A stretch of DNA of 64,000 nt. It comes from Deltaproteobacteria bacterium. Lineage in GTDB: Bacteria > Desulfobacterota > Binatia > Binatales > Binataceae. The stretch is taken from NCBI GenBank assembly GCA_021817345.1, contig JAKAVC010000134.1, positions 4,311-68,310 on the forward strand, in the 5' to 3' direction. Shown piece after piece: positions 1 to 64,000 of the stretch (within the stretch, counting starts at the first letter, position 1; the number at the start of each line of letters is the position of its first letter). The notes under the pieces were generated by a model. The model was given only the letters and a program-made list of their open reading frames with translations, had not been told where the DNA came from and did not search any database. Made by a program: the position numbers and the translations under genes.

Positions 1-99
1 GTACGTGGCCAAGAATCGGCACCGTGTTGCGCCGCTCGACGATTCCCTGGACGAGCGAAAGGCTGTTCAGAAACGCTTCGCGATCGACGACTATTCCCA

Positions 100-331
100 T
101 GGATCTTCAGGTCCTGATTCTTCTTATGTTCTTTCCAATGAAGAAAAAACTTTAGCAGTAACCGTAGGGATTGTGGACGTGTTGACGATTGGCGCAACTC
201 TCCGGAAACAAACGGAAATCAGAGTTGGCAAGGGTGTGGCTTGGCGACCCCTTTAAAACCGCCAGCGCGCCACCTGCCAAAAGCCTGTTGATTGCGATGA
301 ACTTTTCCACAGAATCCCAACAAGGTTGTCG
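100..331. promoter_or_regulatory. AT-rich region immediately downstream of dnaA with DnaA-box-like 9-mers (TGTGGACGT at 173-181, TTTTCCACA at 293-301); candidate oriC / DNA-unwinding element (DUE)
   Basis: GC content falls sharply relative to the flanks. There is an A-run (gaagaaaaaac) and two near-consensus DnaA boxes. The dnaA-dnaN intergenic region is a common oriC location. Confidence 0.35.
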
Positions 332-1726
332 TCAAGCCGCGTTGGCTCTTACCGACTTTAGTTCCCGCTCGATTTTCTCGATAGACATCCTGAACGCGGA
401 GTCATTGCTGACCCGGCGCGCGATCAGATTGTACGCGTGGATTACCGTCGAGTGATCGCGGCCGAAGTTCTCGCCGATAGTCGGAAAGGAACACTGGGTC
501 AGCTTGCGGCACAGGTACATCGCCACCTGCCGGCAGAATGCGATATGTTGAGTGCGCCGCTTCGATTTCAAATCCGCCAGCCGAATATGGAAGAAATCCG
601 CGACGGTGCGCTGGATCGCCTCGATGTCCGGCGTCACTTCGGCGGTATTGCGAATCAGGTCATGAAGCGCCTGCTTTGCGAACTCAAGGGTTATCTCGGA
701 CTTGTTCAACGAAGCCAGCGCCGCGAGCCGCGTCAGGCATCCCTCCAGCTCGCGCACGTTCGACGACACATTCTGCGCGATGTACATCAGAACGTCGGGC
801 GAGAGACGAAGATTCTCCCTGAGCGCCTTCTTCTGCACGATCGCGATCCTGGTCTCCAGGTCGGGTGGCGCGATATCCGCGATAAGCCCCGACTCAAACC
901 GGTTTCGCAGCCGTTCCTCGAGGCCGGGAATATCTTTTGGCACCTTGTCCGAGGTCAGCACGATCTGATGACGCTCGCCGTGCAGCGAGTTGAACGTGTG
1001 GAAGAATTCTTCCTGGGTTCGCTCGCGGCCGGCCAGAAACTGCACGTCGTCAAGGATCAGCGCGTCCACCCGCCGGAACTTTTCCTTGAACTCGCCCATC
1101 CGGTCGCGCCGGAGCGAGTTGATGAGTTCGTTCATGAAAACTTCCGACGGCATGAACAGCACCTTTCGCGCGCGATTTCCGCTCGCCCAGATGTGATGCC
1201 CGATCGCGGTGACGAGATGCGTCTTGCCGAGTCCGACACCGCCGTAGATGAACAGGGGGTTGTATTTTTCACCCGGCTGTCCCGCTACCGCCAGAGCCGC
1301 CGCGTGCGCAAACTGGTTGCCCGAACCGACCACGAATTCCGCGAACGTGTAGCGAGGATTTAGATGCGGATGGCAATCGCGCGAATCGCCGGCGCCGTTG
1401 CGCGCCGTCGGCGCGTTGGAAGCCGGCACCGCGTCCTCAGCCGCCCCATTGCTGTGCGCCGACGGGCGTTTAACCCTGGTCCGGGCTTCCTCGCCTAGCG
1501 TGAGCTTCACGTCGACCGGCTCGCCCGCGACTTCCGTCAGCGAATCCTTGAGCAGGCCCATGTAACGCTCACTCACCCAGTCACGGAAAAAACGGTTGGG
1601 TGCCTCTATTGTTACGGTGCCACTGCTGACACCGACAAAGTTGAGCGGCCCAATCCAGGTCTCAAAACCAATCTGACCCAACTGGTCGCGAATACGACCA
1701 GCGGCTCGTTCCCACAAGCCGTTCAT
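332..1726 (-). CDS. dnaA: chromosomal replication initiator protein DnaA
   Basis: Walker A motif GGVGLGKTHL, AAA+ sensor motifs and the C-terminal DnaA DNA-binding helix (IAFCRQVAMYLCRKLT...FGRDHSTVIHA). ATG at 1726 (MNGLWERAAG) is preceded by GGGAGGGG. The ORF track extends to 1789. Confidence 0.93.
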   Translation of the reverse strand: MNGLWERAAGRIRDQLGQIGFETWIGPLNFVGVSSGTVTIEAPNRFFRDWVSERYMGLLKDSLTEVAGEPVDVKLTLGEEARTRVKRPSAHSNGAAEDAVPASNAPTARNGAGDSRDCHPHLNPRYTFAEFVVGSGNQFAHAAALAVAGQPGEKYNPLFIYGGVGLGKTHLVTAIGHHIWASGNRARKVLFMPSEVFMNELINSLRRDRMGEFKEKFRRVDALILDDVQFLAGRERTQEEFFHTFNSLHGERHQIVLTSDKVPKDIPGLEERLRNRFESGLIADIAPPDLETRIAIVQKKALRENLRLSPDVLMYIAQNVSSNVRELEGCLTRLAALASLNKSEITLEFAKQALHDLIRNTAEVTPDIEAIQRTVADFFHIRLADLKSKRRTQHIAFCRQVAMYLCRKLTQCSFPTIGENFGRDHSTVIHAYNLIARRVSNDSAFRMSIEKIERELKSVRANAA

Positions 1727-1801
1727 CTGGTAATCCCCTCCCGAATGCCGGACTGGTCCCCGATTGCCAGGATCAGAAAACGGCCCCAATTACTCACAGG
1801 C

Positions 1802-1880
1802 TTGTCCACAGATGTGGATAAGCGACTTTTTCGTTGCCAGAATCGGTAGTTGCGATATCGCAAGCGGGCAGCTATCCACT
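1802..1880. promoter_or_regulatory. DnaA boxes upstream of dnaA: TTGTCCACA (1802-1810), perfect TGTGGATAA (1813-1821) and CTATCCACT (1872-1880). Autoregulatory site and/or part of oriC.
   Basis: Direct match to the TTATCCACA consensus and its reverse complement, 62-140 bp upstream of the dnaA start. Confidence 0.6.
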
Positions 1881-2265
1881 CGGAGCTTCCCTCCATGGTC
1901 GTTGAGCGAGAAAAATTTCAGGATACTCGGCGCCGGTAAAATCGCGGCTTTCAAAGCCATCGAAAATGCTCCGCAGACCTTCCACGCAACGCGTTATCAG
2001 CGGCGAGACAAACTCTGCGGCCAAGGGAAGGTGATAAACTCTTTGCAAGTTCGTCTCAAGGGAGCGCAGTCTGATTTCATTCAAGTTCGCGAAATCGCTA
2101 AGGAAATCCGATCCGGATCTCGCGCGCTCCACCCGCTGACCGATCGCGATTTTTTACCATCGCGTTACGCGATCGTTCTCGTTGGCTCTGGAAGCCATCG
2201 CGCGCGATCGCGGGCGCCCGCGAATTTCCCGTGATCGCGTCGCGGTTTGACTGCGATCGGTTACG

Positions 2266-3582
2266 ATGTTAGCGACGGCAGTCCATAGGCAAGCCATGCT
2301 CAGCAACGACAAATCGCTCCAGCTCTCAAAACGCGCGTTGCGAAAAATTCCCGGCGGCGTTAACTCGCCCGTGCGCGCATGGTCGGCGGTCGGCGGCACT
2401 CCCATCTTCGTCGATTCCGCCTTCGGCGCGCGCCTCGTCGACGCCGATGGAAACGCTTTCATCGACTATGTCGGCTCCTACGGACCGGCGATCCTCGGCC
2501 ATGCCCATCCACAGGTCGTTGCGGCGATCGCCGAGCAGGCGCGGAAAGGCCTTGGTTACGGCGCGACCACCGAACTCGAAATCCAGCTTGCCGAGAAGCT
2601 CGGCGCCGCGATTGCCTCGGCCGAGAAGGTGCGCCTGGTGAGCTCCGGCACCGAGGCGGCGATGACCGCTATTCGGATCGCGCGCGCCGCCACCGGACGT
2701 TCCGCCATCATAAAATTCGATGGCTGCTACCATGGTCATAGCGACGGTCTGTTGGTTCGGGCCGGTTCGGGCGGCATGACGCTGGCGATCCCGAACAGCG
2801 CGGGTGTTCCGCAACCCCTTGCCGCGATGACCAGTGTCGCGAGATTCAATTCCCTTGAAAGCGTCGAGGGATGTTTCGAGGCCAATCCTGGAAGCGTCGC
2901 CGCGGTAATCATCGAGCCGGTCGCAGCGAACATGGGCGTGGTCGTCCCGATGCCGGGTTTTCTGAAGGAGCTTGCCGCGACCGCGCGCCGTCATGGCGCG
3001 ATGCTTATTTGCGACGAAGTAATAACCGGGTTTCGGCTTTGCTACGGCTCGATCGCGGAAAGCTACGGAATCACTCCCGACCTCCTCGTATTGGGCAAAG
3101 TGATCGGAGGCGGGATGCCGATAGGGGCCGTCGCGGGACGCGCGGATCTTCTCGACCTGCTCGCTCCGGCAGGACCGGTTTATCAGGCTGGAACACTGTC
3201 CGGCAGTCCGCTTTCCGTGCGTGCCGGATTGGAAACATTATCTCTGCTTTCGCAGCCCGGGACCTACGAGCGCCTGGAGGCGATGGGCGCGCGTCTGGCG
3301 CATGGGCTTACCGATGCGCTGGTGCGCTCAGACAAATCCGGATGTGTGAACCGGGTCGGCTCGCTGGTGACGCTGTTCCTCGGCGTAAACAATGTTTCCG
3401 ATGCCGACGACGCGCGCCGTGGCGACAGTGAGGCCTTCGCCGCCTACTTCCATCAAATGCTCCAGCGTGGAATATATCTTCCACCGTCGCAGTTCGAGGC
3501 CATGTTCGTATCGCTAGCGCACTCGGAGGCGGATATCGACCAGACCGTCGAGGCGGCGCGTGAGGCGCTCGCCGCAGCCTGA
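2266..3582 (+). CDS. hemL: glutamate-1-semialdehyde 2,1-aminomutase
   Basis: IPGGVNSPVRAW N-terminal motif and class-III aminotransferase fold across 438 aa. Alternative start at M11 (2296). Confidence 0.9.
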   Translation: MLATAVHRQAMLSNDKSLQLSKRALRKIPGGVNSPVRAWSAVGGTPIFVDSAFGARLVDADGNAFIDYVGSYGPAILGHAHPQVVAAIAEQARKGLGYGATTELEIQLAEKLGAAIASAEKVRLVSSGTEAAMTAIRIARAATGRSAIIKFDGCYHGHSDGLLVRAGSGGMTLAIPNSAGVPQPLAAMTSVARFNSLESVEGCFEANPGSVAAVIIEPVAANMGVVVPMPGFLKELAATARRHGAMLICDEVITGFRLCYGSIAESYGITPDLLVLGKVIGGGMPIGAVAGRADLLDLLAPAGPVYQAGTLSGSPLSVRAGLETLSLLSQPGTYERLEAMGARLAHGLTDALVRSDKSGCVNRVGSLVTLFLGVNNVSDADDARRGDSEAFAAYFHQMLQRGIYLPPSQFEAMFVSLAHSEADIDQTVEAAREALAAA

Positions 3583-3605
3583 AGGCTGAAGGAGATTCGG
3601 TCGCG

Positions 3606-3815
3606 ATGGGGTCGCAACGCGGCACCTGGGCTCGCTGGTTGGCCGTCGCGGTGGACATGGCGATGATGCCGGCGGCAGGCGCGCTGCTCGGTCATTACGT
3701 CGACCAGCACTTCGGCACCGACCCGATCCTCACCCTGACCTTTTGCCTTCTCGGAGTGGTCGCCGGATTCGTCGAGTTGATACGAACCGCCAAGGACATG
3801 CAGCAAGACTCGTAG
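3606..3815 (+). CDS. AtpZ/AtpI-like small membrane protein preceding F0 genes (putative F0F1-ATPase accessory subunit)
   Basis: 69 aa with two transmembrane helices, directly upstream of the atpI-like/atpB/atpE genes. The sequence (WLAVAVDMAMMPAAGALLGHYVDQHFGT) resembles the ATPase_gene1 family. Confidence 0.5.
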   Translation: MGSQRGTWARWLAVAVDMAMMPAAGALLGHYVDQHFGTDPILTLTFCLLGVVAGFVELIRTAKDMQQDS

Positions 3816-4220
3816 ATGACTCTCTCGTTCGGAATCCCGAGTATTGGCGCGATCCAGCGCACCAATGCCGTTGTGGCCGCCGCGTCGGCCGCCGTCCTTG
3901 CGGCTGCCGGAATGCGCGATATTGCGTTCGGATGCGTTCTGGGCGGCGCGATCGTAATCCTGAATCTCTATCTGCTGACGATCCTTGGCAGGATGCTTAT
4001 CGCGGCGGCCGGTGCGAGCGGCGGTTCCCACTCAAGAGCCGGCGTCCTGGTGCTCCCGCTCAAGCTTCTGATTTACGCGGGGCTGATCTACCTGGCGCTG
4101 CGTTGGGCGAAGGTCGAGCCGGCGCGTTTCGGGATCGGCTTCGGACTGGGCGTATTGACTCAGTTCCTTGCGATAGTTATTGAGACGGGTCGAGCTTCGC
4201 TCCGCGGCGCCGTCAATTAA
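3816..4220 (+). CDS. ATP synthase protein I-like membrane protein
   Basis: 134 aa hydrophobic protein. Its start codon abuts the previous stop and it lies immediately upstream of atpB. Confidence 0.45.
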   Translation: MTLSFGIPSIGAIQRTNAVVAAASAAVLAAAGMRDIAFGCVLGGAIVILNLYLLTILGRMLIAAAGASGGSHSRAGVLVLPLKLLIYAGLIYLALRWAKVEPARFGIGFGLGVLTQFLAIVIETGRASLRGAVN

Positions 4221-4244
4221 GGCGCCCGTCTTCCGGAGGACGGT

Positions 4245-4937
4245 TTGCAGGCGAACATTAATTTCCTCGAGATGATCGGGGACGGAAAAATCCCCGAGGT
4301 CTTGGTCGGCACGTGGCTCGTGATGGGCATCCTGCTCGTGTTCGGCTTTTTTGCCGGGCGCGCCCTGAAGCGGGCCGGTGAAAACGTTGTTCCGCAGGAG
4401 AAGATTGGCGCGGGCTCGCTCGCCGAGGTTTTCGTCGAATGGATGGACGGTTTTACCAACGACGTCGTGCAGTTGCACGAATACCGCAAGCTGGTGCCGT
4501 TCTTCGGAAGCCTGTTCGTTTTCATCCTGGCGGCGAACTTCCTCGGCCTGATACCGGGGATGGAACCGCCCACGGCCGACTCTGATCTGACCTTCGCGCT
4601 GGGTACGATCAGCTTTTTTTATTTTCTGTTCTGGGGTTTTCGAAAGAACGGATTCGGTTATCTGGCGAGTTTTCTCGGGCCCCTGCCGCTGCTCGCGCCC
4701 CTGATGCTGCCGATCGAGATTGCGGACAATGTCTTCCGGCCGTTCTCGCTCGGGCTTCGTCTTTTCGCGAACATGTTCGCCGACCATCAGGTGCTGAGCA
4801 TCTTCACCGGGCTCACGAAACTGATAGTACCGCTTCTTTTCTATGCGCTCGGAACCATCGTCTGCATAATCCAGGCGATCATTTTCGTGGTGCTCTCGAT
4901 GGCTTACGTGCGGCTCGCGGCGAGCCACGAGCACTAG
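4245..4937 (+). CDS. atpB: F0F1 ATP synthase subunit a
   Basis: Polytopic membrane protein with the conserved LRLFANMFADHQV region (Arg of the a-subunit stator). Confidence 0.85.
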   Translation: MQANINFLEMIGDGKIPEVLVGTWLVMGILLVFGFFAGRALKRAGENVVPQEKIGAGSLAEVFVEWMDGFTNDVVQLHEYRKLVPFFGSLFVFILAANFLGLIPGMEPPTADSDLTFALGTISFFYFLFWGFRKNGFGYLASFLGPLPLLAPLMLPIEIADNVFRPFSLGLRLFANMFADHQVLSIFTGLTKLIVPLLFYALGTIVCIIQAIIFVVLSMAYVRLAASHEH

Positions 4938-5261
4938 CAGGATGTCCCGCAGATAAGTTGTTGAGATGTCGCTCGGTGGGATGAGATTCTTCGCTTCGCT
5001 CAGAATGACAGGTGCGCAGGCTGTTGTGGGTCATTCTGAGCGAAGGCTGCCGAAGCGAAGAATCTCATGCCACTGGCGTCCGCTATAAAATTATTAATGG
5101 GACGCCACACCAGGCCATCGGAGAGTCGATCGAGCCGGGTATTTAACCAGGTTATATTCGCGCGCAAGCCAATCTTCGCCGAGGCGCCGGCGGTGAAAGA
5201 GGATAGAGGCGAGGGCTTGGGCTGGATTAGGACGCGCGCGGGAAAACGAGGAGGAACTTCA

Positions 5262-5606
5262 ATGATTCGTCGTCTTTCAACCATCCTGAGCGCGGCTACC
5301 GCGCTCGTGCTCGCCTCGCCCCTGCTTGCGATGGCGCAGGAGGCGGCCGGCGCCGCCGCAGCGGGCCATCCGAGCGCGCTGCGCGCCGGGCTTATCGCGC
5401 TTGCGGCCAATATCGGCATCGGTGTGGCGGCTGCGGGATGCGGTCTTGGCCAGGGCAAGCTCGGCGCTTCGGCGATGGAGTCGATCGGGCGCAACCCGAA
5501 CAGCGCGGGCCGTATCTTCGTTCCGATGATCGTCGGGCTTGCGTTTATCGAAGCGCTGACCCTGTACAGCCTTGTCATGGCTTTCGTTCTTCAGGCCAAG
5601 ATGTAA
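5262..5606 (+). CDS. atpE: F0F1 ATP synthase subunit c
   Basis: Proteolipid hairpin (GIGVAAAGCGLGQGK...IVGLAFIEALTLYSLV). ATG at 5262 follows GAGGAGGAAC. The ORF track extends upstream to 5067. Confidence 0.85.
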   Translation: MIRRLSTILSAATALVLASPLLAMAQEAAGAAAAGHPSALRAGLIALAANIGIGVAAAGCGLGQGKLGASAMESIGRNPNSAGRIFVPMIVGLAFIEALTLYSLVMAFVLQAKM

Positions 5607-5635
5607 GCATCCGATTTTGAAACCGCCTTCAATGG

Positions 5636-5680
5636 CAAACGGGGCTTCGATTGCGAAGCCCCGTTTTTTCTTTTGCCGCG
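5636..5680 (+). terminator. rho-independent terminator after atpE
   Basis: Hairpin AAACGGGGCTTCGattgCGAAGCCCCGTTT followed by TTTTTCTTTT. Confidence 0.8.
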
Positions 5681-5721
5681 TTGCGGAAACGCCACATCCC
5701 AAGCAGCGCCGCGAGCAGCGG

Positions 5722-6507
5722 TCATTCGTAACGTTTCGTTCCCTTGAGAACGTCGAATGCGCCACGCTTGCGGTCGCGTCTGAGCAGGACGTACATCGCG
5801 CCCATGCCGCCGTCGGAGGGACGCGCGGTGGTGAAGGCGAGCACGTGTCCGCCGATCGTGCCGTGTGAGAGCCAATGCGCCGTCGCATGTTTGAGCACCG
5901 GATGGCCGCCCGGAGATCGCAGCCCGCGCCCGTGAACCACAAGCACTGAACGCAGCCCGCTTCTCACACTTTCCACGATAAATGAGCTGAGCGCCTCGCG
6001 CGCGGCCGCCTGAGTCATCCCATGAAGGTCAAGATGAGCCTGCGTTGCAAATTCGCCGCGTCTTAGCCTGGTCACCAGTCGGGGATCGATTCCGACGCGC
6101 GCGCCTTCGACGTATTCGTCGGTCTCCGTGAGGTCGAACCCTCCGTGGCCCGAAACCAGATCGTAGAGCGCCGCAAGGACCTCCGAGTCCTCGCTGACCA
6201 CCGCGCGCCCCACTTCGGGTTTGACCGGCACGCGACCGCCGCCTTCGAGCGGTCTAACCCCGCGATAGGCTTCGAGCAGCGCGGCCTCGTCGTCGAGCGG
6301 AGTTTGGACGGGAGTTGCGGCGGGCCGGTCGTCACGCGGGGGAAGTTTCGCCGTTATTTCGACTTTCGGCTCGGGAGGGTTCAGGCTGGCGCGCTCGGCG
6401 AGCATCTTTTTCAGGTCCTTGAACGGCGATGAAAAAGCGCCTTTGGGCTCGGCGGCGGACTGCCGCTTTCCGCGCGTGATGCCGGCGTTCTTCTTTTTCC
6501 TGCGCAT
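5722..6507 (-). CDS. Smr domain-containing protein (MutS2-related small endonuclease)
   Basis: C-terminal Smr domain (LDLHGMTQAAAREALSSFI...VLVVHGRG). Confidence 0.75.
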   Translation of the reverse strand: MRRKKKNAGITRGKRQSAAEPKGAFSSPFKDLKKMLAERASLNPPEPKVEITAKLPPRDDRPAATPVQTPLDDEAALLEAYRGVRPLEGGGRVPVKPEVGRAVVSEDSEVLAALYDLVSGHGGFDLTETDEYVEGARVGIDPRLVTRLRRGEFATQAHLDLHGMTQAAAREALSSFIVESVRSGLRSVLVVHGRGLRSPGGHPVLKHATAHWLSHGTIGGHVLAFTTARPSDGGMGAMYVLLRRDRKRGAFDVLKGTKRYE

Positions 6508-6643
6508 GTGAAAGAACCCTGTAACCGCGATAGCGTGAGCGCGGCATTATTGTAGCTGAAACCATGTGCGATTAGCTCTGTTCTCGGTTATACTGCACAG
6601 ATAATTCCTGCCGAGAGCGCAGCCGCTCCCCCCGGGTCTCATC

Positions 6644-9175
6644 ATGCGCAAAGTTCTACTGATCGTCGGCGTACTGCTCTTGGTCCTGATACTGGCCATT
6701 GGCGGATTGCTGTTTTACGCCGCGACCAACCTGAACTCGATTATCGCGCAGAACCGCGACTACCTGCTCGGCAAGGTCAGCGATTCGCTCGGGCGCAAGG
6801 TCGAGGTTGCCACGATCAAGGTGAAGCTCGGATGGGGTGTCGCGGCCGACTTGAAGGACGTCACGATCGCCGACGACCCCGCGATCTCAACGCAGCCCTT
6901 TGTAAAGGCGCGTGACGTTTACGCAGACGTCGAATTTCTGCCGCTGCTCTCGAAAGCGCTTCACATCAGCAAGGTTGTACTCGCGCAGCCGCAGGTCCGA
7001 ATCATCCGGACCGCCTCGGGCGAGCTTAATATCTCGACGATCGGCAAGCATGATAACCCGGCCGGGCCGGGCACTCCCGCCGCTTCTCCAGGCAATGCGG
7101 CGAAACCCCGGCGGAAACCGGTGAAACCGCTCCAGGGCGCGCCGGTTACCGCGGCAAAACCACCGGCTTCGTCAGCGGCTTCCTCGCTCGTAACCGGCAT
7201 CTACGTGAGAAGCTTCGAGATCGACAACGGCCGGATCACATACGAGGACCAATCAACCCGTCAGCCGCCGCTCACGATAAATGACGTCGATCTGACGATG
7301 ACCGATTTTGCCTTCCGGCGTCCGTTCCACCTTCGGCTCGGGCTTGCGGCTTTCGGCCAGAAACAGAACCTGAGCCTTCGGGCTATCGTGGGACCGCTCG
7401 GCGAGGGCAAGATCGATTTCGCCAACGTCCCGCTTCAGCTCATAGGAAAGGTGGGGCCGCTGCTGCTTTCCGACCTGAAGGGTATCGGACCGATTGGCCA
7501 GAAGATTCCCGCCAAGCTCGCGCTCTCCGGGCCGGTCACACTCGATTTGAGCGCGAAAGGGTCGCTTAATGCACTCGGCTTCAGCGCCGGAAGCGATCTC
7601 GGGGCGAATCAGCTCGGATGGGGCGATGTCTTCAAGAAGCCTGCCGGCGTTCCGTTCGCGGTTGCGCTCGACGGCTCGCGCCAGGCGGGAAAGCTTGCGA
7701 TTTCGCAAGCGACGATTAAGCTCGGCTCACTCGACGCCAAGGCGACCCGCGTTCAACTCGGCCAGGGCGGCGCGATGAGCGCGCGGATCGACACGAATCG
7801 CTTCGCGCTCGCCCCGCTTGCGAAAATGGTTCCGGCGCTCGATAAATACGGACCAGCCGGCGACGCCCAGATCCATGCCGACGTGGCGATGGCCGCGGGA
7901 AAGCCGTCTGGCAAAGGCACCGTCACGCTGGCGAACGTCTCGGTGACCCGTTTGGGCGATAGCAAGCCGATGGTGAGCGGGCTTTCCGGCGATATTCGGC
8001 TCAACGGCAACGCGGCCGACGTTGGACCGCTCACATTCTCGCTTGGTTCCACCCGCGCGACCGCTACGGTCCACGCGAACTCGTTACAGCCGCTTAACGC
8101 CGCCTACAGTCTCAGCGCAGATTCAGTTCATCTGGCGGACCTGGTTCCCAAGCGCCCCACCGACGAGCACCTGAACAAGCTCTCGGTCGCGGGTACGGTC
8201 GCGTCGGCGAGCGGCGGCGCGTATTCCGTCACCGCCAAGGTGACATCCAGCGATGGTCTGGTGCAGAACGTCGCCTACCAGTCGCTCGACGTCACCGCCG
8301 CGATGGTGAACAAGACACTCGACTTGAAGTCGCTCAAGCTCGGCGTCTTCGGAGGCCGGATTGCCGCAAGCGGCCAGGCAACCCTGGCTTCCAAGCCGAG
8401 TTTCAACCTGACGATGAACGCCGACTCGGTGAACCTGCAGAAGCTGCTTGAATCGCGGAAGTCCAAGGCTGCCGGCATGGTGCGGGGAATCCTGACCGCG
8501 CAGGCCAAGGTCTCAGGCGCTGGTTCGAGTTTCAACGAGATCAAACCCACGCTTGACGGCTCGGGTGCCGCACACGTCAAGGACGGGAAGCTGATCGGCG
8601 TGAACGTGGCGGCCGACGCGCTCGGGAAGGTCCAGAACCTGCCGGCGATCGGCGCTCTGATTCCCGCTTCGATCGTCCAGCGCCATCCCGAACTGTTCAA
8701 GAATCCTAACACCGACATCCAGGACATGAGCCTGACATTCACGCTCGAGGGACCGCGAATCACCACGCACGACCTGCTCGTAAAGACGCAGGATTACTCG
8801 CTCAAGGGCGACGGATGGTTCGATCTGGACAAGAACGTCAATCTCCTAGCGCATATCCTTCTGAGCAAGCCATTCAGCAACGAGATAATCGCGGCAAAGA
8901 AGAACGTCGCCTACCTGGCGAACAATCAGGGCGAGATCGATGTACCGCTCCAGATAACCGGGGCGCTGCCCAAGCCGACGGTGCTTCCGGATGTCACGGA
9001 ACTGGCTCAGCGCGCCGGGAAGCGAGCGGTCGAGCAGAAGGGAACCCAGGCGGTCGAGAAATTCCTCGGCAAGAAAGGACTGGGTGGCATCCTGGGCGGT
9101 CCGTCGGGCGGTGCTGCGACTCCCGGCGCGAGTCCGACGCCAAATCCGGTTGAGCAGTTCCGAAAACTATTCTGA
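6644..9175 (+). CDS. AsmA family outer-membrane biogenesis protein
   Basis: N-terminal signal anchor, 843 aa, AsmA-like repeat organisation. Confidence 0.7.
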   Translation: MRKVLLIVGVLLLVLILAIGGLLFYAATNLNSIIAQNRDYLLGKVSDSLGRKVEVATIKVKLGWGVAADLKDVTIADDPAISTQPFVKARDVYADVEFLPLLSKALHISKVVLAQPQVRIIRTASGELNISTIGKHDNPAGPGTPAASPGNAAKPRRKPVKPLQGAPVTAAKPPASSAASSLVTGIYVRSFEIDNGRITYEDQSTRQPPLTINDVDLTMTDFAFRRPFHLRLGLAAFGQKQNLSLRAIVGPLGEGKIDFANVPLQLIGKVGPLLLSDLKGIGPIGQKIPAKLALSGPVTLDLSAKGSLNALGFSAGSDLGANQLGWGDVFKKPAGVPFAVALDGSRQAGKLAISQATIKLGSLDAKATRVQLGQGGAMSARIDTNRFALAPLAKMVPALDKYGPAGDAQIHADVAMAAGKPSGKGTVTLANVSVTRLGDSKPMVSGLSGDIRLNGNAADVGPLTFSLGSTRATATVHANSLQPLNAAYSLSADSVHLADLVPKRPTDEHLNKLSVAGTVASASGGAYSVTAKVTSSDGLVQNVAYQSLDVTAAMVNKTLDLKSLKLGVFGGRIAASGQATLASKPSFNLTMNADSVNLQKLLESRKSKAAGMVRGILTAQAKVSGAGSSFNEIKPTLDGSGAAHVKDGKLIGVNVAADALGKVQNLPAIGALIPASIVQRHPELFKNPNTDIQDMSLTFTLEGPRITTHDLLVKTQDYSLKGDGWFDLDKNVNLLAHILLSKPFSNEIIAAKKNVAYLANNQGEIDVPLQITGALPKPTVLPDVTELAQRAGKRAVEQKGTQAVEKFLGKKGLGGILGGPSGGAATPGASPTPNPVEQFRKLF

Positions 9176-9209
9176 GACCCGCCTGCGGGTGCTGAGAATC
9201 CCTCGCGCG

Positions 9210-11552
9210 TCAGAGGTTGAGCTTGACGATCGTTGCGCCTGGGCCGCCGCGACGCGGCTCGGCGTCGCGAAATTCCGCGCAATAGGGCGATGAGGCAAGG
9301 TACTCCTGGATGGCCTTCTTGAGCGCGCCCGAGCCGATTCCATGCACAATCGTCACTTCCTGACGGTTGGCAAGGTAGGCCTGATCGAGAAATTCCTCGA
9401 CTTTGCGAAGCGCCTCCGACGCGCGCATCCCGATAAGGTTAAGCTGCTCGCGTTCCTCTCCGGCGGCACTGACCGTCACCGTCGGCATCGGCTCCGGTTT
9501 TCCGCGCGGCGCCGGGCCGGATACCTTCCGTGCCGAGCGAAGCCGCTCCGGCGCGACCTCGATTCGAAGGCCGCCGCGTCCGATAACCGCGCGCGCCGAC
9601 TCCAGCACCAGCAGTTCGCCACGGATACCGCCGAATTCCACCTGGTCGCCGACCTTGAGCGGAGCCTGCTCAGCCTCTTCGAGCGCGTCGAGCGCGGGCG
9701 TGACCTGCTCCAGGCGCTCGGCGGCGCCTTCCAGAAAGTGCCCCAGGTCGCGGCGCGATTTGGCGTGGGTCTTGATTTCGCGAAGCAGGTCCTCGCCTTC
9801 GCGTTTCAGCTCCACGATAAGCGCACGCACTTCCTCGCGAAGCCGGGTGCGCTCGGCGGCGGCGCGCTCGCGCGCCTTTTCGGCCGCTTCCAGGGCTTCG
9901 CGTTCGCGCCGCCTGAAGTCTCGCTCGCGCTCGCGAAGCCTGGCGGCCTCGTCGTCGAGCCGCGCGCGCTCGGCTTCAAGCCGCTCCAGGGCGCGTTCCA
10001 CTTCGAGCGCGCTTTCGCCCATCGTGCCGCGCGCCGCGTCGATCACCTCGCCGGGCAGCCCGAGCCGCTCGGCCACCGCGAGCCCGTAGCTTTGGCCGAT
10101 GGTTCCGGGCTTCAGCCGATACAGGGGAATAGAGTGCTCGGGGTCGAAATCCACCGCGGCAACGTCGAAGTCATGGCCCGAATAGGCGTGGAGTTTGACC
10201 GCGGTCGAATGGGTAGCGACCGCGACGGTGCATTTTCGCGCCGCCAGGTATTTCATGATTCCAATGGCGAGCGCCGCGCCTTCGGCCGGATCGGTTCCCG
10301 CGCCCGGTTCGTCCAGGATCACCAAGGCCGGCTCGGCGAGCGAGCGAAGCACCTCGGAAAGATTGGTGACATGGGCCGAAAACGTCGAAAGACTGGTTTC
10401 GATTGACTGCTCGTCCCCGATGTCGGCGAAGACGCTTTTGAAGATCGCGGTGCGGCTCCCCTCGCGCGCCGGGATCAGAAGCCCCGCCTGTGCCATCAGG
10501 GAGAGCAACCCGAGGGTCTTGAGCGCGACCGTCTTGCCGCCCGTGTTCGGACCCGAAATCACGATTCCCTTGCGCTCGGCCGGAATCACGAGGTCGATCG
10601 GTACGACTTCGCGCCCGCTGGTGACGAGTAGCGGATGGCGCGCTTCGAGGAGTTCGGTTATTCCCTGGCTCGTGTCGGGCTCGACGCATCGGAAACGCTC
10701 GGCGAAAATAGCGCGCGCGTTCAGCGCGTCCAGCGCGACCATCGCGTCGAACGTTATCCCGAGTTCGGTCGCGTACCCGCGCACCATCGCACTGAGCTGC
10801 GCGAAAATCCGATGCTCTTCGGCCTCGACCTCGCTTTCGAGCATCATCAGGCGGTTGTTGAGTTCCACCGCCCACATCGGTTCAACGAACAGCGTCTCGC
10901 CCGACACGGAGCGGTCCTGCACGATGCCTTCGAGCCGCTCGGCGTAATTCAGCTTGAGCGGCAGGACGAAGCGGCGATTGCGCATCGTGACCAGGTAATC
11001 GGAGACGAAGGGCTCCATCCCGGGCTGGCTCAGCGAGCGCATCAGGCGCGCTTCGAGTTCGACGCGCTCCTCGCGCAGCCGGTTGCGAAGCCGTTTCAGT
11101 TCGGGGCTTGCGTCGTCGAGCAGGCTGCCGTCATCGGCGATCGCCTTAAGCAGGGCGTCGGCCAGCTCCTTGGGCGCGAGCAGATTGGCGGCGAGCGCGG
11201 CCACGCGCGGGAACGGCTCGACGCGCGAGCGAAGGAAGCTCGCGACATGGCGCGAGCCGAGCACAAAGCCGCGGATTTTGAGCAGCGACTCGCCGTCGAG
11301 CACCGCGCCCTCGCGCGCGGCCGCGAGCAATAGCGCGCGCATCTCGGGAAACTCCGCTATCGGCAGCGCGCCCGCGTGCCCGCGCAGATCGACCATCTCG
11401 GCGCTCGCGCGAAGCCTTTCGCGCACCACCTCGGGCTCGGTCGACGGCCTGAGCGAAAGCGCCCGCTCGCGTCCCGGCTCCGAGACGGCGAATCCCGCGA
11501 CAAGGTCCACCACCTTGTCGAATTCGAGCGATCGCAAATCCCGTTCGCGCAT
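9210..11552 (-). CDS. mutS2: endonuclease MutS2
   Basis: MutS ATPase motif GPNTGGKT, long coiled-coil region and C-terminal Smr domain. Confidence 0.9.
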   Translation of the reverse strand: MRERDLRSLEFDKVVDLVAGFAVSEPGRERALSLRPSTEPEVVRERLRASAEMVDLRGHAGALPIAEFPEMRALLLAAAREGAVLDGESLLKIRGFVLGSRHVASFLRSRVEPFPRVAALAANLLAPKELADALLKAIADDGSLLDDASPELKRLRNRLREERVELEARLMRSLSQPGMEPFVSDYLVTMRNRRFVLPLKLNYAERLEGIVQDRSVSGETLFVEPMWAVELNNRLMMLESEVEAEEHRIFAQLSAMVRGYATELGITFDAMVALDALNARAIFAERFRCVEPDTSQGITELLEARHPLLVTSGREVVPIDLVIPAERKGIVISGPNTGGKTVALKTLGLLSLMAQAGLLIPAREGSRTAIFKSVFADIGDEQSIETSLSTFSAHVTNLSEVLRSLAEPALVILDEPGAGTDPAEGAALAIGIMKYLAARKCTVAVATHSTAVKLHAYSGHDFDVAAVDFDPEHSIPLYRLKPGTIGQSYGLAVAERLGLPGEVIDAARGTMGESALEVERALERLEAERARLDDEAARLRERERDFRRREREALEAAEKARERAAAERTRLREEVRALIVELKREGEDLLREIKTHAKSRRDLGHFLEGAAERLEQVTPALDALEEAEQAPLKVGDQVEFGGIRGELLVLESARAVIGRGGLRIEVAPERLRSARKVSGPAPRGKPEPMPTVTVSAAGEEREQLNLIGMRASEALRKVEEFLDQAYLANRQEVTIVHGIGSGALKKAIQEYLASSPYCAEFRDAEPRRGGPGATIVKLNL

Positions 11553-11635
11553 CCTGGACTCGCCATCTGTCTTTGTGCGGCGATGACGTTAATATCTAGC
11601 CCATCTTCGACCTACAGGCATCAGGGAGACGCCCG

Positions 11636-13246
11636 ATGGAACGAATCGAATCGCACGTCCGCGCAAACTCCGAGGAGTTTCGGAGCAATCGCGAGGTGCA
11701 TGAAGGAGAGGTGAAGAAGCTGCGCGCCGAAATCGAGCGCATCCGCCAGGGCGGACCCGCCCATGCGCGCAAACGCCACGTCGAGCGCGGAAAGCTGCTC
11801 GCGCGCGACCGGGTGCGCAATCTGCTCGACCCCGACAGCCCGTTTCTGGAACTTTCGGCGCTCGCGGCGCATGGGATGTACGGCTCCGAGGCGCCTGCGG
11901 CTGGAATTATCACCGGAATCGGACGGGTTCACGGGCGCGAGGTCATCGTCGTCGCGAACGACGCAACCGTCAAAGGCGGCACCTATTATCCCATCACGGT
12001 CAAGAAGCATCTGCGCGCTCAGGAAATCGCGATGGAGAATCGCCTGCCCTGCATCTACCTGGTCGATTCCGGCGGCGCGTTCCTGCCGCTTCAGGCCGAG
12101 GTCTTTCCCGATCGCGAGCACTTCGGGCGAATCTTTTACAACCAGGCACGGATGTCCGCGATGGGAATCGCGCAGGTTGCCGTCGTGATGGGCTCGTGCA
12201 CGGCGGGCGGTGCGTACGTGCCCGCGATGTGCGACGAGAACATTATCGTGAAAGAGCAGGGAACCATCTTCCTTGGCGGCCCGCCGCTGGTTCGCGCCGC
12301 GACCGGCGAGGAAGTGACGGCGGAGGAACTCGGCGGCGGCGACGTTCACACCCGTATCTCGGGCGTCAGCGACAACCTTGCCGAGGACGATCGCGACGCG
12401 CTCCAGATCGCGCGCTCGATCCTGGAAAACCTCGGCCCGCGCCCGGTTCCCGACATTTCGCAGGACGAGCCCGAGGACCCCTATTACGATCCGGCCGAAT
12501 TGTACGGCATCATCCCGGCCGACAATCGCAAGCCGTACGACGTGCACGAGGTGATCGCGCGTATCGTTGACGGGAGCCGGATGCACGAGTTCAAGCCGCG
12601 CTACGCGACCACCGTGGTGACGGGCTTCGCGCGCATCTGGGGTTATCCGGTCGGAATCGTCGCGAACAATGGTGTGCTGTTCAGCGAATCCGCGCTCAAG
12701 GCGACGCACTTCATCGAACTATGCTGCGCGCGGCGCATTCCGCTCATCTTTCTCCAGAACATCACCGGCTTTATGGTCGGCAAACGCTACGAGCAGGGCG
12801 GAATCGCCAAGGACGGCGCCAAGATGGTCAACGCGGTCGCCAATGCGCAGGTGCCGAAATTCACGGTGATAATCGGCGCGTCGAACGGTGCCGGAAATTA
12901 CGGGATGTGCGGGCGCGCATACTCGCCACGCTTCCTGTTCATGTGGCCGAACGCGCGAATCTCCGTGATGGGCGGCGAGCAGGCCGCCAACACGCTTCTC
13001 ACCGTCAAGCTCGACCAGCTCGCGCGCGAAGGCAAAACGATGACCGCCGAGGAGCAGGCCGAGTTCCTGCGTCCGACGCTGGAGAAGTACGAGCACGAAT
13101 CGAGCTGCTACTACTCGAGCGCGCGGCTGTGGGACGACGGCGTGATCGATCCGGTTGAGACCCGCGCGACGCTCGCGCTCGCAATCGCGGCGTCGCTCAA
13201 CGCGCCCGTGCCGCAGCCGTCGGGCTTCGGCGTGTTCCGGATGTGA
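11636..13246 (+). CDS. acyl-CoA carboxylase carboxyltransferase (beta) subunit, methylcrotonyl-/propionyl-CoA carboxylase type
   Basis: 536 aa with the N-terminal pattern typical of MCC/PCC beta chains ([20 protein letters not shown]) and carboxyltransferase N and C domains. Confidence 0.85.
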
Positions 13247-13359
13247 CCCTTGCGTTGGAGCCGGCGTGCTTTCCCGGCAACCGCGCAAATTCAAAAGACT
13301 AAATGCGCCGCGTGGCATTGGAAGCCGCGCGGCGCCTCTTGTCTCAAAAGAACGGTGAG

Positions 13360-14898
13360 TTACGGAGGTGTCAGCACCGGGCAGCCGTGCTCGCCCGCAA
13401 CCGGTGCGGGCGCCTCGTTGAACGTCGCGTGCAGCGACGGCGAATGGTTGAAGTCGAACATATCTTCGAGCGTCGGCGCGTGGAGATCGCGCGCCGTCAG
13501 ATGGGGCCGCTCGCTGGTCGCGCCGCTTAAGCTGAAGAATCGCTTCTCGATAAGCGCGAGCATCGCGGTGTGGTCCGCGACCGTGTGCGAAACGTAGTGC
13601 GGCTTCGAGAACGGTGAGACCGCGATAAACGGCACACGGAAACCCTCCTGGTTGAAGTTCGCGCACGAGGCCGGATAGGGACCGGTCGCCGTGAAGCCCG
13701 AGCAGATGCTTGCCGCGTCGGAGGCGCTTATCGTGCACTGCACGCCGCCGCCCGGCTGTTCGCTGGCGGGCGGATCGGAAAGATCCTCGCACTGGCCGGG
13801 ATTGATGCCGTCTGGCGATAGCGCGCCGCCCTGGCTCGCGGGCGGAGGCGGCACGTGATCGTAGAAACCGCCGTGCTCGTCGTAGGTGATGAAAATGATC
13901 GTGTTCTTCCAGTCCGGACCGTTACGCACCGCGTTCACCAGTTGCCACACGCGATATTCGCCGGCGCGGATGTCGAACGGGGGATGCTCGTCGGTCTCGA
14001 ACAGTTCGTCGTTGATAATTTGATCCGGGTAGAACGACGGATCGACGAATGAAACTTCGGGCAGTGTGCCCTCCTTAGCCTCGGCAAGGAACGCCGATAT
14101 CGGCGCGATATTCGAGTAGGATTGCGGATAGAAGATGAACGAAGTCGGAAGATCCTGGTAGAAGTTCGTCCACGAAACGCCATACTCGTTCAACAGGTCG
14201 AAAATCGTTCCCGTGATCGGCTTGTAACCGCCCCTCGGCGGAAAAATCTCGTTGGTCGTTAAATGGCCGAACGAGGTCGCCGCCATCTCGTAGGAACGAT
14301 TCGGAAATGTCGGTCCGACGACCGGACAGAAGTAGCGATCGTCGATCGCGAACGTCTGGGCCAGTTGGTAATAAAACGGCAGATCGGCCTGGTCGTAAAA
14401 GCCCATCGTGTCGTCGTCGGTGGCGCTCTCGGCCGTATCCTTCTGCTCGGTCAGGTCGTTTTCCAGCACGAAACCGTTGTTCAGGGTCTCGAAGAGTGCC
14501 TCGCTGGGATCCGACCAGTTGGCCTCGTGATGACTTCCGGACCAGTTGTGCTGGAGGTCGGGCGCCGGGCAGTAATCGCTGTCGTGGAAGGAGTAAACCG
14601 TGCTCCCGTCGTCATCGAGGTTGGAGTTGCTGCAGGTGAGCGCGCCGCCGCTGCCGACCGTGCAGGTAAGGCCGTCGACGCATGAGTGGTCGTTCGCCGC
14701 GCACGGACCCGAATGATACGGCCCGTCGGGCGCATAGGGCAGCGCGCCGAAGTAGTTATCGAAAGAGTGGTTCTCCTGCATGATGATAATGATGTGCTTG
14801 ACGTTGTGCAGGTTTCCGTCCGCGTGCGCAGGAACTGCTGCCAGCATCGCGAGCACACTCATGGTCGCGGTTACGACGGGCGCCATGTAACGCGGCAT
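13360..14898 (-). CDS. secreted phosphoesterase family protein (phospholipase C / acid phosphatase AcpA-like)
   Basis: Signal peptide, then the HIIIIMQENHSFDNYFG motif diagnostic of the phosphoesterase (PLC/AcpA) family. Confidence 0.8.
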   Translation of the reverse strand: MPRYMAPVVTATMSVLAMLAAVPAHADGNLHNVKHIIIIMQENHSFDNYFGALPYAPDGPYHSGPCAANDHSCVDGLTCTVGSGGALTCSNSNLDDDGSTVYSFHDSDYCPAPDLQHNWSGSHHEANWSDPSEALFETLNNGFVLENDLTEQKDTAESATDDDTMGFYDQADLPFYYQLAQTFAIDDRYFCPVVGPTFPNRSYEMAATSFGHLTTNEIFPPRGGYKPITGTIFDLLNEYGVSWTNFYQDLPTSFIFYPQSYSNIAPISAFLAEAKEGTLPEVSFVDPSFYPDQIINDELFETDEHPPFDIRAGEYRVWQLVNAVRNGPDWKNTIIFITYDEHGGFYDHVPPPPASQGGALSPDGINPGQCEDLSDPPASEQPGGGVQCTISASDAASICSGFTATGPYPASCANFNQEGFRVPFIAVSPFSKPHYVSHTVADHTAMLALIEKRFFSLSGATSERPHLTARDLHAPTLEDMFDFNHSPSLHATFNEAPAPVAGEHGCPVLTPP

Positions 14899-15160
14899 AG
14901 GCTCCTCCCGTCCGCATCCGGTTGAATTGCGCTCCCTTCGGGTGCGAACGAAAGCGTTCTCTATCGCCGGTCCGGCGTTTTTGTCAATCCTGCTAACTTA
15001 AACAGACCGGTACTTACTCCAGGCGGGTAAGTCTGCGCTTTTCGACTGATTCTCGCGCGGGACTGCGTGTGATACACGGGCGCGAACGGCGCATCGGCGG
15101 CGATCCAACCGGACCAGACGCACCCGTGCGTATCGCGCGAGCTATGATTGGTGTTCCGGC

Positions 15161-16564
15161 CTACTGCTCGGGGCCTAGCATCTTTTCGGGCCGCACGAGG
15201 CGGTCGAACTCCTCGCCCGACAGGAAACCGAGAGCAAGGCACGCCTCGCGAAGCGTGAGGTTTTCGTGGTGCGCTTTCTTGGCGGCTTGGGCGGCCTTGT
15301 CGTAGCCGATATGAGGGCTGAGCGCCGTGACCAGCATGAGAGAGCGCGTCACGTACTCGGCGAGCTTCTGCCGATTCGCCTGCATCCCCTCCACGCAATA
15401 CTTGCGGAACGAGTCGCATGCGTTAGTCAGCAGCAGGATCGAATGCATCAGGTTGTGGATGATGAGCGGCTTGAAGACGTTGAGCTCGAAATTGCCCTGC
15501 GTGCCGGCGACGCTGATCGCGGTATCGTTGCCGATAACCTGCACGCACACCATCGTCATCGCCTCGCTCTGGGTCGGATTCACCTTGCCCGGCATGATCG
15601 ACGAGCCCGGCTCGTTCTCGGGCAGCGACAGTTCGCCAAGCCCGCACCGCGGCCCCGAGCCCATCCAGCGCACATCGTTGGCGATCTTCATCAGCGAGCA
15701 GGCGAGCGTCTTGAGCGCTCCCGAAGCCATCACCAGCGCGTCATGCGCGGCGAGCGCGGCGAACTTATTGTGCGCCGAGGTGAACGGCAGGCCCGTATGC
15801 CGCGCGATATTGGCCGCGACCCGCCCGGCGAATTGCGGATGGGTGTTGAGCCCGGTGCCAACCGCGGTGCCGCCGATCGCAAGCTCATAGATGTCGGGCA
15901 GGACCGACTCGATGCGCCGGATGTCCTGGTCGAGCTGCTCGACGTAGCCGGAGAACTCCTGGCCGAGCGTGAGCGGCACCGCGTCCATCAGATGGGTCCG
16001 TCCGATCTTGATCAGGTCGGCGAATTCCATCGATTTGTTGAGCAGCGCGTTGCGCAGCCGTCCGACCGCCGGGAGCAGCTCGTGGACGAGCTGCTCGGCC
16101 GCCGCTATATGCATCGCGGTCGGAAACGTGTCGTTCGAGGACTGCGACATGTTGACGTGGTCGTTGGGATGGATCGGTTTCTTCGAGCCCATCTCGCCGC
16201 CGGCGAGCTCGATGGCGCGGTTCGAGATGACCTCGTTGGCGTTCATGTTGGTTTGCGTGCCGCTGCCGGTCTGCCAGACGCGCAGCGGGAACTCGCTGTC
16301 GAGCTTGCCGGCGATCACTTCGTCGGCGGCCTGGAGGATGAGCCGGGCGTGCTCGGCCGAGAGTCTGCCGAGGTCGCGATTAACCTCGGCGGCGGCCTTT
16401 TTCAGGATCCCGAGCGCGCGGATTACCGGGCGCGGCATCGTGTCGCGTCCGATCGCGAAATGGAGCAGCGAGCGCTGGGTCTGCGCGCCCCAGTAATGAT
16501 CGGCGGGCACTTCTATCGCGCCCATGCTGTCGGTTTCGGTGCGAGTCTTCTTCGATGATGTCAT
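15161..16564 (-). CDS. fumC: class II fumarate hydratase
   Basis: Fumarase/aspartase signature [16 protein letters not shown]. 467 aa. Confidence 0.93.
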
Positions 16565-16865
16565 AATCTTTCAAGCTCCCGGGTGCGACGACCGGCCCGC
16601 GCATGTTCGCGCGGCGAACGCGATGGCGCGCTCCGTCGACGGCCATTTTGCCGCAAAGCATTATACGCCACCCGTCGGCGCTGTTGAGTTGAACGTGCCA
16701 GTCCATCTACGATGCTTGCGCTGCCGTCCCCTATGGGACGGCGATCGAGGGGCGCGTGCATGGCGGCGGAGGCCCAGATTTAGCGCGCGGACTTTCCGGC
16801 GTCGCCCGCCCAATATAGACATAGATTAGGAAGTCACCCTTCGCAGCAGGAGAGGAAGATAGGTC

Positions 16866-17225
16866 ATGCCTTGGACGATAACCCGTCTGTGCCGCGATTG
16901 TCTCGACACCGGATGTGTGAGCGTTTGCCCGGTCGATTGCATCTACGAGTATGTGGGTCCGGACAAGCAGAAGTTTCCGAACCAGCTCTACATAAATCCC
17001 GACGAATGTATCGATTGCGGGGCGTGCGAGCCGGAATGCCCGTGGCAGGCAATCTTCGAGGAGCCCGCCGTGCCGGACGTCTTCAAGGACGACGTGGATC
17101 TGAACCACGCGATGCTCGACGCGAAGGACGACTTCAAGGTGAAGACCTTCGAGCAGAAGGAGCATCCCACGCCCGAGCAGATTGCTGAAAACAAGCGCAA
17201 ATGGGGACTCGATCCCGACGCGTGA
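16866..17225 (+). CDS. fdxA: 7Fe (3Fe-4S/4Fe-4S) ferredoxin
   Basis: Two cysteine clusters ([14 protein letters not shown] and [12 protein letters not shown]). 119 aa. Confidence 0.85.
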
Positions 17226-17450
17226 TTTTGCCCCGCCCGTAATGTTCCGGCGCCGGCAGGTTGAGAGTAAAGCGCTCGATTCGCCGGCGCCGTTTTTTCG
17301 CGCTTGATCCGCCGCGATCGGCGCCGGTTTCCGCGCTTTTCCACCCGAAAAGCGAAGCATCCGCGCGCAACGGCGCGCGTGCAGTTTCGTCAGCGCGCGC
17401 GACGCTTCAATGGGTTCAGGATAAAGGGCAACGGGAGCGCTCGCTCGCGC

Positions 17451-18431
17451 TCAGAGCAGTTTCTTCTGCCCGTGCTTGAAACCGCCCTGCTCGCCGATCG
17501 CTCCGGGCCGTTCGCGTTCCGGCTTTCTGCCCCGTCCCGAGCGTTCGCGCGGGCGGGTTTCGGTCGGCACTATTTCCACCGAGCGCAGGAAGCCTTCGCC
17601 CGACGAGCGGGTACTCACCAGCGGATCGTCCTTTAGCGCAAGATGGATGATGCGCCGGTCGCGCGGCGGCATCGGGTCGAGCTTTACCGGCTGATGCTCG
17701 CGCTTGGCCCGCTCGCCCATCGAGAGCGCCATCCGTTCCAACTGCTGACGTCGGCGCGCCCGGTAGGATTCGGTGTCGAGCACGATCGGCATCCCGTCCT
17801 TGATCCTGCGGGCGGCCACGCGGTTGACGAGGTACTCGAGCGCGTCGAGGGTCTGGCCGTGGCGTCCGATGAGGATTCCCGAGCCGTCGCCCTTGATTTC
17901 GAGCTCGATCGACTCGGGATCGGAGCCGATCCGCTCGACCTCGGCCTTCTCGCCCATAAGTTCGAGAATCTGTTTCAGGATCGCGGTAGCCTCGCGCACC
18001 TGCTCGTTGACGTCGGCGGCCTGGCGCGCGCCCTCGGCGGTTTCTTCCTCGGCTGGCTCGGCGGCGCGCGGTTCTGGCGCGCGACGCGGCGGCGCGGGTT
18101 CGCGCGGGCGCGCGGGCTCGGGGCTGGTTGCGGGCTTTGGAGCGCGCGGCGGCGGCGCGGGTTTGGCCTCGGACCCGGCAGGTCGCGAGGGCCGCGGCGG
18201 CGCGGGCGGCGCCGGAGGCGGTTCAGCCACGCCGCTTCGGGCCTCGGACGGCGCCTTGCGGACTACGCGGACGCGCGCGTCGCGGGCGCCGAGGCCGAGC
18301 ACGCCCGCGCGCGGAATCGCCAGGATCTCGATCGCGACGTCGTCTTCGGCCGCGCCGAGCTTTTCCAGGGCCTCGCTTATCGCCTGTTCAACCGTCGATG
18401 CAGTTACTTCGATAGAATCACTGTTGCTCAT
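17451..18431 (-). CDS. jag: Jag/KhpB RNA-binding protein (Jag_N, KH and R3H domains)
   Basis: N-terminal Jag_N motif, Pro/Ala-rich linker, KH and C-terminal R3H. Internal ATG at 18431 forms an ATGA overlap with the yidC stop. The ORF track extends to 18617. Confidence 0.85.
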   Translation of the reverse strand: MSNSDSIEVTASTVEQAISEALEKLGAAEDDVAIEILAIPRAGVLGLGARDARVRVVRKAPSEARSGVAEPPPAPPAPPRPSRPAGSEAKPAPPPRAPKPATSPEPARPREPAPPRRAPEPRAAEPAEEETAEGARQAADVNEQVREATAILKQILELMGEKAEVERIGSDPESIELEIKGDGSGILIGRHGQTLDALEYLVNRVAARRIKDGMPIVLDTESYRARRRQQLERMALSMGERAKREHQPVKLDPMPPRDRRIIHLALKDDPLVSTRSSGEGFLRSVEIVPTETRPRERSGRGRKPERERPGAIGEQGGFKHGQKKLL

Positions 18432-20089
18432 GTCGCAGGAGCCGTCTGCCTGAATTCCCGGTTGAGAAAAATCTGCTGGATAATACCGAGTATGTTGGAA
18501 GCGAAATAGTAGAGCGAGAGTCCGGCCGGAAAGTTCACCAGAATAACCGTGAACACCACCGGCATCAGCATCATCATCTTCTGCTGGTTCGGATCGGGCG
18601 AGGTCGGCGTCATCCACTGCTGCAGGAAGGTGCTAATTCCCATCAACAGGACGAGCACCGGGATTCCGTGGCAGTGCATGTACGGGATCCGCGGCATCCA
18701 GGACACCGGGTAACAGTCCGGCGCCGAGAGGTCCCTTATCCACCAGATAAACGGCGCATGGCGCAATTCCACGGCGTTGAGCAGCGCCTCGTAAAGCCCG
18801 ATGAAGATCGGGAACTGGATCAGCATCGGCGCGCATCCCCCGAGCGGGTTGACGTGGTTGCGCTTGTACAGATCCACCATCTCCCGCTGCATCCGCTCCG
18901 GCTCGTCCTTGAACTGCGCCCGTATCTTTTCCATCTGCGGGGCGAGCCTCTGCATCTTCATCATCGACCGCGTTCCCTTGATCGACATCGGAAGCATCAG
19001 CATCCGCACCGCCAGCGTCAGCAGGATTATGTCCCACCCCCAGTTCGGGGCGAAATCATGGAACAGCTTGAGCACTCTCAGGAACGGGAGCGACAGGAAG
19101 CCGAACCATCCGAAGTTGATCGCCTCGTGCAGCTTCGGACTTATCGCGTCCAGCACTTCGAGAGCCTTTGGCCCGAAAAACACGCGGGTTCTGAGCGTGC
19201 TCGCGCCGGGAAACAACAGTTCGGCGGTCGCGTCGTTGCCCGAAAGCCTGCTCGAAAGGACTCCGTGAGCGGGAGTTTCGGGCAGGAAGACCGCAAGGAA
19301 ATAACGGTCGCCGAAGCCGGCGTAGGTAATCTCGCCGGCCATCGCCTGGAATCCCTTTTTCAACGCGGCTTGCGCGTCGGCCACCACTTTCGACGAGACG
19401 TCCGCCTGGATTTCCGGGATATCGTAATAGCCGCCCGTCCGCTCGGTCATCGGTTGCGTCATTGAGACGCCAACCGCCTTGATAGATCGCTGGCCTCCGC
19501 TCGCGCTCACCGTCATGTCGATTACGTAACTCGAACCGCTCACGACGAACGTCTTGACCAGGCGCATCCCGGTGCCGGTCTCGGCGGTGAAGGTGAGCGT
19601 GGCGCGTTCCGAGCCTTTGAGATCGACCGTCGCCGGCGCGTCGGTCGTATAGGCAAGCCCGTGGTCGCTTGCCACATGGTCGTCGGTTTGGACCAGCGCC
19701 GCGAGCGGGAAAATGCCGCCGCCTGCCGGCCGTATCATCTGATACGGAGGGCTGTTGGGTGCAGCGGTCTGTCTATACCTGGTCAGTTGAAAGCTTTTGA
19801 GCCGCGCACCGTCGGTGGTGAAGACCGCTCTGAATAGATCGGTGTTGACCTCGATAAGCCGTTTGGGGGCGGCCGAAGGCGCAGGCGCGAGCGTCGTCAC
19901 ACCGGGCGCGCCCGCTGCGGAAGGCGCCAGTGATTTCGCGCCCGGCGTCGCGCTCTGCGAAGGCGTGCGTGCGACACGGGCCTCCTGCTCCGGATGCGGC
20001 GGGTACAAACGCTTGAGGACGAGTTCCTGGTAGGCGAAAACCAGTCCCAACGACAGGACAATAGCGATTAGAACTCTACTGGTATCCAA
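18428..20089 (-). CDS. yidC: membrane protein insertase YidC
   Basis: Large periplasmic domain plus conserved C-terminal transmembrane core. TTG at 20089 is preceded by AAGGAAAT. The ORF-track start at 20185 would overlap yidD by 77 nt. Confidence 0.9.
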   Translation of the reverse strand: MDTSRVLIAIVLSLGLVFAYQELVLKRLYPPHPEQEARVARTPSQSATPGAKSLAPSAAGAPGVTTLAPAPSAAPKRLIEVNTDLFRAVFTTDGARLKSFQLTRYRQTAAPNSPPYQMIRPAGGGIFPLAALVQTDDHVASDHGLAYTTDAPATVDLKGSERATLTFTAETGTGMRLVKTFVVSGSSYVIDMTVSASGGQRSIKAVGVSMTQPMTERTGGYYDIPEIQADVSSKVVADAQAALKKGFQAMAGEITYAGFGDRYFLAVFLPETPAHGVLSSRLSGNDATAELLFPGASTLRTRVFFGPKALEVLDAISPKLHEAINFGWFGFLSLPFLRVLKLFHDFAPNWGWDIILLTLAVRMLMLPMSIKGTRSMMKMQRLAPQMEKIRAQFKDEPERMQREMVDLYKRNHVNPLGGCAPMLIQFPIFIGLYEALLNAVELRHAPFIWWIRDLSAPDCYPVSWMPRIPYMHCHGIPVLVLLMGISTFLQQWMTPTSPDPNQQKMMMLMPVVFTVILVNFPAGLSLYYFASNILGIIQQIFLNREFRQTAPAT

Positions 20090-20108
20090 ACCCGTGATTT
20101 CCTTGGAA

Positions 20109-20402
20109 TCAGGAGCCGTGTCCTGCCGGTGCGCGCTTCGGCACCGGATCGTAGCCGTGACCGCCCATCGGATGGCATCGCGCAAGCCGCGCCCCAGCCA
20201 TCACGATACCCTTCAATGCGCCGTGCTCGCGGATCGCCTCTGCCGCGTAAGCCGAACAGCTCGGTTGAAAGCGGCACGCATTTCCGAACAGCGCGACTAT
20301 CAGCGGCGACAGGAACCTGCGATAGCTCCATAGCGCGCCGAGCGCGAGCGCTCGCGGCACTGCTCCGGCCAATCGTGTTCCATGACGCAAACCACCAGCC
20401 AT
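20109..20402 (-). CDS. yidD: membrane protein insertion efficiency factor YidD
   Basis: Conserved motif [31 protein letters not shown]. Confidence 0.85.
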
Positions 20403-20405
20403 CGG

Positions 20406-20780
20406 CTAGCTCCCCGATAATTTTCTCACAATATTGTGCGTTGCCGCAGCAAGCTCGGCGAGTACCTGAGGCATTGCGAGTCCGCCCGCTCCGGGCCGCG
20501 CTATCACTACCATGGAAGTTCGCGCTGGAAGCGTCGGCCGGAGCGTCAGCCGGAAGCACTCGCGCACCCGGCGCTTGAGTCGATTGCGCACCACGGCGTT
20601 TCCTATCCGGCGCGAGACGGTGACCCCGAGGCGCGAACGGTCGTCGTCATCGAGCCGACCGGCGTATACCACGAAGTGCGCGCTTTGAACGCGCACACCG
20701 ACGCGTTGCAGACGGCGGAACTCGGAGCTGCGATGGAGCCGGTCGGCGGCCGAGAAGCTCTGCGCCTTGCGGACAGGATT
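20406..20780 (-). CDS. rnpA: ribonuclease P protein component. The start codon is unresolved; the conserved core begins near LHRSSEFRR. No in-frame ATG lies downstream of rpmH.
   Basis: RnpA core (RLHRSSEFRRLQRVGVRVQSAHFVVYAG...RNRLKRRVRE) and its position between rpmH and yidD. The 193-aa ORF-track reading from 20987 is a GTG-initiated over-extension that overlaps rpmH. Confidence 0.75.
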   Translation of the reverse strand, partial: NPVRKAQSFSAADRLHRSSEFRRLQRVGVRVQSAHFVVYAGRLDDDDRSRLGVTVSRRIGNAVVRNRLKRRVRECFRLTLRPTLPARTSMVVIARPGAGGLAMPQVLAELAAATHNIVRKLSGS

Positions 20781-20782
20781 TC

Positions 20783-20941
20783 TCAGCCGGGCTGCTTGGG
20801 TGGAATCGTGACGGTGAGGCGATGGCGTCCCTTGGCGCGCCGACGCTTGAGAACGTTGCGTCCGCTCGTCGTCGCCATCCGCGCCATGAAGCCGTGGGTC
20901 CGTTTTCGTCGGCGGTTGTGAGGCTGGAAGGTCCTTTTCAT
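20783..20941 (-). CDS. rpmH: 50S ribosomal protein L34
   Basis: Hand translation of the minus strand gives [44 protein letters not shown]..., the canonical L34 sequence. Absent from the ORF track because it is shorter than 60 aa. Confidence 0.9.
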
Positions 20942-21603
20942 CGGTCTTGACCAAGGTAAACGACTGCCGGGCCCGGTACCGGGCCACGGTCGAAATCAGA
21001 AATTCTATGCGCCGCAGGCTTTTTCAAGTTTCGAACTAGCTATCGAACCACACGGCGCACGCCGGGGCAAGCGCTCGCGCCCCGACAAATCCGAACCCCG
21101 CGAAGCATCGTACGCGAGGATGCAGCGTCGAGCGCGAGCCCGAGGATCACTCTTGGCGGCAGACTCTGGGTCCCCGAGGCGAGGCCATCAGGCTCGCTCA
21201 AGGCCCGCCGCGCGTTCTCGTGCTCGCGCCTCCCATCGCCAACTCGATGTCAACGGCTGACATCAAAGCGCATTAAAGGTAGCCGTTGAACATTTGCAAC
21301 AAGATAGGAGGTCGGGGTAGGTTTCTGCACGAAACACGGCTAAAGAAGCCAAAGGAAGCTGGGATAAGGCATCCTGACCAGCGCTGCCACGCCGCTCGCC
21401 GCCGGACGCTGACAAGCCATTTTTTCAGGTTCAGATGAAGCGGGGGAAGTTGCCCTCCACTAGGGGAGTCAAGGCAACGGCCTACCACAAACAAATACGG
21501 GAACGCGGCCCCCCACCAGGCATCCGAACAGCGCTCTCGCTGCATCTGTCAAGGAATAACCTGAGGAGGCCTTCGGACCTTCTGGGAAGCACAGGGGCAA
21601 ACA

Positions 21604-22215
21604 ATGAACAAGAAAAGATTTTCGTTAGGGCCGGTTTCGCTCTTTTTGGCCGCTTCGGGACTTTGCGGCTGCTACGCCGTGCCGGGCAAGGTGAGCGGCG
21701 GCGGATGGATGCCGTCTGCCTCTGGAACGCCGGGTCAAAAGGCGGTTTTCGGCTTCAACGGAGATTCATGCGATGGGCAGACGACGGGGCACATAACCTA
21801 CGTCGATAAGAACGCCAACGTCCCAGGCCTTAGTGGCGGAATCATGATGAGGAGCACGCAGATTCTTGAGGCAAAATTGTGCAATGGATCAACCTCAGGA
21901 ACTTTTAGCGGGGCGTGCTCATTATGTAGTTCGGCGCTCGAATCGGTTGGCGTAAGCGTTGCGCCGCCCGCCACGCCGCCCCCGATGTACGCGGTATTGT
22001 TTGACTATGCTTCGATGAATCCGGCGGTTGAAACTCCGACCCCGGCACCCGAAGCGCTTGTTTGCGCGATCGACAATGGGCAGGGAGGCACCGCCACCGG
22101 TGACGATTTTGTGCTGATCGGAGCGCAGCCGCCGTTCGGCAGCAGCAGTAGTGGCTCGATCCTCAATTTCGGCTACGCGGAAGGAAACATCAAAGCCCAT
22201 AGTTGCGGGCAGTGA
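21604..22215 (+). CDS. hypothetical lipoprotein
   Basis: Lipobox LAASGLC|G. Gly/Ser/Thr-rich 203-aa protein. Locally lower GC content. Confidence 0.5.
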   Translation: MNKKRFSLGPVSLFLAASGLCGCYAVPGKVSGGGWMPSASGTPGQKAVFGFNGDSCDGQTTGHITYVDKNANVPGLSGGIMMRSTQILEAKLCNGSTSGTFSGACSLCSSALESVGVSVAPPATPPPMYAVLFDYASMNPAVETPTPAPEALVCAIDNGQGGTATGDDFVLIGAQPPFGSSSSGSILNFGYAEGNIKAHSCGQ

Positions 22216-22362
22216 ATCCCGGGCGTGGCCCCGAGGCCCGGCTGGCCTGAAACGGCGGCAATTCGTACCGAAAACACCAGTAGACGGAAACTTTCAACTC
22301 CACGAGGCTAATCGAGTTCAACCCAATCATCCTGGGCTGACCGAACGGGAGCGGCAGTCGGG

Positions 22363-22400
22363 CGGAGGTAACACGCCTCCGCCCGCGTTCTTTTCGCCGA
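22363..22400 (+). terminator. rho-independent terminator after the lipoprotein gene
   Basis: GGGCGGAGGtaacacgCCTCCGCCC followed by GCGTTCTTTT. Confidence 0.6.
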
Positions 22401-22556
22401 TTTCGCCTGAACCCGCCAGCGCGCAACGACAGACGCACGCATAACCTAGTGCGTGCCCCTGTCGCCTTCTCCGACCGCCGCAATTCCTGTCCCGTGCCGA
22501 CTTGTCGGCCACTCCCCGAAGAGGGCGTGCGATGATAACCTCATAGGTGCTCCGCC

Positions 22557-23939
22557 GTGTACGTCCAGGACACGATCGTCGCGCCCGCAACCGCGCCCGG
22601 CCAGGGCGCCGTCGCGATCGTCCGCCTTTCAGGACCACGTGCGCTCGCGATTCTCGACTCGCTATGGAAGCCGCTTCGCTCCGGCATCAAACCCGAGCCG
22701 CGGAAGATGGTCCTGGGTGAGATTATCGATCCGGCGACGGGCGCCATCCTCGATCGCGCGATAGCCGTCCGCATGCCCGCTCCTCGCACCTTCACCGGCG
22801 AGGATGTCGCGGAGCTTCATTGCCACGGCGGCATGTACCTCGTTCGGCGAATCCTCGCAGCCGCGATGGCGGCCGGGGCGCGGATGGCCGAGCCGGGCGA
22901 GTTCACCCGCCGCGCGTTTCTGAATGGGCGTATCGATCTGACCGAAGCCGAAGCGATCGCGGACCTCGTGGCCGCCCGCAGCGAAGGCGCGCTAAGGCTG
23001 GCTCTCGGCCAGATGGCCGGTGCTCTCAGCGGAAAAATAGCAAAGCTCAGGGATCAGCTCGTCTCCATCCGCGCGCATCTCGAGGCCGAGATAGATTTCG
23101 CCGACGAGGACCTGGATCTCCCGTCCCGTGGCGAAATTGCATCATCGATTGGGAGGCTCGCCGACGATGTAGCGATTTTGCATCAGAGCTTCGTGGTCGG
23201 CCGGATCACGCGCGAGGGCGCGCGCGCCGTCATCCTGGGAAAGCCCAACGTCGGCAAGTCCAGCGTGCTCAACCTGATTCTCGGAGTCGAGCGTGCGATC
23301 GTCACCGCCGTCCCCGGCACCACCCGCGACGTGATCGAGGACTCGATTCAGCTCGGTCCCTTGCAGCTCGTCCTGCAGGACACCGCCGGCGTTCGCGAAA
23401 GGGCCGATGAGGTCGAAAGTATCGGAATTTCGCGGACTTTCAGCTCGCTCGCCGAGGCCGACCTGGTCCTCGCCGTGTTCGACTCGGCCCGTCCGCTCGA
23501 CGCCGAGGACGCTATGGTTATCGAGCGATGCCGCGGGCGAAGCGGCGTCGCTCTGCTTAACAAGCGCGACCTGCCGCCCGTCACAAGCGCGGAGAATCTC
23601 CGCTCGGCTGGGCTCGCGATGCCGATAGTTCCGTTCTCGGCGCTTCGTGGCGAGGGACTTGAATCGCTACGCACGGAGATCGCACGGCTGGTCGAGGAGA
23701 TGGCCGCGCCGGGGCTTGCCTCGGGCGTCGCAATCTCCCGCGAACGCCATCGCGCCTCGCTTGACCGCGCGCTAAAGGCGCTTTCGGCGGCGCAAGAGAG
23801 CCTTCGGTCCGCGATGCCGCCCGAGATCGTCGCGGTCGACGTCGCGGCGGCCGCCGACGCACTCGGCGAAATCACCGGGGAGATCCATCGCGAGGACATC
23901 TTGGACGCGATTTTCCGCGAATTCTGCATCGGAAAATGA
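22557..23939 (+). CDS. mnmE: tRNA uridine-5-carboxymethylaminomethyl modification GTPase MnmE
   Basis: GTG start. G-domain motifs GKPNVGKSS and DTAG. C-terminal CIGK. Confidence 0.93.
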   Translation: MYVQDTIVAPATAPGQGAVAIVRLSGPRALAILDSLWKPLRSGIKPEPRKMVLGEIIDPATGAILDRAIAVRMPAPRTFTGEDVAELHCHGGMYLVRRILAAAMAAGARMAEPGEFTRRAFLNGRIDLTEAEAIADLVAARSEGALRLALGQMAGALSGKIAKLRDQLVSIRAHLEAEIDFADEDLDLPSRGEIASSIGRLADDVAILHQSFVVGRITREGARAVILGKPNVGKSSVLNLILGVERAIVTAVPGTTRDVIEDSIQLGPLQLVLQDTAGVRERADEVESIGISRTFSSLAEADLVLAVFDSARPLDAEDAMVIERCRGRSGVALLNKRDLPPVTSAENLRSAGLAMPIVPFSALRGEGLESLRTEIARLVEEMAAPGLASGVAISRERHRASLDRALKALSAAQESLRSAMPPEIVAVDVAAAADALGEITGEIHREDILDAIFREFCIGK

Positions 23940-24054
23940 ACGGAAATTACGCGAGAAATCACCGAAGTATAACAAGATAGATATATTATTCTACTTATAG
24001 TATGGTCAAGCTTGCCGGGTGCCTGCGGCCCGTAATAATCTGGGCCTTCTCCCT

Positions 24055-25917
24055 ATGACTTACGACGTTATCGTGGTCGGCGCCGGACACGCCGGGATCG
24101 AGGCGTCGCTCGCCGCCTCCCGGATGGGCGCGCGAACGCTGATGCTCACGCTCAACCTCGACCATATCGGCCAGATGTCGTGCAACCCGGCGATAGGCGG
24201 GATCGGCAAAGGGCACTTGGTTCGGGAGATCGACGCACTCGGCGGGGAGATGGGCGTCGCGATCGACGAGACCGGTATCCAGTTCCGCTTCCTCAATACC
24301 CGCAAGGGACCCGCCGTGCGCGCGCGCAGGGCCCAGGCCGACAAGGCCGCCTACCGCGCCCGGATGAAGCGCGTGCTCGAGTCCACACCCAATTTGCAAA
24401 TACGCCAGGCCAGTATCGAACGGTTGATAGTCGAAAACCGACACGTTGTCGGTGTTGAGTCGCAAATCGGCGAGACCTTCATGGCCCGTTCGGTTGTGCT
24501 CACTACCGGAACGTTCCTGAAGGGACTGATTCACGTGGGCGAGCGCAATTATCCCGCCGGACGAGCGGGCGATTTCGCCGCGATGGGGCTGAGCGAGCAT
24601 CTGCGCGAACTCGGCTTCAGAATCGGCCGGCTCAAGACCGGAACCTGTCCGCGGCTCGACGGGCGCACTATCGATTACTCGGAGCTGGAAGTTCAGCCCG
24701 GCGATGACCCGCCGCCGCCGTTCTCCTTTCGCACTGCACGTATCGAGCAGGCGCAGATTCCCTGCCATCTTACGTTTACCAACGCGGAAACCCATCGGAT
24801 AATCCGCGAGAATATCGGCCGCTCGCCGATGTACTCGGGCGTTATCCAGAGCCGCGGACCGCGCTATTGCCCGTCGGTCGAAGACAAGGTGATGCGCTTC
24901 GCGGGCAAGGAGCGGCATCAGATTTTCCTCGAACCCGAGGGACGCGATACGGTCGAGGTCTATCCCAACGGGCTTTCGACCAGCCTGCCGTTCGACGTGC
25001 AACTCGCGATGGTGCGCTCGATAAAGGGCCTTGAACGAGCGGAGGTGATGCGCCCGGGATATGCGATCGAATACGATTTCGCGGACCCCACCCAGTTGAA
25101 TTCATCCCTCGAAACCCGGCTGGTCGCGGGACTTTTCTTTGCCGGGCAGATAAACGGCACCACCGGCTACGAGGAAGCGGCTGCGCAAGGACTTATTGCC
25201 GGAATAAACGCGGCGCTTTCGGTAAGAAACGAGCCGGCGCTGATTCTTGGGCGTGATCAGGCGTATATCGGCGTGATGATCGACGACCTGGTAACGCGCG
25301 GAATCGGCGGAGAGCCGTACCGGATGTTCACCTCGCGGGCCGAATACCGGCTTGTTCTGCGCGAAGACAACGCCGATCGGCGGCTCATGCCAATAGGCGA
25401 ACGGCTGGGACTTGTCGGTGCGGCCGCAAGCGAGCGGCTTCGGCGAAAAAGCGAGCTGGTTGGCGCGGAAATCGAGCGCTTGCGGGCGGCGCTGGTTGCG
25501 AATAGCGACGAAAACAACGCAATTTTGCGGCAAAGTGGGTCATCGCCGATAAGCCAGGCGGTCCGCGCGATAGAACTGCTCAGGCGGCCGGAAATTTCAT
25601 ACGCAGTCGCGCTCAGGATGGCTGGGCTTGAGCCGATCCTCGACTTCGACCAGGCGGCGGAGCTGGAAATCGAGATCAAATACGACGGATACGTGCGCCG
25701 GCAGTTGGAGGCGGTCGAGCGCTTCAAACGGCTTGAGGATACTCCGATACCCAATTGGGTCGATTTTCACGCCGTGCAGGGCCTGTCGACTGAAGCGCGA
25801 GAGCGGCTGTCGAGGTCGCGTCCGCGATCGCTTGGGCAGGCGGCGCGGATGCCGGGAATCACGCCTGCGGCGGTTTCGCTGCTGGCGGTGCATTTGAAGG
25901 CCGGGCACGGACGCTGA
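24055..25917 (+). CDS. mnmG: tRNA uridine 5-carboxymethylaminomethyl modification enzyme MnmG (GidA)
   Basis: N-terminal FAD motif YDVIVVGAGHAGIEA. Highly conserved GidA body. The ORF track begins 36 nt upstream at 24019. Confidence 0.93.
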   Translation: MTYDVIVVGAGHAGIEASLAASRMGARTLMLTLNLDHIGQMSCNPAIGGIGKGHLVREIDALGGEMGVAIDETGIQFRFLNTRKGPAVRARRAQADKAAYRARMKRVLESTPNLQIRQASIERLIVENRHVVGVESQIGETFMARSVVLTTGTFLKGLIHVGERNYPAGRAGDFAAMGLSEHLRELGFRIGRLKTGTCPRLDGRTIDYSELEVQPGDDPPPPFSFRTARIEQAQIPCHLTFTNAETHRIIRENIGRSPMYSGVIQSRGPRYCPSVEDKVMRFAGKERHQIFLEPEGRDTVEVYPNGLSTSLPFDVQLAMVRSIKGLERAEVMRPGYAIEYDFADPTQLNSSLETRLVAGLFFAGQINGTTGYEEAAAQGLIAGINAALSVRNEPALILGRDQAYIGVMIDDLVTRGIGGEPYRMFTSRAEYRLVLREDNADRRLMPIGERLGLVGAAASERLRRKSELVGAEIERLRAALVANSDENNAILRQSGSSPISQAVRAIELLRRPEISYAVALRMAGLEPILDFDQAAELEIEIKYDGYVRRQLEAVERFKRLEDTPIPNWVDFHAVQGLSTEARERLSRSRPRSLGQAARMPGITPAAVSLLAVHLKAGHGR

Positions 25918-25924
25918 TAGGTGA

Positions 25925-26659
25925 TTGTTTCACGTGAAACGGCCGCGCGAGATCCAGACCGAGAATGCTCCGTGCATAATCGGCGCCGCGGTTCGCGAGC
26001 GCGTGATCGAGCGCTTGGTAAAATTCGGCTATAGGCCCGCCGAACCAGAGAAATTCCCCGAACGGATCGCCAAATTCGCCGAAAACCTGGCACTCTGGGG
26101 CGCAACGACCAGCCTCACTGCCCGTCCCGAAGACCCGGCCGAAATAGCCTTCCATGTAATTGACAGCCTGATGCCGGCGGTTATCGCGGCGGGACCGGAG
26201 CCCGGGCTGTTGGCGGCGGCGTTTGACGCCGGTCGCAGGGTGCTCGACGTGGGAAGTGGAGCCGGGTTTCCGGGCCTGATTCTCGCCGCAGCCACGCAGG
26301 CGGCGTTTACCCTGGCAGAGTCGCGGCGCAAGCGCGCGAGCTTTCTCTCGGTCGCAGCCGCCGAGATGGGACTGGTCAATGTCACTATCGAAACTGCCCA
26401 TATCACGCCCTCGCGATGCGTGCCCGAGTTCGACGTGGTCACTGCGCGGGCGGTTGGCGAACCGGGCGCGTTCTATGCGCTCGCGGGCGGCACGCTTCGT
26501 CCCTCGGGCCTTGCGATACTCTACGCAAGCCCCTCGCAACGGCTGAGCCTTGCCGCGGCAGGCGTGGCCGGACTGAGCGGATATACGCGGCGGCTTTACG
26601 CGGTCGAGCGCGACGGCGTGACAGTCGAAAGAGTGCTCGCGATCTGGCGCAAGAGCTGA
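25925..26659 (+). CDS. rsmG: 16S rRNA (guanine527-N7)-methyltransferase RsmG (GidB)
   Basis: SAM-binding VLDVGSGAGFPGLILA. The reported TTG start overlaps a parS site, so the true start is probably further downstream. Confidence 0.85.
   Translation: MFHVKRPREIQTENAPCIIGAAVRERVIERLVKFGYRPAEPEKFPERIAKFAENLALWGATTSLTARPEDPAEIAFHVIDSLMPAVIAAGPEPGLLAAAFDAGRRVLDVGSGAGFPGLILAAATQAAFTLAESRRKRASFLSVAAAEMGLVNVTIETAHITPSRCVPEFDVVTARAVGEPGAFYALAGGTLRPSGLAILYASPSQRLSLAAAGVAGLSGYTRRLYAVERDGVTVERVLAIWRKS
25927..25942. promoter_or_regulatory. parS centromere-like site (TGTTTCACGTGAAACG)
   Basis: Matches 15 of 16 positions of the tGTTTCACGTGAAACa ParB-binding consensus. Confidence 0.8.
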
Positions 26660-26769
26660 CCGCAGGGGCATGTCGCGAAAAGTGCAACCAGATCGCGGAA
26701 TTGGCAGACCCGCGCTGGTAAAGGTTTGATTTTGCGGACGGCTCGCGTAGATTAAGTTCACGTCGGTGC

Positions 26770-26785
26770 GGTTTCACGTGAAACC
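26770..26785. promoter_or_regulatory. parS centromere-like site (GGTTTCACGTGAAACC, perfect palindrome)
   Basis: Palindrome matching the parS core, immediately upstream of parA. Confidence 0.8.
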
Positions 26786-26810
26786 GCACGCGCCGGATCT
26801 CGATGCGGGG

Positions 26811-27608
26811 TTGGAAGTGGGGCGGGTAATAGCGATCGCGAACCAGAAGGGTGGCGTCGGCAAGACGACCACCGCGATCAATCTGGCGGTCGCTCTCTCC
26901 CAGGCGGGACGCAGCGTTCTCCTCGTCGACCTCGATCCGCAAGGCAATGCCACTTCGGGTCTTGTTTCATCTCCAGAGGCCCGCGAAGAAATCCGACAAC
27001 GCAAGAGTATCTATCAGGCACTCGTCCTCGACGTGCCACTCTCCGAGATAGTCCTTCAAGTCCGGCCCAGCCTGGTTCTTGCGGCCGCCGGTCCCGAGTT
27101 GGTCGGCGCCGAGATAGAGCTTGTCACGATGGAAGGCCGGGAACGACGGCTGCTGGCGTTGTTAGGTGCGGATGCACGGCAATATAACTATGTTTTATTA
27201 GATACGCCGCCGTCGCTCGGCCTCCTTACGCTGAACGCCCTGGTCGCTGCCGACTCAGTGTTGGTGCCGATGCAATGCGAGTACTATGCGCTCGAAGGGC
27301 TCACTTCCTTGCTTGGAACCATCGGGCGCGTGCAGTCGAGGTTTCGCCCAACCCTCGAAATCGAAGGCCTGGTGCTCACGATGTTCGACGCGCGCAACCG
27401 CCTCAGCCACGAGATTTCTCGCGAAGTCAGGGAGCATTTTCCGCACAAGGTTTTCAAGACCGTGATACCGCGCAACGTGAGACTCTCGGAGAGCCCGAGT
27501 CACGGCCTTTCCGTGCTCGAGTACGAACCCAGGTCGGCTGGCGCCGAAAGTTACCGGGCGCTGGCCCAGGAGATTTTGGCGCGCGAAGACGCCGTCGGTA
27601 TCCATTAA
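26811..27608 (+). CDS. parA: chromosome partitioning ATPase ParA/Soj
   Basis: Deviant Walker A motif IAIANQKGGVGKTTTAINLA. Likely TTG (26811) or GTG (26817) start. The ORF-track start at 26766 is an artefact of translating the parS site. Confidence 0.9.
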   Translation: MEVGRVIAIANQKGGVGKTTTAINLAVALSQAGRSVLLVDLDPQGNATSGLVSSPEAREEIRQRKSIYQALVLDVPLSEIVLQVRPSLVLAAAGPELVGAEIELVTMEGRERRLLALLGADARQYNYVLLDTPPSLGLLTLNALVAADSVLVPMQCEYYALEGLTSLLGTIGRVQSRFRPTLEIEGLVLTMFDARNRLSHEISREVREHFPHKVFKTVIPRNVRLSESPSHGLSVLEYEPRSAGAESYRALAQEILAREDAVGIH

Positions 27609-27620
27609 GGAGGACAGGAG

Positions 27621-28538
27621 ATGATTCGTAAGCCTTTGGGCCGCGGTCTGGACGCTCTTATCGGAGGCGGCGACGGCGAGAACGCTGCTCGGCCGCGCGA
27701 GGCAGGCCCGGGCGTTACGATGACGCCGGTGGCGCAGATTCTTCCCGGTCCCTATCAGCCGCGCCAGAGTTTCAACCCCGAGCGTCTCGAGGAGTTGCGC
27801 CGCGCGATCGAGAGCCAGGGAGTAATCGAGCCGTTGATTGTCCGCCGCGCGGCAAGCGCGGCCGACGGCCCGCGCTACGAATTGATCGCCGGTGAGCGCA
27901 GGTTGCGCGCGGCCCGCGCCGCCGGACTCGAAACCGTGCCGGTCATCGTGCGCGAGCTTAACGACCGCGCGGCGCTCGAGATGTCGCTGGTCGAGAACCT
28001 CGCGCGCGAGGAACTGAACGCGGTCGAGGAAGGGCGGGCATTCGCCCGCCTGAGCCGCGAGTTCGGGCTCAGCCACGATCAGATTGCGGCGCGAATCGGC
28101 AAAAGCCGCCCGCACGTGAGCAACGCTATCCGGCTTCTTGACCTGCCCGAGCCAGTGCTCGAAATGATCGCCGAGGGAAGGCTGAGCGCGGGACAGGCCC
28201 GGCCGCTGCTTGCGCTGCCGAGCGCCGAGGCGCGCCTTTCGGCGGCCCGCAGGATAGTCGAAGGCGGAATCAACGCGCGCGGCGCGGAGGAGATCGCTTC
28301 GGCCCATCGCCGGCGCAACGGCGGCGCGTCGCACGGCGCCAGTCACGCTTCCGATCCCAATCTGAACGCGCTTGTCGAGGAGCTGCAGCGCGCGCTCAAA
28401 CGCAAGGTCCGGGTGGTTCGCCGGCGCGGAAAAACTCCTGGCCGCCTGGAGCTCGATTACTACGACGACAACGATTTGACGGCGCTGGCGGCGATGCTCG
28501 CGGCCGCCGGTTCGCGCCTCGCCTCCGCGCATCAATGA
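27621..28538 (+). CDS. parB: chromosome partitioning protein ParB/Spo0J
   Basis: ParB box GERRLRAA plus helix-turn-helix region. Confidence 0.92.
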   Translation: MIRKPLGRGLDALIGGGDGENAARPREAGPGVTMTPVAQILPGPYQPRQSFNPERLEELRRAIESQGVIEPLIVRRAASAADGPRYELIAGERRLRAARAAGLETVPVIVRELNDRAALEMSLVENLAREELNAVEEGRAFARLSREFGLSHDQIAARIGKSRPHVSNAIRLLDLPEPVLEMIAEGRLSAGQARPLLALPSAEARLSAARRIVEGGINARGAEEIASAHRRRNGGASHGASHASDPNLNALVEELQRALKRKVRVVRRRGKTPGRLELDYYDDNDLTALAAMLAAAGSRLASAHQ

Positions 28539-29125
28539 AGAACGGCCCGCCGGCGGGAGCGCGCCCCCTGCGGCGATGCGCCTGGGCGCGCGGCGATCTC
28601 GCGCTTGCCTATCATGACGAGGAATGGGGCGTTCCGCTCCACGACGACCGGCGCCTGTTCGAGTTCCTGGTGCTCGAAGGAGCGCAGGCCGGGCTTAGCT
28701 GGGACACGATTCTTCGAAAGCGCGAGAATTACCGAAAGGCGTTCGCCCGGTTCGATCCCGAGACGGTTGCGCGGTTCGACGAGCGCGCGGTGAAGCGCCT
28801 GCTCGCCGATCCGGGAATCGTCCGCAACCGTCTGAAGATACTTTCGGCGATTCGAAACGCCGAAGCGTTTCTTCGCGTGCGCGACGAGTTCGGAAGCTTC
28901 GACGCCTACATCTGGCGGTTCGTCGAGGGGAGTCCGAAGCGCAACGCGTGGCGCTCGGCGAAGCAGATTCCCGCACGCACCGCGGAGTCCGACGCGATGA
29001 GCAAGGAGCTCAAGCGCCGCGGCTTCAATTTCGTCGGCTCAACCATCTGCTACGCCTTCATGCAGGCGGTCGGGATGGTGAACGATCACCTGGTGGGCTG
29101 CTTCCGCTACCGCGAGATTCGCTGA
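28535..29125 (+). CDS. tag: DNA-3-methyladenine glycosylase I
   Basis: Tag family signature (CAWA...DEEWGVP...LEGAQAGLSWDTIL). ATGA overlap with the parB stop. Confidence 0.9.
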   Translation: MKNGPPAGARPLRRCAWARGDLALAYHDEEWGVPLHDDRRLFEFLVLEGAQAGLSWDTILRKRENYRKAFARFDPETVARFDERAVKRLLADPGIVRNRLKILSAIRNAEAFLRVRDEFGSFDAYIWRFVEGSPKRNAWRSAKQIPARTAESDAMSKELKRRGFNFVGSTICYAFMQAVGMVNDHLVGCFRYREIR

Positions 29126-29213
29126 TCGGAGCATGCCAAACGGGGTAGGCTGTGGACCTCGTTCTATCGAGTCGATAAGAGTCCCTAGTTCGCGCCAGCG
29201 CCTCGCCGCTCTT

Positions 29214-31754
29214 TCATTCCTTCGCTACCACGGTATCGTAGAGCCCATAGTGGATTAGGCCCTCGTGGCTTTCGATTCCCGTATAGCGTAGTGACGCGTC
29301 TTCGTAGCGGCGAAAGGCAAAGACAGCCTGGTTCATTTGTTCGGTGTTGAAGACCTTCAGCTGTACGAGCAAATGGAAGTCGTTCACCGTCAGGCCGGTG
29401 ACGGCTAGAAACAAGTCCGGTTCGAGCTTGGTTATGACGTCCTGCAGCGTATTCTCGCGGAAGTCGGTCAGGTACATGAACGCGGGAATCCGAGTGGCAA
29501 ACTTGATCAGCTTCTCCTGCGCGAGCTTCCGCTTGGACTTGTACTCCTTCTCCTCCTCGGTGAGCTGTTTCTTCTCCTTCTCCGTAAGATCGTGGTCCCT
29601 GGCCTTGCTCTTGAGTTCCTTCACCTTCTCGCTCTTGTTGATAATGGTCTCGATGATGTTGTCGCCGAGCGCGCGCCAGCCCTCAATTCGCTCAACGGCG
29701 GCCATCGCCTCGGGGTTGTCCATGATGCGGCGCAGAGTGTCGTTATCTACGTTCACGAGCAGGGCGCTCTCCCACTTGCGTGCCAGCAGCGTGGCTGAGG
29801 TGCCCGCCATCGCGATGTCGAGAATGCCGCCCGCGTCGATCTGCGTCATATTCGCGCCGTCGTAGGCCAGCACGGGCAGAAACGAAACGAGGTCCTTGAC
29901 CGCGTTCTCCGGGTTCTGTTCGTTTGGCGACAGGCCGATCCCATAATCGGAGATCTGCCGCAGCGCGCGCGTGGGCGCGAAGTCAAACACGAAGCAGATA
30001 GGCTTGAGGATCTCCTCCTCGTTCGGGTTGTCGCCGTTGGGGTTCTTGATCGACCACGGCGACTGCACGCGGAACGCTGCCTGAAAGTACGTCTCCGGCG
30101 ACTTGAGGTTGCGTAGCATCAGAATGGATGACCACTGTGGCACCGTCACGCCGGTGGCGAGCTTGCCGCACGAGAGCGTGATGCTCTTGGTCTCGAAACC
30201 GCTTCCGATGGCCTTGCGCACGGGTGGTAATGCCTCCAGTCCAATTCCCGCCGAGGCGCCAGCGGCGACGACCACTTCGTAGTCGTGCCAGAAAGTGTTG
30301 TGCTTCTCGGCCAGCAGGTTTGACATCGCGTGGCAGGCCGCGACGTTGGGGAGGAACCAGAACGAGTGCTGCAGGTACGGCAGCAGGCGGACATCCGAAT
30401 ACGGAAACGGCGGCCGCGTGCCCGTCTTCAGATGCTCCATCACTTGGGGCGTGTACCCACCGCGGATGATGTCTAGCCACTTCTGCACGTCGCTCTTATG
30501 TTTGAATTGCGCTTTGGCGCCCCTGCCTGATGCCTCGAAGAACTCGTTGAGATCAAACTCGTCGAACTCCCCGGCGCTCGCGATTGCCAGCAGCTCGTCC
30601 GGCATCTGGTAAGTCAGCAACCGCATCTGCGGCAGCGCACCATAAGGATTCCACTTGCCGGGCTTCTTCGCGGCGAATTCCTGCTTGGCGCGCTGTTCGT
30701 CGGTGTAGGTCCAGTTGAAGATCTGTTCTTCGATGAATTCGCCCGTGGCCAGCGCTCTGAACGGTGTGCCCGAGAGGTAGAGATATGCCTTGGTCGTGAT
30801 GGGCAGAAAATCGGTCTCCTTCTCCGAAAGAACGCTGAGGTCTTCGTTCACATCCTCCAGCCCGGCCGCGTATTCAATATTGGCCTCTTTCTTTGCAACG
30901 GCCTCTTCTTCGCCTTCAAACAGTTCTTTGGCGGTCTCTCGCCAGGCGCCGAAATGGTATTCATCAAACACCACCAGGTCCCAGTTTACCGTGTGCAACC
31001 ATTCGTTCTTGGATTTGATATTTCCCGCCGCATCACGACCAAGGAGGTCCTGAAATGAGCCGAAGTACACAACCGGTTTGTGGCCGTCGATTTTGGTGGG
31101 ATCGCTGCCCGAGTTGCGCGAGAGGTACTGCCAGCCATCGAAGTCCACGTGATTTTCGATATCCGACTGCCACGCATCCTCGACGGCAGGCTTGAACGTG
31201 ACCACAAGGACGCGTTTGGCGCCAAGCTTCTTTGCTAGCTGGTAGGTGGTGAAGGTCTTTCCGAAGCGCATCTTCGCGTTCCAGAGGAAGCGCGGGACGG
31301 CGTGCATATCCTCCTTCCAAATCGAGTGGAAGTACGCGTGCGTCTTGTTTACAGCCTCCGCTTGCTCGCGGCGCATCGCGAATGTCTCGTGATGCGTACC
31401 GGTGAACCGCTGGCCGGTGCGCAACTCGGTGAGCACGGTCTTCACGTCCTTGACCGTGCAGCGCATCCACTCTAGCTCGCCGCTCTCAAAGCCCTTCTTA
31501 ATCAGGGCCGCGCGCACTTCGTAGTCAGTGAAGATGCTGCCGTCGTTGCGCTCAGCTCGTTCGTCCAGCTCGATCCTATAATTCTTGATGGCGGCGGTTT
31601 TGAGCTGCTCGGCTACGCGCTGCTTCACGTCGCGCGTGGTCTGGCCGACCTTGAGGAGGCCCGCGTGTGCGTCGTCGGCAATGGAGTAAGCGTAGATCCG
31701 CGGCCGGGCTTCCGGCTTGGGCGCAAGGATCTCCTCGATGGTCTTACTCATCAT
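29214..31754 (-). CDS. fusion protein with an N-terminal GIY-YIG (T5orf172-like) nuclease domain and an SF2 DExH helicase/ATPase; putative restriction/effector subunit of an R-M-like defence system
   Basis: N-terminal RIYAYSIADDAHAGLLKVGQTTRDVKQRVAEQ (GIY...YIG...R...E pattern). Helicase motifs: I (KMRFGKTFT), II (LVVFDEYHFGAW), III (LYLSGTPFRA) and VI (FQAAFRVQS). About 250-aa C-terminal domain of unknown function. Lower GC and translationally coupled to the upstream MTase. Confidence 0.7.
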   Translation of the reverse strand: MMSKTIEEILAPKPEARPRIYAYSIADDAHAGLLKVGQTTRDVKQRVAEQLKTAAIKNYRIELDERAERNDGSIFTDYEVRAALIKKGFESGELEWMRCTVKDVKTVLTELRTGQRFTGTHHETFAMRREQAEAVNKTHAYFHSIWKEDMHAVPRFLWNAKMRFGKTFTTYQLAKKLGAKRVLVVTFKPAVEDAWQSDIENHVDFDGWQYLSRNSGSDPTKIDGHKPVVYFGSFQDLLGRDAAGNIKSKNEWLHTVNWDLVVFDEYHFGAWRETAKELFEGEEEAVAKKEANIEYAAGLEDVNEDLSVLSEKETDFLPITTKAYLYLSGTPFRALATGEFIEEQIFNWTYTDEQRAKQEFAAKKPGKWNPYGALPQMRLLTYQMPDELLAIASAGEFDEFDLNEFFEASGRGAKAQFKHKSDVQKWLDIIRGGYTPQVMEHLKTGTRPPFPYSDVRLLPYLQHSFWFLPNVAACHAMSNLLAEKHNTFWHDYEVVVAAGASAGIGLEALPPVRKAIGSGFETKSITLSCGKLATGVTVPQWSSILMLRNLKSPETYFQAAFRVQSPWSIKNPNGDNPNEEEILKPICFVFDFAPTRALRQISDYGIGLSPNEQNPENAVKDLVSFLPVLAYDGANMTQIDAGGILDIAMAGTSATLLARKWESALLVNVDNDTLRRIMDNPEAMAAVERIEGWRALGDNIIETIINKSEKVKELKSKARDHDLTEKEKKQLTEEEKEYKSKRKLAQEKLIKFATRIPAFMYLTDFRENTLQDVITKLEPDLFLAVTGLTVNDFHLLVQLKVFNTEQMNQAVFAFRRYEDASLRYTGIESHEGLIHYGLYDTVVAKE

Positions 31755-33363
31755 CTACTTCCATCGGCCGAATCAACTTCTCGATGTAGGCGATCTCGTC
31801 ATTCGTAAGCCCGTACTTCGCGTAAAGCTTCTTGTCCGTCCACGCCCTCGAAAAGTCTTGGAGCGGTACGAACGAGTAGGCCGAGCGTGAGAGGTCCTGC
31901 GCAGATGACCGCGCAGCAATGAGAAACCGGAAGAATCTCGTGACAACATACGAAAAACAGTTCCGCGCTTCCGTCTCAGTGTCGTAAGCGCCCAGCAGTA
32001 TGTATGTCTCGGTCACAACAGATCCGGGTGGGATGACACCGGACAGTGAGAGCACACGCCGCTGACCGTTCCTGTCAACCTGACCAGCGTGCTCTGATGA
32101 CGACTTGGACGTGAAGACCTTCCACTTATCAACTAGATCCCGGCCGACTGTTACTTCGGATCTGGACGTCCAAGCGCGCCCTCCATTTTGGAGGACAAGA
32201 ATGTCGTGCTTTGATGATCTCTTCTCAGATCCTCGAAAGAAGGTGCGCAATCCAAATGGCTTCTGCGAACTGACCTGCCTTTCGAAGCGCTTCGCCTCGG
32301 GGAGGCACAGTGACGTTGAGCCGGTCTCTACTGCCGTCACTTTCCGGAGAATTGAAAGCGCACGGCTGCTTCGAATGAATACTTCAGCACCTTCTTCTAG
32401 GAGCGGACGCACGGTTTCTGACGATTCTGACCCGTTCTCAAATTCAACTATGCGGCAATCTCCAGGATTGTCTCTGTCCCACAGGAAGTAGCAAACACCG
32501 CCTGCAACATCCACGCTTGGGAAAACCTGCCGGCTGTCCGGGTAGTCAACGAGCTTTCTAATCCGGTTGTCGGTAAGCATCGACTGGCGGAACTCGTCCA
32601 GGCCGCGGCCACCAAAGAGCCAGCGAGACGGGATAACCATCGTCAAGAAGCGCGGCTCAAGCGCCTTCGCTTGCTCCACAAATCTGTTGTAGATGGGAAT
32701 GGCACTCGCGCCGAATCCGCCATCATCCAACTGATACGGTGGGTTCCCGATGATCACATCGAACTGCATATTGTCTCCAAACAGTTCGGTTACCCGAATC
32801 TTGATGTCGTTGGTGTGGATGAACGCATACGCGTGGGTTTCGAGACCTCCGCCGCGGTCAAGGGTTTTCTTGCTGGCACCGCAATACTCGCACCTGTCAT
32901 CAATCCACGCATGCTCGACGCGGTCGAACCAGACGTTGCCACTGTCGTTGGCGAAGGACTTGGCAATGGAGTGCTTGCCGTTTGCATGCTTCGAGCAATA
33001 CACACTCCGCCGCGCAAGCAGACTCGTGAGCCGAGTGATGCCGATGCCGAACACCTGCTTTGTGAGAATGTGATCGACGCGCTCTTGCAGGTCGGGAATC
33101 TCGGCCTCCAATCCCTTGGTAAGCCGGCTGGTGATTTCGCGCAGGAACACACCCGACTTTGTGCACGGATCGAGGAACCTCACTGTCTTGTCCGCCCAGA
33201 GGCTCGCGCCACTGTGGTCGGCAGCCCACGCCTCGGCCAGCGTGTCCAGCATTCGGTTCGCGAGCTCAGGCGGCGTAAACACCTCGTCGTTCGAGAGGTT
33301 CGCAATGCATGTTAGTACATCCGGGTTGCGGCCACGCAGCGCAAACGCCGCCCGAGCGCTCAT
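31744..33363 (-). CDS. gamma-class N6-adenine DNA methyltransferase (Eco57I/TaqI-like) with C-terminal target-recognition region
   Basis: Motif X (EVFTPPELANRML), motif I (FLDPCTKSGVFL) and motif IV (DVIIGNPPYQ), in that order. C-terminal KLYAKYGLTxxEIxYIE tail typical of this MTase family. Confidence 0.85.
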   Translation of the reverse strand: MSARAAFALRGRNPDVLTCIANLSNDEVFTPPELANRMLDTLAEAWAADHSGASLWADKTVRFLDPCTKSGVFLREITSRLTKGLEAEIPDLQERVDHILTKQVFGIGITRLTSLLARRSVYCSKHANGKHSIAKSFANDSGNVWFDRVEHAWIDDRCEYCGASKKTLDRGGGLETHAYAFIHTNDIKIRVTELFGDNMQFDVIIGNPPYQLDDGGFGASAIPIYNRFVEQAKALEPRFLTMVIPSRWLFGGRGLDEFRQSMLTDNRIRKLVDYPDSRQVFPSVDVAGGVCYFLWDRDNPGDCRIVEFENGSESSETVRPLLEEGAEVFIRSSRALSILRKVTAVETGSTSLCLPEAKRFERQVSSQKPFGLRTFFRGSEKRSSKHDILVLQNGGRAWTSRSEVTVGRDLVDKWKVFTSKSSSEHAGQVDRNGQRRVLSLSGVIPPGSVVTETYILLGAYDTETEARNCFSYVVTRFFRFLIAARSSAQDLSRSAYSFVPLQDFSRAWTDKKLYAKYGLTNDEIAYIEKLIRPMEVDDE

Positions 33364-34016
33364 ACGGCCTCCTTCGAGGACTCGCCAGGCGTGGCAGCGG
33401 CCAGCTCGCTCACGGTCACCGGCGGGTAGGTCTTCGTCGGCTTGAAGATCTCGTGCTTCCCGAGGTGGGCGAATAGCGAGTCCTCCGCACTGAAGGCCGA
33501 CGAAAGGGTGAGGGTGTCGAGGCGAAAATCGCGCCGCTGGAATTTGCCCTTACCAAGATAGCCCCACTCGGCAAAGGTGATCGGCTTGCCGTCGCTGGTG
33601 CGCATCGTCAAGGCGTCACCGTGAACGAGGTTCTGCGTGAGCACGTAAAAAGCGGCCCGATAGAGGTCGTCTGATTCCTTGAGGTTCAGGTAGTCAGCGA
33701 GAATCTCCAGCATATTCGCCCGGCATTCGGCGATGTTGTCCTCTAGGAGCTCGATCCCGTAGGTGCACATCAAAGCGAGAAGCGCGTAGTGCCGCCTTTC
33801 AAAGTCGGACCTCCCGAACTTGAGTTCGACGGCGGCAAGCTTGCGCTGCAGGATGCGGACGAGGAAGTTTCCACTCCCACAGGCCGGCTCCAGGAAGCGG
33901 GAGTCGATGCGCTCGGTTTCGTCCTTGACGAGGTCGAGCATCGCTTCGACCATCCAACGGGGAGTGAACACCTCCCCATGGTCGGCGACGCGTTTCTTCG
34001 ACTTGATCTGGTTCAT
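33360..34016 (-). CDS. N6-adenine MTase N-terminal-like module (motifs X, I, II, III but no NPPY). Either an accessory subunit or a truncated paralogue.
   Basis: Motifs GEVFTPRWMVEAML, FLEPACGSGNFLV, YGIEL and LVHGDAL, paralogous to the N-terminus of the adjacent 539-aa MTase. The stop overlaps the next start (GTATGA), which is preceded by GGAGG. Confidence 0.6.
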   Translation of the reverse strand: MNQIKSKKRVADHGEVFTPRWMVEAMLDLVKDETERIDSRFLEPACGSGNFLVRILQRKLAAVELKFGRSDFERRHYALLALMCTYGIELLEDNIAECRANMLEILADYLNLKESDDLYRAAFYVLTQNLVHGDALTMRTSDGKPITFAEWGYLGKGKFQRRDFRLDTLTLSSAFSAEDSLFAHLGKHEIFKPTKTYPPVTVSELAAATPGESSKEAV

Positions 34017-34359
34017 AAGTCAAATGCCCGGCTCGCGTCGGGACTGCCGATTGTCTGACGTACAGAAATAATTATCCTGCGCGCTTTGGCCCCCACAACC
34101 CTACCTCGACATCGACACCGCATGTCAGCTAGGCTTCGTTCGAGCTAGACGAACGTAGCGTACCTCGCTCGATCAATCGGACAAACTTCTTATAGTTGTG
34201 ATGATCCCGCTGCCACCTTCCGGCCACCGGGGTGTCGCCCACCGCGTTCCCCATTGGTCAGCCGCTGTCGCGCGCGCAGGACGAATTCCTGGCTCGCGAT
34301 GCTCTATTGGTTTCGCGATTGAGAGCGGCGGGCGAGGGACGTTCCAGGCGCGCATAGAT

Positions 34360-34402
34360 CGCAACCGCCTCAAGATACTTTCGGCAATTCGAAACGCCGA
34401 AA
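34360..34402 (+). repeat. diverged 43-bp direct repeat of a tag coding segment (partner at 28823-28865); right boundary of the R-M island
   Basis: 39 of 43 bp identical to the tag codons for RNRLKILSAIRNAE. The three substitutions inside those codons are synonymous. Confidence 0.7.
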
Positions 34403-34482
34403 CCTCAAGCCGGTCTCGCAGTAATTGTTAGGCTGCGATAGCTGTTGGTAAAGCCGTATGCACGGGAGGAAGAATTGGTGGC

Positions 34483-35709
34483 ATGAGCGACAATCTGCCT
34501 TTGGACGGGATGCGCGTGGTCGAGCTTGGAGAAGGGATCAGCGCCGCGTTCTGTACGCGGATGCTGGCGGGCCTCGGTGCTGAGGTATGGAAAATCGAGC
34601 AGCCGGGACGGGGCGACCGTGCCAGGCGCACACCCGACCTCGACGGCACTGAATGTGACAGTGAAGCCAATCCGCTGTTTCTGTATCTGAACACCGGCAA
34701 GAAGAGCGTCACGCTCGACCTGCACGATCAGCGCGGGCGCGATCTGCTTATGGCGCTGGTGGCGAAGGCCGACTGCGTGGTCGAAAATATGCTGCCGCGC
34801 GAATGGGCCGCGCTCGGCATGGAACCGGGGCGGCTGCGAGCCCAAAAGCCCGCTCTGGTCGTCACCTCGATAACTCCATTCGGCCAGACCGGCCCGTATC
34901 GCGATTTCGAGGCGACCAATCTGATTGAGTTTGCGATGGGCGGCCAGATGGCGTTGACGGGTGAGCCCTCGCGCGAGCCGCTGGTAAATGGCGGGTCCCA
35001 GGCCGAGTATCAGGGTGGGCTTCACGCGCTGCCCGGGACACTTGCCGCGCTGGCGCGGGCGAGCGCGACCGGCCAGGGCGAGCATCTGGATATTTCCATC
35101 GTCGAGTGCCAGGCAAGCACGCTGGAAACAGCCAATCCCGCCACGGTTGCTCTGGATTCGCCCACCTCGAATCAATGGAAAACGCGGCGCGGCAATATCA
35201 TTTCGGCCACCTGGGCGCTTTACCAGGCCGCCGACGGATACGCGGGGCTGTACTACCTGCCGCGTCAGTATCCCAAGGTGTTCGACCTGATCGGACAGCC
35301 GGAACTGCTTCAAGACGACCGATTCAAGGATCCGCAAACGGCGCTCCAGACCAATGATGAGCTGGTCGCGATAATCAGTGGATATTTCCTCGAGCATGGC
35401 AAATTCGAATTGTTCGAACGCGCGGCCAGCCAGAGGGGATGCGTGGGCTTTGTCGCCTCGATACCCGAGGCGCTGAGTTCGCCGCAGGAAGCCGCGCGCA
35501 ATTTCTTCGCCCGTGTCACCCATCCGCGCGCCGGGACCTACACTGAACCTACGGCTCCGTGGATTCTCAATGACGGGGAGCGCGACCTTCAGTTTCGCAT
35601 CGCCGGTCCGGCGCCGCTGCTCGGTGAGCATACCGCCGAGGTGCTGGCCGCGGAACTCGGCCTCCTGGACGCAAAACTCCAAGAACTCTCGCAGGCAGGG
35701 ATTATCTGA
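34483..35709 (+). CDS. family III CoA-transferase (CaiB/BaiF family)
   Basis: N-terminal LxGxRVxELG pattern and conserved catalytic Asp region (FVENM). Confidence 0.85.
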   Translation: MSDNLPLDGMRVVELGEGISAAFCTRMLAGLGAEVWKIEQPGRGDRARRTPDLDGTECDSEANPLFLYLNTGKKSVTLDLHDQRGRDLLMALVAKADCVVENMLPREWAALGMEPGRLRAQKPALVVTSITPFGQTGPYRDFEATNLIEFAMGGQMALTGEPSREPLVNGGSQAEYQGGLHALPGTLAALARASATGQGEHLDISIVECQASTLETANPATVALDSPTSNQWKTRRGNIISATWALYQAADGYAGLYYLPRQYPKVFDLIGQPELLQDDRFKDPQTALQTNDELVAIISGYFLEHGKFELFERAASQRGCVGFVASIPEALSSPQEAARNFFARVTHPRAGTYTEPTAPWILNDGERDLQFRIAGPAPLLGEHTAEVLAAELGLLDAKLQELSQAGII

Positions 35710-35712
35710 CCG

Positions 35713-36966
35713 ATGGCTAAATCAGGACTTCCGCTTGAAGGAATACGGGTTCTCGATCTGACCCAGGCGTGGGCCGGACCAATGGCGACCAAGACGCTCG
35801 CCGATCTCGGCGCCGAGGTAATAAAGATCGAAGCACCCGGTCATCACGACTTTATCCGGGATTTCTTCGACAAGGACACGGCACCGCCGCGACCGTACAA
35901 CGCGAGCGGCTATTTCAACGAAATCAATCGCAACAAGCTCGGGGTGGCGATCGAATTCACACGCCCCGAAGGTCGCGAGCTGATACTGGCGCTGGCGGAG
36001 CATTGCGACGTCATGATCGACAACTCGCGCCCGGGGGTGCTCAAGACCCTCGGTCTCGACGAGCCGGCTGTACGGCGGCGAAATCCGAACATGATCATTG
36101 CCTCGATGCCGGGTTATGGCGGGCGTGGTCCGCAGAGCGACTATTCAGTGTACGGCCCCGCGATGGAGCATACCGCGGGTCTCACCTCGTTTACCGGCTA
36201 CCTCGATTCAACTCCGCAGAAAACCGGCATCAGCTACGGCGACCCGGTTGGCGGTATCTCGGCTGCCTCCGCCATCATTGCGGCGATTCTGTATCGGCGC
36301 CGCACGGGCAAGGGCGTCACGATCGATGTCTCCCAGCGTGAAGGACTCGAAGCCCTGATTGGCGAGGCGCTGGTCAGCTATTCTCTTTACGGCCGCGAAC
36401 CGCAGCGCCAGGGTAATCGCAATGCCTCAATGTCTCCGCATGGCGTGTTCCCGACGATAGGGCGCGCGGCAGGGGCCGATCATTGGATTGCGATCGCGGT
36501 ACGGAACGACGAGGAATTCGCGCGCCTCGCCCGTCTGATGGGCGATCCGCCGTGGGCCCGCGAATTTAAAACCCTGGCCGAACGCAAGCGGCGCGAAGAC
36601 GAGCTCGAAGAGCACATCGCGCAGTGGACGATTCGCTTTGAACGCTATGAACTGATGCATCGGCTCCAGGCCGCGGGAATTCCCGCCGGCGTGGTCCTGA
36701 GCCCGCGCGACCTGCTGAGCGACCCTCATTTCAAGGCGCGCAACTTTCATCCTCTCGTCAACCATCCCGATCACGGCAAGCAACCGGTCAGCGCGCCCGT
36801 CTTCCGCGCCAGTGAGACACCTATGGGCATCAGGCTTCCGGCGCCGTGCTTCGGCCAGCATACCCGCGAGGTTCTTGGGCGGCTGCTCGGCTTGACCGAC
36901 GCGCAGATCGAGGATTTGCAGGGAAAGGGGATAATTTCCGACATGCCAAGCGTGTATCGGGGCTGA
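35713..36966 (+). CDS. family III CoA-transferase (CaiB/BaiF family), tandem paralogue
   Basis: LEGIRVLDLTQAWAGP and MIDNSRPGV motifs. Starts 3 nt after the previous stop. Confidence 0.85.
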   Translation: MAKSGLPLEGIRVLDLTQAWAGPMATKTLADLGAEVIKIEAPGHHDFIRDFFDKDTAPPRPYNASGYFNEINRNKLGVAIEFTRPEGRELILALAEHCDVMIDNSRPGVLKTLGLDEPAVRRRNPNMIIASMPGYGGRGPQSDYSVYGPAMEHTAGLTSFTGYLDSTPQKTGISYGDPVGGISAASAIIAAILYRRRTGKGVTIDVSQREGLEALIGEALVSYSLYGREPQRQGNRNASMSPHGVFPTIGRAAGADHWIAIAVRNDEEFARLARLMGDPPWAREFKTLAERKRREDELEEHIAQWTIRFERYELMHRLQAAGIPAGVVLSPRDLLSDPHFKARNFHPLVNHPDHGKQPVSAPVFRASETPMGIRLPAPCFGQHTREVLGRLLGLTDAQIEDLQGKGIISDMPSVYRG

Positions 36967-37146
36967 CCTGCGTAGGAAAATAGGGTGTGATAGCGGGCGC
37001 CTTCTAAAGTCCAGGGGAGATGCGTCTGGCCACTCGATACGGGTAAGGCCAGCCCAGCGCCCGTAGGCCAATAGCTATCCGCACCGCGACGGCTGGTATC
37101 GTGCTTTCTCTCTGCAACTCCAGACACAGGGGGCGGACCTGTTCCC

Positions 37147-39003
37147 CTACGGTGAACTGCCCAGTGGTTTGCGTTCCTGGTCCGAGCCATCGAGATAGTA
37201 GCGAGCGCCAAGGCGCGTGAAGCGGAGCGTGCTGATCGCCTCGACGCCCTGAAGCGTGAGCCGCGTCGTCATCACGACCGTCCGCGCCACGCCCGGCGCG
37301 CGCCTGCCCGTCTCCATCGCTTCCACAAGGGGACGGCCCGCCGCGTAAAGACCGCCCGGTCCGATATTGGGCATGAGCCCGAGCAGCTTCGTGACCGTCG
37401 GCGCTATATCGATGTTCCCGCTCGGATACGGATCGACAAAATGGGGGCGAAAGTCGGGACCGAGCGCCGCGCAGAAATTATGCACCTCGCGCGGGCCTAG
37501 CGCGCCGTGCATCCCCATCCCGGTCGTGAATCCGCGTGCGTCGGCGTAGATGACGCCTTCCACAGGATGCACCAGCGGCTCGGAGCGGTTCTTGACCGTA
37601 TGCTGCCCTTTCGCGCCGATTGAAAACGCGAGCCGTAGCGGCCCGGTAAGCTGGCGATTGTCAACGTCGGGCAGCTCGCGGAAGGAGATCACGAGATCGG
37701 GCGCGCGGTTGGGACTCAGTATTCCCGCCGACGCCTCGCTGAAAGTGCCGTCGATCCACCCCTGGTACGGCTTCACGCCGTGCACTCCGGGCTCGCCAAG
37801 GGCGGAGAGGTGCGAGAAGATAACGCCGCACCATTCCTGGGCCTCGGCGAAGTTGACGATTTTCTGCAGTTCCGCGCGACGCTCGGCCTGGGTCGGAAAA
37901 TCGTCGCGCGAAAGATAGACGAGATCGCTGCCGCCGTTTCGCGCGATCACGACGTCGTCACTTGAGACCGATTTCTTGATTCCCGCCGCCGCGAGCATTC
38001 CGTTCAGGTCGATTGTGAGGCGAATCGTCGCAAATCCATGGTCGGAGACGACGATCAGGTCGGTATGACTGTCCATCCCGGCCGCGTGGACAGCCGCGCG
38101 CAGCCGGCCGAGGTTGTTGTCGCAGTTTTTGAGCGCCGCGAGCGCGGCAGCCGTGCCCAGCCCCGCAATATGCTGGGTGATGTCGGGATTATGGAGCCAC
38201 AGCACGATCATCGCCGGACGTCCGGCGAGCACGGCGCTTCGCGCGGCGGCAATCGCGCGCTCGTCAACGATTTTCGTGAAATAATCGTCGCGCGCCGCGT
38301 AGAGAACCCCATCGCGGCGCCCCGCCGGCGGCATCGCGGCCTTGATTTCGTGTGCTATCGCTTGCGGCTCGATGATGCTGTCAGTGGCGAACAGGTAATC
38401 CGTGTGCGGCGCCATCAGTGAGTCGCGCCCGTTCTTCACCGAGGCGACTCGATTGTCCCATAGGAACGCCGGCCCCTGCTTGCCGACGACCGCCAGATAG
38501 CCGCCCTCGCGCGCGACCTCCTGCGCAACCGTGTCGAGCCCCAGCAGGCGACCCGCGAAACCCTTGGGCGCGTTCAGCCGCGCAAGCATCGGCGCGTCTT
38601 CCAGCCTGAGCGGACGACTCAGCAGTGCGCGCAAACGCGGTGCGGAGAGTATAGGCGCGTCCGCGCGCGCGAGCGCCGGCGCAAGATACATCGAGTCGCC
38701 CAATATCCCCGTCTGACCGGGCCTCGCGCCCGTGGCAAGGGCGGCCGCGTTCACCATCGTGACCGTCGGATAGAGCGCGTGGCTATGCGCGAAGTCCACG
38801 CCCTCGTGTTCCATCGCGTAAAGGTTCGGAGTTTCGGCCCGCGTGACGAAATCCGGCCGAAGCCCGTCCCATACCATCACGATTACGAGCCGGGCCGGCT
38901 GATTTTTCGCACCGATGGCGGCCGGGAGCGTCGCCGAAGCGAGAACCAGGATTGCGCTGAGCGCGCTGAGCAGAGCCGTTCGAAGTCTCATATCATCGGT
39001 CAC
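37147..39003 (-). CDS. secreted alkaline phosphatase superfamily protein (nucleotide pyrophosphatase/phosphodiesterase-like)
   Basis: Signal peptide. Motifs VIVMVWDGLRPDF and LIVVSDHGF are typical of the AP/NPP superfamily. Confidence 0.75.
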   Translation of the reverse strand: MTDDMRLRTALLSALSAILVLASATLPAAIGAKNQPARLVIVMVWDGLRPDFVTRAETPNLYAMEHEGVDFAHSHALYPTVTMVNAAALATGARPGQTGILGDSMYLAPALARADAPILSAPRLRALLSRPLRLEDAPMLARLNAPKGFAGRLLGLDTVAQEVAREGGYLAVVGKQGPAFLWDNRVASVKNGRDSLMAPHTDYLFATDSIIEPQAIAHEIKAAMPPAGRRDGVLYAARDDYFTKIVDERAIAAARSAVLAGRPAMIVLWLHNPDITQHIAGLGTAAALAALKNCDNNLGRLRAAVHAAGMDSHTDLIVVSDHGFATIRLTIDLNGMLAAAGIKKSVSSDDVVIARNGGSDLVYLSRDDFPTQAERRAELQKIVNFAEAQEWCGVIFSHLSALGEPGVHGVKPYQGWIDGTFSEASAGILSPNRAPDLVISFRELPDVDNRQLTGPLRLAFSIGAKGQHTVKNRSEPLVHPVEGVIYADARGFTTGMGMHGALGPREVHNFCAALGPDFRPHFVDPYPSGNIDIAPTVTKLLGLMPNIGPGGLYAAGRPLVEAMETGRRAPGVARTVVMTTRLTLQGVEAISTLRFTRLGARYYLDGSDQERKPLGSSP

Positions 39004-39136
39004 TTAATCGGTAGCGGCCGACGGATGCAATTCAAGCCGCGATCGAACAGCAAGCGGAGCGGGGCGAAGACCGCGATGCGGCCGTGCAAGCGCGGTCGCG
39101 ATTTGGTAGTTTCCGACCGACCGGGAGGAAGTTCGC

Positions 39137-40069
39137 TTGCGTATCGCATTGATAGGACAGGCGCTGTTTGCTCAAAAGGCTCTGGAGGCGCTGGTCGCGC
39201 ACGGCGAGGAAATCGTCCATGTGTTCGCTCCACCCGATCCGCCGTCGGGAAAGCCCGATCCGCTCAAGGCGAAGGCCGTGGAGCTCGGGCTGCCGCTAAG
39301 CCAGCCGCGCTCGTTCAAAAGCGATGCGGCCTACGAGCATTTCAAAGCCCTCAACGCGGATCTCGCCGTGATGGCGTTCGTTACGATAATCGTGCCCGAG
39401 AGGATTCTCTACGCGCCCAGACACAAGTCGATCTGCTTCCATCCGTCGATTTTGCCGCGCCATCGCGGCGCAAGCGCGATCAACTGGGCGATAATCCAGG
39501 GCGACTCTGAGACTGGCGTTACATGGTTCTGGCCCGACAAGGGTATCGACACCGGGCCGATCCTCGTACAGAGGCGGGTTCCGATCGGCGAGGAGGATAC
39601 GGTCGGCTCGCTTTACTTCAGCCGACTGTTCCCGCTCGGAATCGATTCGATGATCGAGGCGGTCGAACTGATAAAGCGCGGCGCCGCGCCCGCGATACAG
39701 CAGGACGAGCGCCTGGCGACCTATGAGCCGCCCTGTCGCGACGAGCATGCGGGAGTGGACTTCCGCATGTCCGCGCGCGAGGTTCACAACCTGATCCGAG
39801 GATGCGATCCGCAACCGGGTGCGTTCGCGGAACTCGCGGGACGGCGGCTCAGGATGTACGAGCCGCGGCTCGAAGCGTCCGCGCCGGGCGGCGAGCCCGG
39901 CACGATTCTCTCGATCGACAAGGACGGGATGCGCGTCGCGACGGCGGACGCGTCGATACTGATTCGGCGGGTGCGGCTTGAGCCGGACGGGAAAAAGGCC
40001 GACCCGGCGGAGCTTGCCGCCTCGGGAGTGCTCGGCGCCGGGATGAAGTTGAGCAAGCCGGGTGCCTGA
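39137..40069 (+). CDS. formyltransferase family protein (Fmt-like, with C-terminal domain)
   Basis: SILPRHRGASAINWAI formyltransferase motif. 310 aa. Diverges from canonical Fmt. Confidence 0.65.
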   Translation: MRIALIGQALFAQKALEALVAHGEEIVHVFAPPDPPSGKPDPLKAKAVELGLPLSQPRSFKSDAAYEHFKALNADLAVMAFVTIIVPERILYAPRHKSICFHPSILPRHRGASAINWAIIQGDSETGVTWFWPDKGIDTGPILVQRRVPIGEEDTVGSLYFSRLFPLGIDSMIEAVELIKRGAAPAIQQDERLATYEPPCRDEHAGVDFRMSAREVHNLIRGCDPQPGAFAELAGRRLRMYEPRLEASAPGGEPGTILSIDKDGMRVATADASILIRRVRLEPDGKKADPAELAASGVLGAGMKLSKPGA

Positions 40070-40184
40070 CGCCCGCGCGCGGAGTTGGCGCCGCGCTCTG
40101 GCCCCGTATCGGCGGCTCGGATACCCTTTTGAGGCAGGGGAGCGGCCCGAGCGGCTTTGACCGCGTCGGCGTTGCGCTCGGGAT

Positions 40185-41225
40185 TTGGGCGAGCGGGAGG
40201 TCAGGGTCGTGAGGCTTTGCGTCGGAACTTCCAAGGGAATCGTCATCCTCGATCCCGCGCGCCCGAGCGTGCCCCGGATGGTGCTGGCCGACCCGTCGCC
40301 GGTATGGTGCCTGGCCCAGGACTGCCGCGACCCGAACCTGCTCTACGCTGGCTCCAACGCGATCGAGCACGGTCGCGGTGCGCTCTCGCGCTCGGACGAC
40401 GGAGGGCGGAGCTGGGTCGAGATCACGCCGCCGGCCGCGCGCGAAGAGGAAGTATGGGCGCTCGCGGCCTCGCCAACCGTGCCGGGGCGGATTTTTTTCG
40501 GCACTTCGCACGCGAGGCTGTTTCGCAGCGACGACGGCGGGCGGACGTTTCACGAGATGGCCGCGTTTCTCAAGATTCCGGGACGCGAGCGATGGACCTT
40601 TCCATCGTCGCCGCATATCCCTCACGTGCGCTCGATAGCGTTCGACCCTCACGCGCCCAACACGATTTACATGGGCGTCGAGGAGGGCGGAATCTATCGT
40701 TCGCGCGACCTTGGCGAGTCGTTCGAGGCGTTGAATGACGGCCTCTACGAGGATGTTCACACGGTCGCAATCGATCGCAAGGATCCGCGGCGGCTTTACG
40801 CGACAACCGGCGCGGGATTCCATCTCTCGGAAGACGGCGGCCAGTCGTGGCGCCGCATCAAGGAGGGCCTCGACCGCACCTACACGGTCCCGATGGTAAT
40901 CGTTGAGGAAGGCGGCGAATTCGTGCTCTACACCGCGGCCGCCGCAGGCCCGCCGCCGAGCTGGCAGGTCGCGGCGCGCGGCGCGGACTCGGCGCTCTAT
41001 CGCAGCGTCGACGGCGGGCGCTCGTTCGAGCTGCTCGAACGGCGGTTCGCGCCCGAGCGTGGGATGCCGATGCGGTTTCGCGAGAGACCGGGTGCGCCGG
41101 GAGAATTTTTCGGCGTATCGACGACCGGAACCGTCTTCCGATACGGAGCCAGCGGAAACGGATACGCCTCACATCCGCTTGTCGAAAAGCTCCCGCCAGC
41201 CTACGACCTGACCATCCTTCCCTGA
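40185..41225 (+). CDS. BNR/Asp-box repeat protein (sialidase-like beta-propeller)
   Basis: Five SxDxGxxW/F Asp-box repeats (SDDGGRSW, SDDGGRTF, SRDLGESF, SEDGGQSW, SVDGGRSF). Confidence 0.6.
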   Translation: MGEREVRVVRLCVGTSKGIVILDPARPSVPRMVLADPSPVWCLAQDCRDPNLLYAGSNAIEHGRGALSRSDDGGRSWVEITPPAAREEEVWALAASPTVPGRIFFGTSHARLFRSDDGGRTFHEMAAFLKIPGRERWTFPSSPHIPHVRSIAFDPHAPNTIYMGVEEGGIYRSRDLGESFEALNDGLYEDVHTVAIDRKDPRRLYATTGAGFHLSEDGGQSWRRIKEGLDRTYTVPMVIVEEGGEFVLYTAAAAGPPPSWQVAARGADSALYRSVDGGRSFELLERRFAPERGMPMRFRERPGAPGEFFGVSTTGTVFRYGASGNGYASHPLVEKLPPAYDLTILP

Positions 41226-41351
41226 GATAGTCGGCCAGGAATTCCGCTGCACGGGCCTGAGGGGAAAGGCGCGCTGCCACGCTCGGGGACCCCGCGCGAG
41301 TCCGAGGATTAGCGTTCGGGGGAATCCCGATGCGGCTATCCGCAGCCGTGT

Positions 41352-41591
41352 CTACTCGTCGTCCGGCTGCGAGTTCTCATCCGAGGCGTCTGAATCCTGC
41401 TCCTCAGCTCTTTTGCCGCGTATCTCCCGGACCACGAACGCGCCACCGAGAAAGACGAACAACACGCCTACCGGGAAAAGCACGCCTGCCAGGATCGGAC
41501 GCTCATAAATTATCTCAAGGCCCCACCAGATGAGCCCGATGCCCAGAGCAAGAAAGAAGAGAACCTGACCGATGCGCATCCGAGCCACCAT
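41352..41591 (-). CDS. small membrane protein with acidic C-terminus
   Basis: Two transmembrane helices (VLFFLALGIGLIWWGL and GVLFPVGVLFVFLGGAFVV). Start chosen to avoid overlapping the divergent radical-SAM gene. The ORF track extends to 41744. Confidence 0.4.
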   Translation of the reverse strand: MVARMRIGQVLFFLALGIGLIWWGLEIIYERPILAGVLFPVGVLFVFLGGAFVVREIRGKRAEEQDSDASDENSQPDDE

Positions 41592-41649
41592 AGACCTAAC
41601 ACAGTCGTCTGTCATCCATAAACCAACGTACGCCCTTGACGAAGAGCGA

Positions 41650-42678
41650 ATGAAAAGCGAAACTGAACCCTTCAGGGGAAGGCTCATGGCCGAAGTCGGG
41701 ATGGAATTGCCGCTGGTCAGCGAAACTTCGACAGGCCTGGACACGCGGGGAGACGTCGAGTTCCACGAGATGCCCGTCCGCAGGATTCTGAACCGATGCG
41801 CGAGTCCGCGGATGCCGTTTCAATGGACGATCAATCCGTATCGCGGATGCGAATTCGGATGCGTGTACTGTTACGCCCGTTATACGCACGAGTTCCTCGA
41901 ACTGCGCGACCCGCTCGACTTCGAACGGCGAATCTTCGTGAAGCGGATGGCAGCCGCGGCGCTTTCGCGCGAGCTCTCGCGCACGCCGGTTGGCGACGAC
42001 GCGATCGCTATCGGCACCGCGACCGATCCCTATCAACCCGCCGAGCGCAGGTTCGAGCTGACGCGCTCGATGCTCAAGGTTCTCGCCGAACTGTCCGGGC
42101 TTAGGATCTCAATCACGACCAAGTCCGCGCTTATCACCCGTGACCTCGACGTTCTCCGCGCGCTCAACCGCCGGTCGAATATCGCGGTCAATTTTTCGCT
42201 GATTACGCTCGACCGCAGGCTCCAGCGCGTGCTCGAACCGCGCGCGACGCGTCCGGAACTCAGGCTTAGGGCGCTCGCAGAACTGGCGGGCGCGGGAATC
42301 CGATGCAACGTTCTGGTGATGCCGGTTATTCCAGGGCTGAGCGACGCTCCATGCTCGGTCGAGGCGGTGACACGCGCGGCGAAGGCGGCGGGCGCGAGCA
42401 ACCTGTGGTGGAGAGCGCTCTTTCTGCGGCCGGCGGCCGCGCGCCGCTTCATCCCCTTCATCCGCGCGCGCTTTCCGAAGCTGGCATCGAGGATCGACGC
42501 CTTCTATGGGCGCAATGCGTACCCGCCGAGGACTTACGACGAGCATCTCGAAGCGCTCTTCACACGGCTTAAGGCGAAATACGGTTTCGATTTCTCGCGC
42601 GAACGATTCGCGACGCCGCACGCGCAAGCGATACGGTCCGCCGCACAGCCAGGCCTGTTCGATCACGCCCGCGGGTGA
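41650..42678 (+). CDS. radical SAM protein (SplB/DNA-photolyase-like)
   Basis: CEFGCVYCY radical SAM cluster motif. Start uncertain; candidates at 41572, 41650 and 41770. Confidence 0.7.
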   Translation: MKSETEPFRGRLMAEVGMELPLVSETSTGLDTRGDVEFHEMPVRRILNRCASPRMPFQWTINPYRGCEFGCVYCYARYTHEFLELRDPLDFERRIFVKRMAAAALSRELSRTPVGDDAIAIGTATDPYQPAERRFELTRSMLKVLAELSGLRISITTKSALITRDLDVLRALNRRSNIAVNFSLITLDRRLQRVLEPRATRPELRLRALAELAGAGIRCNVLVMPVIPGLSDAPCSVEAVTRAAKAAGASNLWWRALFLRPAAARRFIPFIRARFPKLASRIDAFYGRNAYPPRTYDEHLEALFTRLKAKYGFDFSRERFATPHAQAIRSAAQPGLFDHARG

Positions 42679-42797
42679 AACCGTGTCCGATGCGGGGGCG
42701 CTCATCCGCAAGCGCGGAATCGCGCGGAGCGGGCGCAAGCCTGCGCTCGGTTCAGACCGGCGCAATTCCGAGACGACGAACGACTTGATCTTGAATG

Positions 42798-42884
42798 TGG
42801 TGCGCGGGGCGGGACTTGAACCCGCACGGCATCGCTGCCACCAGCCCCTCAAACTGGCGTGTCTGCCTGTTCCACCACCCGCGC
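42798..42884 (-). tRNA. tRNA-Leu (anticodon GAG)
   Basis: Hand-folded cloverleaf: acceptor GCGCGGG, D-arm, anticodon stem CCAGT/GCTGG with loop TTGAGGG, long variable arm, T-arm GGGTTCAAGTCCC and 3' CCA. About 90% similar to E. coli tRNA-Leu. Confidence 0.85.
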
Positions 42885-42932
42885 ACTCGGAGAAAAGAGG
42901 GTATGCGGTTCGCGCCGGTCGCTCGCTCCGTC

Positions 42933-43289
42933 CTACTTGCTGGCTGGAGCCGATGACGGGGCCGAATGCGGCGCCGGAGCGGGAAGGGCCGCTTTCGCTT
43001 TCGGGACGGCCTGAGCCGGCATCACGCTGTGCGTCCCGCTTCCGAAGACGCTTCCGGTCGCCCGCCGGGTTGAGGCGTATGCGAGATACATCGAGGTGGC
43101 GAAAAACACCACCGCTAGTCCGCTCGTGATCCGGGTGAGCACGTTACCCGCGCCGCTTGCGCCAAACACCGTCTGGCTCGAACCTCCGAACACGGCGCCG
43201 ATCTCCGCGCCCTTGCCTTGCTGGAGGAGGATCACCACCACCAGCGAAACGCATACGATTACGTGAATCGTCAGAACGACCGTGATCAC
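42933..43289 (-). CDS. secG: preprotein translocase subunit SecG
   Basis: N-terminal LLQQGKGAEIGAVFGG motif. Confidence 0.85.
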   Translation of the reverse strand: MITVVLTIHVIVCVSLVVVILLQQGKGAEIGAVFGGSSQTVFGASGAGNVLTRITSGLAVVFFATSMYLAYASTRRATGSVFGSGTHSVMPAQAVPKAKAALPAPAPHSAPSSAPASK

Positions 43290-43302
43290 TAAAGTTTCCG
43301 CC

Positions 43303-44076
43303 TCAACCGACGCGCGCCCTTACTATACGCGCGAAGGAGTCAGCCCTTAAGCTTGCCCCGCCGACCAGAGCGCCGTCAATATCAGGCCTGGAGACGAGCG
43401 AGTCAACGTTTTCGGGCGTGACGCTTCCGCCATAGATGATTCGGGCCTTGACTGCGGCCTCCCGGCCCCATCGCTGCTCGATAATTTCGCGCACCGCGCC
43501 GTGAATCGTTCCCGCCTGCTCGGGCGTGGCGTTCTTGCCCGTGCCGATGGCCCATACCGGCTCGTAGGCGACCACGACCCGCTCGATGTCCTCGCTGCTT
43601 ACGCCATCGAGCCCGTTTTCGAGCTGCTTGACCACCACTTCGAGCGCGTTGCCCGCGTCGTGCTGCATCAGGGTTTCGCCCACGCACAGAATCGGGACGA
43701 GGCGATGGCGCAGGGCGGCGAGCACTTTCTTGTTTATGGCTTCGTCGGTCTCGCCGAAGATGTGGCGTCGCTCGGAGTGCCCCAGGATTACGTGCGTCAC
43801 GCCGAACGGCTTCAACATCGGAGCCGATATTTCACCAGTGAAGGCGCCCTTGTCCTCGAAGTGCATGTTCTGCGCGCCGAGCAGGAGCGACGAGCCGGCG
43901 AGCGCCTGCGAAACTGCGGGAATCAGTACCGCCGGCGGCGCGATCAGGACCTCGCGATCCTTCGCCAGGGTCGAAGACTCGGGATCGAGTTCGGCGCGAA
44001 GCGCCGCGAGCATCGCGCGCGCCTCGTTCGCGGTGAAGTTCATCTTCCAGTTTGCCGCGACAAGCTTGCTACGCAT
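43303..44076 (-). CDS. tpiA: triose-phosphate isomerase
   Basis: VAANWKMN and AYEPVWAIGTG motifs. Confidence 0.93.
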   Translation of the reverse strand: MRSKLVAANWKMNFTANEARAMLAALRAELDPESSTLAKDREVLIAPPAVLIPAVSQALAGSSLLLGAQNMHFEDKGAFTGEISAPMLKPFGVTHVILGHSERRHIFGETDEAINKKVLAALRHRLVPILCVGETLMQHDAGNALEVVVKQLENGLDGVSSEDIERVVVAYEPVWAIGTGKNATPEQAGTIHGAVREIIEQRWGREAAVKARIIYGGSVTPENVDSLVSRPDIDGALVGGASLRADSFARIVRARVG

Positions 44077-44139
44077 GGGAAATCTTCCGGACCGGCTGCG
44101 GTTCGGCGCGCGCCGCGACGCATCGGCCGCGCAGGTACC

Positions 44140-45315
44140 CTAGTAATCGAGCGCTTTCACGCCGGGAAGCTCGCGCCCCTCAAGATATTCGAGCGTGGCG
44201 CCGCCGCCGGTCGAGATATGGGTGAAACCCCTCGACCACGGCTGATGGGCGACCGCGGCGGCCGTGTCTCCGCCGCCGATTACGCTTTTGACGCCGCTCA
44301 GGCCGGCAAGCGCTTCACCGACCTTGAGCGTGCCCTTCGCGAACGCCTCGTTCTCGAAAACTCCGAGCGGGCCATTCCAGACCACGGTTTTGGCCCCGGC
44401 CAGGCGCGCGATAAAGTCGTCGGCGGTCCTGGGCCCGATGTCGAGACCCATCATCCCGGCCGGAATCTCGGAGACCACGGTTGCGGTCTCCGGCTTGTCG
44501 AGAGCTTCCGCGACGACGTGATCGACGGGCAGCACGAAATCCACGCCCTGCTTCTTCGCCGCCTCAAGCAGCTCGTTCGCAAGCCCGAGCTTGTCCTCTT
44601 CGACCCGCGAGCGCCCTACCGGCGTGCCGCGCGCTTTCAGAAACGTGTAGGCCATCGCGCCGCCGATAAGGAATCTGTCGAGCTTGGGCAGCAGATGCCT
44701 GATCACGCCGATTTTGTCCGAGACCTTGGCCCCACCGAGGATCGCGACCGCCGGACGCGGCGGATCGTTGACCACGGAACTCAGGGCCTCGATCTCGCGC
44801 ATCATCAGGAAGCCCGCCGCGCGCTCGCTGAAGAACTGCGCCACGCCGGCGGTCGAGGCGTGTGCGCGATGGGCCGCGCCGAAAGCGTCGTTGACGTAGA
44901 CGTCCTTGCCGCGCGCGAGTTCGTGGGCGAAGTCGCGGTTGTTGGCCTCTTCTTCGGCATGAAAACGCAGGTTCTCGAGCAGCAGCGCCTCGCCGGGCTT
45001 GAGCGCCGAGACCATCCTGCCGGTCACGTCGCCGATACAATCGGGCGCAAGCGGCACCTTTATTCCAAGCTCGGCGCTCAACCGCTCGGCCACAGGCTTA
45101 AGGCTGAATTCCGGAGTGCGCTCCTTGGGACGGCCGAGATGCGAGCACATCACCGCCGACCCGCCCTCCTTGAGGACGTAACGGATGGTCTCAAGGGTGG
45201 CCTCGATGCGGGTTGGGTCGGCGATGCGGCCGTCGTGGATCGGCACGTTGAAATCGCATCGAACGAGCACCCGTTTGCCCGCCAGCTTCAGGCTCGTAAT
45301 GGGTCGAATTGGCAT
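44140..45315 (-). CDS. pgk: phosphoglycerate kinase
   Basis: RCDFNVP N-terminus and the PGK hinge and C-domain motifs. Confidence 0.93.
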   Translation of the reverse strand: MPIRPITSLKLAGKRVLVRCDFNVPIHDGRIADPTRIEATLETIRYVLKEGGSAVMCSHLGRPKERTPEFSLKPVAERLSAELGIKVPLAPDCIGDVTGRMVSALKPGEALLLENLRFHAEEEANNRDFAHELARGKDVYVNDAFGAAHRAHASTAGVAQFFSERAAGFLMMREIEALSSVVNDPPRPAVAILGGAKVSDKIGVIRHLLPKLDRFLIGGAMAYTFLKARGTPVGRSRVEEDKLGLANELLEAAKKQGVDFVLPVDHVVAEALDKPETATVVSEIPAGMMGLDIGPRTADDFIARLAGAKTVVWNGPLGVFENEAFAKGTLKVGEALAGLSGVKSVIGGGDTAAAVAHQPWSRGFTHISTGGGATLEYLEGRELPGVKALDY

Positions 45316-45334
45316 GACTGTTTACCGCCGATAA

Positions 45335-46339
45335 TCAGAGTCGTGCCGCCACGTGAGCGGTGACGTCGACAAGGCGGCACGAGTAACCCCATTCGTTGTC
45401 GTACCACGAAAATATTTTGACCAGCCGCTTGCCCATCACCTTAGTAAGCGGCGCGTCGAAGATCGACGAGTGCGGATTTCCGTTGAAGTCGATCGAAACC
45501 AGCGGGTCCTCGCAATAGGCGAGGATTCCCTTCAGTTCGCCCTCGGCAGCCTTCTTCATCGCGGCGTTGACCGCCTTTTCGTCGGCGTCACGCTCCACGA
45601 TTGCGGCCAGATCGACCAGCGAGACGTTGGCGGTTGGAACCCTCACCGCGACGCCGTCGAGCTTGCCCTTGAGCGCCGGCAGGACCAGCCCTATCGCGCG
45701 CGCCGCTCCGGTCGACGTCGGCACCATCGAGAGCCCCGCCGCACGGGCGCGCCTCAGATCGCGATGCGGTCCGTCCTGGAGATTCTGATCGGCCGTATAG
45801 GCGTGCACCGTCGTCATCAGGCCGTGCACGATCCCGAAGTTCTCGTGCAGCACCTTCGCAACCGGGGCCAGGCAATTGGTGGTGCAGGAAGCGTTGGAGA
45901 TGATGTGATGCCTGGCCGGGTCGTAGGCTTCGGGATTGACGCCCATGCAGACGGTCGCGTCCACGCCTTCACCAGGCGCGCTGATCACGACCTTTTTTGC
46001 ACCGGCGGCGAGATGGGCCGAGGCTTTTTCCTTCGAAGTGAAAAGCCCCGAAGACTCGACCACGACCTGAACGCCGAGGGATTTCCACGGAAGCTTCGAC
46101 GGATCGCGCTCGGCAAGCACTTTGACCGGCTTGCCGTCGATGAGGATCGTGTCGCCCTCGGCTCTCACGTCATGAGCGAGCGTTCCGTGGACCGAGTCGT
46201 ACTTGAGCAGATGGCCAAGCGTGTGCGCGTCGGTAATGTCGTTGACGGCGACGGTTTCGAGGTCTTTTCGCGTCAGTGCGGCGCGCAGAAAGAGCCTGCC
46301 GATTCGTCCAAATCCATTAATGGCGATCTTGGTAGCCAC
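45335..46339 (-). CDS. gap: type I glyceraldehyde-3-phosphate dehydrogenase
   Basis: INGFGRIGR and ASCTTNCLAP motifs. GTG at 46339 is preceded by GGGAGGA. The ORF track extends to 46393. Confidence 0.92.
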   Translation of the reverse strand: MATKIAINGFGRIGRLFLRAALTRKDLETVAVNDITDAHTLGHLLKYDSVHGTLAHDVRAEGDTILIDGKPVKVLAERDPSKLPWKSLGVQVVVESSGLFTSKEKASAHLAAGAKKVVISAPGEGVDATVCMGVNPEAYDPARHHIISNASCTTNCLAPVAKVLHENFGIVHGLMTTVHAYTADQNLQDGPHRDLRRARAAGLSMVPTSTGAARAIGLVLPALKGKLDGVAVRVPTANVSLVDLAAIVERDADEKAVNAAMKKAAEGELKGILAYCEDPLVSIDFNGNPHSSIFDAPLTKVMGKRLVKIFSWYDNEWGYSCRLVDVTAHVAARL

Positions 46340-46546
46340 GGCGTGAATCCTCCCGGGATGCCTCTTGCGGCGCCTGCCTTGTAATCGCCGCAAGTTAGAC
46401 GTTGGGTTTTACTGTTGCAAGAGCGTAAAAGCATAAAACGGGCCAAATTCAGGCAATTCCCGGCCGGAAAAGGCTCTTCGCCGACGCACATATTTTTCAC
46501 CGGCAAAAAAAGCGTAAAATGTCGAACTGCAAAGGAAGATGGTCTT

Positions 46547-47263
46547 ATGATCCCTTCTGCGACGGCTGGCGCCGGCGGTTTGAGCGTCGTCGATCTGCTC
46601 CTCGGAACGGGGCCGGTTGTTCAGGTAGTTATCTGGACACTTGTTGCGTTTTCGGTCGGGAGCTGGGGAATAATCCTCTACAAGCTGGTTCAGACTTCGC
46701 GCGCGCGCCGGGAATCCGAACGTTTCATTTCCATATTTTGGGAATCGCGCAACCTCGCCACTATCCACAACGCCAGTGTCGGCCTGGTCCGAAGCCCGAT
46801 CGCGCAGGTGTTCCGCGCCGGCTACCAGGAAGTGCTGCAGCTTACCCGCGCCAAGCGCCAGGCGGTCGGCGCCGAGAACGCCTTTTCGGCCGACTTCGGC
46901 GGCGCGGCTAACGTGATGCGCGCGATGAAGAAGCAGGGCAATGTCGAGTTGACCAAGCTCGAATATGGGATCACGTTCCTCGCAACTACCGGCTCGACTT
47001 GCCCGTTTGTGGGTCTTTTCGGAACAGTGTGGGGAATAATGACGGCCTTTTTGGGCCTGTCGGCAGCTCACTCGTCCAATATCCAGGCGGTCGCCCCCGG
47101 TATCGCCGAAGCGCTTATCACCACCGCGATCGGACTGGTCGCCGCGATTCCCGCGCAGGTTTTCTACAACTACCTGACCGCGCGGGTTCACGTGCTCGCC
47201 ACCGAGATCGACAACTTTACCGCCGAGTTCCTTAATATCGCCGAGCGTCATTTCCTTTCCTGA
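46547..47263 (+). CDS. tolQ: Tol-Pal system protein TolQ (MotA/TolQ/ExbB proton channel)
   Basis: Three-transmembrane MotA/TolQ/ExbB topology. ATG at 46547 is preceded by AAGGAAG. Confidence 0.85.
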   Translation: MIPSATAGAGGLSVVDLLLGTGPVVQVVIWTLVAFSVGSWGIILYKLVQTSRARRESERFISIFWESRNLATIHNASVGLVRSPIAQVFRAGYQEVLQLTRAKRQAVGAENAFSADFGGAANVMRAMKKQGNVELTKLEYGITFLATTGSTCPFVGLFGTVWGIMTAFLGLSAAHSSNIQAVAPGIAEALITTAIGLVAAIPAQVFYNYLTARVHVLATEIDNFTAEFLNIAERHFLS

Positions 47264-47283
47264 GGATCATCGGAGACTCAATC

Positions 47284-47748
47284 GTGGCCTTTGAAGCCGG
47301 ACAGCGAGGCAAATATGTTTCGCAGATAAACGTCACGCCGCTGGTGGACGTGATGCTGGTGCTGCTGATCATTTTCATGGTCACCGCGCCGATTATCCAG
47401 CAGGGCGTGCAGGTCACGCTGCCAAAGGTCAAGGCGGCCGCGCTGCCGGGCAAGGAGCTTCAGTTCGTGGTTTCGATCACGCGCGGCGGCGAGATCTATC
47501 TGAACGATCGCAAGCTCTCCCCCGACGAGCTTACTCAAAAGCTCGCGGCGATCTCGCGCGAACGGCCCGACCGCGAGGTTTTTGTTCGCGCCGACGAGCA
47601 GGTTCCCTACGGCGAGGTTATCCGCACGATGGCGGCGATAAAGGCTGCCGGAATCGAAAACGTCGGGATGGTGACGGAAATGCCGGCGCCGGGCCGCGGC
47701 GGGCGAGGAGCGGCGGTCAGACACGATCGTGGGAAGTCCGCGCCATAA
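47284..47748 (+). CDS. tolR: Tol-Pal system protein TolR (ExbD/TolR family)
   Basis: INVTPLVDVMLVLLIIFMVTAP transmembrane segment. Confidence 0.85.
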   Translation: MAFEAGQRGKYVSQINVTPLVDVMLVLLIIFMVTAPIIQQGVQVTLPKVKAAALPGKELQFVVSITRGGEIYLNDRKLSPDELTQKLAAISRERPDREVFVRADEQVPYGEVIRTMAAIKAAGIENVGMVTEMPAPGRGGRGAAVRHDRGKSAP

Positions 47749-48781
47749 CGACGAAAGGCCGGCCCCGTGGGGATATATAGCGGCCATCGTGGTCTCCGCA
47801 CTCGGGCACGCGGGCCTGCTGGCCATCGTGTTCCTCGTGATGCCGCGCCTGTTCCATCCGGACGAAAGTCCTCCACCTTCTTACACGGTCAAGATAGTCG
47901 ACAGCCTGCCCGCCGGCGACCTCGGGACCCATCTGCCGCCACTGGCGCCCAGGCGTCGGCCGCGACCGGCCAGACGCGCCGAAGCGGAAAAACCCAGGCC
48001 CGAAAAACCCAAGCCTGTGCCGCCCAGGCTTCCGCACGAGCCCGACAAAAACGCAATCGCGCTCAACACCAGAAAGCTCGCGACCCCTACGCCGACACCG
48101 ACTCCTACGCCCACGCCGACTCGCGAGGCGACCGCCAGCCCCACGCCCAGGCCCAGGAAGCGCCACGAGGCCGCGCACAAGCCGGCTCCCAAGCCGACGC
48201 CGGAAAGGAAGCTCGCCCACACGCGCTCGACTCCCAAGCCCGAGCATCATCGCACTCACGAGCATAAGCGGCGCCAAACCGAAGTCGCGAGCGCCAAACC
48301 GCGACCCACGGCGAGCATCCAGGAGCAACTCGCAAAGATTCGCGAGGAGCTCCTTGCACAGCATCTCCGCGAGGAGAAAAAGGAACGCACGCACAACCAG
48401 TCCGCAAGCGGGCCGGTACTCGCCGACAAGGATACCGCGGGTTTGGGAATGGGCATCGGTTCCGGTACCGGAAGCATGGGGATTCAACAGGACCTCGCAT
48501 TTCTGCTCTACTATCGGACTGTGCAGCAGAGGATTAAGCAGGCATGGAGCTTCTCGGGAGGCTCCGGCGACCTGACCACGACGGTCGATTTTTCGATTGG
48601 ACCCGACGGAAGCCTGACCGGGGTGACGATCGCGAAGAGTTCGAACGACCCGGCCTACGATCAATCGGTGATTCGCGCAATCAAGCGGGCGGCGCCGTTT
48701 CCGGCGCCGCCGGAAAAATATCGCTCCGAGTTTGCGCACGGCGTGGAAGCGTTGTTCAAGCTCGGCGAACTCAAATCCTGA
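47729..48781 (+). CDS. tolA: TolA (N-terminal anchor, Pro/Thr/Lys-rich linker, TonB_C-like C-terminal domain)
   Basis: Domain architecture and its position between tolR and tolB. Contains a (TP)n linker. Confidence 0.75.
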   Translation: MGSPRHNDERPAPWGYIAAIVVSALGHAGLLAIVFLVMPRLFHPDESPPPSYTVKIVDSLPAGDLGTHLPPLAPRRRPRPARRAEAEKPRPEKPKPVPPRLPHEPDKNAIALNTRKLATPTPTPTPTPTPTREATASPTPRPRKRHEAAHKPAPKPTPERKLAHTRSTPKPEHHRTHEHKRRQTEVASAKPRPTASIQEQLAKIREELLAQHLREEKKERTHNQSASGPVLADKDTAGLGMGIGSGTGSMGIQQDLAFLLYYRTVQQRIKQAWSFSGGSGDLTTTVDFSIGPDGSLTGVTIAKSSNDPAYDQSVIRAIKRAAPFPAPPEKYRSEFAHGVEALFKLGELKS

Positions 48782-48862
48782 GATGTGGGATTGGCGAAGC
48801 TCCGCGCAATTCGAGGCCGGTTGGCCCCGGACCTCGTCGCCGCGGCTTCGAACGGTAAGGTG

Positions 48863-50185
48863 ATGATGAGGCGCTCATCTCTTTTGCTCCTGCTTGCCGC
48901 GTTCGTGGCGATAACCGCGACGCCGTTCACCGCCCGGGCGCAGATCAAGATGCAGATCATCGGACCGGGCTCACATCTTTCGCCGATCGCGGTCTCGGCG
49001 CTGAAAAACCTGGGCGGTGACGATCGGCACGGCGTCTCCAGCGAGTTCGACAGTATCCTGTCGCACGATCTCGAACTCTCGGGTTACTTCCGCCTGATAA
49101 GCCCCAAGGCCTTTATCGAGGATGCGCAGACCTCGGGCTACGATCTCGGGCAGTTCAACTTCGCCGATTGGCGTTCGATCAACGCCGATTTCCTGGTCAA
49201 GGGCGCGGTCAAAATTGACGGCAATCAGGTCCAGTTGACCGCGCTCTTGTTCGACGTCGCGCAGCAGCGCCGGATGATGGGAAAGAGCTTCACCGGCCAG
49301 CTCTCGGAGGTGCCCAGGATGGCGCGTCGCTTCGCCGACGCGCTGCTCAAAGCCACCACCGGCATCGAAGGCCCGTTCGATTCGAGACTCGCCTTCGTAT
49401 CGACCCGCGGCGGACGTTTCAAGGAAATCTATCTCCAGTCGATCGACGGCCATGGGCTTTTCCGCCTCACCGACAACCCGACGATCAACCTGTTTCCCGC
49501 CTTCGACCGCAGGCACGAGGTGCTCTATCTGTCGTACAAGACGATGATGCCCGCGCTTTACCTGGCCAATCCGGCCACCCGGCGCGAAGTGCGTATCGTG
49601 TCAACGCGCGGCAAGATGGTGGGCGGGGCGATCTCGCCCGACGGGCACCTGATCGCGGCCGCGATCGAGCACGCTGGCGCGACCAATCTCTTCCTGCTCG
49701 ACCGCGGCGGACAGGAGTTGCGTCGGCTCACCGATACCAACGGCATTAATGTCAGCCCGGCTTTTTCAAGCGACGGCCGGATGCTCGCGTTCACCTCGGA
49801 CCGCTCGGGCACTCCGCAGATTTACGTGATGTCGGTCGCGGGCGGCGGCGCGCGCCGCGTCACCTACAAGGGCAATTACAACACCACGCCGGCCTTTTCC
49901 CCCGACGGTAAGTTTATCGCCTACGAAAGCCGCGACGGCGGGCACTTCGACGTCTGGATCGTGGGCGTGGACGGCAGCGACCCGATCAATCTGACCCACG
50001 GAGTCGGCTCGAGCCAGTATCCGGCGTGGTCGCCCGACGGACGATACATAGCTTTCAGTTCGACCAGGAACGGAAACTCGCACATCTATCTATTGCAGGT
50101 TGCAACTCAAACGGTCATTTCTGCTTTGACGGAGGGTAACGGTAATGATTCCTGTCCCGCGTGGTCGTGGTGGCTGGGAGATTAG
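48863..50185 (+). CDS. tolB: Tol-Pal system beta-propeller protein TolB
   Basis: Signal peptide, TolB N-domain and WD-like beta-propeller. Start taken at the MMRRSSLLLLL internal ATG. Confidence 0.9.
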   Translation: MMRRSSLLLLLAAFVAITATPFTARAQIKMQIIGPGSHLSPIAVSALKNLGGDDRHGVSSEFDSILSHDLELSGYFRLISPKAFIEDAQTSGYDLGQFNFADWRSINADFLVKGAVKIDGNQVQLTALLFDVAQQRRMMGKSFTGQLSEVPRMARRFADALLKATTGIEGPFDSRLAFVSTRGGRFKEIYLQSIDGHGLFRLTDNPTINLFPAFDRRHEVLYLSYKTMMPALYLANPATRREVRIVSTRGKMVGGAISPDGHLIAAAIEHAGATNLFLLDRGGQELRRLTDTNGINVSPAFSSDGRMLAFTSDRSGTPQIYVMSVAGGGARRVTYKGNYNTTPAFSPDGKFIAYESRDGGHFDVWIVGVDGSDPINLTHGVGSSQYPAWSPDGRYIAFSSTRNGNSHIYLLQVATQTVISALTEGNGNDSCPAWSWWLGD

Positions 50186-50717
50186 GACCAATGGCGTTCT
50201 CAGGTTCGCGGCGCTGATTCTGGTATGCGCGGCGTTTGCCGCCTCGGGATGCTCGTCTTCGGTGAAGAAGACCCCGGGCCTCGGTGCGGGCGCCGGCGCG
50301 GGCGCCGGAATGGGCGAAAGCAACCTCGGCAACAAGGGCTCGCTTGCACAGTTCAAGAAGGGAGAGCTCGGCGCCGGCGAGGGCGGACCGCTCAGCGATA
50401 TCCATTTCGCGTTCAACCAGTACACGATTGAGCCCCAGGACGACTCCGTGCTGAAGGCGAACGCCCAGTGGCTCGAAGCCCATCCCAACACCAACGTCCA
50501 GGTCGAAGGACATTGCGACGAGCGCGGCTCCGAGGAATACAACATCGCACTCGGTGCAAAGCGCGCCCAGTCGGCCAAGGATTACCTGGTAACGCTCGGA
50601 ATCGCCCCGAGCCGAATCTCCACGATAAGCTACGGCAAGGAGCTTCCGCTCTGTACCGAGCATACCGAGGAGTGCTGGGCGCGCAACCGGCGCGACCATT
50701 TCGTGGTCTCTCAATAG
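50145..50717 (+). CDS. pal: peptidoglycan-associated lipoprotein Pal (OmpA family)
   Basis: Lipobox AASGC|S and OmpA-like C-terminal domain (NxxLSxxRA...YL). ATG preceded by GGAGGG. Overlaps the tolB 3' end by 41 nt. Confidence 0.85.
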   Translation: MIPVPRGRGGWEIRTNGVLRFAALILVCAAFAASGCSSSVKKTPGLGAGAGAGAGMGESNLGNKGSLAQFKKGELGAGEGGPLSDIHFAFNQYTIEPQDDSVLKANAQWLEAHPNTNVQVEGHCDERGSEEYNIALGAKRAQSAKDYLVTLGIAPSRISTISYGKELPLCTEHTEECWARNRRDHFVVSQ

Positions 50718-50720
50718 GAG

Positions 50721-51593
50721 ATGCCCGTGCGCATACGCTCTCTGATACTTGGCGCGACGCTGATGGCCGGACTCGGAGCGCTCTCCGGGTGCGCTCCGAG
50801 TTCCAATGACCTTCAGCAGCTCAACCAGAACCAGTTTGTCCTGCGCGGGATGATCGCCAGCGACCGCCAGCAAATCGACGCGCTCCAGCAGCAGGTGCGC
50901 AGTCTTCAGGGTGAAATAGCCCAGATTCAGCACACCGGAGCGGGTGTCGGCGCAAGCGGCGGGCAGATTGCCGCGCTCAACAAGCGCATCGCGAAGCTCG
51001 AGTCCGAGGTCGGCGCGCTGCAGGCCGCGATGCCGACGATTCCGCCGGCACCCGGAACGACCCCGGGCACCACAACCGGGGCGGCGACTACGGGCGCGAC
51101 AACCGCGGGCGTCGCGCCGCCGACTCCTTCCGCAGCGCCTTCGGAACTTCAGCCGACCTGGCCGAGCGAGCTCGAACAGGAACTGGCGGCGGCCAAGGAC
51201 CAGCGCGGCGCGGGCGTGGCGCTGTTTCGCGCAGGGCTCACCGACATGAAGAGCGGACGCTATCCGGCGGCGGTGCTCAAGTTCGCGCAATTCCAGCGCA
51301 AGTATCCCAAGTCGCCGCTTTCAGAGCCTGCGGAATACTTCGCCGCCAACGCCCTTTACGAAGAAGGCAAGTTCGACCGCTCGATCCTTCAGTTCAACGA
51401 CCTCGTGATGCGCTTTCCGAGCGGCAAGTACGCAAGTCAGTCGCTGCTGCGCGAAGCGCAGGCTTTCATGAAGCTCAACGACAAGATCGACGCGCGCCTC
51501 ACCCTGCAGAAGCTGCTCTCCGACCATCCCGGAACCCCGCAGGCGACCGCCGCGAACACCCTGATGAAGCAGCTTGCGGCGAGCGCCGACTGA
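50721..51593 (+). CDS. cpoB: cell division coordinator CpoB/YbgF (coiled coil plus TPR)
   Basis: Signal peptide, coiled-coil region, C-terminal TPR. Last gene of the tol-pal cluster. Confidence 0.8.
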   Translation: MPVRIRSLILGATLMAGLGALSGCAPSSNDLQQLNQNQFVLRGMIASDRQQIDALQQQVRSLQGEIAQIQHTGAGVGASGGQIAALNKRIAKLESEVGALQAAMPTIPPAPGTTPGTTTGAATTGATTAGVAPPTPSAAPSELQPTWPSELEQELAAAKDQRGAGVALFRAGLTDMKSGRYPAAVLKFAQFQRKYPKSPLSEPAEYFAANALYEEGKFDRSILQFNDLVMRFPSGKYASQSLLREAQAFMKLNDKIDARLTLQKLLSDHPGTPQATAANTLMKQLAASAD

Positions 51594-51600
51594 ACCGTCG

Positions 51601-52524
51601 ATGGAGATAATCCGCAATCTGGAAGGCTTCCAGCGCCATCCCTGTCCGGTGGTGGCGTTGGGCAACTTCGACGGCGTCCATCTTGGTCATCGCGCGATTC
51701 TCAAGACCGCGATGGAACGGGCGCGCGCGGCGGGTGGAACCTCGTTCGCGCTCACCTTCGATCCTTTGCCGGCCAAGCTGCTTTCGCCCGACAAGGCTCC
51801 GCCGCTCCTGATGACTTCGGAGGACAAGATAGAGGCGCTCCGCGTATCGGGACTTGACGGGGTTATCGTGCTCGACTTCACGCGCGAACTGAGCCTGCTC
51901 ACTCCGCGCGAGTTCGTGCGCGAGTACCTGGTCGGCAAGCTCGGCGTGCGCGAGGTGGTGGTCGGCCATAGCGTGAACTTCGGCCACAACCGCGCCGGCA
52001 ACGCGAGCGTGATGGTCGAACTCGGAGGCGAATTCGGATTCGACGCGACGGTGGTCGGGCCGGTCAAGGTCGCCGGGATGGAAGTCAGCTCGACCAAGAT
52101 AAGGCAGCTCATAGCCGACGCCGATCTCCGCGGCGCGGCACGCCTGCTCGGGCGATACCATTTTCTGCGCGGCGTGGTGGTTCACGGACGCGAGCGCGGA
52201 CGGAAAATCGGTTTTCCCACCGCCAATCTGGAAAGCGAAACCGAATGCGTCCCGCCCGACGGAGTTTACGCGGCGCGGATGGTCCTGCCCGACGGGACTT
52301 ACCCCTCGATTACCAATATCGGGATGCGTCCGACGTTCAACGAGACCACCCGTTCAATCGAGTCGCATATCTTTGACGTCAATCGCGACCTTTACGGCCA
52401 GCGCGTCAAGCTCGAGATCGTCGAGCGCGTTCGCGGCGAGCGCAAGTTCGACTCCGCCGAGGAACTGGCCAGGCAGATCGCGTTCGACGTGGACAACGTC
52501 AAGAAAATTCTGGCCGCCGCCTAG
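51601..52524 (+). CDS. ribF: bifunctional riboflavin kinase / FMN adenylyltransferase
   Basis: GNFDGVHLGH nucleotidyltransferase motif and C-terminal riboflavin kinase domain. Confidence 0.9.
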   Translation: MEIIRNLEGFQRHPCPVVALGNFDGVHLGHRAILKTAMERARAAGGTSFALTFDPLPAKLLSPDKAPPLLMTSEDKIEALRVSGLDGVIVLDFTRELSLLTPREFVREYLVGKLGVREVVVGHSVNFGHNRAGNASVMVELGGEFGFDATVVGPVKVAGMEVSSTKIRQLIADADLRGAARLLGRYHFLRGVVVHGRERGRKIGFPTANLESETECVPPDGVYAARMVLPDGTYPSITNIGMRPTFNETTRSIESHIFDVNRDLYGQRVKLEIVERVRGERKFDSAEELARQIAFDVDNVKKILAAA

Positions 52525-53405
52525 CCGAGGCGCGCCGCTGCCTCGACCCATTCGCGAGCGAGCCGTTCAACGTGCCCGGCCACCTCCGAGGCCTTCTCGG
52601 GCAGGTTCGAGAGCATCACGAGTTCGTTCACGCCAAGCTCATGGTAGCGCTTCAGATCGTCGGCGGTGATTCGCTGCGTGTAGGGCGAAACAATAATCTC
52701 GACGTCGGAGAGTCTGCGCCCATTCTGTTCAAGCAGCGACTTTAGTTTCGCGATCTTCTCCTTCGCCTCGGCGGGATTCAGGTTGAAGCCGTACCATCCG
52801 TCGCCGTACTCGGCGCATCGCCTGAGCGCGGGCGTGCTCTCGCCGCCGAAAATTATCGGAAGCTTTCCGCCCTGCGGCGGGCGCGGATAGCTGCCCGCGT
52901 TGTCGAAGTTGACGAACTCCCCGTGAAACGATGCGACGCCCTCGGCCCACAGCTTGCGCATCGCGGCGATGTACTCGCGCGTCCGCTGGGCGCGGCGCTC
53001 GAACGGAATCCCGAGCGCGTCGAACTCCTCCTTCGACCATCCGATTCCCACCCCGAGCGCGAACCGTCCGCCCGCGAGGCGGTCCAGCGTCGCGATCTCC
53101 TTGGCAAGAATCAGCGGATTGTGCTCCGGGACGAGACAGATTCCCGTGGCGAGGCGAATCTGCCTGGTGCAGGCGGCGGCGTAGGTCAGCGTGATGAACG
53201 GGTCGGTCCAGTCGGCGTCGGCGCCGAGCGGAAACTGGCCGTTCTCCGCGTAAGGATATTTCGAGTCTCTGCGATCGAAGAGCACGACGTGCTCGGGCGC
53301 CCATAGCGTTGCGAAACCGGCGCGCTCGGCGCTCTCGGACGCCGCGCGGATGTTTTCGGGATAGGTTCCCGGCCCGATCCCAAGCGCAAACAGTCCAATC
53401 TTCAT
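52521..53405 (-). CDS. LLM-class (luciferase-like) flavin/F420-dependent oxidoreductase
   Basis: TIM-barrel LLM family N-terminus (MKIGLFALG...FATLWAPEH). Confidence 0.75.
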   Translation of the reverse strand: MKIGLFALGIGPGTYPENIRAASESAERAGFATLWAPEHVVLFDRRDSKYPYAENGQFPLGADADWTDPFITLTYAAACTRQIRLATGICLVPEHNPLILAKEIATLDRLAGGRFALGVGIGWSKEEFDALGIPFERRAQRTREYIAAMRKLWAEGVASFHGEFVNFDNAGSYPRPPQGGKLPIIFGGESTPALRRCAEYGDGWYGFNLNPAEAKEKIAKLKSLLEQNGRRLSDVEIIVSPYTQRITADDLKRYHELGVNELVMLSNLPEKASEVAGHVERLAREWVEAAARLG

Positions 53406-53602
53406 TTGTCTTCTCTCCCTGAACGGTCTTGCTAACACAGCGCACGCATCGTCGGCAAAACGCCAACCGGCTTTGCCGGTGAAAGACGTTTGAAGGAAGT
53501 GCCAGGGACGTTCGGACCCTGCGGTAAAGCGAATCCCTATCGGATAGACTTAGCCCTCGGGGCAAGGGCAAGATAACCGATGCGCGCCTTGCGCCGTGCC
53601 TG

Positions 53603-55585
53603 ATGGAATCTGAGACCTCATCGTATCCTTCGTCCGCGCAAACCGGCCTCGCCGGGCTTCGCGTTATCGCGTTCGAAAGCCGGATGGCCGTGGAAGTGGC
53701 CAGGATGCTCGAAGCGCGCGGCGCGTCGGCGACCGTTGCGCCCGCGATGCGCGAAGTGCCGCTGGAAGACAATCGTTCGGCGCTCGATGCGGCCGACCGG
53801 CTGGTCGCGGGCGAATTCGACGTGGTAATCCTGCTGACCGGAGTCGGCGTGCGCGCGATGTTCCACGTAATGGAGGCGCGCCATCCGCAGGCCGTGCTCG
53901 TCGCCGCGCTCAGCCGCGCGGTCACCGTCGCGCGCGGGCCGAAACCGGCCAAGGCGCTTCGCGATCTGGGCGTCGAACCAACCGTCGTCGCGCGCGATCC
54001 GAGCACCTGGCGCGAGCTGCTCGGCGCTCTGACCGCTCACGTGAAGCTCGAAGGAAAACGCGTCGCGGTGCAGGAGTACGGCGTTCCAAACCGCGATCTC
54101 CTCGCCGGACTGGAAGCGCGCGGCGCCAACGTCACGACGATTCCAGTCTATCGCTGGACGCTGCCCACGGATCGCGGGCCGCTCAAGGCCGCCCTTCAGG
54201 CGCTCGCCCGCGGCGAGGCCGACGTCGCCATCTTTACCAGCGCAAGCCAGGTAGCCAACGTGATGCAGGTCGCCGAGGCCGAGGGAATCGGCGAAGAAGT
54301 CCGCCGCGGCCTCGGCGCAATCGCGGTCGGCTCGGTCGGCCCGGTCTGCTCCGAGGAACTCCGCTCGCACGGTATCGAGCCGGACTTCGAGCCGGCGCAT
54401 CCGAAACTCGGCCATCTGATAAAGGAAGCCGCAGAGCGAAGCCGCGAAATCCTCGCGCGAAAACGCGCGGGCGGCGCAGTTATCGTGCTTACGGCCGAGC
54501 CGGTCTCACGACGCGCGGCGCTTTCGCAGAGCGAGCCGCGCTCGCCGAGGTGGGACCATCCGATGATGAAGGCGTGCCGGCGCGAGCCCGTGCCGTACAC
54601 TCCCATCTGGCTGATGCGGCAGGCGGGGCGTTACATGCCCGAGTATCGCCGCATCCGCGAAAAGCACGGCTTCCTGGAGATGTGCTCGAACCCGGAAATC
54701 TCCGCCGAAGTAACCACGTTCGCCGTCCAGCGCCTCGGCGTGGACGCGGCGATTATCTTCGCCGATATACTGTTGCCGCTGGTGCCGATGCGCGTCGGGC
54801 TTCATTACGAAAAGGGCGACGGCCCGCTTATCGATCGCCCGATTCGCTCCGCCGCCGACGTCGAACGCATTCCGCCCGTTGACGTAGCGGAGCTTGGCTT
54901 CATCGGCGAGGCGATAAAGATGGTCCATTCGGAGCTTGGCGGAAAGACGCCAGTGATAGGATTCGCCGGCGCGCCGTTCACGCTCGCCTCGTACCTGATC
55001 GAGGGCGGTGCGTCGCGCCAGTACCAGGCGACCAAGACTCTCATGTACACCCAGCCCGAGACGTGGCATCGCCTGATGGAAACTCTCGTCCGGGTCACGG
55101 CCGACTATCTCAACATGCAGGCCGCGGCGGGCGCCGACCTGGTGCAGATTTTCGACAGTTGGGTCGGAAGCCTCGGCCCCGACGACTACCGCCGCTTCGT
55201 CCTGCCGCATACCGCCGCGCTGATCGCGGCAATCAAGCCTGGAGTTCCCGTGATTCACTTCGGCACGATAACCGGCAGCCTGCTCACCGAGATGCGCGCC
55301 GCCGGAGGCGACGTCATCGGACTCGACTGGCGCGTCGATCTCGCCGAAGCATGGGCCCGGCTCGGCTACGACGTCGCGGTACAGGGCAATCTCGATCCGA
55401 TCGTGCTCTTCGCCGACATCAACGAAATCCGCGCGCGGGCGCGCGCAATTCTCGACAAGGCCGCCGGGCGCCCCGGGCATATCTTCAATCTCGGTCACGG
55501 TATCCTGCCCGAGACGCCCGTCGATCATGCGATTGCGCTGGTCGATGCGGTCCATGAGATGAGCGCGAGGACGCCGGCACGATGA
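53603..55585 (+). CDS. hemE: apparent fusion: uroporphyrinogen-III synthase (HemD) domain plus uroporphyrinogen decarboxylase (HemE) domain
   Basis: Residues 1-300 resemble HemD and residues ~314-660 are canonical HemE (PIWLMRQAGRYMPEYR). No stop codon separates them. An in-frame ATG (MMKACRR) at ~54542 could also start a stand-alone hemE. Confidence 0.75.
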   Translation: MESETSSYPSSAQTGLAGLRVIAFESRMAVEVARMLEARGASATVAPAMREVPLEDNRSALDAADRLVAGEFDVVILLTGVGVRAMFHVMEARHPQAVLVAALSRAVTVARGPKPAKALRDLGVEPTVVARDPSTWRELLGALTAHVKLEGKRVAVQEYGVPNRDLLAGLEARGANVTTIPVYRWTLPTDRGPLKAALQALARGEADVAIFTSASQVANVMQVAEAEGIGEEVRRGLGAIAVGSVGPVCSEELRSHGIEPDFEPAHPKLGHLIKEAAERSREILARKRAGGAVIVLTAEPVSRRAALSQSEPRSPRWDHPMMKACRREPVPYTPIWLMRQAGRYMPEYRRIREKHGFLEMCSNPEISAEVTTFAVQRLGVDAAIIFADILLPLVPMRVGLHYEKGDGPLIDRPIRSAADVERIPPVDVAELGFIGEAIKMVHSELGGKTPVIGFAGAPFTLASYLIEGGASRQYQATKTLMYTQPETWHRLMETLVRVTADYLNMQAAAGADLVQIFDSWVGSLGPDDYRRFVLPHTAALIAAIKPGVPVIHFGTITGSLLTEMRAAGGDVIGLDWRVDLAEAWARLGYDVAVQGNLDPIVLFADINEIRARARAILDKAAGRPGHIFNLGHGILPETPVDHAIALVDAVHEMSARTPAR

Positions 55586-56502
55586 GCGCGCGTATCGACG
55601 CCGTGATGCTCGTCGGGTTCGGCGCGCCGACCCGTCCCGGCGATATTCGCCCGTTCCTCGACAACCTGCTGCGCGGACGTCCCGTTCCCCGGGAGCGCTA
55701 CGAGGAAGTCGTGCGCCATTACGAAGCGGTCGGCGGCGGCTCGCCCTACAACGAGTTGACGAGGCGGCAGGCGAATGCGCTGCGCAATAGGCTCGCGCGC
55801 GACGGAATCGAAATTCCCGTCGCGGTCGGGATGCGCAACTGGGAGCCGTATGTAATCGACGCGATGCGCGAGCTTTCGCGCGCCGGCGCGCGCCGCGTTC
55901 TCGGCTTCGTCCTTTCGGCCCATCGATGCGAAGCGAGCTGGGAGCGCTATCTGGAAACCGTGCGCGCCGCGCAGGAGCAACTCGGCTCCGACGCGCCCGA
56001 GTTCGTTTATCCCGAGCCCTGGCATACCCATCCGAAATTCATCGAAGCCGTCGCGGCGCGCACGCGAGACGCGCTCGCCCGTCTCGCTCCCGCCGACGCC
56101 GCCCGAGCCCATCTGCTCTTCACGGCGCACAGTATACCGGTTGCGATGGCCGAGAAGTGCGCCTACGCGGACGAGGTCGCCGAGTCGGCGCGTCTGGTCG
56201 CGAAGGCGCTCTGGCGCGAAAAGTGGTCGCTCGCCTTCCAGAGCCGGAGCGGGAGCCCGCGCGAGCGATGGCTTGAACCCGATATCGCGCCGGCCTTGCG
56301 CGCGCTCGGCCAAAACGCGGTCGTGGTCATCCCGATCGGATTTCTCTGCGACCACCTCGAAGTGCTCTACGACCTCGACGTTGCGGCGCGCGAAATCGCG
56401 GTCGAGGCCGGCATCGTGATGGAGCGCGCGGGGACCGTCGGCGACCATCCCGTGTTTATCGAGATGATAGCCTCGTACGTCGCAAGCCATCGCGGAGCCT
56501 GA
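55582..56502 (+). CDS. hemH: ferrochelatase
   Basis: Ferrochelatase N-terminus (VGFGAP...PFL.NLL) and conserved His/Glu regions. Confidence 0.9.
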   Translation: MSARIDAVMLVGFGAPTRPGDIRPFLDNLLRGRPVPRERYEEVVRHYEAVGGGSPYNELTRRQANALRNRLARDGIEIPVAVGMRNWEPYVIDAMRELSRAGARRVLGFVLSAHRCEASWERYLETVRAAQEQLGSDAPEFVYPEPWHTHPKFIEAVAARTRDALARLAPADAARAHLLFTAHSIPVAMAEKCAYADEVAESARLVAKALWREKWSLAFQSRSGSPRERWLEPDIAPALRALGQNAVVVIPIGFLCDHLEVLYDLDVAAREIAVEAGIVMERAGTVGDHPVFIEMIASYVASHRGA

Positions 56503-56508
56503 AACCCG

Positions 56509-57963
56509 ATGGGATCGAATCCGCCTCCTTCGGGAAGGAATTTGCCCCACGTCGCGATTATCGGCGGCGGAATCGCGGGACTTGCGGCCGCCTACCGGCT
56601 TCGCGAACTTGCCGCGGCGCACGAAACCCCAATTCTGACCACGGTGCTCGAGCGCGAGGAGCGCGCCGGCGGCTCGCTCTCGACGATACGGCGCGACGGC
56701 TTCGTGATCGAAACCGGCGCCGACTCGATGCTCACGGAAAAGCTGTGGGGACTCGCCCTTGTGCGCCGCCTCGGGCTTGAATCCGAGTTGATCCCGACCC
56801 GCGAGGAATTCCGCAAGACCTACGTCGTGCGCGCGGGACGGCTGGTTGAAATTCCCGCCGGCTTCACGCTGCTTGCGCCGACCCGCGTCGTTCCGATCCT
56901 GCTGAGCCCGCTTTTCTCGCCGCTCGCGAAGTTGCGCATGGGACTGGAAGTCTTCATCCCGGCGCGCCGTAGCGACGAGGACGAAAGCCTCGGCTCGTTC
57001 GTTAGGCGCCGCTTCGGGCGCGAGGTGCTCGAGCGCGTCGCGCAACCGCTCGCGGGCGGGATCTACACCGCCGACCCGGAGAAACTGAGCCTTAGGGCCA
57101 CGATGCCGCGATTCCTGGAGATGGAGCGCCGCTACGGCAGCGTGATACGCGGGATGCGCGCTGCGGAATCCGCGCGGGCGGCGCGCAGCCAAAGCGGCAC
57201 CAGCGGCGCGCGATGGGGCCTGTTCGCGAGCTTTCGCACCGGGATGCAGGCGCTTGCCGACGCGCTGATTTCGCGGCTCGAAGACTCGGTCCGATCGCGC
57301 GTCGAAGTCTCCGCGCTTGCGCGCGAAGGCAAAGGATGGGTCGTCGAGACCGCCGATGGCCAGAGACTTCGCGCCGACGCGGTGATTATCGCCGCGCCCG
57401 CCCACGTGGCGGCGCGCCTTCTCGGACAAATCCATCCCGAGCTTTCGGCGACACTCGCGCGAATCGAGTATTCGTCGGCCGCAACCGTCAATCTCGCCTG
57501 GCGCAACGAGGATTTTCCGCGGCGTCCCGATTCGTTCGGCTTCGTGGTGCCGGCGGTTGAGCGGAGAAAGATAATCGCGGGCAGCTTTTCCAGCCTCAAG
57601 TACGAGCATCGCGCACCCGACGGTTTTATCCTCGCCCGCGCGTTTTTGGGTGGCGTGCTGCAGAGCGCGATGATGGAACTCTCGGACGACGAGATGGTCG
57701 CCGCGGCCCGCGACGAGTTCCGCGCGCTATTGGGCGTCGAGGCCACGCCGGTTCTTAGCGAGGTCCGCCGATGGCCGCGCGCGATGCCGCAGTATGAGGT
57801 CGGCCATCTGGAACGCGCCGACGCGATCGATCGCCTGGTCGCTTCGATGGACGGTCTTGGGCTTGCAGGCTCGGCCTATCGAGGGGTTGGCGTTCCCGAT
57901 TGCGTGCACGGCGCCGAGCAGGCCGCCGAGAATATCTTCGCGCGGTTGACGGCGCGCGCCTGA
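56509..57963 (+). CDS. hemY: protoporphyrinogen/coproporphyrinogen III oxidase (HemY/CgoX family)
   Basis: FAD-binding VAIIGGGIAGLAAA motif. 484 aa. Confidence 0.88.
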   Translation: MGSNPPPSGRNLPHVAIIGGGIAGLAAAYRLRELAAAHETPILTTVLEREERAGGSLSTIRRDGFVIETGADSMLTEKLWGLALVRRLGLESELIPTREEFRKTYVVRAGRLVEIPAGFTLLAPTRVVPILLSPLFSPLAKLRMGLEVFIPARRSDEDESLGSFVRRRFGREVLERVAQPLAGGIYTADPEKLSLRATMPRFLEMERRYGSVIRGMRAAESARAARSQSGTSGARWGLFASFRTGMQALADALISRLEDSVRSRVEVSALAREGKGWVVETADGQRLRADAVIIAAPAHVAARLLGQIHPELSATLARIEYSSAATVNLAWRNEDFPRRPDSFGFVVPAVERRKIIAGSFSSLKYEHRAPDGFILARAFLGGVLQSAMMELSDDEMVAAARDEFRALLGVEATPVLSEVRRWPRAMPQYEVGHLERADAIDRLVASMDGLGLAGSAYRGVGVPDCVHGAEQAAENIFARLTARA

Positions 57964-57984
57964 GCGTGCCGTTTTAGAGGCACG

Positions 57985-59229
57985 ATGGACGCGGTCTGCG
58001 AGATCTCGCATCCGGCGCGGGTTATCGCCCACGCCGACATGGACGCGTTTTACGCCTCGGTCGAACAGCTCGACAATCCCGCGCTGCGCGGGCGTCCGGT
58101 TATCGTCGGCGGCCGGAGCAATCGCGGCGTGGTGACCTCGGCCTCCTACGAGGCGCGCCGCTACGGCGTGCGTTCCGCGATGCCAACGGTCCAGGCGCGC
58201 CGGCTCTGTCCCGATGGAGTGTTCGTTGCGGGCCGGATGGATCGTTATGTCGAGGTCTCGCGCACTGTGCGCTCGGTCTTCGAGAGCTTCAGCCCCATGG
58301 TCGAGCCGCTTTCGCTCGACGAGGCCTTTATTGATCTTACCGGAAGCGAACGCCTGCTCGGACCGCCGCTCGACGTTGGGCGCGCGATGAAGCGCCGGAT
58401 GCACGAGGAAACGGGGCTCGTCGTTTCGGTCGGAATCGCGCCGACCAAGATGGCGGCGAAGATTCTCTCCGACATGTCGAAGCCCGACGGCCTGCTCTAT
58501 CTCGGCGCCGAGTACGTGACGGAATTTCTCGCCCCGCTCCCGGTCGAACGATTGTGGGGCGTCGGACGGGTGACGCTGAAGAAGATGCACGCGGCGGGTA
58601 TCCATACGATCGGGGAGCTTGCCGCGTCCGAGCCGGCGGTTCTAAAGGCGCACTTCGGCTCCTTCGGCGCGCATCTTCACGAGCTTGCAAACGGAATCGA
58701 CCCGCGCCCGGTAATTCCCGACTGGCAGCGCAAATCCTACGGCGAGGAAAGCACTTTCCCACGCGATCTGGAACGCGCAAGCCTCGAACTGAGGCGCATC
58801 CTGATAGCCCACGGCGAGGCGCTCGGGCGGCGGCTTCGAAGCGATCGCGTGCGCGCGCGCACGGTTACGCTCAAGCTCAAGCTCGCGCGTCCGCTCGGTG
58901 AAGGCCGCTACCCGGTTCTGACCCGCAGCTTCTCGCTCGAACGTCCTACCGACGACGGCGTCGAAATCTCGAACGTCGCGTTAGCCCTGCTCGACCGCGT
59001 GCGCGAGCCCGACCGCATCCGGCTCGCGGGGATTCATGTGCACAATCTCGAACGCTCGGAGCCGCGCCAGATGGGCCTGTTCGAGGCGTCGGCGGCGCAT
59101 CCGCGGGATTCGAAGCGCGAACGGCTTAACCAGGCGCTCGATTCGCTCGCCAAGCGTTTCGGCGAAGAGACCGTCACCCGCGGACTCGCAAGAGCCGAGC
59201 GCGCCGCCCCAACCCGCCGCGACAAGTAG
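57985..59229 (+). CDS. dinB: DNA polymerase IV
   Basis: Y-family polymerase motifs DMDAFYASVE and SIDEAFLD-like. Confidence 0.92.
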   Translation: MDAVCEISHPARVIAHADMDAFYASVEQLDNPALRGRPVIVGGRSNRGVVTSASYEARRYGVRSAMPTVQARRLCPDGVFVAGRMDRYVEVSRTVRSVFESFSPMVEPLSLDEAFIDLTGSERLLGPPLDVGRAMKRRMHEETGLVVSVGIAPTKMAAKILSDMSKPDGLLYLGAEYVTEFLAPLPVERLWGVGRVTLKKMHAAGIHTIGELAASEPAVLKAHFGSFGAHLHELANGIDPRPVIPDWQRKSYGEESTFPRDLERASLELRRILIAHGEALGRRLRSDRVRARTVTLKLKLARPLGEGRYPVLTRSFSLERPTDDGVEISNVALALLDRVREPDRIRLAGIHVHNLERSEPRQMGLFEASAAHPRDSKRERLNQALDSLAKRFGEETVTRGLARAERAAPTRRDK

Positions 59230-59660
59230 CTCGCTTAAACCCGAGGTCTTTTCAGATGACGTCGTTGCAGGTCCTTAGAAAGCCGCATCGGAGGCACACG
59301 TACTTGCAATGGCCCATCGGCTTCATTGCCGAGCCGCACGCGTCTCATCGCGCGCTTTCGTCGCGATAACGGCCCGATACCTCGCGGCCCTCGCCCGCTT
59401 CGGCATAATTGACGGAGTCCGAACTGTCCTTCTCCTTCGCCATCGCGCCACCTTCCCCTCGTAACCGATAGCCGAGCCGGCCGCCGTTTGCGAGAAAACG
59501 CGCGATGCGCTTTTCTTACCAGACGCCATACCCGAAAGGATTGACGGAGCCTCGGGCGGGCGGCGATTCTATCCGAACTGGAGGCTGTCCATGGCTCGCG
59601 CCCTTGACTGAGCCTCGAATTTAAGGCTTTTCAAGAGGCTCGTCAGGACAGGAGCACAGG

Positions 59661-60104
59661 TTGATGATTAAGATTGCGAACATTCTCTATGCCACCGACT
59701 TCTCCCCGTACGCGGATCGGGTTCTGGAGCACGCCACCACGATGGCTCACCTCTACAGCTCCAAGCTCTACATGGTCCACGTGATCAGGAACCCCGCCGA
59801 CAAGGTTTACGGCACGCTGCACGGCGATTACCACGCGCTTATCGAGGGTGCCCGTAAGAAGGCGGCCGAACTGATGGCGCGCTACGACGACCAGGTCAAG
59901 GATCTGCTCCATGAAGCGATTTACAAGGAGGGCGACCCGGTTTACGAAATCCTGCGCGTGATAGACGAAAAGAAAATCGACCTCGTGGTTATCGGCTCGC
60001 ACGGCGAAGGCCCGCTTGAGCATCTGCTGATGGGCAGCACTTGCGACAAGGTGGTGCGCAGCGCGCCCTGCCCCGTCCTGGTGGTGCGCTATCCGCGCAA
60101 ATAG
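59661..60104 (+). CDS. uspA: universal stress protein
   Basis: UspA fold motifs (ILYATDFS...VIGSHG...GSTCDKVVR). Confidence 0.85.
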   Translation: MMIKIANILYATDFSPYADRVLEHATTMAHLYSSKLYMVHVIRNPADKVYGTLHGDYHALIEGARKKAAELMARYDDQVKDLLHEAIYKEGDPVYEILRVIDEKKIDLVVIGSHGEGPLEHLLMGSTCDKVVRSAPCPVLVVRYPRK

Positions 60105-60272
60105 CCTGGTCTGACCTGATTTTCCCGGCACGCCGCCGGACCGATGCTTTACAGGGCGCGTCCGGCGGCACGCGCGTGGCTGATTCGCGATACGCCTGCG
60201 CTTGGACAGTCCGCGCGGTTGTCGGATAATACGATTTCCTATCCCGACAGGTGAGGTGGCACGTCCCTCGCG

Positions 60273-61682
60273 ATGGCGGCTGAGACCCTTTTTGAGAAAA
60301 TCTGGAAGAATCACGTCGTTTTCGAGCGGCCCGGCGAACCTGCGCTGCTCTATATCGACCTGCATCTGATCCACGAGGTTACTTCCCCTCAGGCGTTCGA
60401 GGCGCTGCGCAACAGCGGCCGCAAGGTGCGGGTGCCCGCGCGCACCTTCGGAACGCTCGATCATAACGTCCCGACCACGGACCGATCGCTGCCTATCGAG
60501 GACCCCGACTCGCGCATTCAGGTCGAGATGATGCGGCGCAATTGCCGCGAGTTCGGCGTCCCGTTGTTCGATCTCGGCTCGCGCGAGCAGGGTATCGTCC
60601 ACGTGATCGGCCCCGAACTCGGCCTCACCCAGCCCGGGATGACCATCGTATGCGGCGACAGCCAAGATCCGACCCACGGCGCGGTCGGCGCGCTCGCCTT
60701 CGGAATCGGCACCAGCGAGGTCGAGCACGTGCTGGCCACGCAATGCCTGTGGCAGAGCCGGCCGAAGACGATGGAGATTCGGGTCGACGGCCATCTGAAG
60801 CCCGGCGTCGCCGCAAAGGACCTTATTCTCGGGATTATCGGCCGTATCACCACCGACGGCGCGACCGGATGCGTCGTCGAATATCGCGGCGCGGCGTTCG
60901 AGGCGCTCTCGGTCGAAGAGCGGATGACCGTCTGCAACATGTCGATCGAAGCGGGCGCGCGCGCCGGGATGATCGCCGTCGATGAAAAGACGATCGATTA
61001 CCTGCGGGGACGGCGTTTCGCGCCCAAGGGCGCCGAATTCGACAAGGCCGCCGCGAAATGGCGCGAGCTTAGAAGCGACGAAGGCGCCAGATTCGACAAA
61101 AGCGTCCGCTTCGACGCGGCCTCTTTCGCGCCGCAGGTCACCTGGGGCACCAATCCCGGGATGGTCGTCGAGGTCACGGGCAAGGTTCCCGACCCCGCTG
61201 CGGTAAGCGATCCAAGTGAGCGCCGCGCAATCGAACGGGCACTGGAATACATGGGACTCGAGCCGAATGTGCCGATCCAGGACATCAGGATAGACCGCGT
61301 CTTTATCGGCTCCTGCACCAACTCGCGGATAAGCGACCTCAAGGCCGCCGCTGAGATAGTGCGCGGCCGCAAAGTTGCCGCGAGCGTCAACGCGATGGTT
61401 GTTCCGGGCTCGGAGCTGGTCAAGGAAGAAGCCGAAAAGCTGGGCCTGGACAAGATCTTTCGCGAAGCGGGCTTCGAATGGCGCGAGCCGGGATGCAGCA
61501 TGTGCCTCGGCATGAATCCCGACATCCTGAGGCCGGGCGAGCGATGCGCCAGCACGTCGAACCGCAATTTCGAGGGACGCCAGGGCAAGGGCGGGCGAAC
61601 CCATCTGGTGAGCCCCCAGATGGCGGCGGCCGCCGCACTCGCGGGCCATTTCGTCGATATCCGCGACTGGCCGAAAAACTAA
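60273..61682 (+). CDS. leuC: 3-isopropylmalate dehydratase large subunit
   Basis: Aconitase-family motifs and Cys ligands ([16 protein letters not shown]). Confidence 0.93.
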
Positions 61683-61849
61683 CGCCGCGGCAGGTTCGCG
61701 AACACGGCGATCGCCCGTCTTCCGAAGGCGTTACAGACCGCTCCTTTTCCTGATAAGGGATTAAGAGCCAGGTTTCCGGGAAACCAGATACCGACGAACC
61801 TCGAACCTCAAGCCACTGACAGGGTAACCGCGGGAGAATCGATTCAGCG

Positions 61850-62440
61850 ATGCAAGCGTTCAAAAATTTCACCGGACTGGTCGCGCCTCTCGATCGTCCC
61901 AACGTCGATACCGATCAGATCATTCCCAAGCAGTTCCTGAAGGCCGTCGTGCGGACCGGACTCGGCAAGGGACTCTTTTACGACTGGCGCAACCAGCCCG
62001 ACAACCGGTTCGTGCTTGACCAGGAGCGTTTCCAGAAAGCGACGATACTGGTCGCACGGGCCAATTTCGGGTGCGGCAGTTCGCGCGAGCATGCGGTCTG
62101 GGCGCTGGCCGACTTCGGATTCAAGGCGATAATTGCGCCGTCCTTTGCCGACATCTTCCGCAACAACTGCCTCAAAAACGGGATGCTGCCGATTATCCTC
62201 AAGCCTGAGGAGGTCGAGGCGATTTTCCAGGACGTCAAGCGCCACGAAGGCTACGCGCTCACCGTCGATCTGCCCGCGCAGACGGTGTCGGACGAATTCG
62301 GATGGTCGGCGCGGTTCGAAATCGAGCCGTTCGCAAAAAAATGCCTGCTCGAAGGACTGGACGACGTCGCGCTGACCCTCGTCCACGAAAAGGAGATAAG
62401 CGCCTTCGAGAAGGCGCATCCGGTTCCTTACAAATCCTAG
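61850..62440 (+). CDS. leuD: 3-isopropylmalate dehydratase small subunit
   Basis: LeuD swivel-domain motifs ([12 protein letters not shown]). Confidence 0.93.
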
Positions 62441-62662
62441 CCCGGGGTGCGCGCGACGGCGAATTTTTCGCCGTTCTGCATTATATTATTTGTAAGGCTT
62501 CAGGTTTCCTGCTCTGCTTTTTCAGCGGCCAAATCCGCCGTGACGCGCGAAGCCCGCGAATAGTGAATTTCGTTGGCGACAGTACCTGATCTCAAGCACG
62601 CGGACGCACCCACGACTCCGATTCTGCCGGCGCTGCTGACTGCGGAAAGCGGGGACGACCGG

Positions 62663-63631
62663 ATGCGGCTTGACGTGTTCGTCGCGGCACGGCTCTATCC
62701 AGAGTTCACGCGTTCGCAGGTCGCGCGGATGATCAAGGCGCATCTCGTCATGTTGAACGGCGAGCCCGCGCGCGCCTCGGCCGGTGTCAGAACCGGGGAC
62801 CGGGTGGAGATTCTGGCGCCGCGCCCGGCCGAAGCGCCCGAGTTGACCGCTAGCGCGCCGGATATCGCCGTCATGTACGCCGATGACGAGATAATCGTGG
62901 TCAACAAGCCGGCCGGCATGACGGTGCATCCCGCGCCCGGCCATCCCGACGCCACTTTGGTTGATGCGCTGCTCGCGCGCTTTCCGGAGCTTGCCCGGAT
63001 GGCGGAGCCGGACGGCGTGCTCCGGCCCGGAATCGTGCATCGGCTGGACAAGGAAACCTCGGGCGTGATGGTCGTCGCGCGCACGCCGTTCGCAAAGGCC
63101 TCGCTTTCGAACCAATTTAAGGAGCGCACGGTAAAAAAGGTCTATCTCGCGATCGTGCGCGGCACGGTCTCGCGCGAGAGGCTTACAATCTCGCGCCCGG
63201 TCGGCCGCCATCCGGTGGACCGCAAGCGTTTCTCGATAAGCTCGCATGCGGGGCGCGAGGCGGTGACGCACGTGATCGTGCTGAGGCGTTTCGCGCCGGT
63301 CGAACCCGACGGCGAGCCGGCCTCGATGGTCGCGGCGATACCGGAAACGGGGCGGACGCATCAGATTCGCGTGCATCTCGCCTCGATCGGGCATCCGTGC
63401 CTCGGCGACAAGCTTTACGGCGCACAGTCGAAGCGCGCCCGTGCGGGCTCCCGTTACGGTTTCGAACGCCATGCGCTGCACGCGCTTGCGCTTGCGTTCG
63501 CCCATCCGAGGAGCCGCGAGCGGTTGAAGTTTATCGCGCCTCTTGCGGAGGACTTCACGCGCTACCTGGAAAGCGTGGCGGCGAGCTTCGACGAGAAGGC
63601 GCTCGAGCGCCTCGTGGCGAATCTGAACTGA
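62663..63631 (+). CDS. rluD: RluA-family 23S rRNA pseudouridine synthase (RluD-like, with S4 domain)
   Basis: Catalytic HRLDKETSG motif and N-terminal S4 domain. The ORF track extends upstream to 62573. Confidence 0.85.
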   Translation: MRLDVFVAARLYPEFTRSQVARMIKAHLVMLNGEPARASAGVRTGDRVEILAPRPAEAPELTASAPDIAVMYADDEIIVVNKPAGMTVHPAPGHPDATLVDALLARFPELARMAEPDGVLRPGIVHRLDKETSGVMVVARTPFAKASLSNQFKERTVKKVYLAIVRGTVSRERLTISRPVGRHPVDRKRFSISSHAGREAVTHVIVLRRFAPVEPDGEPASMVAAIPETGRTHQIRVHLASIGHPCLGDKLYGAQSKRARAGSRYGFERHALHALALAFAHPRSRERLKFIAPLAEDFTRYLESVAASFDEKALERLVANLN

Positions 63632-63855
63632 CGAGACGTTGACAGGGTTCGCGGGCTCGGTTAGCGTTTAGTAAAGCTTCCGCGCTTGGGACGCTGGGGT
63701 TAGACCGACCACCGCCGTTCTTCGGCCAACCCAAGACAGCCGAATAAGCGGCTTCATCGTACCGTGACCCGGTCGTGCGGGTTTTTCGGTGTATCGGCTC
63801 AAGAGTTTCACCCCAACACAAGCGGAAATCATATCACGATCCTAACCCGTCGCTG

Positions 63856-63871
63856 TTGAACGAATGTTCAA
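63856..63871. promoter_or_regulatory. LexA/Cheo-box-like palindrome TTGAACGAATGTTCAA (GAAC-N4-GTTC)
   Basis: Perfect inverted repeat matching the CGAACRNRYGTTCG class of SOS boxes, about 70 bp upstream of the ATG at 63941. Confidence 0.45.
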
Positions 63872-63940
63872 CGGCCGAATCACGATAAATGGAGAACTCA
63901 GAAGAAAGAATCAGATCCCGGGGAAGGCATATGGCCAGGG

Positions 63941-64000
63941 GAAGAGGCGCATCCAAGCAGCATGAGATGCACGAGCCGGTGGGAGCAGTGGCCCCGATGC
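63941..64000 (+). CDS. 5' end of an unidentified gene (truncated by the window edge)
   Basis: ATG preceded by GGGGAAGG. Only 20 codons are visible. Confidence 0.3.

Follow-up and report, generated by a model that had tools for sequence, protein, structure and literature searches.

The 64,000-nucleotide stretch of DNA analysed here (the window) comes from a Deltaproteobacteria bacterium (GCA_021817345.1, JAKAVC010000134.1:4311-68310). In this window, three genes on the minus strand lie between tag and a family III CoA-transferase gene, and a short segment of tag is found a second time at the far side of these three genes. The features of the locus are listed below, with positions counted from the first letter of the window.

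27621-28538, plus strand: parB of the native backbone (Pfam ParB_N and HTH_ParB), overlapping the tag start by 4 bp (ATGA)
28535-29125, plus strand: tag, DNA-3-methyladenine glycosylase I, intact, 196 aa, mosaic (Adenine_glyco 6e-83, TIGR00624)
28709-28716: crossover interval within tag, from native-type to foreign-type allele, placed by informative sites
28717-29125, plus strand: foreign (D-type) 3' part of tag, about 410 bp, placed by allele comparison
28823-28865, plus strand: R, the left repeat copy, in tag (codons 97-110)
29126-29213: left edge of the insert, non-coding, 88 bp; homology to relatives stops at the tag stop
29214-31754, minus strand: T5orf172 (GIY-YIG-like) nuclease fused to an SF2 ResIII helicase, 846 aa, putative restriction subunit
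31744-33363, minus strand: Eco57I-family N6-adenine methyltransferase, 539 aa, with a GNPPY motif (Pfam Eco57I 4.4e-34)
33360-34016, minus strand: N6-methyltransferase-like protein, 218 aa, N-terminal SAM-binding part (Pfam MmeI_Mtase and N6_Mtase)
34017-34359: X343, the non-coding 343-bp part of the insert on the upstream side of the cassette operon
34360-34402, plus strand: R', a 42-bp relic of a tag allele, the final inserted bases, with an abrupt, apparently non-homologous border on each side
34400-34482: conserved spacer 5' of the CoA-transferase gene, 83 bp, where empty-site homology resumes
34483-35709, plus strand: CoA-transferase family III gene, native right flank (Pfam CoA_transf_3 9e-78)

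Close relatives were reached through the list of Tag homologues and then through their contigs. In L083/L084 and in L085-L090, the site is empty, and parB, tag, a 158-bp spacer and the CoA-transferase gene follow each other without the island. Because these close relatives have the locus without it, positions 29126-34399 (5,274 bp) are an insertion. Its left junction (29125/29126) is the tag stop, where homology to L083, L085 and L176 ends. At the right junction, position 10667 of L083 aligns to position 34400 of the window, and position 10671 of L085 to 34401; 75 bp of the spacer (compared with L083) or 79 bp (compared with L085) are missing from the window. In addition, the GC content is 0.582 in the island and 0.632 and 0.639 in the flanks. 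A preliminary description of this DNA had proposed that a lower-GC operon resembling a restriction-modification (R-M) system was acquired horizontally between tag and the CoA-transferase gene, and that relatives might keep an empty junction there. Both the lower GC and the horizontal acquisition are borne out, and the empty junction was found.

The 846-aa protein matched T5orf172 with 26.5 bits (cut-off 20) and ResIII with 27.6 bits (cut-off 22.5) in Pfam, and its residues 155-775 matched the PADLOC profile REase_MTase_IIG (5e-33). Its relatives at 89-92% amino acid identity are found in many phyla, with copies on plasmids too. The 539-aa methyltransferase matched PADLOC MTase_II (4.8e-44) as well as the IIG profile. 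The middle part of its gene (about 31850-32450) is variable across 80 loci, and this part is predicted to determine target recognition. The 218-aa protein is the product of a conserved third cassette gene, with 78-94% amino acid identity in 80 metagenome loci, and its plasmid counterpart is annotated as 'N-6 DNA methylase'. Thus, the cassette has an N6-adenine methyltransferase with SAM-binding and NPPY motifs and a partner with a nuclease domain and an ATP-dependent motor, and we predict from these domains that the three genes form a split Type IIG / ISP-like R-M system. Like Type IIG / Type ISP-like and Type III-like systems, it combines an SF2 helicase-type motor with a nuclease domain and has an Eco57I-family gamma-N6-adenine methyltransferase with a variable recognition region. 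Furthermore, the split proteins align end-to-end with the fused 1359-aa REase_MTase_IIG profile (PDLC03626). However, the nuclease is N-terminal and T5orf172/GIY-YIG-like instead of PD-(D/E)xK, and there are three genes, including the one for the extra 218-aa methyltransferase-like protein. PDB sequence searches with both large cassette proteins gave no match.

Copies of the cassette in different phyla share about 90% identity. They are found on plasmids and in many unrelated contexts, and the homology stops at the cassette ORFs. In none of the 80 metagenome loci, nor in L177, was it next to tag or accompanied by R'. The preliminary description had suggested a search for the same cassette in tag elsewhere; no such association appeared in 80 cassette copies or 93 tag loci. 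X343 is present only in the window, L001 and L002, and other copies of the cassette are without it. The two ORFs of X343 had no Pfam match, self-BLAST and blastx of X343 gave no match, and no further remnant of tag or parB was detected in it. Scans of viral contigs with the R' and X343 patterns were negative. Meanwhile, the island including X343 had no Rfam match and no terminal inverted repeats, and a promoter and terminator scan of it was empty.

The tag gene itself is mosaic. It is of native type up to position 28708 and is a foreign allele from 28717 to the stop. At sites that are informative between L176, which carries the sole other D-type tag found, and the sister lineage L083, upstream of the interval 28709-28716 17 are native and 1 is foreign, and downstream of it 11 are native and 31 foreign (Fisher P = 1.3e-6; permutation P < 5e-5). 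The 28717-29125 part shares about 94% identity with the L176 tag versus 89% with that of L083, and the L176 allele is 92% identical to the window tag overall. In addition, the identity between the window and L083 at fourfold sites is 0.79 in tag and 0.91-0.955 in gidB, parA, parB and both CoA-transferase genes (P = 6e-5), that is, a divergence of 21% in tag versus 7% in the flanking genes. At the nucleotide level, parB is 98% identical to that of L083. When changes specific to the window (W), to L083 (N) and to L085 (O) were counted, tag 28709-29125 gave a star-like 20/20/21 and parB a sister-like 5/11/68 (P = 1.7e-8). The backbone of L176 differs from that of the window: a BrnT/CopG toxin-antitoxin pair comes immediately behind the tag stop, and no CoA-transferase gene is visible downstream. 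An exact look-up of the window Tag protein returned no match. Outside the clade, the nearest Tag proteins among the matches listed came from Acidobacteriota MAGs, at about 70-74% amino acid identity, and 80 listed tag loci of relatives at 74% amino acid identity or less served as controls.

The repeat copies R (28823-28865) and R' (34360-34402) are identical at 39 of 43 positions. Both encode RNRLKILSAIRNAE; R spans tag codons 97-110 plus one base. Three of the differences are internal (CGT/CGC, CTG/CTC and GCG/GCA), all at third codon positions and synonymous, and the fourth is base 43, beyond the 14 shared codons. No homology extends to the left or right of either copy. A degenerate 42-mer with up to 3 mismatches found two sites in the 64 kb, namely R and R', with 0.00 expected in 100 shuffles, and chance similarity was rejected on this count. 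The repeat, its synonymous substitutions and the view of the right copy as a relic of a second tag-like coding sequence, not a random match, all stood as the preliminary description had put them; the second sequence was a tag allele from the same clade that had once been functional. The repeats were also said to bracket the island, and this does not hold. The insert ends in R', which makes up its final 41-42 bp up to the right junction, whereas R is placed within tag, 261 bp short of the left junction. The borders between X343 and R' and between R' and the spacer are abrupt, with an ambiguous overlap of 1-3 bp at 34400-34402. Among the 80 tag loci listed, the segment matching R is conserved as protein, and its DNA is identical at no more than 34 of 42 positions. 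A second partial tag copy was found in 1 of 94 tag loci, namely L001, whose strain is also that of the window, and in none of the other 93. R in the window also shows a two-site reversion relative to L001.

R' differs from the L083 allele, taken as the native-type proxy from the sister lineage, at 2 of 41 positions, and from the D-type proxies L001 and L176 at 5 of 42. R' would thus be the remnant of a partial second tag copy, most likely the displaced native one. This assignment to the native allele depends on three sites in 42 bp, of which two are ancestral states and one is a third codon position prone to homoplasy. It had been proposed that the island brought a fragment of the donor's tag with it. 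Tag homology did mediate the insertion, and donor tag sequence did come with the island. However, demonstrable donor tag sequence amounts to the 3' 410 bp or so of the intact tag and does not include the 43-bp relic, which is as close or closer to the native type than to the donor type.

We favour, with modest confidence, an import of the cassette on DNA of a lineage D that was anchored in tag, joined at its far end without homology and later trimmed by a deletion that left R'. The three-gene R-M cassette would have arrived on DNA of this related but distinct lineage, where it would already have stood downstream of lineage D's own tag. Through a RecA-type crossover at 28709-28716, the D allele would have taken the place of the native tag over its 3' two-thirds, and the heterologous DNA linked to it (88 bp, the cassette and 343 bp) would have come along. 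The insert's other end would then have been joined without homology, either by homology-facilitated illegitimate recombination (HFIR) or by a single crossover of a circularised fragment, and either route would leave part of the anchor gene duplicated on the downstream side of the insert. Later, a deletion of some 337 bp would have taken most of this redundant copy together with the 75-79 bp of native spacer, so that only the 42-bp R' was left, next to the spacer and 83 bp away from the CoA-transferase gene downstream.

The donor-type allele in tag, with its mapped crossover, is contiguous with the heterologous insert; at the other end recipient DNA was lost (75-79 bp of spacer) and a partial duplicate of the anchor is present (42 bp). 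In experiments, anchor-mediated integration gives insertion together with deletion, and circularised fragments give anchor duplications of 109-950 bp (PMC3240628). HFIR has also been invoked to explain displaced 3' gene remnants in Rhs and T6SS loci (PMC5361080). The first 12 bp after the tag stop match the L083 spacer at 11 positions (shuffle P = 0.02). These bases may be a remnant of native spacer, and the match hints at a donor with a similar spacer. No lineage D donor with the cassette turned up among the relatives compared, nor did the contigs of CoA-transferase homologues (L178-L181), which had no tag upstream, reveal one. Two events, integration and then deletion, are needed for both borders of R', and this was counted against the anchored import. 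Two other models were rejected: a simple Campbell model with R as the crossover, since the crossover lies upstream of the start of R', and a full tandem tag copy that decayed leaving other remnants, since none were detected in X343.

A second explanation, which we regard as possible and a good deal less probable than the anchored import, is that the D-type 3' part of tag, the cassette, X343, R' and part of the spacer were assembled in the donor and then entered by double homologous recombination. The crossovers would lie in tag and in the spacer or the start of the CoA-transferase gene, and R' would be donor-borne, in line with the preliminary description, with an origin further back. Double recombination is orders of magnitude commoner than HFIR (PMC3240628, PMC5361080). 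In addition, the 83-bp spacer is only 87% identical to that of L083, with a mild excess of window-specific over L083-specific changes (W = 7, N = 3). From this excess, the right crossover could be homologous and the junction of R' with the spacer could already have existed in the donor. The possible native-like spacer remnant directly after the tag stop also fits with it. However, at ten spacer sites (O = 10) the window and L083 still agree against L085, a pattern unlike the star-like one of tag. The CoA-transferase gene is 97% identical to that of L083 at the nucleotide level, and its three-taxon counts are native-like from 34483, that is, from its first codons. Furthermore, the D-type tag of L176 sits in a different backbone with no CoA-transferase gene visible downstream, R' is farther from the D-type alleles than from the native type, and the origin of R' is only postponed and left unexplained.

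It is improbable, in our opinion, that R' is filler DNA, a short single-stranded piece of tag caught at an illegitimate right junction, with no longer duplication at any time. The piece would have come from the cell's own genome or from a relative and been captured during break repair or replication. This would suit the 42-bp length of R', its abrupt borders with 1-3 bp of junction overlap and the lack of any other tag or parB remnant in X343. In work of Harms and colleagues from 2016, the ectopic segments inserted by such events (short-patch double illegitimate recombination) in Acinetobacter were reportedly between a few and about 80 nt long. However, they are rare, and a source 5.5 kb away, in the recombination anchor itself, is better explained by the anchor. 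For the present data, this explanation makes the same prediction as duplication followed by deletion.

An R-M cassette lies directly downstream of tag in the window and a BrnT/BrnA toxin-antitoxin pair lies there in L176. In this clade, the spot might be a dedicated and recurrent cargo site or defence hotspot with exchange through tag recombination, in which R and R' are still an active substrate. We hold this to be rather unlikely. If it were true, the two-site reversion in R relative to L001 would be a gene-conversion trace, and the mechanism would be reproducible and anchored in tag, not a one-off accident.

The least probable explanation, which we consider very doubtful, is att-type insertion, which the preliminary description had named beside homology-mediated insertion. 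R and R' would then be the attL and attR cores of an element that targeted tag, supplied it with a new 3' end and later lost its integrase. The low-GC island does have direct repeats of a target-gene segment on both sides, and the 3' end of tag beyond R is foreign. However, the foreign tract begins 107 bp upstream of R, at the crossover interval and not at R, and the native 3' half of tag is absent after R'. The repeats do not stand at both island-chromosome junctions (the left copy is at 28823-28865, the junction at 29125/29126). Recombination between R and R' would delete tag codons 111-196 and fuse codon 110 to ACCTCAAGCC in the spacer; it does not restore the empty site of L083/L085, where the full-length tag and the 158-bp spacer are kept. 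Moreover, no recurrence of the element at this target was seen in other genomes: the 80 cassette relatives all lie away from tag and lack R', and, the same-strain L001 apart, a second partial tag copy is absent from the 93 other tag loci. No recombinase gene is found in or beside the island, in agreement with the earlier remark that no integrase remains: by Pfam, PADLOC and NCBIfam the island holds the three R-M genes only, and the genes called between gidA and tpiA include no integrase or transposase family.

The nearest experimental likeness is HFIR and one-sided homology (de Vries & Wackernagel 2002; Prudhomme et al. 2002; Meier & Wackernagel 2003; Amarir-Bouhram et al. 2011, PMC3240628). 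There too, one end recombines homologously within an anchor gene, as mapped here in tag, recipient DNA is lost at the junction (here 75-79 bp of spacer), and a partial anchor duplicate can remain; the heterologous tail, which HFIR joins without homology, would have its counterpart here at the far end of the insert. However, HFIR was seen experimentally, whereas our case comes from comparative genomics in an uncultured lineage, with an insert of 5.3 kb against about 1 kb in typical experimental products, and would need a second deletion step.

The effector-immunity loci of Rhs, CDI and T6SS systems (Jackson et al. 2009; Kirchberger et al. 2017, PMC5361080) are similar in that the conserved upstream part is the anchor, a new 3' part arrives with linked cargo, and displaced 3' remnants are moved downstream of the new cargo as direct repeats. 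They differ in that their anchor is a polymorphic toxin, whereas tag is a housekeeping repair gene whose new 3' part comes from an orthologous allele of unchanged function. In addition, there is no sign of arrays or repeated displacement here, and the remnant is 42 bp long and non-functional. With islands flanked by att sites, which tyrosine or serine recombinases place at the ends of tRNA or protein genes, the locus shares a lower-GC island beside a conserved gene that stays intact, and direct repeats of a segment of the adjoining gene. However, here there is no integrase, the repeats are not positioned at both boundaries, and the crossover is elsewhere in the gene.

Taken together, the locus is a clear instance of horizontal gene transfer, and an ordinary one; R' is a junction scar, not an attachment site. 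The repeats are not att sites because the left copy is off the junction and recombination between R and R' would truncate tag. Where gene-fragment repeats are found around an island, the true junctions should be mapped in empty-site relatives before att sites are called. The locus raises no new mechanistic question, and its practical value lies mainly in annotation and in the turnover of defence islands in uncultured bacteria. It is a natural example of a defence cassette without an integrase that enters the chromosome through a housekeeping-gene anchor and leaves a mosaic gene and a short scar at the far junction.

The island, a three-gene unit resembling a restriction-modification (R-M) system, lies on the minus strand, downstream of plus-strand gidB, parA, parB and tag (the DNA-3-methyladenine glycosylase I gene), with parB and tag overlapping at ATGA. 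It is followed by two family-III CoA-transferase genes on the plus strand.

Features of the tag-island region
28535-29125, plus strand: tag
28823-28865, in frame in tag: R, the left repeat copy, codons 97-110, RNRLKILSAIRNAE
Minus strand, gene 1: 846-aa protein combining an N-terminal T5orf172 (GIY-YIG-like) domain with a ResIII SF2 helicase domain
31744-33363, minus strand, gene 2: 539-aa N6-adenine methyltransferase of the Eco57I family, containing a GNPPY motif
33360-34016, minus strand, gene 3: 218-aa methyltransferase-like protein
34017-34359: X343, a 343-bp segment
34360-34402: R', the right repeat copy, identical to R at 39 of 43 positions and giving the same 14 residues on translation

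The GC content of the island, at 0.582, is lower than that of the flanks (0.632 and 0.639), as the preliminary description of a lower-GC R-M-like operon had it. In PADLOC, the 846-aa and 539-aa proteins align one after the other along a single fused Type IIG profile. The cargo resembles split Type IIG/ISP-like or Type III-like R-M systems, the nuclease here being GIY-YIG-type, and its activity is putative. In addition, the N-terminal SAM-binding-like methyltransferase regions of the 218-aa and 539-aa proteins match the same part of IIG profiles, and in several related loci, among them L103, L111, L161, and L173, the genes for these two proteins lie about 1.7 kb apart, with extra DNA between them. 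The 218-aa protein may be a second methyltransferase subunit, a regulator, or a relic.

The island is shared with a contig of the same strain (L001; GCA_027318025.1, DAHVPY010000058.1), which is 99.96% identical to the window. Further contigs were reached via Tag homologues with 90% and 87% amino acid identity. In the sister lineage (L083/L084, 93-97% DNA identity to the window) and the next relatives (L085-L090, 87-91%), parB-tag is followed by 158-159 bp and the same two CoA-transferase genes, and the island is absent. The empty tag-CoA-transferase junction, proposed earlier as a check, was therefore found in both sets. Homology to the relatives is lost exactly at the tag stop (29125) and regained at 34400 (L083) or 34401 (L085). 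Thus, the insertion comprises 29126-34399 (5,274 bp) and takes the place of 75-79 bp of spacer. R' forms the final 41-42 bp of the inserted DNA. In addition, the 12 bp after the tag stop (29126-29137, TCGGAGCATGCC) match L083 10636-10647, 45 bp into the L083 spacer, at 11 of 12 positions (shuffle P = 0.02). If this match is real, about 44 bp were lost after the stop in the window lineage or the donor, and the foreign DNA begins near 29138, not 29126. Elsewhere, L083 carries a UbiE-type methyltransferase gene absent from the window (L083 17489-18261; window 41221-41293) and two additional genes, one DUF1573, between rnpA and mnmE (L083 1393-3965; window 21238-22496).

The repeat pair exists as first described. 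Three internal differences between R and R' are all third-position synonymous, and the fourth, at base 43, is outside the shared codons. A degenerate 42-mer with three mismatches allowed found only R and R' in the 64-kb window and nothing in 100 shuffles. No homology extends beyond the segments on either side. The motif is conserved at the protein level across Tag proteins generally. At the DNA level, the best identity to either copy among the tags listed from other taxa (at least 80) was 34/42; R' therefore derives from a tag allele of the same narrow clade.

The tag gene itself is mosaic. Fourfold-degenerate identity between the window and L083 is 91-95.5% in gidB, parA, parB, and both CoA-transferase genes, but 79.4% in tag (20/97 differences vs 69/958 in the flanking genes, P = 6e-5). 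In a three-taxon comparison of the window, L083, and L085, unique sites in parB numbered 5, 11, and 68, respectively, making the window and L083 sisters, whereas tag 28709-29125 gave a star-like 20, 20, and 21 (P = 1.7e-8). The sole other genome fragment with this tag allele (D-type, after D, the lineage put forward as donor) is L176, a 1.6-kb contig whose tag is 92% identical to that of the window, on a different backbone (unalignable parB end, 70-bp parB-tag spacer). Where L176 and L083 differ, the window carries the L083 state at 17 of 18 sites in 28582-28708 and the L176 state at 31 of 42 from 28717, the exceptions being mostly L176-private changes. The breakpoint lies at 28709-28716 (Fisher P = 1.3e-6; permutation P < 5e-5). 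This switch indicates that the 3' ~410 bp of tag came with the island from a third lineage, in agreement with the earlier proposal that donor tag sequence was brought in.

Furthermore, codons 5-12 of tag (28549-28568) form a window-specific patch (e.g., CCCC vs GAGG/AAGG in L083, L085, and L091). Native-type sequence fills the 140 bp between this patch and the main foreign tract, and the patch may stem either from a further small recombination event or from hypervariability of the N-terminus. L176 has a BrnT toxin/CopG-family antitoxin pair starting 28 bp past the tag stop (768-1270; ENA ERZ27237452 k141_1340859). In L091 and L092, tag is followed by a gene for a PMT-family glycosyltransferase, and both lack the CoA-transferase pair. 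Thus, the site just downstream of tag is a variable cargo space in this clade.

The origin of R' was examined by counting mismatches over 42 bp.

Mismatches between R' and tag alleles
L083/L084 (native-type proxy): 3 (2 within bp 1-41)
Window R: 3
L091: 4
L001 (D-type): 5
L176 (D-type): 5
L085: 5

R' and L083 have three states in common against the D-type alleles, and the reverse direction gives none or one. The two private states of R' are synonymous third positions, both also seen in L091. R' is consistent with a tag allele of the clade that was once functional, and descent of the two copies from two functional orthologous alleles accounts for the exclusively synonymous differences noted earlier; the proposed relic of a second tag-like coding sequence is upheld. 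Most simply, R' may be the native allele displaced by the import, a point that 42 bp is too short to settle. Meanwhile, of the eight positions at which the window and L001 differ, three fall within 15 bp in or beside R (28852, 28855, and 28866; L001 4370, 4373, and 4384). At two of them the window has the R' and native-type state (T, A) and L001 the L176 D-type state (C, C). This cluster could reflect conversion of a short stretch of R by R', a patch of allelic sequence from a co-occurring strain, or a consensus artefact, all compared genomes being metagenome assemblies in which single-site variants, such as those between the window and L001, could stem from a chimeric consensus.

The CoA-transferase gene to the right of the insert shows the native type from its beginning (34483-34700; sites unique to the window, L083, and L085 number 4, 6, and 20, respectively). 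In the 83-bp spacer, 10 sites join the window with L083, and there are seven window-specific vs three L083-specific changes, a signal in both directions. X343 gave no relative, tag/parB remnant, RNA family, promoter-like site, or protein-family match. A 77-aa ORF with a GTG start (34198-34431) starts within X343, crosses R' in the same frame as tag, and terminates 29 bp past R'; it has no family match, no gene is called there in L001, and it is probably a fortuitous product of the junction.

Relatives of the 846-aa protein (89-92% amino acid identity) occur in Bradyrhizobium cytisi and in MAGs labelled Gemmatimonadota, Chloroflexi, Nitrospira, Binataceae, Steroidobacteraceae, and Caldilineaceae. 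Copies with 72-84% identity are on small plasmids of Sphingopyxis, Rhizobium, Burkholderia, Deinococcus, and Corynebacterium, one having the same three genes beside toxin-antitoxin and further defence-like genes. In 80 metagenome cassette loci, the DNA match to the window stops in every case at the ORF limits (~29200-29214 and 34016), and the flanks are mutually unrelated, bar a leader of about 50 bp in some. The variable part is the methyltransferase middle (~31850-32450), presumably the target-recognition domain. The cassette was not found beside tag in these loci: tag, R', or X343 was near it in 0 of the 80. Thus, R' is no part of the mobile cassette, and X343 and R' are lineage-specific. 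The cross-phylum conservation of the cassette (29214-34016; L096-L175, L177, and L182) is unusually high, and the unit is widely spread although it has no mobility genes of its own.

The best reading of these sequence comparisons is that the island was acquired by anchor-mediated import via tag, with D as the donor suggested by the tag allele. Homologous recombination would have occurred inside tag at 28709-28716, and the far end of the heterologous tail would have been joined without homology, so that part of tag would have been present a second time downstream of the insert. The loss of ~337 bp in a subsequent deletion could have cut this copy to R' and removed 75-79 bp of the spacer. In published experiments, homology-facilitated illegitimate recombination (HFIR) couples insertion to deletion with junction microhomology of 0-10 bp, and circularised fragments that integrate by a single crossover leave a 109-950 bp duplication of the anchor (PMC3240628); these results support both routes. 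Displaced 3' gene remnants downstream of new modules in T6SS and Rhs loci have been explained likewise (PMC5361080). A strict Campbell-type event in which R was the crossover site is excluded, the crossover lying upstream of the R' start. It is possible, though less likely, that the whole block, including the R'-spacer junction, was made in the donor and then moved by double homologous recombination. That R' is captured filler or short-patch DNA is more doubtful still. Att-type integration, suggested by the preliminary description, is very improbable: the right copy does sit at its junction, but R lies within conserved tag, 261 bp upstream of the left junction, so the island is not bracketed in the att sense; the crossover maps 107 bp upstream of R, not to R itself; R x R' recombination is predicted to delete tag codons 111-196 without regenerating the empty site; and, as noted before, there is no integrase, nor a transposase, among the genes from gidA to tpiA.

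In the way it works, the tag-island case is comparable to HFIR, or one-sided-homology acquisition, and to C-terminal displacement loci. It does not belong to the att-flanked integrative islands, because none of four defining features tested was found. Phenomena of this kind are already known, and the present locus adds a new case that is well resolved. For specialists it is no surprise; it is a useful example of how gene-fragment repeats can mislead.

Follow-up and report, generated by a model that had tools for sequence, protein, structure and literature searches.

The ATP-dependent restriction enzymes studied to date, those of Types I, III and ISP, use nucleases of the PD-(D/E)xK kind, and to our knowledge the coupling of a GIY-YIG-type nuclease to a translocase has been predicted and never biochemically characterised. 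The Type ISP nuclease is a Mrr-like PD-(D/E)xK enzyme, and those of Types I and III are PD-(D/E)xK enzymes as well (PMC2790908). Morgan et al. (2009) proposed an ATP-dependent restriction-modification (R-M) system for YeeA/YeeB/YeeC, in which a gamma-class methyltransferase, a DEAD helicase and a GIY-YIG nuclease are combined and the YeeA-type methylase is a MmeI homologue devoid of the endonuclease motif (PMC2731913). No restriction or phage defence has been seen with the related dnmA-yeeB-yeeC cluster of Bacillus subtilis, and DnmA was proposed to be an orphan epigenetic regulator (PMC9973331). The yeeAB genes, an analogous split system, give Vibrio crassostreae resistance to some phages.

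The locus described here lies in a 64,000-nt stretch of DNA from a Deltaproteobacteria bacterium (the whole of which we call the window) and consists of three overlapping minus-strand open reading frames, as had been claimed: gene A (33360-34016, 218 aa), gene B (31744-33363, 539 aa) and gene C (29214-31754, 846 aa). The cassette, whose copy here is intact, represents a very widespread, uncharacterised three-gene R-M design. It is best read as related to the Type ISP layout, but split and with a GIY-YIG-type nuclease, and it probably forms a functional three-subunit ATP-dependent translocating R-M system. The original prediction of a distinct, non-textbook translocating R-M or defence system was upheld computationally as far as the architecture is concerned, but this is not a new kind of system, because its general design was already proposed in 2009.

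The predicted overlaps of 4 and 11 nt can both be read out at the gene junctions. At the A/B junction (...GAAGGAGGCCGTATGA...), the overlap is an ATGA of 4 nt, with a Shine-Dalgarno-like GAAGGAGG upstream, while the B/C overlap (...GTAGATGATGAGTAA...) is 11 nt when counted from the first ATG of gene C but shortens to 8 nt if translation begins at the second ATG, as the 845-aa homologues imply. Given the A-B-C order and these overlapping stops and starts, the methylase side would be made before the nuclease. Neither a sigma-70-like promoter nor a convincing terminator could be recognised near the operon. The operon has a GC content of 58.1% and the remainder of the window 63.3%; the measured gap is thus ~5 points, and the claimed drop of ~10 points was overstated. 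Two copies of a 53-nt direct repeat on the plus strand flank a low-GC segment of ~5.5 kb: the left copy (28812-28864) is located inside the intact tag gene, in the codons for ...RNRLKILSAIRNAE..., and the right copy (34349-34401), 85% identical and non-coding, is a short fragment derived from tag that lies upstream of gene A. The island adjoins parAB and tag in a chromosomal core region, with no mobility genes inside it and no tRNA nearby.

The product of gene C starts with a T5orf172 domain of the GIY-YIG superfamily, a putative nuclease (31425-31694, minus strand; aa 21-110), which Pfam recovers with 26.5 bits against a cutoff of 20, in keeping with the N-terminal GIY-YIG/T5orf172 signature originally read in this protein. 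Residues Y21, K35, G37, R46, D77 and E95 are invariant, the core Tyr, Arg and Glu (Y21, R46 and E95) being retained in homologues down to 30% identity, and diverse members of the family match T5orf172 in 42 of 51 cases and MUG113 in 30 of 51. The predicted topology of the domain is beta-beta-alpha-beta-alpha-alpha, which would suit a GIY-YIG fold, the whole-chain Foldseek matches being dominated by the motor. No Pfam match to PD-(D/E)xK or Mrr was obtained; a profile of the T5orf172 domain matched no PDB sequence, and no solved structure links T5orf172 to GIY-YIG nucleases by sequence. T5orf172 was originally described as a DNA-binding domain. The T5orf172 domain of the Odn protein of phage ICP1 has retained the catalytic Arg and Glu and shows nuclease activity (PMC8263062).

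The body of the protein is an SF2 DExH ATPase/translocase motor (29835-31382, minus strand; aa 125-640), delimited with Pfam ResIII and an AF2 model. The ResIII match (aa 125-278) covers only the generic first RecA-like lobe, and all four helicase motifs of the original description, I, II, III and VI, are present and conserved among homologues: Walker A GKT (K166), DEYH at aa 264-267 (D264, E265 and H267), SGTP at aa 328-331 (G329 and T330) and QAAFRVQ at aa 558-564 (Q558 and R562). The AF2 model has a pLDDT of 81, and the motor includes a low-confidence acidic insert (aa 272-316). With the whole-chain model, Foldseek returned generic SF2 motors, namely Snf2/Chd1, RadD, SauUSI, ZorD and the HsdR of EcoR124I, which are dsDNA translocases with restriction and defence motors among them. 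At the sequence level, phmmer found nothing in the PDB at E<=1 and NCBIfam holds no model for gene C, so that these searches provide no full-length match to a characterised Res or HsdR family. The remainder of gene C (29214-29834, minus strand, stop codon included; aa 641-846) encodes a helical domain, as judged from predicted secondary structure, with a long Lys/Glu-rich helix at ~aa 700-753. This tail is highly conserved, its counterpart in fused relatives lies between motor and methylase, and it is the candidate docking region for the methylase.

Gene B encodes a methyltransferase core (32479-33363, minus strand; aa 1-295), defined by Pfam Eco57I (aa 102-281, E 4e-34) and by a conservation map, with a median pairwise identity of 72% among 80 homologues. 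Motif X (DEVFTPP), motif I and the GNPPY previously noted in this protein are all there: motif IV reads FDVIIGNPPYQ (NPPY at 32734-32745), and GNPPYQ is invariant across 30 homologues. Motif I, FLDPxxKSGxFLRE, is conserved but unusual, KSG replacing GxG, the motif II region (VFGIGIT) has no acidic residue, and the core carries a Cys-containing insertion. The motifs run X-I-...-IV, with the recognition region C-terminal to them, which is an order of the gamma type. The suspected target-recognition tail proved to be hypervariable (31879-32466, minus strand; aa 300-495): nucleotide alignments break off here between loci that share 74-86% identity in the flanking genes, and 80 protein sequences of the region, with a median pairwise identity of 33%, fall into 17 clusters. 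Such a variable recognition region amid an otherwise conserved cassette is the signature of diversifying R-M specificity. A conserved C-terminal tail (31744-31878, minus strand, stop codon included; aa 496-539) closes the protein and overlaps the start of gene C.

Gene A is a stand-alone, truncated version of the gamma-class N6-adenine methyltransferase fold, with motifs X (GEVFTP), I (FLEPACGSGNFL), II (YGIEL) and III (HGDAL), corresponding to GEVFT, LEPAxGxGxFL, YG(I/V)(E/D) and GDAL in its homologues. In agreement with the earlier reading of this protein, motif IV, (N/D)PP(Y/F/W), is absent, and this holds for all aligned homologues, in which an invariant PIxFxEW...RRD segment occupies the position expected for NPPY. 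Pfam matches are restricted to the N-terminal parts of N6_Mtase and MmeI_Mtase, NCBIfam matches of both gene A and gene B are below threshold, and PDB sequence searches with either of the two gave nothing useful. That gene A might be a pseudogene fragment was rejected, since it belongs to a stand-alone family of ~214-236 aa with at least 8000 scored homologues and a dN/dS of 0.09; the extra 218-aa module originally reported is therefore a real conserved gene.

Relatives of the cassette were counted in no fewer than 594 species representatives. Whether the locus is chromosomal, plasmid-borne or on a viral contig, the A-B-C order recurs in nearly all related loci with enough upstream sequence. 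Sequenced isolates with the cassette include Bradyrhizobium cytisi, Sphingopyxis macrogoltabida EY-1, Rhizobium phaseoli, Deinococcus wulumuqiensis, Corynebacterium crudilactis and Pararhizobium haloflavum. Because thousands of homologues share this order, the operon is far beyond chance. Among the best 80 loci, which span many phyla, gene C identity is 83-90%, and the order is still retained in a 55-60% clade and at 43% in Mycolicibacterium. Purifying selection is evident in each of the three genes, dN/dS being 0.07 for gene C, 0.09 for gene A and 0.12 for gene B at a dS of ~1.25-1.55. That recent horizontal transfer alone explains the high cross-phylum identity was rejected, synonymous sites being near saturation, and the third-position GC of the cassettes, which follows the host, was also counted against it. 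On plasmids, viral contigs and islands, neighbouring genes include toxin-antitoxin, TIR and other defence-type genes. A blastn search of 5,426 complete Escherichia coli genomes found no relative. In the literature searched, no experiment on the family and no characterised member was found, the three-gene architecture was not described in work linking T5orf172 to helicases, methyltransferases, restriction-modification or Type ISP enzymes, and it is not among the architectures listed in a 2006 GIY-YIG survey.

In Firmicute plasmids, genes C and B are fused into one 1445-aa protein and gene A stays separate. In the Enterococcus fusion, gene C aligns to aa 1-641 with 34% identity and gene B (aa 15-535) to aa 965-1445; the strong gene C match stops at aa 666, and a weak match at aa 745-796 precedes the methylase part. 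These fused relatives are all distant (31-34% identity), and the end-to-end fusion, in the domain order of Type ISP enzymes, argues strongly that the C and B proteins work as one machine.

The non-canonical motifs I and II make it uncertain that the gene B protein binds its own cofactor. One possible, though doubtful, arrangement is that A and B together constitute the real methyltransferase, A supplying or completing S-adenosylmethionine binding and B being inactive alone; this is a refinement of the main explanation rather than a substitute for it. It is consistent with the complementary motif content of the two proteins, gene A having canonical motifs X to III without a catalytic motif and gene B keeping NPPY next to a KSG motif I and a motif II stripped of its acidic residue, a degeneracy that goes further still in the Enterococcus fusion (FADLYVKSG). 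Gene A is also separate yet present even where B and C are fused, its fold resembles the N-terminal half of the HsdM and LlaBIII methylase domains (HsdM proteins being the best matches), and it can be aligned to the motif X-I segment of gene B. Against this, the N-terminal methylase half of gene B is still recognisable to PADLOC profiles (aa 27-123), and functional methylases such as M.TaqI likewise lack the first glycine of motif I.

Among characterised systems, Type ISP enzymes (LlaGI and LlaBIII) share with this locus an SF2 helicase-like ATPase, a gamma-class N6A methylase and a recognition domain, but they are single polypeptides, whereas three separate ORFs are found here, with a half-methylase in addition; their N-terminal nuclease is Mrr-like PD-(D/E)xK rather than of the T5orf172/GIY-YIG type, and no sequence likeness of gene C or B to the LlaBIII/LlaGI chains in the PDB was detected. 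DnmA(YeeA)-YeeB-YeeC likewise comprises three genes, which bring together a helicase of the DEAD/DExH type, a T5orf172/GIY-YIG protein and a gamma-class adenine methylase with a built-in recognition domain. By published descriptions, however, its helicase and T5orf172 proteins are separate and encoded in the order methylase-helicase-nuclease, whereas in gene C the T5orf172 domain precedes the motor within one protein, and its single methylase is of the MmeI family, whereas the 539-aa protein is of the Eco57I type and MmeI_Mtase matches only the small gene A module, in part. A half-methylase has not been reported in that system. Types I (HsdRMS) and III (Mod/Res) are multi-subunit and ATP-dependent, with an SF2 motor and a separate methylase as here, and differ in having PD-(D/E)xK nucleases in place of T5orf172. 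No separate HsdS gene exists in or beside the operon, the recognition region belonging to gene B; Type III Mod also contains a recognition domain, but the gamma-type motif order of gene B sets the cassette apart from Type III, and the nuclease of Res is not N-terminal, unlike the T5orf172 domain of gene C.

The PADLOC profile PDLC03626 ('REase_MTase_IIG', 1359 positions) matches gene C at positions 179-798 and gene B at 1008-1356, with the helicase ahead of the methylase just as in the fused proteins of the plasmids, and its match begins at aa 155 of gene C, so the T5orf172 domain and gene A are not covered. Its Type IIG label is derived from REBASE. Type IIG enzymes are single-chain nuclease-methylases, and this system is split and has a complete, conserved SF2 motor in gene C; we know of no ATP-dependent motor in true Type IIG enzymes, and the label therefore reflects cataloguing and not mechanism.

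We also considered a BREX-like defence based on methylation marking, in which phages would be blocked without classical cleavage and the motor and T5orf172 domain would act as DNA binders or remodellers. We regard this as unlikely: the T5orf172 Tyr, Arg and Glu are kept at a depth of divergence that pure binding would not need, no other BREX genes are present and the fused relatives show the nuclease-motor-methylase order of Type ISP enzymes. It is even less likely that the cassette survives in this genome as a relic, in decay or domesticated, with its methylase now an orphan epigenetic regulator and restriction lost. For this, DnmA of B. subtilis sets a precedent (PMC9973331), and the setting of the island, free of mobility genes and beside parAB and tag in the chromosomal core, could also speak; against it, the three frames are intact with overlapping ends, every catalytic residue conserved in the family is kept and purifying selection acts strongly on the entire family.

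As a translocating R-M system, the cassette could work as follows. The gene B protein would provide both specificity and modification. Its variable C-terminal region would read a short and probably asymmetric DNA site, and its NPPY centre would make N6-methyladenine, presumably on one strand, to mark host DNA. The gene C protein would be the restriction subunit, docked on the gene B protein through its helical C-terminal domain. At unmethylated sites, its SF2 motor would hydrolyse ATP and pull in or travel along dsDNA, and the N-terminal T5orf172/GIY-YIG-type domain would then cut. As with Type I and Type ISP enzymes, cleavage would probably take place at a distance from the site, once translocation is halted or one complex runs into another; Type ISP enzymes are marked by translocation-collision cleavage at head-to-head asymmetric sites. 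Gene A would provide an obligatory accessory subunit, a catalytically dead half-methyltransferase with retained S-adenosylmethionine-binding motifs, which would tune methylation versus restriction, most likely by pairing with the methyltransferase domain of gene B or by binding the cofactor; its place in the mechanism is a guess. More specifically, and only tentatively, gene A may be an obligate pseudo-enzyme that binds S-adenosylmethionine and either completes the cofactor site of gene B or senses cofactor or methylation status, thereby gating the nuclease-motor.

The cassette offers a compact three-gene model for studying how a GIY-YIG-type nuclease is coupled to a translocase. Its value as a model lies in its breadth of occurrence, in a motor-nuclease that is highly conserved across phyla, in a recognition module that is naturally swappable and in the existence of both fused and split versions in nature, while the obligatory half-methylase raises a testable question about the balance of methylation and restriction. 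At present, the genes of the cassette are annotated only through the PADLOC Type IIG profile or under generic RefSeq helicase and methylase names, and a proper definition would therefore alter the annotation of thousands of genomes. If the pseudo-enzyme reading of gene A is true, it defines a new class of ATP-dependent R-M systems, composed of a nuclease-motor, a methylase/recognition subunit and a half-methylase, and its cassettes would be some of the most widespread and best conserved of all bacterial R-M cassettes.

The three overlapping minus-strand genes of the cassette, A (33360-34016, 218 aa), B (31744-33363, 539 aa) and C (29214-31754, 846 aa), lie exactly where the original prediction of an atypical restriction-modification-like operon had placed them, and they probably constitute a translocating restriction-modification system. 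The stop codon of A and the start codon of B share ATGA, preceded by a Shine-Dalgarno-like GAAGGAGG, and the overlap between the stop of B and the start of C is 11 nt long, shrinking to 8 nt should C begin at its second ATG, as its 845-aa homologues imply. With this A-B-C order and each stop overlapping the next start, the methylase would tend to be made before the nuclease. The GC content of the operon is 58.1%, compared with 63.3% in the remaining window, which puts it about 5 points lower, not the predicted 10 or so. The cassette is flanked by tag, which follows rsmG-parA-parB, on one side and by a CoA-transferase gene on the other, and no integrase or tRNA was found near it. A 53-nt direct repeat has its left copy (28812-28864) inside the intact tag gene and its right copy (34349-34401, 85% identical) in a non-coding, tag-derived fragment, RNRLKILSAIRNAE, upstream of A; because the cassette lies between tag and the right copy, the repeats bracket the low-GC segment. 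This pair looks like the trace of an insertion that duplicated a long target, or of illegitimate recombination. The window is matched by MAG contig DAHVPY010000058.1 (GCA_027318025.1).

T5orf172 domains are part of the GIY-YIG superfamily. Pfam places one at residues 21-110 of C, followed at residues 125-278 by the first RecA-like lobe of a 'ResIII' SF2 ATPase; NCBIfam holds no model for C, no solved structure similar to it by sequence was found, and a profile of the T5orf172 domain found nothing among PDB sequences. T5orf172 is matched by 42 of 51 C family members and MUG113 by 30. In 51 relatives with identity as low as 30%, the invariant or near-invariant residues of the T5orf172 domain are Y21, K35, G37, R46, D77 and E95, and those of the motor are K166 (Walker A), D264-E265-H267 (DExH), G329-T330 (motif III) and Q558/R562 (motif VI). 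The AlphaFold model of C (pLDDT 81, pTM 0.72) has an N-terminal beta-beta-alpha-beta-alpha-alpha domain, consistent with a GIY-YIG core, then a pair of RecA-like lobes and, at the C-terminus, a helical domain that includes a long helix rich in Lys and Glu. Evidence for the putative GIY-YIG nuclease fold thus comes from three sources, namely the Pfam match, residue conservation and the topology of the model. One T5orf172 protein in which the catalytic Arg and Glu are retained, Odn of ICP1, has nuclease activity (PMC8263062). In Foldseek comparisons, the motor groups with the dsDNA translocases Chd1/Snf2, RadD, SauUSI, ZorD and HsdR of EcoR124I. A low-confidence (pLDDT <50), Glu/Lys-rich insertion at residues 272-316 (30807-30941) interrupts the first RecA-like lobe directly past the DEYH box, and a fused Enterococcus relative has a far shorter stretch at this position.

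B carries an Eco57I methylase domain (Pfam, E 4e-34), and solved structures gave no useful sequence match to either B or A. Its motifs X (DEVFTPP) and IV (GNPPYQ) are invariant, motif I (FLDPxxKSGxFLRE) is unusual yet conserved, and the motif II region (VFGIGIT) is without the usual acidic residue. A belongs to a stand-alone family of ~214-236 aa that matches only the N-terminal parts of the Pfam families N6_Mtase and MmeI_Mtase, with invariant GEVFT (motif X), LEPAxGxGxFL (motif I), YG(I/V)(E/D) (motif II), DN and GDAL (motif III), then PIxFxEW and RRD, whereas NPPY is missing from the aligned homologues. A aligns with the motif X-I segment of B at 33% over 60 residues. That the cofactor motifs are canonical in A and non-canonical in B, and more degenerate still in the fused form (FADLYVKSG), suggests that A helps or regulates B. 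Between motifs II and IV, residues 122-160 of B (window ~32880-33000) form an insertion with conserved Cys and His (VYCSKH ... CEYCG), which is retained in a sampled alignment of 30 sequences, is missing in the fused Enterococcus protein and may represent a small metal-binding knuckle.

B shows the classic pattern of specificity diversification in restriction-modification systems, in which the enzyme is conserved and the recognition module is shuffled. Among 80 loci whose C is at least 80% identical, median pairwise identity is 72% in the B core (residues 1-295) and 33% in residues 300-495, which fall into 17 clusters. When the window is compared at the DNA level with a Bradyrhizobium isolate and a Chloroflexi MAG, the latter stretch alone within the operon does not align. 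In this three-locus comparison, similarity begins ~10 nt before the ATG of A and ends ~20 nt past the stop of C, so the shared unit is the three genes alone.

B lies upstream of C in 109 of 121 related loci and A upstream of B in 94, a contig end accounting for nearly all missing genes. The order is kept in a second clade (C 55-67% identical) and on a Mycolicibacterium plasmid whose C is only 43% identical. In an Acidimicrobiaceae MAG (L117), neither A nor B was detected in the 6 kb upstream of C, and in a Sideroxydans MAG (L092) B and C are present and A was not detected; either locus may be a decayed copy or a genuine departure from the three-gene rule. Some C homologues on viral contigs of the 55-57% identity clade (L030, L031, L036) reach 968-972 aa, above the usual ~840 aa, and so carry an extra domain.

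Plasmids of Enterococcus, Lactococcus, Lactiplantibacillus and other Firmicutes encode a ~1445-aa protein whose N-terminal ~640 residues match C, starting at its residue 2 and with T5orf172 included (34% identity), and whose last 480 (aa 965-1445) align end to end with residues 15-535 of B; a separate 248-aa A-like gene lies directly upstream and overlaps it. B and C are thus linked by a naturally fused form. PADLOC profile PDLC03626 (labelled Type IIG, 1359 positions) matches C at positions 179-798 and B at 1008-1356, which implies that catalogues already include a fused helicase-methylase relative.

C has at least 8000 database relatives, the best 120 of which are 89-92% identical and carry generic labels ('DEAD/DEAH box helicase', 'GIY-YIG nuclease family protein', 'restriction endonuclease'). 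Among representatives of 50%-identity clusters, searched exhaustively, 4158 match at E<=1e-3 and 1175 at E<=1e-30; most are ~800-860 aa long and align from about residue 16-31, which marks the T5orf172-motor fusion as an old, large family. Scanning one genome per GTDB species yields at least 594 loci, the top 80 of which (83-90% amino-acid identity) span Pseudomonadota, Chloroflexota, Planctomycetota, Acidobacteriota, Verrucomicrobiota, Nitrospirota, Actinomycetota, Bacillota, Bacteroidota, Cyanobacteria, Myxococcota and others. Relative to the window copy, median dS is ~1.25 and dN ~0.08; dN/dS is lowest for C (0.068), followed by A (0.091) and the B core (0.119), and third-position GC of C correlates with the GC of host flanks (r = 0.68). 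Recent transfer alone is ruled out as the cause of this likeness by that dS and by the tracking of host flanks.

Carriers include 35 IMG/VR viral contigs, prophage-like regions and plasmids of Sphingopyxis, Rhizobium, Deinococcus, Corynebacterium and others, and toxin-antitoxin or other defence-type genes often adjoin the cassette. In Bradyrhizobium cytisi (L001, 11450-13386) and a Gemmatimonadetes MAG (L004, 11413-13327), both prophage-like in look (YqaJ, tail and lysozyme genes), C is followed by the same trio, a HigB-like toxin (~99 aa), an HTH and M78-peptidase protein (~375 aa) and a 154-aa protein; the cassette may thus travel inside a larger shared module. On a Mycolicibacterium vanbaalenii plasmid (L122, 7777-12484), the A-B-C homologues adjoin a HIT-domain and TIR-domain gene pair, then a helicase-related protein and a DUF1156 protein, a gene set that suggests a defence island.

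In the proposed mechanism, B would recognize and methylate the site, C would dock on B and, at unmodified sites, drive DNA movement with ATP before cutting through its T5orf172 domain, and A would be a required accessory. The same design was proposed in 2009 for an MmeI-like YeeA, a YeeB helicase and a YeeC GIY-YIG protein (PMC2731913); yeeAB gives Vibrio crassostreae protection from some phages, and the B. subtilis cluster gives no defence (PMC9973331). Unlike that system, the cassette has T5orf172 fused to the motor, a methylase of the compact Eco57I type and an added half-methylase, A. The nuclease-motor-methylase-recognition order of Type ISP enzymes is that of the fused Firmicute protein, but the cassette is not a single chain, has no Mrr nuclease and lacks sequence homology to them; nor is it Type I (it has no S subunit), Type III or Type IIG. 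No description of the three-gene architecture was found in the literature searched. Taken with the precedent, these differences make the cassette a variation on a design already proposed, one that is abundant, uncharacterised and catalogued under generic or misleading labels.

Follow-up and report, generated by a model that had tools for sequence, protein, structure and literature searches.

The 218-aa ORF at 33360..34016 on the (-) strand of the window (the whole 64,000-nt stretch of DNA analysed here), in the following called A218, is predicted from its translation to be a stand-alone AdoMet-binding N-half of a gamma-class N6-adenine DNA methyltransferase (MTase). With a probability of roughly 0.6, A218 is a functional, separate AdoMet-binding subunit of a mobile three-gene restriction-modification (R-M)-like cassette, in which it completes the downstream MTase B539 in trans. 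A218, B539 and the nuclease-helicase C846 would together form this horizontally mobile cassette and be translated as a coupled operon. In the mechanism we propose, A218 would bind AdoMet and dock onto B539, an active methylation site would be formed in trans, and the complex would modify a single strand of its asymmetric target, which would be specified by the exchangeable C-half of B539. DNA lacking the methyl mark would be restricted by C846, which would translocate at the expense of ATP as Type ISP or Type I enzymes do.

If trans-complementation is true, this would be a naturally split adenine MTase in a widely shared, highly conserved R-M-like cassette (~80–86% protein identity, more than a dozen phyla). 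Short ORFs annotated as “N-6 DNA methylase” and 340-aa ORFs annotated as “site-specific methyltransferase” would then be halves of one enzyme, not fragments, which would explain annotation errors. Literature searches for the cassette or for a small N-half MTase subunit returned nothing specific and no published experiment on A218, B539 or C846, and PDB sequence searches yielded no solved structure for any of the three.

Motifs and fold of A218

The ORF translation agrees with the first-pass annotation, which had described a 218-aa product with GEVFTP, YGIEL and LVHGDAL and without NPPY. Motifs X, I, II and III are followed by a beta-hairpin and a C-terminal tail; motif IV is absent, and a scan of all 218 aa for [DNS]PP[YFW] gave no match. 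Motif X (GEVFTP, aa 14–19; 33960..33977, (-)) is at least 98% conserved among 57 orthologues and at least 90% conserved in a deep alignment of 46 sequences reaching down to 39% identity. In the same deep alignment, the AdoMet glycine loop of motif I (FLEPACGSGNFL, aa 41–52; 33861..33896, (-)) has invariant residues A45, C46 and G47, and E43, P44, G49, N50 and F51 are conserved to at least 90%. Motif II (YGIEL, aa 86–90; 33747..33761, (-)), identified from the alignments, contains the acidic residue ending strand beta-2. In the deep alignment, G87 never varies and Y86 reaches at least 90% conservation; E89 is conserved among orthologues, with D at this position (YGID) in the distant A-type members P0240 and L092. 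Motif III (LVHGDAL, aa 130–136; 33609..33629, (-)) was assigned from the orthologue alignment, the position of D134 being occupied by D or N among distant members. The beta-hairpin (ITFAEWGYLGKGKFQRRDFRL, aa 146–165; 33522..33581, (-)), delineated by alignment and an AlphaFold2 model, carries the residues F148, E150, W151 and R161, each conserved to at least 90% throughout the family. In P0240, a fused relative, the hairpin directly precedes the NPPY-bearing strand (“MIFSEWAYVAGKITENTRYISDIKFDVIVGNPPY”).

Pfam matches to MmeI_Mtase and N6_Mtase, both above cut-offs, are limited to aa 11–114, with N6_Mtase (PF02384) covering motifs X to II only. The motifs V–VIII that complete the Rossmann fold are missing, as judged from the end of the Pfam matches at ~aa 114 and the partial Foldseek alignments. 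Neither a target-recognition domain (TRD), which is located in B539 instead, nor a helix-turn-helix (HTH) or other regulatory domain was found in A218, and a PDB sequence search with its profile gave matches confined to motif X/I. By itself, A218 is an incomplete MTase.

The AlphaFold2 model based on the 46-sequence alignment reached a pLDDT of 88.9 and a pTM of 0.84 (a shallow alignment of 20 sequences with 83–93% identity gave a pLDDT of 44 and was discarded). Strands were predicted at residues 41–44, 85–89 and 130–134, the hairpin at 147–165 (strands 147–155 and 158–165), and residues 190–209 of the tail were also confidently folded. Its best Foldseek matches were the MTase domains of CamA, BsaXI, LlaGI, LlaBIII, DrdV and BrxX, in alignments spanning just 100–150 columns, about half of gamma-MTase domains. 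The model shows A218 folding as half an MTase domain.

The partner B539 and its divergent N-half

B539 (539 aa; 31744..33363, (-)) combines an Eco57I-type MTase with a specificity domain, and its match to Pfam Eco57I at aa 102–281 is full-length for the model. It is joined to A218 by a coupling site (33360..33375, (-)). The Shine-Dalgarno sequence GAAGGAGG at 33368–33375 ends 4 nt before the B539 ATG, and the reverse complement of 33360–33365 reads GTATGA, in which the A218 stop codon TGA shares bases with the B539 start codon ATG (ATGA at 33360–33363). The RBS-coupled junction with the full MTase had been proposed in the first-pass annotation, and the sequence bears it out. Because the identical 4-nt ATGA overlap recurs in ~50 of 80 homologous genome loci, we regard the coupling as a conserved feature.

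A conservation map and hhalign separate a divergent N-half, B-N (aa 1–197; 32773..33363, (-)), from the remainder of the protein. B-N keeps motif X as DEVFTPP, but its motif I reads FLDPCTKSGVFL, with G changed to K, the motif II position is FGIGIT, with the acid absent, and hhalign against the A family found no alignable counterpart of motif III (LVHGDAL). It also carries a CxxC insert. Conservation reaches 98–100% in motif X and in the “DP...SG” stretch of motif I. The C-half (aa 198–539; 31744..32772, (-)), defined by Pfam and PADLOC, comprises the catalytic strand, NPPY (aa 207–210; 32734-32745, (-), read from the sequence), the remainder of the MTase core and a variable TRD at aa ~291–539. 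The 348-aa PADLOC model PDLC03375 matches only aa 197–532. Mean pairwise identity is 65% in the B539 core and 42% in the TRD, versus 77–86% in the other modules, and the C-half evolves independently of A, B-N and C. A PDB sequence search with B539 yielded one weak HsdM match to the C-half and chance matches to CCT-delta.

The motif II acid is gone from B-N, a motif III cannot be detected in it and its glycine loop contains Lys; on these grounds, we infer that the active site would be formed in trans. A218 is thus probably an obligatory AdoMet-binding subunit that completes the catalytic half of B539.

The relationship between A218 and B-N bears on whether A218 is a recent tandem duplicate of the B539 N-half, kept by chance or for specificity shuffling. 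Both share motifs X and I in the same order, as expected of a duplicate, but BLASTP aligns A218 and B539 with just 33% identity over 60 aa (E 5e-4), and a profile-profile comparison of the A family with B-N gives 95.5% probability from motif X to strand beta-2 only. The two types are, moreover, already distinct both here and in Lactococcus plasmids, and specificity variation sits in the C-half, not in A or B-N. We therefore consider a recent duplication very improbable; as judged from these alignments, A218 is just a distant paralogue of B-N, and the two are old and divergent. The first-pass description of A218 as repeating the AdoMet-binding half of the downstream MTase holds at the level of motifs and fails as a claim of sequence repetition. 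In global-mode hhalign, the A218 tail (aa 153–218) shows a faint, low-probability similarity to B539 residues 1–58, which would suit a duplicate and which we did not count as evidence.

Distribution, selection and relatives with other architectures

A database search with A218 returned more than 8000 matches, the best 120 of which are 213–276 aa long and 81–100% identical; representatives down to 44% identity are still ~200–280 aa. The family keeps a length of ~218 aa and ~80% identity across at least 14 phyla, and genome loci from at least 14 phyla have the order A-B-C, with mean identities of ~80% for A, 77% for B-N and 86% for C. Sampling metagenomes from the B-N side, we found A upstream in 59 of 61 informative loci, the other two having a large cargo insert (L175) or a rearrangement (L145). 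Among plasmids, nine records have a C846 match of at least 71% identity, and exactly these nine also have an A218 match of at least 59%. In complete E. coli genomes, blastn found no homologue. These gene neighborhoods show that A218 accompanies B539 and C846 almost without exception. With dN/dS values of 0.10–0.16 (NG86) in genes whose GC content ranges from 51% to 67%, the sequence comparisons also show that A218 is under strong purifying selection.

These data speak directly to the suggestion, made in the first-pass annotation, that A218 is a decayed remnant, that is, a frameshift fragment, part of a split long MTase gene or a sequencing error. Its lack of motif IV and its position directly upstream of a full MTase would fit such an origin, as would the existence of frameshifted B genes in L092, L094 and L097. 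The two-ORF layout with its ~218-aa product is, however, kept in hundreds of genomes and metagenomes, the stop position and ATGA junction are shared by ~50 of 80 loci, and the low dN/dS, the identity across phyla and the constant length all argue against decay. Homologous islands were checked for one uninterrupted MTase gene, the case named as refuting A218 as a separate functional unit, and none turned up: among orthologous loci, A, B-N and C-half are not found fused in one long gene, and the only apparent long products, such as P0227 (530 aa), are visibly frameshifted, noisy sequences. A-like genes even occur detached from the MTase gene, in Lactobacillus. The comparative data refute the pseudogene interpretation, to which we give next to no credence.

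In L092, L094 and L097, A is followed by a product of 177–198 aa and then by the C-half, an arrangement that looked like B-N as a naturally separate gene. The missing segment, a Zn-ribbon and “HAYxFIH”, reads through in another frame; we therefore rejected this candidate and regard the three as frameshifted B539-type genes.

Relatives with other architectures link the A-type module to catalysis. P0240 (500 aa, on three contigs) fuses an A-type N-half to a C-half (“FDVIVGNPPY...”) and is collinear with B539; a PDB sequence search with it gave no match. L090/L091 (22 contigs) and L096 have a two-gene split into an A-like gene and a C-half gene, the other N-half being absent. Since the C-half gene begins with “MKFDAIVGNPPY” (“MKFDxIVGNPPY”), close to NPPY, and overlaps A by 11 nt, it leaves no room for another N-half, and the A-type module is the sole AdoMet-binding half. 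The L090/L096 C-half falls into a 628-member family of Eco57I-only proteins; the members listed are mostly ~320–360 aa long, a size that fits the 348-aa PADLOC model. Lactococcus and Enterococcus plasmids encode an A-like protein together with a 1452-aa fusion of helicase, degenerate N-half and C-half. In the Lactococcus fusion, the N-half motifs (“VLTPW”, “ILEINSKTGLY”, “NIYVIAKT”) follow the same pattern as in B-N; a PDB sequence search with this giant protein gave no match. In Lactobacillus, the A-like gene lies three genes apart from the giant gene.

The sequences of these sister lineages show the A-type module fused to, or directly beside, an NPPY half without AdoMet motifs of its own, and support the view that A218 represents the canonical N-half, the one binding AdoMet, in a family of naturally split MTases. 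Whereas the partner in such a split MTase lacks an N-half, B539 has one of its own (B-N, aa 1–197, with degenerate motifs), and the type found in the window is therefore a variant.

The retained N-half leaves room for a possible, if somewhat doubtful, alternative, in which the B539 MTase is complete in cis and A218 is a non-catalytic accessory AdoMet-binding partner (sensor, regulator or scaffold). A218 would then bind the complex, for example at B-N or C846, and tune methylation versus restriction or report AdoMet availability. The collinearity of B539 with the complete fused MTase P0240, its full-length Eco57I match and the 98–100% conservation of its motif X and motif I core are consistent with this, and its own motifs may allow non-canonical AdoMet binding in cis, making A218 an extra subunit. 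Further support comes from the confident folding of A218 alone, tail residues 190–209 included, and from A(1–140) distances, which track B-N and C (r = 0.37–0.44), not the catalytic core. No co-evolution signal for an A/C-half interface was seen in Mantel comparisons (A versus B539 catalytic core, r = 0.04; B-N, only r = 0.17), both values being confounded by linkage. On the other hand, P0240 and the L090/L096 lineages possess no AdoMet-binding half besides the A-type module, which argues that its ancestral job was catalytic. In addition, the motif losses and the glycine-loop Lys of B-N, likewise seen in the Lactococcus fusion, argue against a complete MTase in cis, and the missing HTH or other regulatory domain against a regulatory role. 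Of the accessory subunit considered in the first-pass annotation, the functional, AdoMet-binding character is supported by the split family, and a role as AdoMet sensor or regulatory partner is a live rival to completion of B539 in trans.

Also conceivable, but rather unlikely, is a scheme in which one catalytic half has two alternative N-halves, an AdoMet-blind B-N in cis and an AdoMet-loaded A218 in trans, whose exchange would switch the system between two states. Docking of A218 with AdoMet would yield methylation; if instead B-N occupied the position, or if AdoMet ran low (as when phage enzymes degrade it), the site would be handed to C846 by the same recognition module. If true, the decision between methylating and restricting would depend on cofactor state and subunit assembly through a coupling not described before. 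More generally, the arrangement raises the mechanistic question of why two N-halves are kept for one active site.

The cassette and known systems

C846 (29214..31754, (-)) consists of an N-terminal T5orf172 (GIY-YIG-like) nuclease and a ResIII/SF2 helicase according to Pfam, shares 11 nt with the end of B539 and is 82–90% identical across phyla; its PDB sequence search gave no match. The PADLOC REase_MTase_IIG model PDLC03626 matches aa 155–775. Across the cassette, PADLOC-DB v2 returned the generic models MTase_I, MTase_II, REase_MTase_IIG and oMTase and no match specific to a named defence system apart from weak partial matches to mad2 (MADS MTase), BREX PglX and the candidate PDC-S57 (E 5.6e-08 to 0.025).

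The three-gene island is bracketed by a 53-nt direct repeat. A repeat search placed the left copy (28812..28864, (+)) inside the tag gene (28535..29125); the right copy (34349..34401, (+)), also detected by blastn, lies in a tag-derived fragment (“RNRLKILSAIRNAE”). The copies are 85% identical at a spacing of 5537 nt, with a blastn core of 42 nt at 93%. Starting from these flanking repeats, we found no integrase or recognisable att mechanism. In some loci, cargo genes lie between the cassette genes and encode, by our reading of the ORF translations, an ImmA/IrrE peptidase with a DUF4411 PIN-like protein, RhuM/KilA-N-like, GxxExxY, DUF1016/YhcG, Fic or MazF proteins. These loci retain A, and coupling continues through the inserted genes.

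The cargo-containing loci are also relevant to the idea that A218 acts independently of B539 and C846, as a small AdoMet enzyme or binder with another substrate that is merely co-transferred. It is autonomously foldable in silico, and its tail evolves independently of every neighboring module, as such a protein might. We nevertheless hold this to be improbable: A218 has no catalytic motif, its adjacency and translational coupling are near-obligatory, loci with inserted cargo keep it and its coupling, and the fused and split relatives tie the A-type module to an NPPY half.

In Type ISP enzymes, a single chain carries an Mrr-family nuclease together with one complete MTase domain (PMC4666363). 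The cassette likewise has a nuclease, an SF2 helicase-like ATPase, a gamma-class N6-adenine MTase and a single TRD, which should give one-strand methylation of an asymmetric site. By fold, the A218 model matches the MTase domains of LlaGI and LlaBIII, PADLOC REase_MTase_IIG spans C846 and the B539 C-half, and the 1452-aa chain of Lactococcus and Enterococcus fuses helicase and MTase half. Compared with the Type ISP arrangement of Mrr nuclease, SF2 ATPase, coupler, MTase and TRD in one polypeptide, the cassette differs in having three ORFs, a T5orf172/GIY-YIG-like instead of an Mrr nuclease, and two N-halves per NPPY half. PDB sequence searches matched no cassette protein to a Type ISP or other chain beyond the motif X/I matches of the A218 profile and the weak HsdM and chance matches of B539.

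The combination of MTase, SF2 helicase and T5orf172 is shared with DnmA(YeeA)-YeeB-YeeC of Bacillus subtilis and its Vibrio crassostreae homologues, a horizontally acquired operon with an MmeI/Eco57I-type adenine MTase; the B. subtilis locus showed no anti-phage activity (PMC9973331). In that cluster, however, one protein makes up the whole MTase, the helicase and T5orf172 domains reside on proteins of their own, and a small N-half subunit is undescribed.

Assembly of one catalytic domain from two polypeptides, encoded by adjacent or overlapping genes, has precedents in M.AquI alpha/beta and M.EcoHK31I alpha/beta. These are C5-cytosine MTases with each half in one copy, whereas the enzyme considered here would be of the N6-adenine gamma class and B539 additionally bears a degenerate N-half. 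Type I R-M operons (hsdM-hsdS-hsdR) hold a hypervariable specificity module, subject to recombination, between enzymatic modules that stay constant, and cargo genes of the same kinds interrupt them between system genes. The cassette resembles them in that constant modules surround a swapped specificity module, forming a compact modular scaffold in which specificity and catalytic unit are exchanged together between constant parts. It differs in the lack of a separate HsdS, in a swapped unit that includes the NPPY core, in a nuclease-helicase that is not HsdR-like and in the restriction of the A218 match to N6_Mtase to motifs X to II. By analogy only, the intact and degenerate paralogous AdoMet sites of A218 and B-N recall the METTL3-METTL14 type of unit; in the latter two complete Rossmann domains are present, whereas here two half-domains would compete for, or flank, one catalytic half.

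Composition of the three-gene cassette

The cassette consists of three genes on the minus strand: A218 (33360..34016), coding for a stand-alone AdoMet-binding N-half of 218 aa, B539 (31744..33363), the MTase/specificity gene of 539 aa, and C846 (29214..31754), a nuclease-helicase gene of 846 aa. The translation of A218 contains GEVFTP (motif X), FLEPACGSGNFL (motif I), YGIEL (motif II) and LVHGDAL (motif III), and no (D/N/S)PP(Y/F/W) motif was found within its entire 218 aa. Pfam matches to MmeI_Mtase and N6_Mtase cover only the first ~114 aa of A218. By the same resource, B539 is a full Eco57I-type MTase with the catalytic NPPY at aa 207–210, and C846 is composed of T5orf172 and ResIII; no NCBIfam model was found for C846. 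In PADLOC, the main matches for the cassette genes were generic R-M models, with weak partial matches only to mad2, PglX and PDC-S57.

The TGA stop of A218 and the ATG of B539 share ATGA (the reverse complement of 33360–33365 is GTATGA), and GAAGGAGG lies 4 nt upstream of the start of this overlap. Translation, Pfam and the junction sequence confirm the first-pass annotation of an ORF with AdoMet motifs, lacking NPPY and coupled by ATGA to a full MTase.

In the AlphaFold2 model of A218 (pLDDT 88.9, pTM 0.84; 46-sequence alignment), motifs I, II and III fall on three strands, with helices between them. Towards the C-terminus follow a hairpin (147–165), a helix (166–176) and, beyond a disordered stretch, a tail placed with confidence (190–209). 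Foldseek against the PDB yielded partial matches only (100–150 columns, TMq ~0.35–0.41) to gamma-class adenine MTase domains (CamA, BsaXI, LlaGI, LlaBIII, DrdV, BrxX). This fits half an MTase domain with family-specific additions. PDB searches found no sequence-related solved structure for A218, B539, C846 or two fusion proteins described below (P0240 and the Lactococcus fusion).

Conservation of A218

Relatives of A218 number in the thousands. Among the best 120, lengths are 213–276 aa and identities 81–100%, and members down to 44% identity still have ~200–280 aa (library clustered at 50% identity). Scanning one genome per species gave at least 551 confirmed A-type loci, of which 80 were kept for comparison. 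These represent Alpha-, Beta-, Gamma- and Deltaproteobacteria, Nitrospirota, Planctomycetota, Cyanobacteria, Chloroflexota, Acidobacteriota, Gemmatimonadota, Spirochaetota, Bacillota, Actinomycetota, Bacteroidota, KSB1 and Saccharibacteria. The order in these 80 genome loci is A, then B, then C, and the A/B junction is an ATGA overlap in ~50 of them. Mean pairwise identity is 80% for A, 77% for B aa 1–196, 65% for the B core, 42% for the B target recognition domain (TRD) and 86% for the C helicase. The dN/dS of the A gene is 0.10–0.16 (NG86), at near-saturated synonymous sites and a gene GC content from 51% to 67%.

The constant length, this dN/dS, the A-B-C synteny and the recurrent ATGA refute a decayed remnant or pseudogene, which the first-pass annotation had considered, naming a single continuous MTase gene in homologous loci as the sign of it. 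No continuous A+B protein was found among the orthologues. Two candidate fusions, P0227 (530 aa) and P0121 (309 aa), were rejected as visibly frameshifted read-throughs.

Searching with B539 aa 1–200, we found A upstream of B-N (the B539 N-half, aa 1–197) in 59 of the 61 metagenome loci that have at least 700 bp upstream of B-N. One exception carries a large cargo insert that shifts A past the fetched flank (L175), the other is a rearranged locus (L145). Close homologues of C846 and A218 occur in the same nine plasmid records, and the numbers of A-type and C846-type plasmid records are equal in Enterococcus (32/32) and Lactococcus (9/9).

Two N-halves and one catalytic half

Elsewhere, the A-type module is tied to the NPPY half. 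In P0240, a 500 aa fusion found on 3 contigs, an A-type N-half 55% identical to A218 leads directly into 'FDVIVGNPPY...', and B539 and the whole of P0240 are collinear. A two-gene split occurs in L090/L091 (22 contigs) and L096 (57% identical), where an A-like gene of 218–221 aa overlaps by 11 nt a gene starting 'MKFDAIVGNPPYQL', from which motifs X–III are absent. The product of this C-half gene falls in a family of 628 proteins with Eco57I only (mostly ~320–360 aa among those listed) and corresponds to the 348-aa PADLOC MTase model. In these split enzymes, nothing but the A-like protein could serve as the AdoMet-binding half. On Lactococcus/Enterococcus plasmids, an A-like gene is followed by a 1452-aa protein that combines a helicase of the C846 type with a degenerate N-half and, from 'MKFDVVIGNPPYQ' (residue 1116) on, a C-half; on a Lactobacillus plasmid the two genes are apart, the A-like one being three genes downstream of the giant one.

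The orphan split MTases (L090/L091 3469–6060, L096 2663–5104) have as neighbours a McrB-like ATPase (AAA_5) and a 438-aa protein encoded in divergent orientation, with an integrase-like gene nearby in L096. The whole may form a McrBC-like module carried by an integrative element.

Most likely, A218 would give the NPPY half strands beta-1 to beta-3 and motifs X–III in trans, as the A-like protein must do in the L090-type split enzymes. The main alternative has A218 as a non-catalytic AdoMet-binding partner, with B539 complete in cis. B-N is homologous to the A-type half (95.5% probability, E 1.5e-8; hhalign) and retains motif X (DEVFTPP). Its motif I reads FLDPCTKSGVFL, with the first Gly replaced by Lys, the motif II position FGIGIT lacks the acid, and nothing is alignable to motif III, a CxxC-containing insert lying there instead. 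From the motifs, A218 is predicted to be a canonical AdoMet binder and B-N is predicted not to be one. The A-type profile aligns with B-N only from motif X to strand beta-2, and to this extent A218 repeats the downstream MTase half, as first annotated; identity between A218 and B539 is 33% over 60 aa. The N-half of the Lactococcus fusion shows the B-N pattern, further degenerated ('VLTPW', 'ILEINSKTGLY', 'NIYVIAKT'). Among the few lineages observed, B-N-type halves accompany a helicase-nuclease and are absent from orphan fused and split forms.

In the proposed mechanism, A218 would bind AdoMet and associate with B539, and the complex would methylate one strand of an asymmetric site set by the TRD. 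C846 would translocate in an ATP-dependent manner and cleave unmodified DNA. We infer that coupled genes in the order A, B, C would favour methylase assembly ahead of nuclease build-up. The split C5-MTases M.AquI and M.EcoHK31I are a conceptual precedent; in the literature searched, no description of a small A218-type subunit or of a two-N-half arrangement was found. The cassette is functionally like Type ISP enzymes but lacks the defining single polypeptide and Mrr features of that class (PMC4666363). It is also functionally like the DnmA-YeeB-YeeC cluster (PMC9973331), and has a component that appears to be missing from both.

B-N as a naturally separate gene (L092, L094, L097) was rejected because of frameshifts. 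In one lineage, L092/L093 (6471–7984; P0386), the frameshift breaks B into two pieces, a B-N fragment of 177 aa and a C-half of 327 aa starting at the conserved Met. P0386 occurs in 56 index blocks, including contigs >1 Mb, and many samples yielded the same sequence. Possible readings are a fixed pseudogene and a split tolerated because A supplies the N-half.

The A218 tail (aa 153–218; 33360–33560) weakly resembles B539 aa 1–58 (33190–33363), with 'FQRRDFRLDTLT...HLGKHEIFKPTKTYPP..SELA' against 'FALRGRNPDVLTC IANLSNDEVFTPPE..DTLA' as a second motif-X-like element; the likeness may be due to chance, as its hhalign probability is low. The tail's evolution is independent of that of the remaining A sequence (r = -0.01).

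Exchange, cargo and location

Comparing 31744–32772 (the C-half, B539 aa 198–539) against 45 loci, we found that A, B-N, C-nuclease and C-helicase have intercorrelated distance matrices (r = 0.32–0.60, p = 0.005; Mantel), uncorrelated with those of the B core, TRD and tail (r ≤ 0.17). This lack of correlation marks the C-half as a recombining cassette between constant parts. NPPY core and TRD evolve apart from A, B-N and C, so the swapped specificity unit takes in the catalytic core, unlike in Type I hsdS swapping.

In about a quarter of the loci, cargo genes sit exactly at the A/B (L019, L024, L028, L040, L064, L075, L045) and sometimes the B/C junctions with start/stop coupling kept; further cargo loci are L020, L021, L022, L034, L049, L060, L061, L073, L076, L077 and L004. 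A 1636-bp insert found repeatedly carries genes for an ImmA/IrrE-like peptidase (383 aa) and a DUF4411 PIN-like protein (164 aa). Other cargo comprises RhuM/KilA-N-like, GxxExxY, DUF1016/YhcG, Fic, MazF with antitoxin and an IS200-like transposase (all names read from translations). For cargo of the defence or TA type, the junctions of the operon act as hotspots. Cargo is often accompanied by short duplicated 5′ fragments of B (first 30–150 codons) or C (first ~30–40 codons), lying ahead of it, as in L004 (10105–10191), L061 (10086, 12068, 12820), L073 (8457–8711), L175 (2–154), L018, L038, L017, L020 and L046. This suggests exchange of cassettes via recombination in the conserved 5′ ends of B and C.

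In the window, the cassette lies between tag and CoA-transferase genes, directly downstream of what we take to be the yidC-jag-mnmE-mnmG-rsmG-parA-parB cluster; 17451–29125 holds the conserved origin-proximal genes jag, yidC, mnmE, mnmG, rsmG, parA, parB and tag (names read from translations). A 53-nt direct repeat (28812–28864 and 34349–34401; 85% identity, 93% in a 42-nt core) brackets the three-gene island and the 3′ third of tag. One copy lies inside tag; the right-hand one is a lone piece of tag ('RNRLKILSAIRNAE') beyond which the tag sequence does not continue. No integrase was found between the copies, and the repeat looks like an insertion or recombination scar. Together with the GC content (~55–60% in the cassette, 61–70% in the flanks), it is consistent with horizontal acquisition of the cassette. 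The window is GC-rich and has many long antisense ORFs that are likely spurious; one of them (34405..35682, minus strand) lies opposite a CoA-transferase gene.
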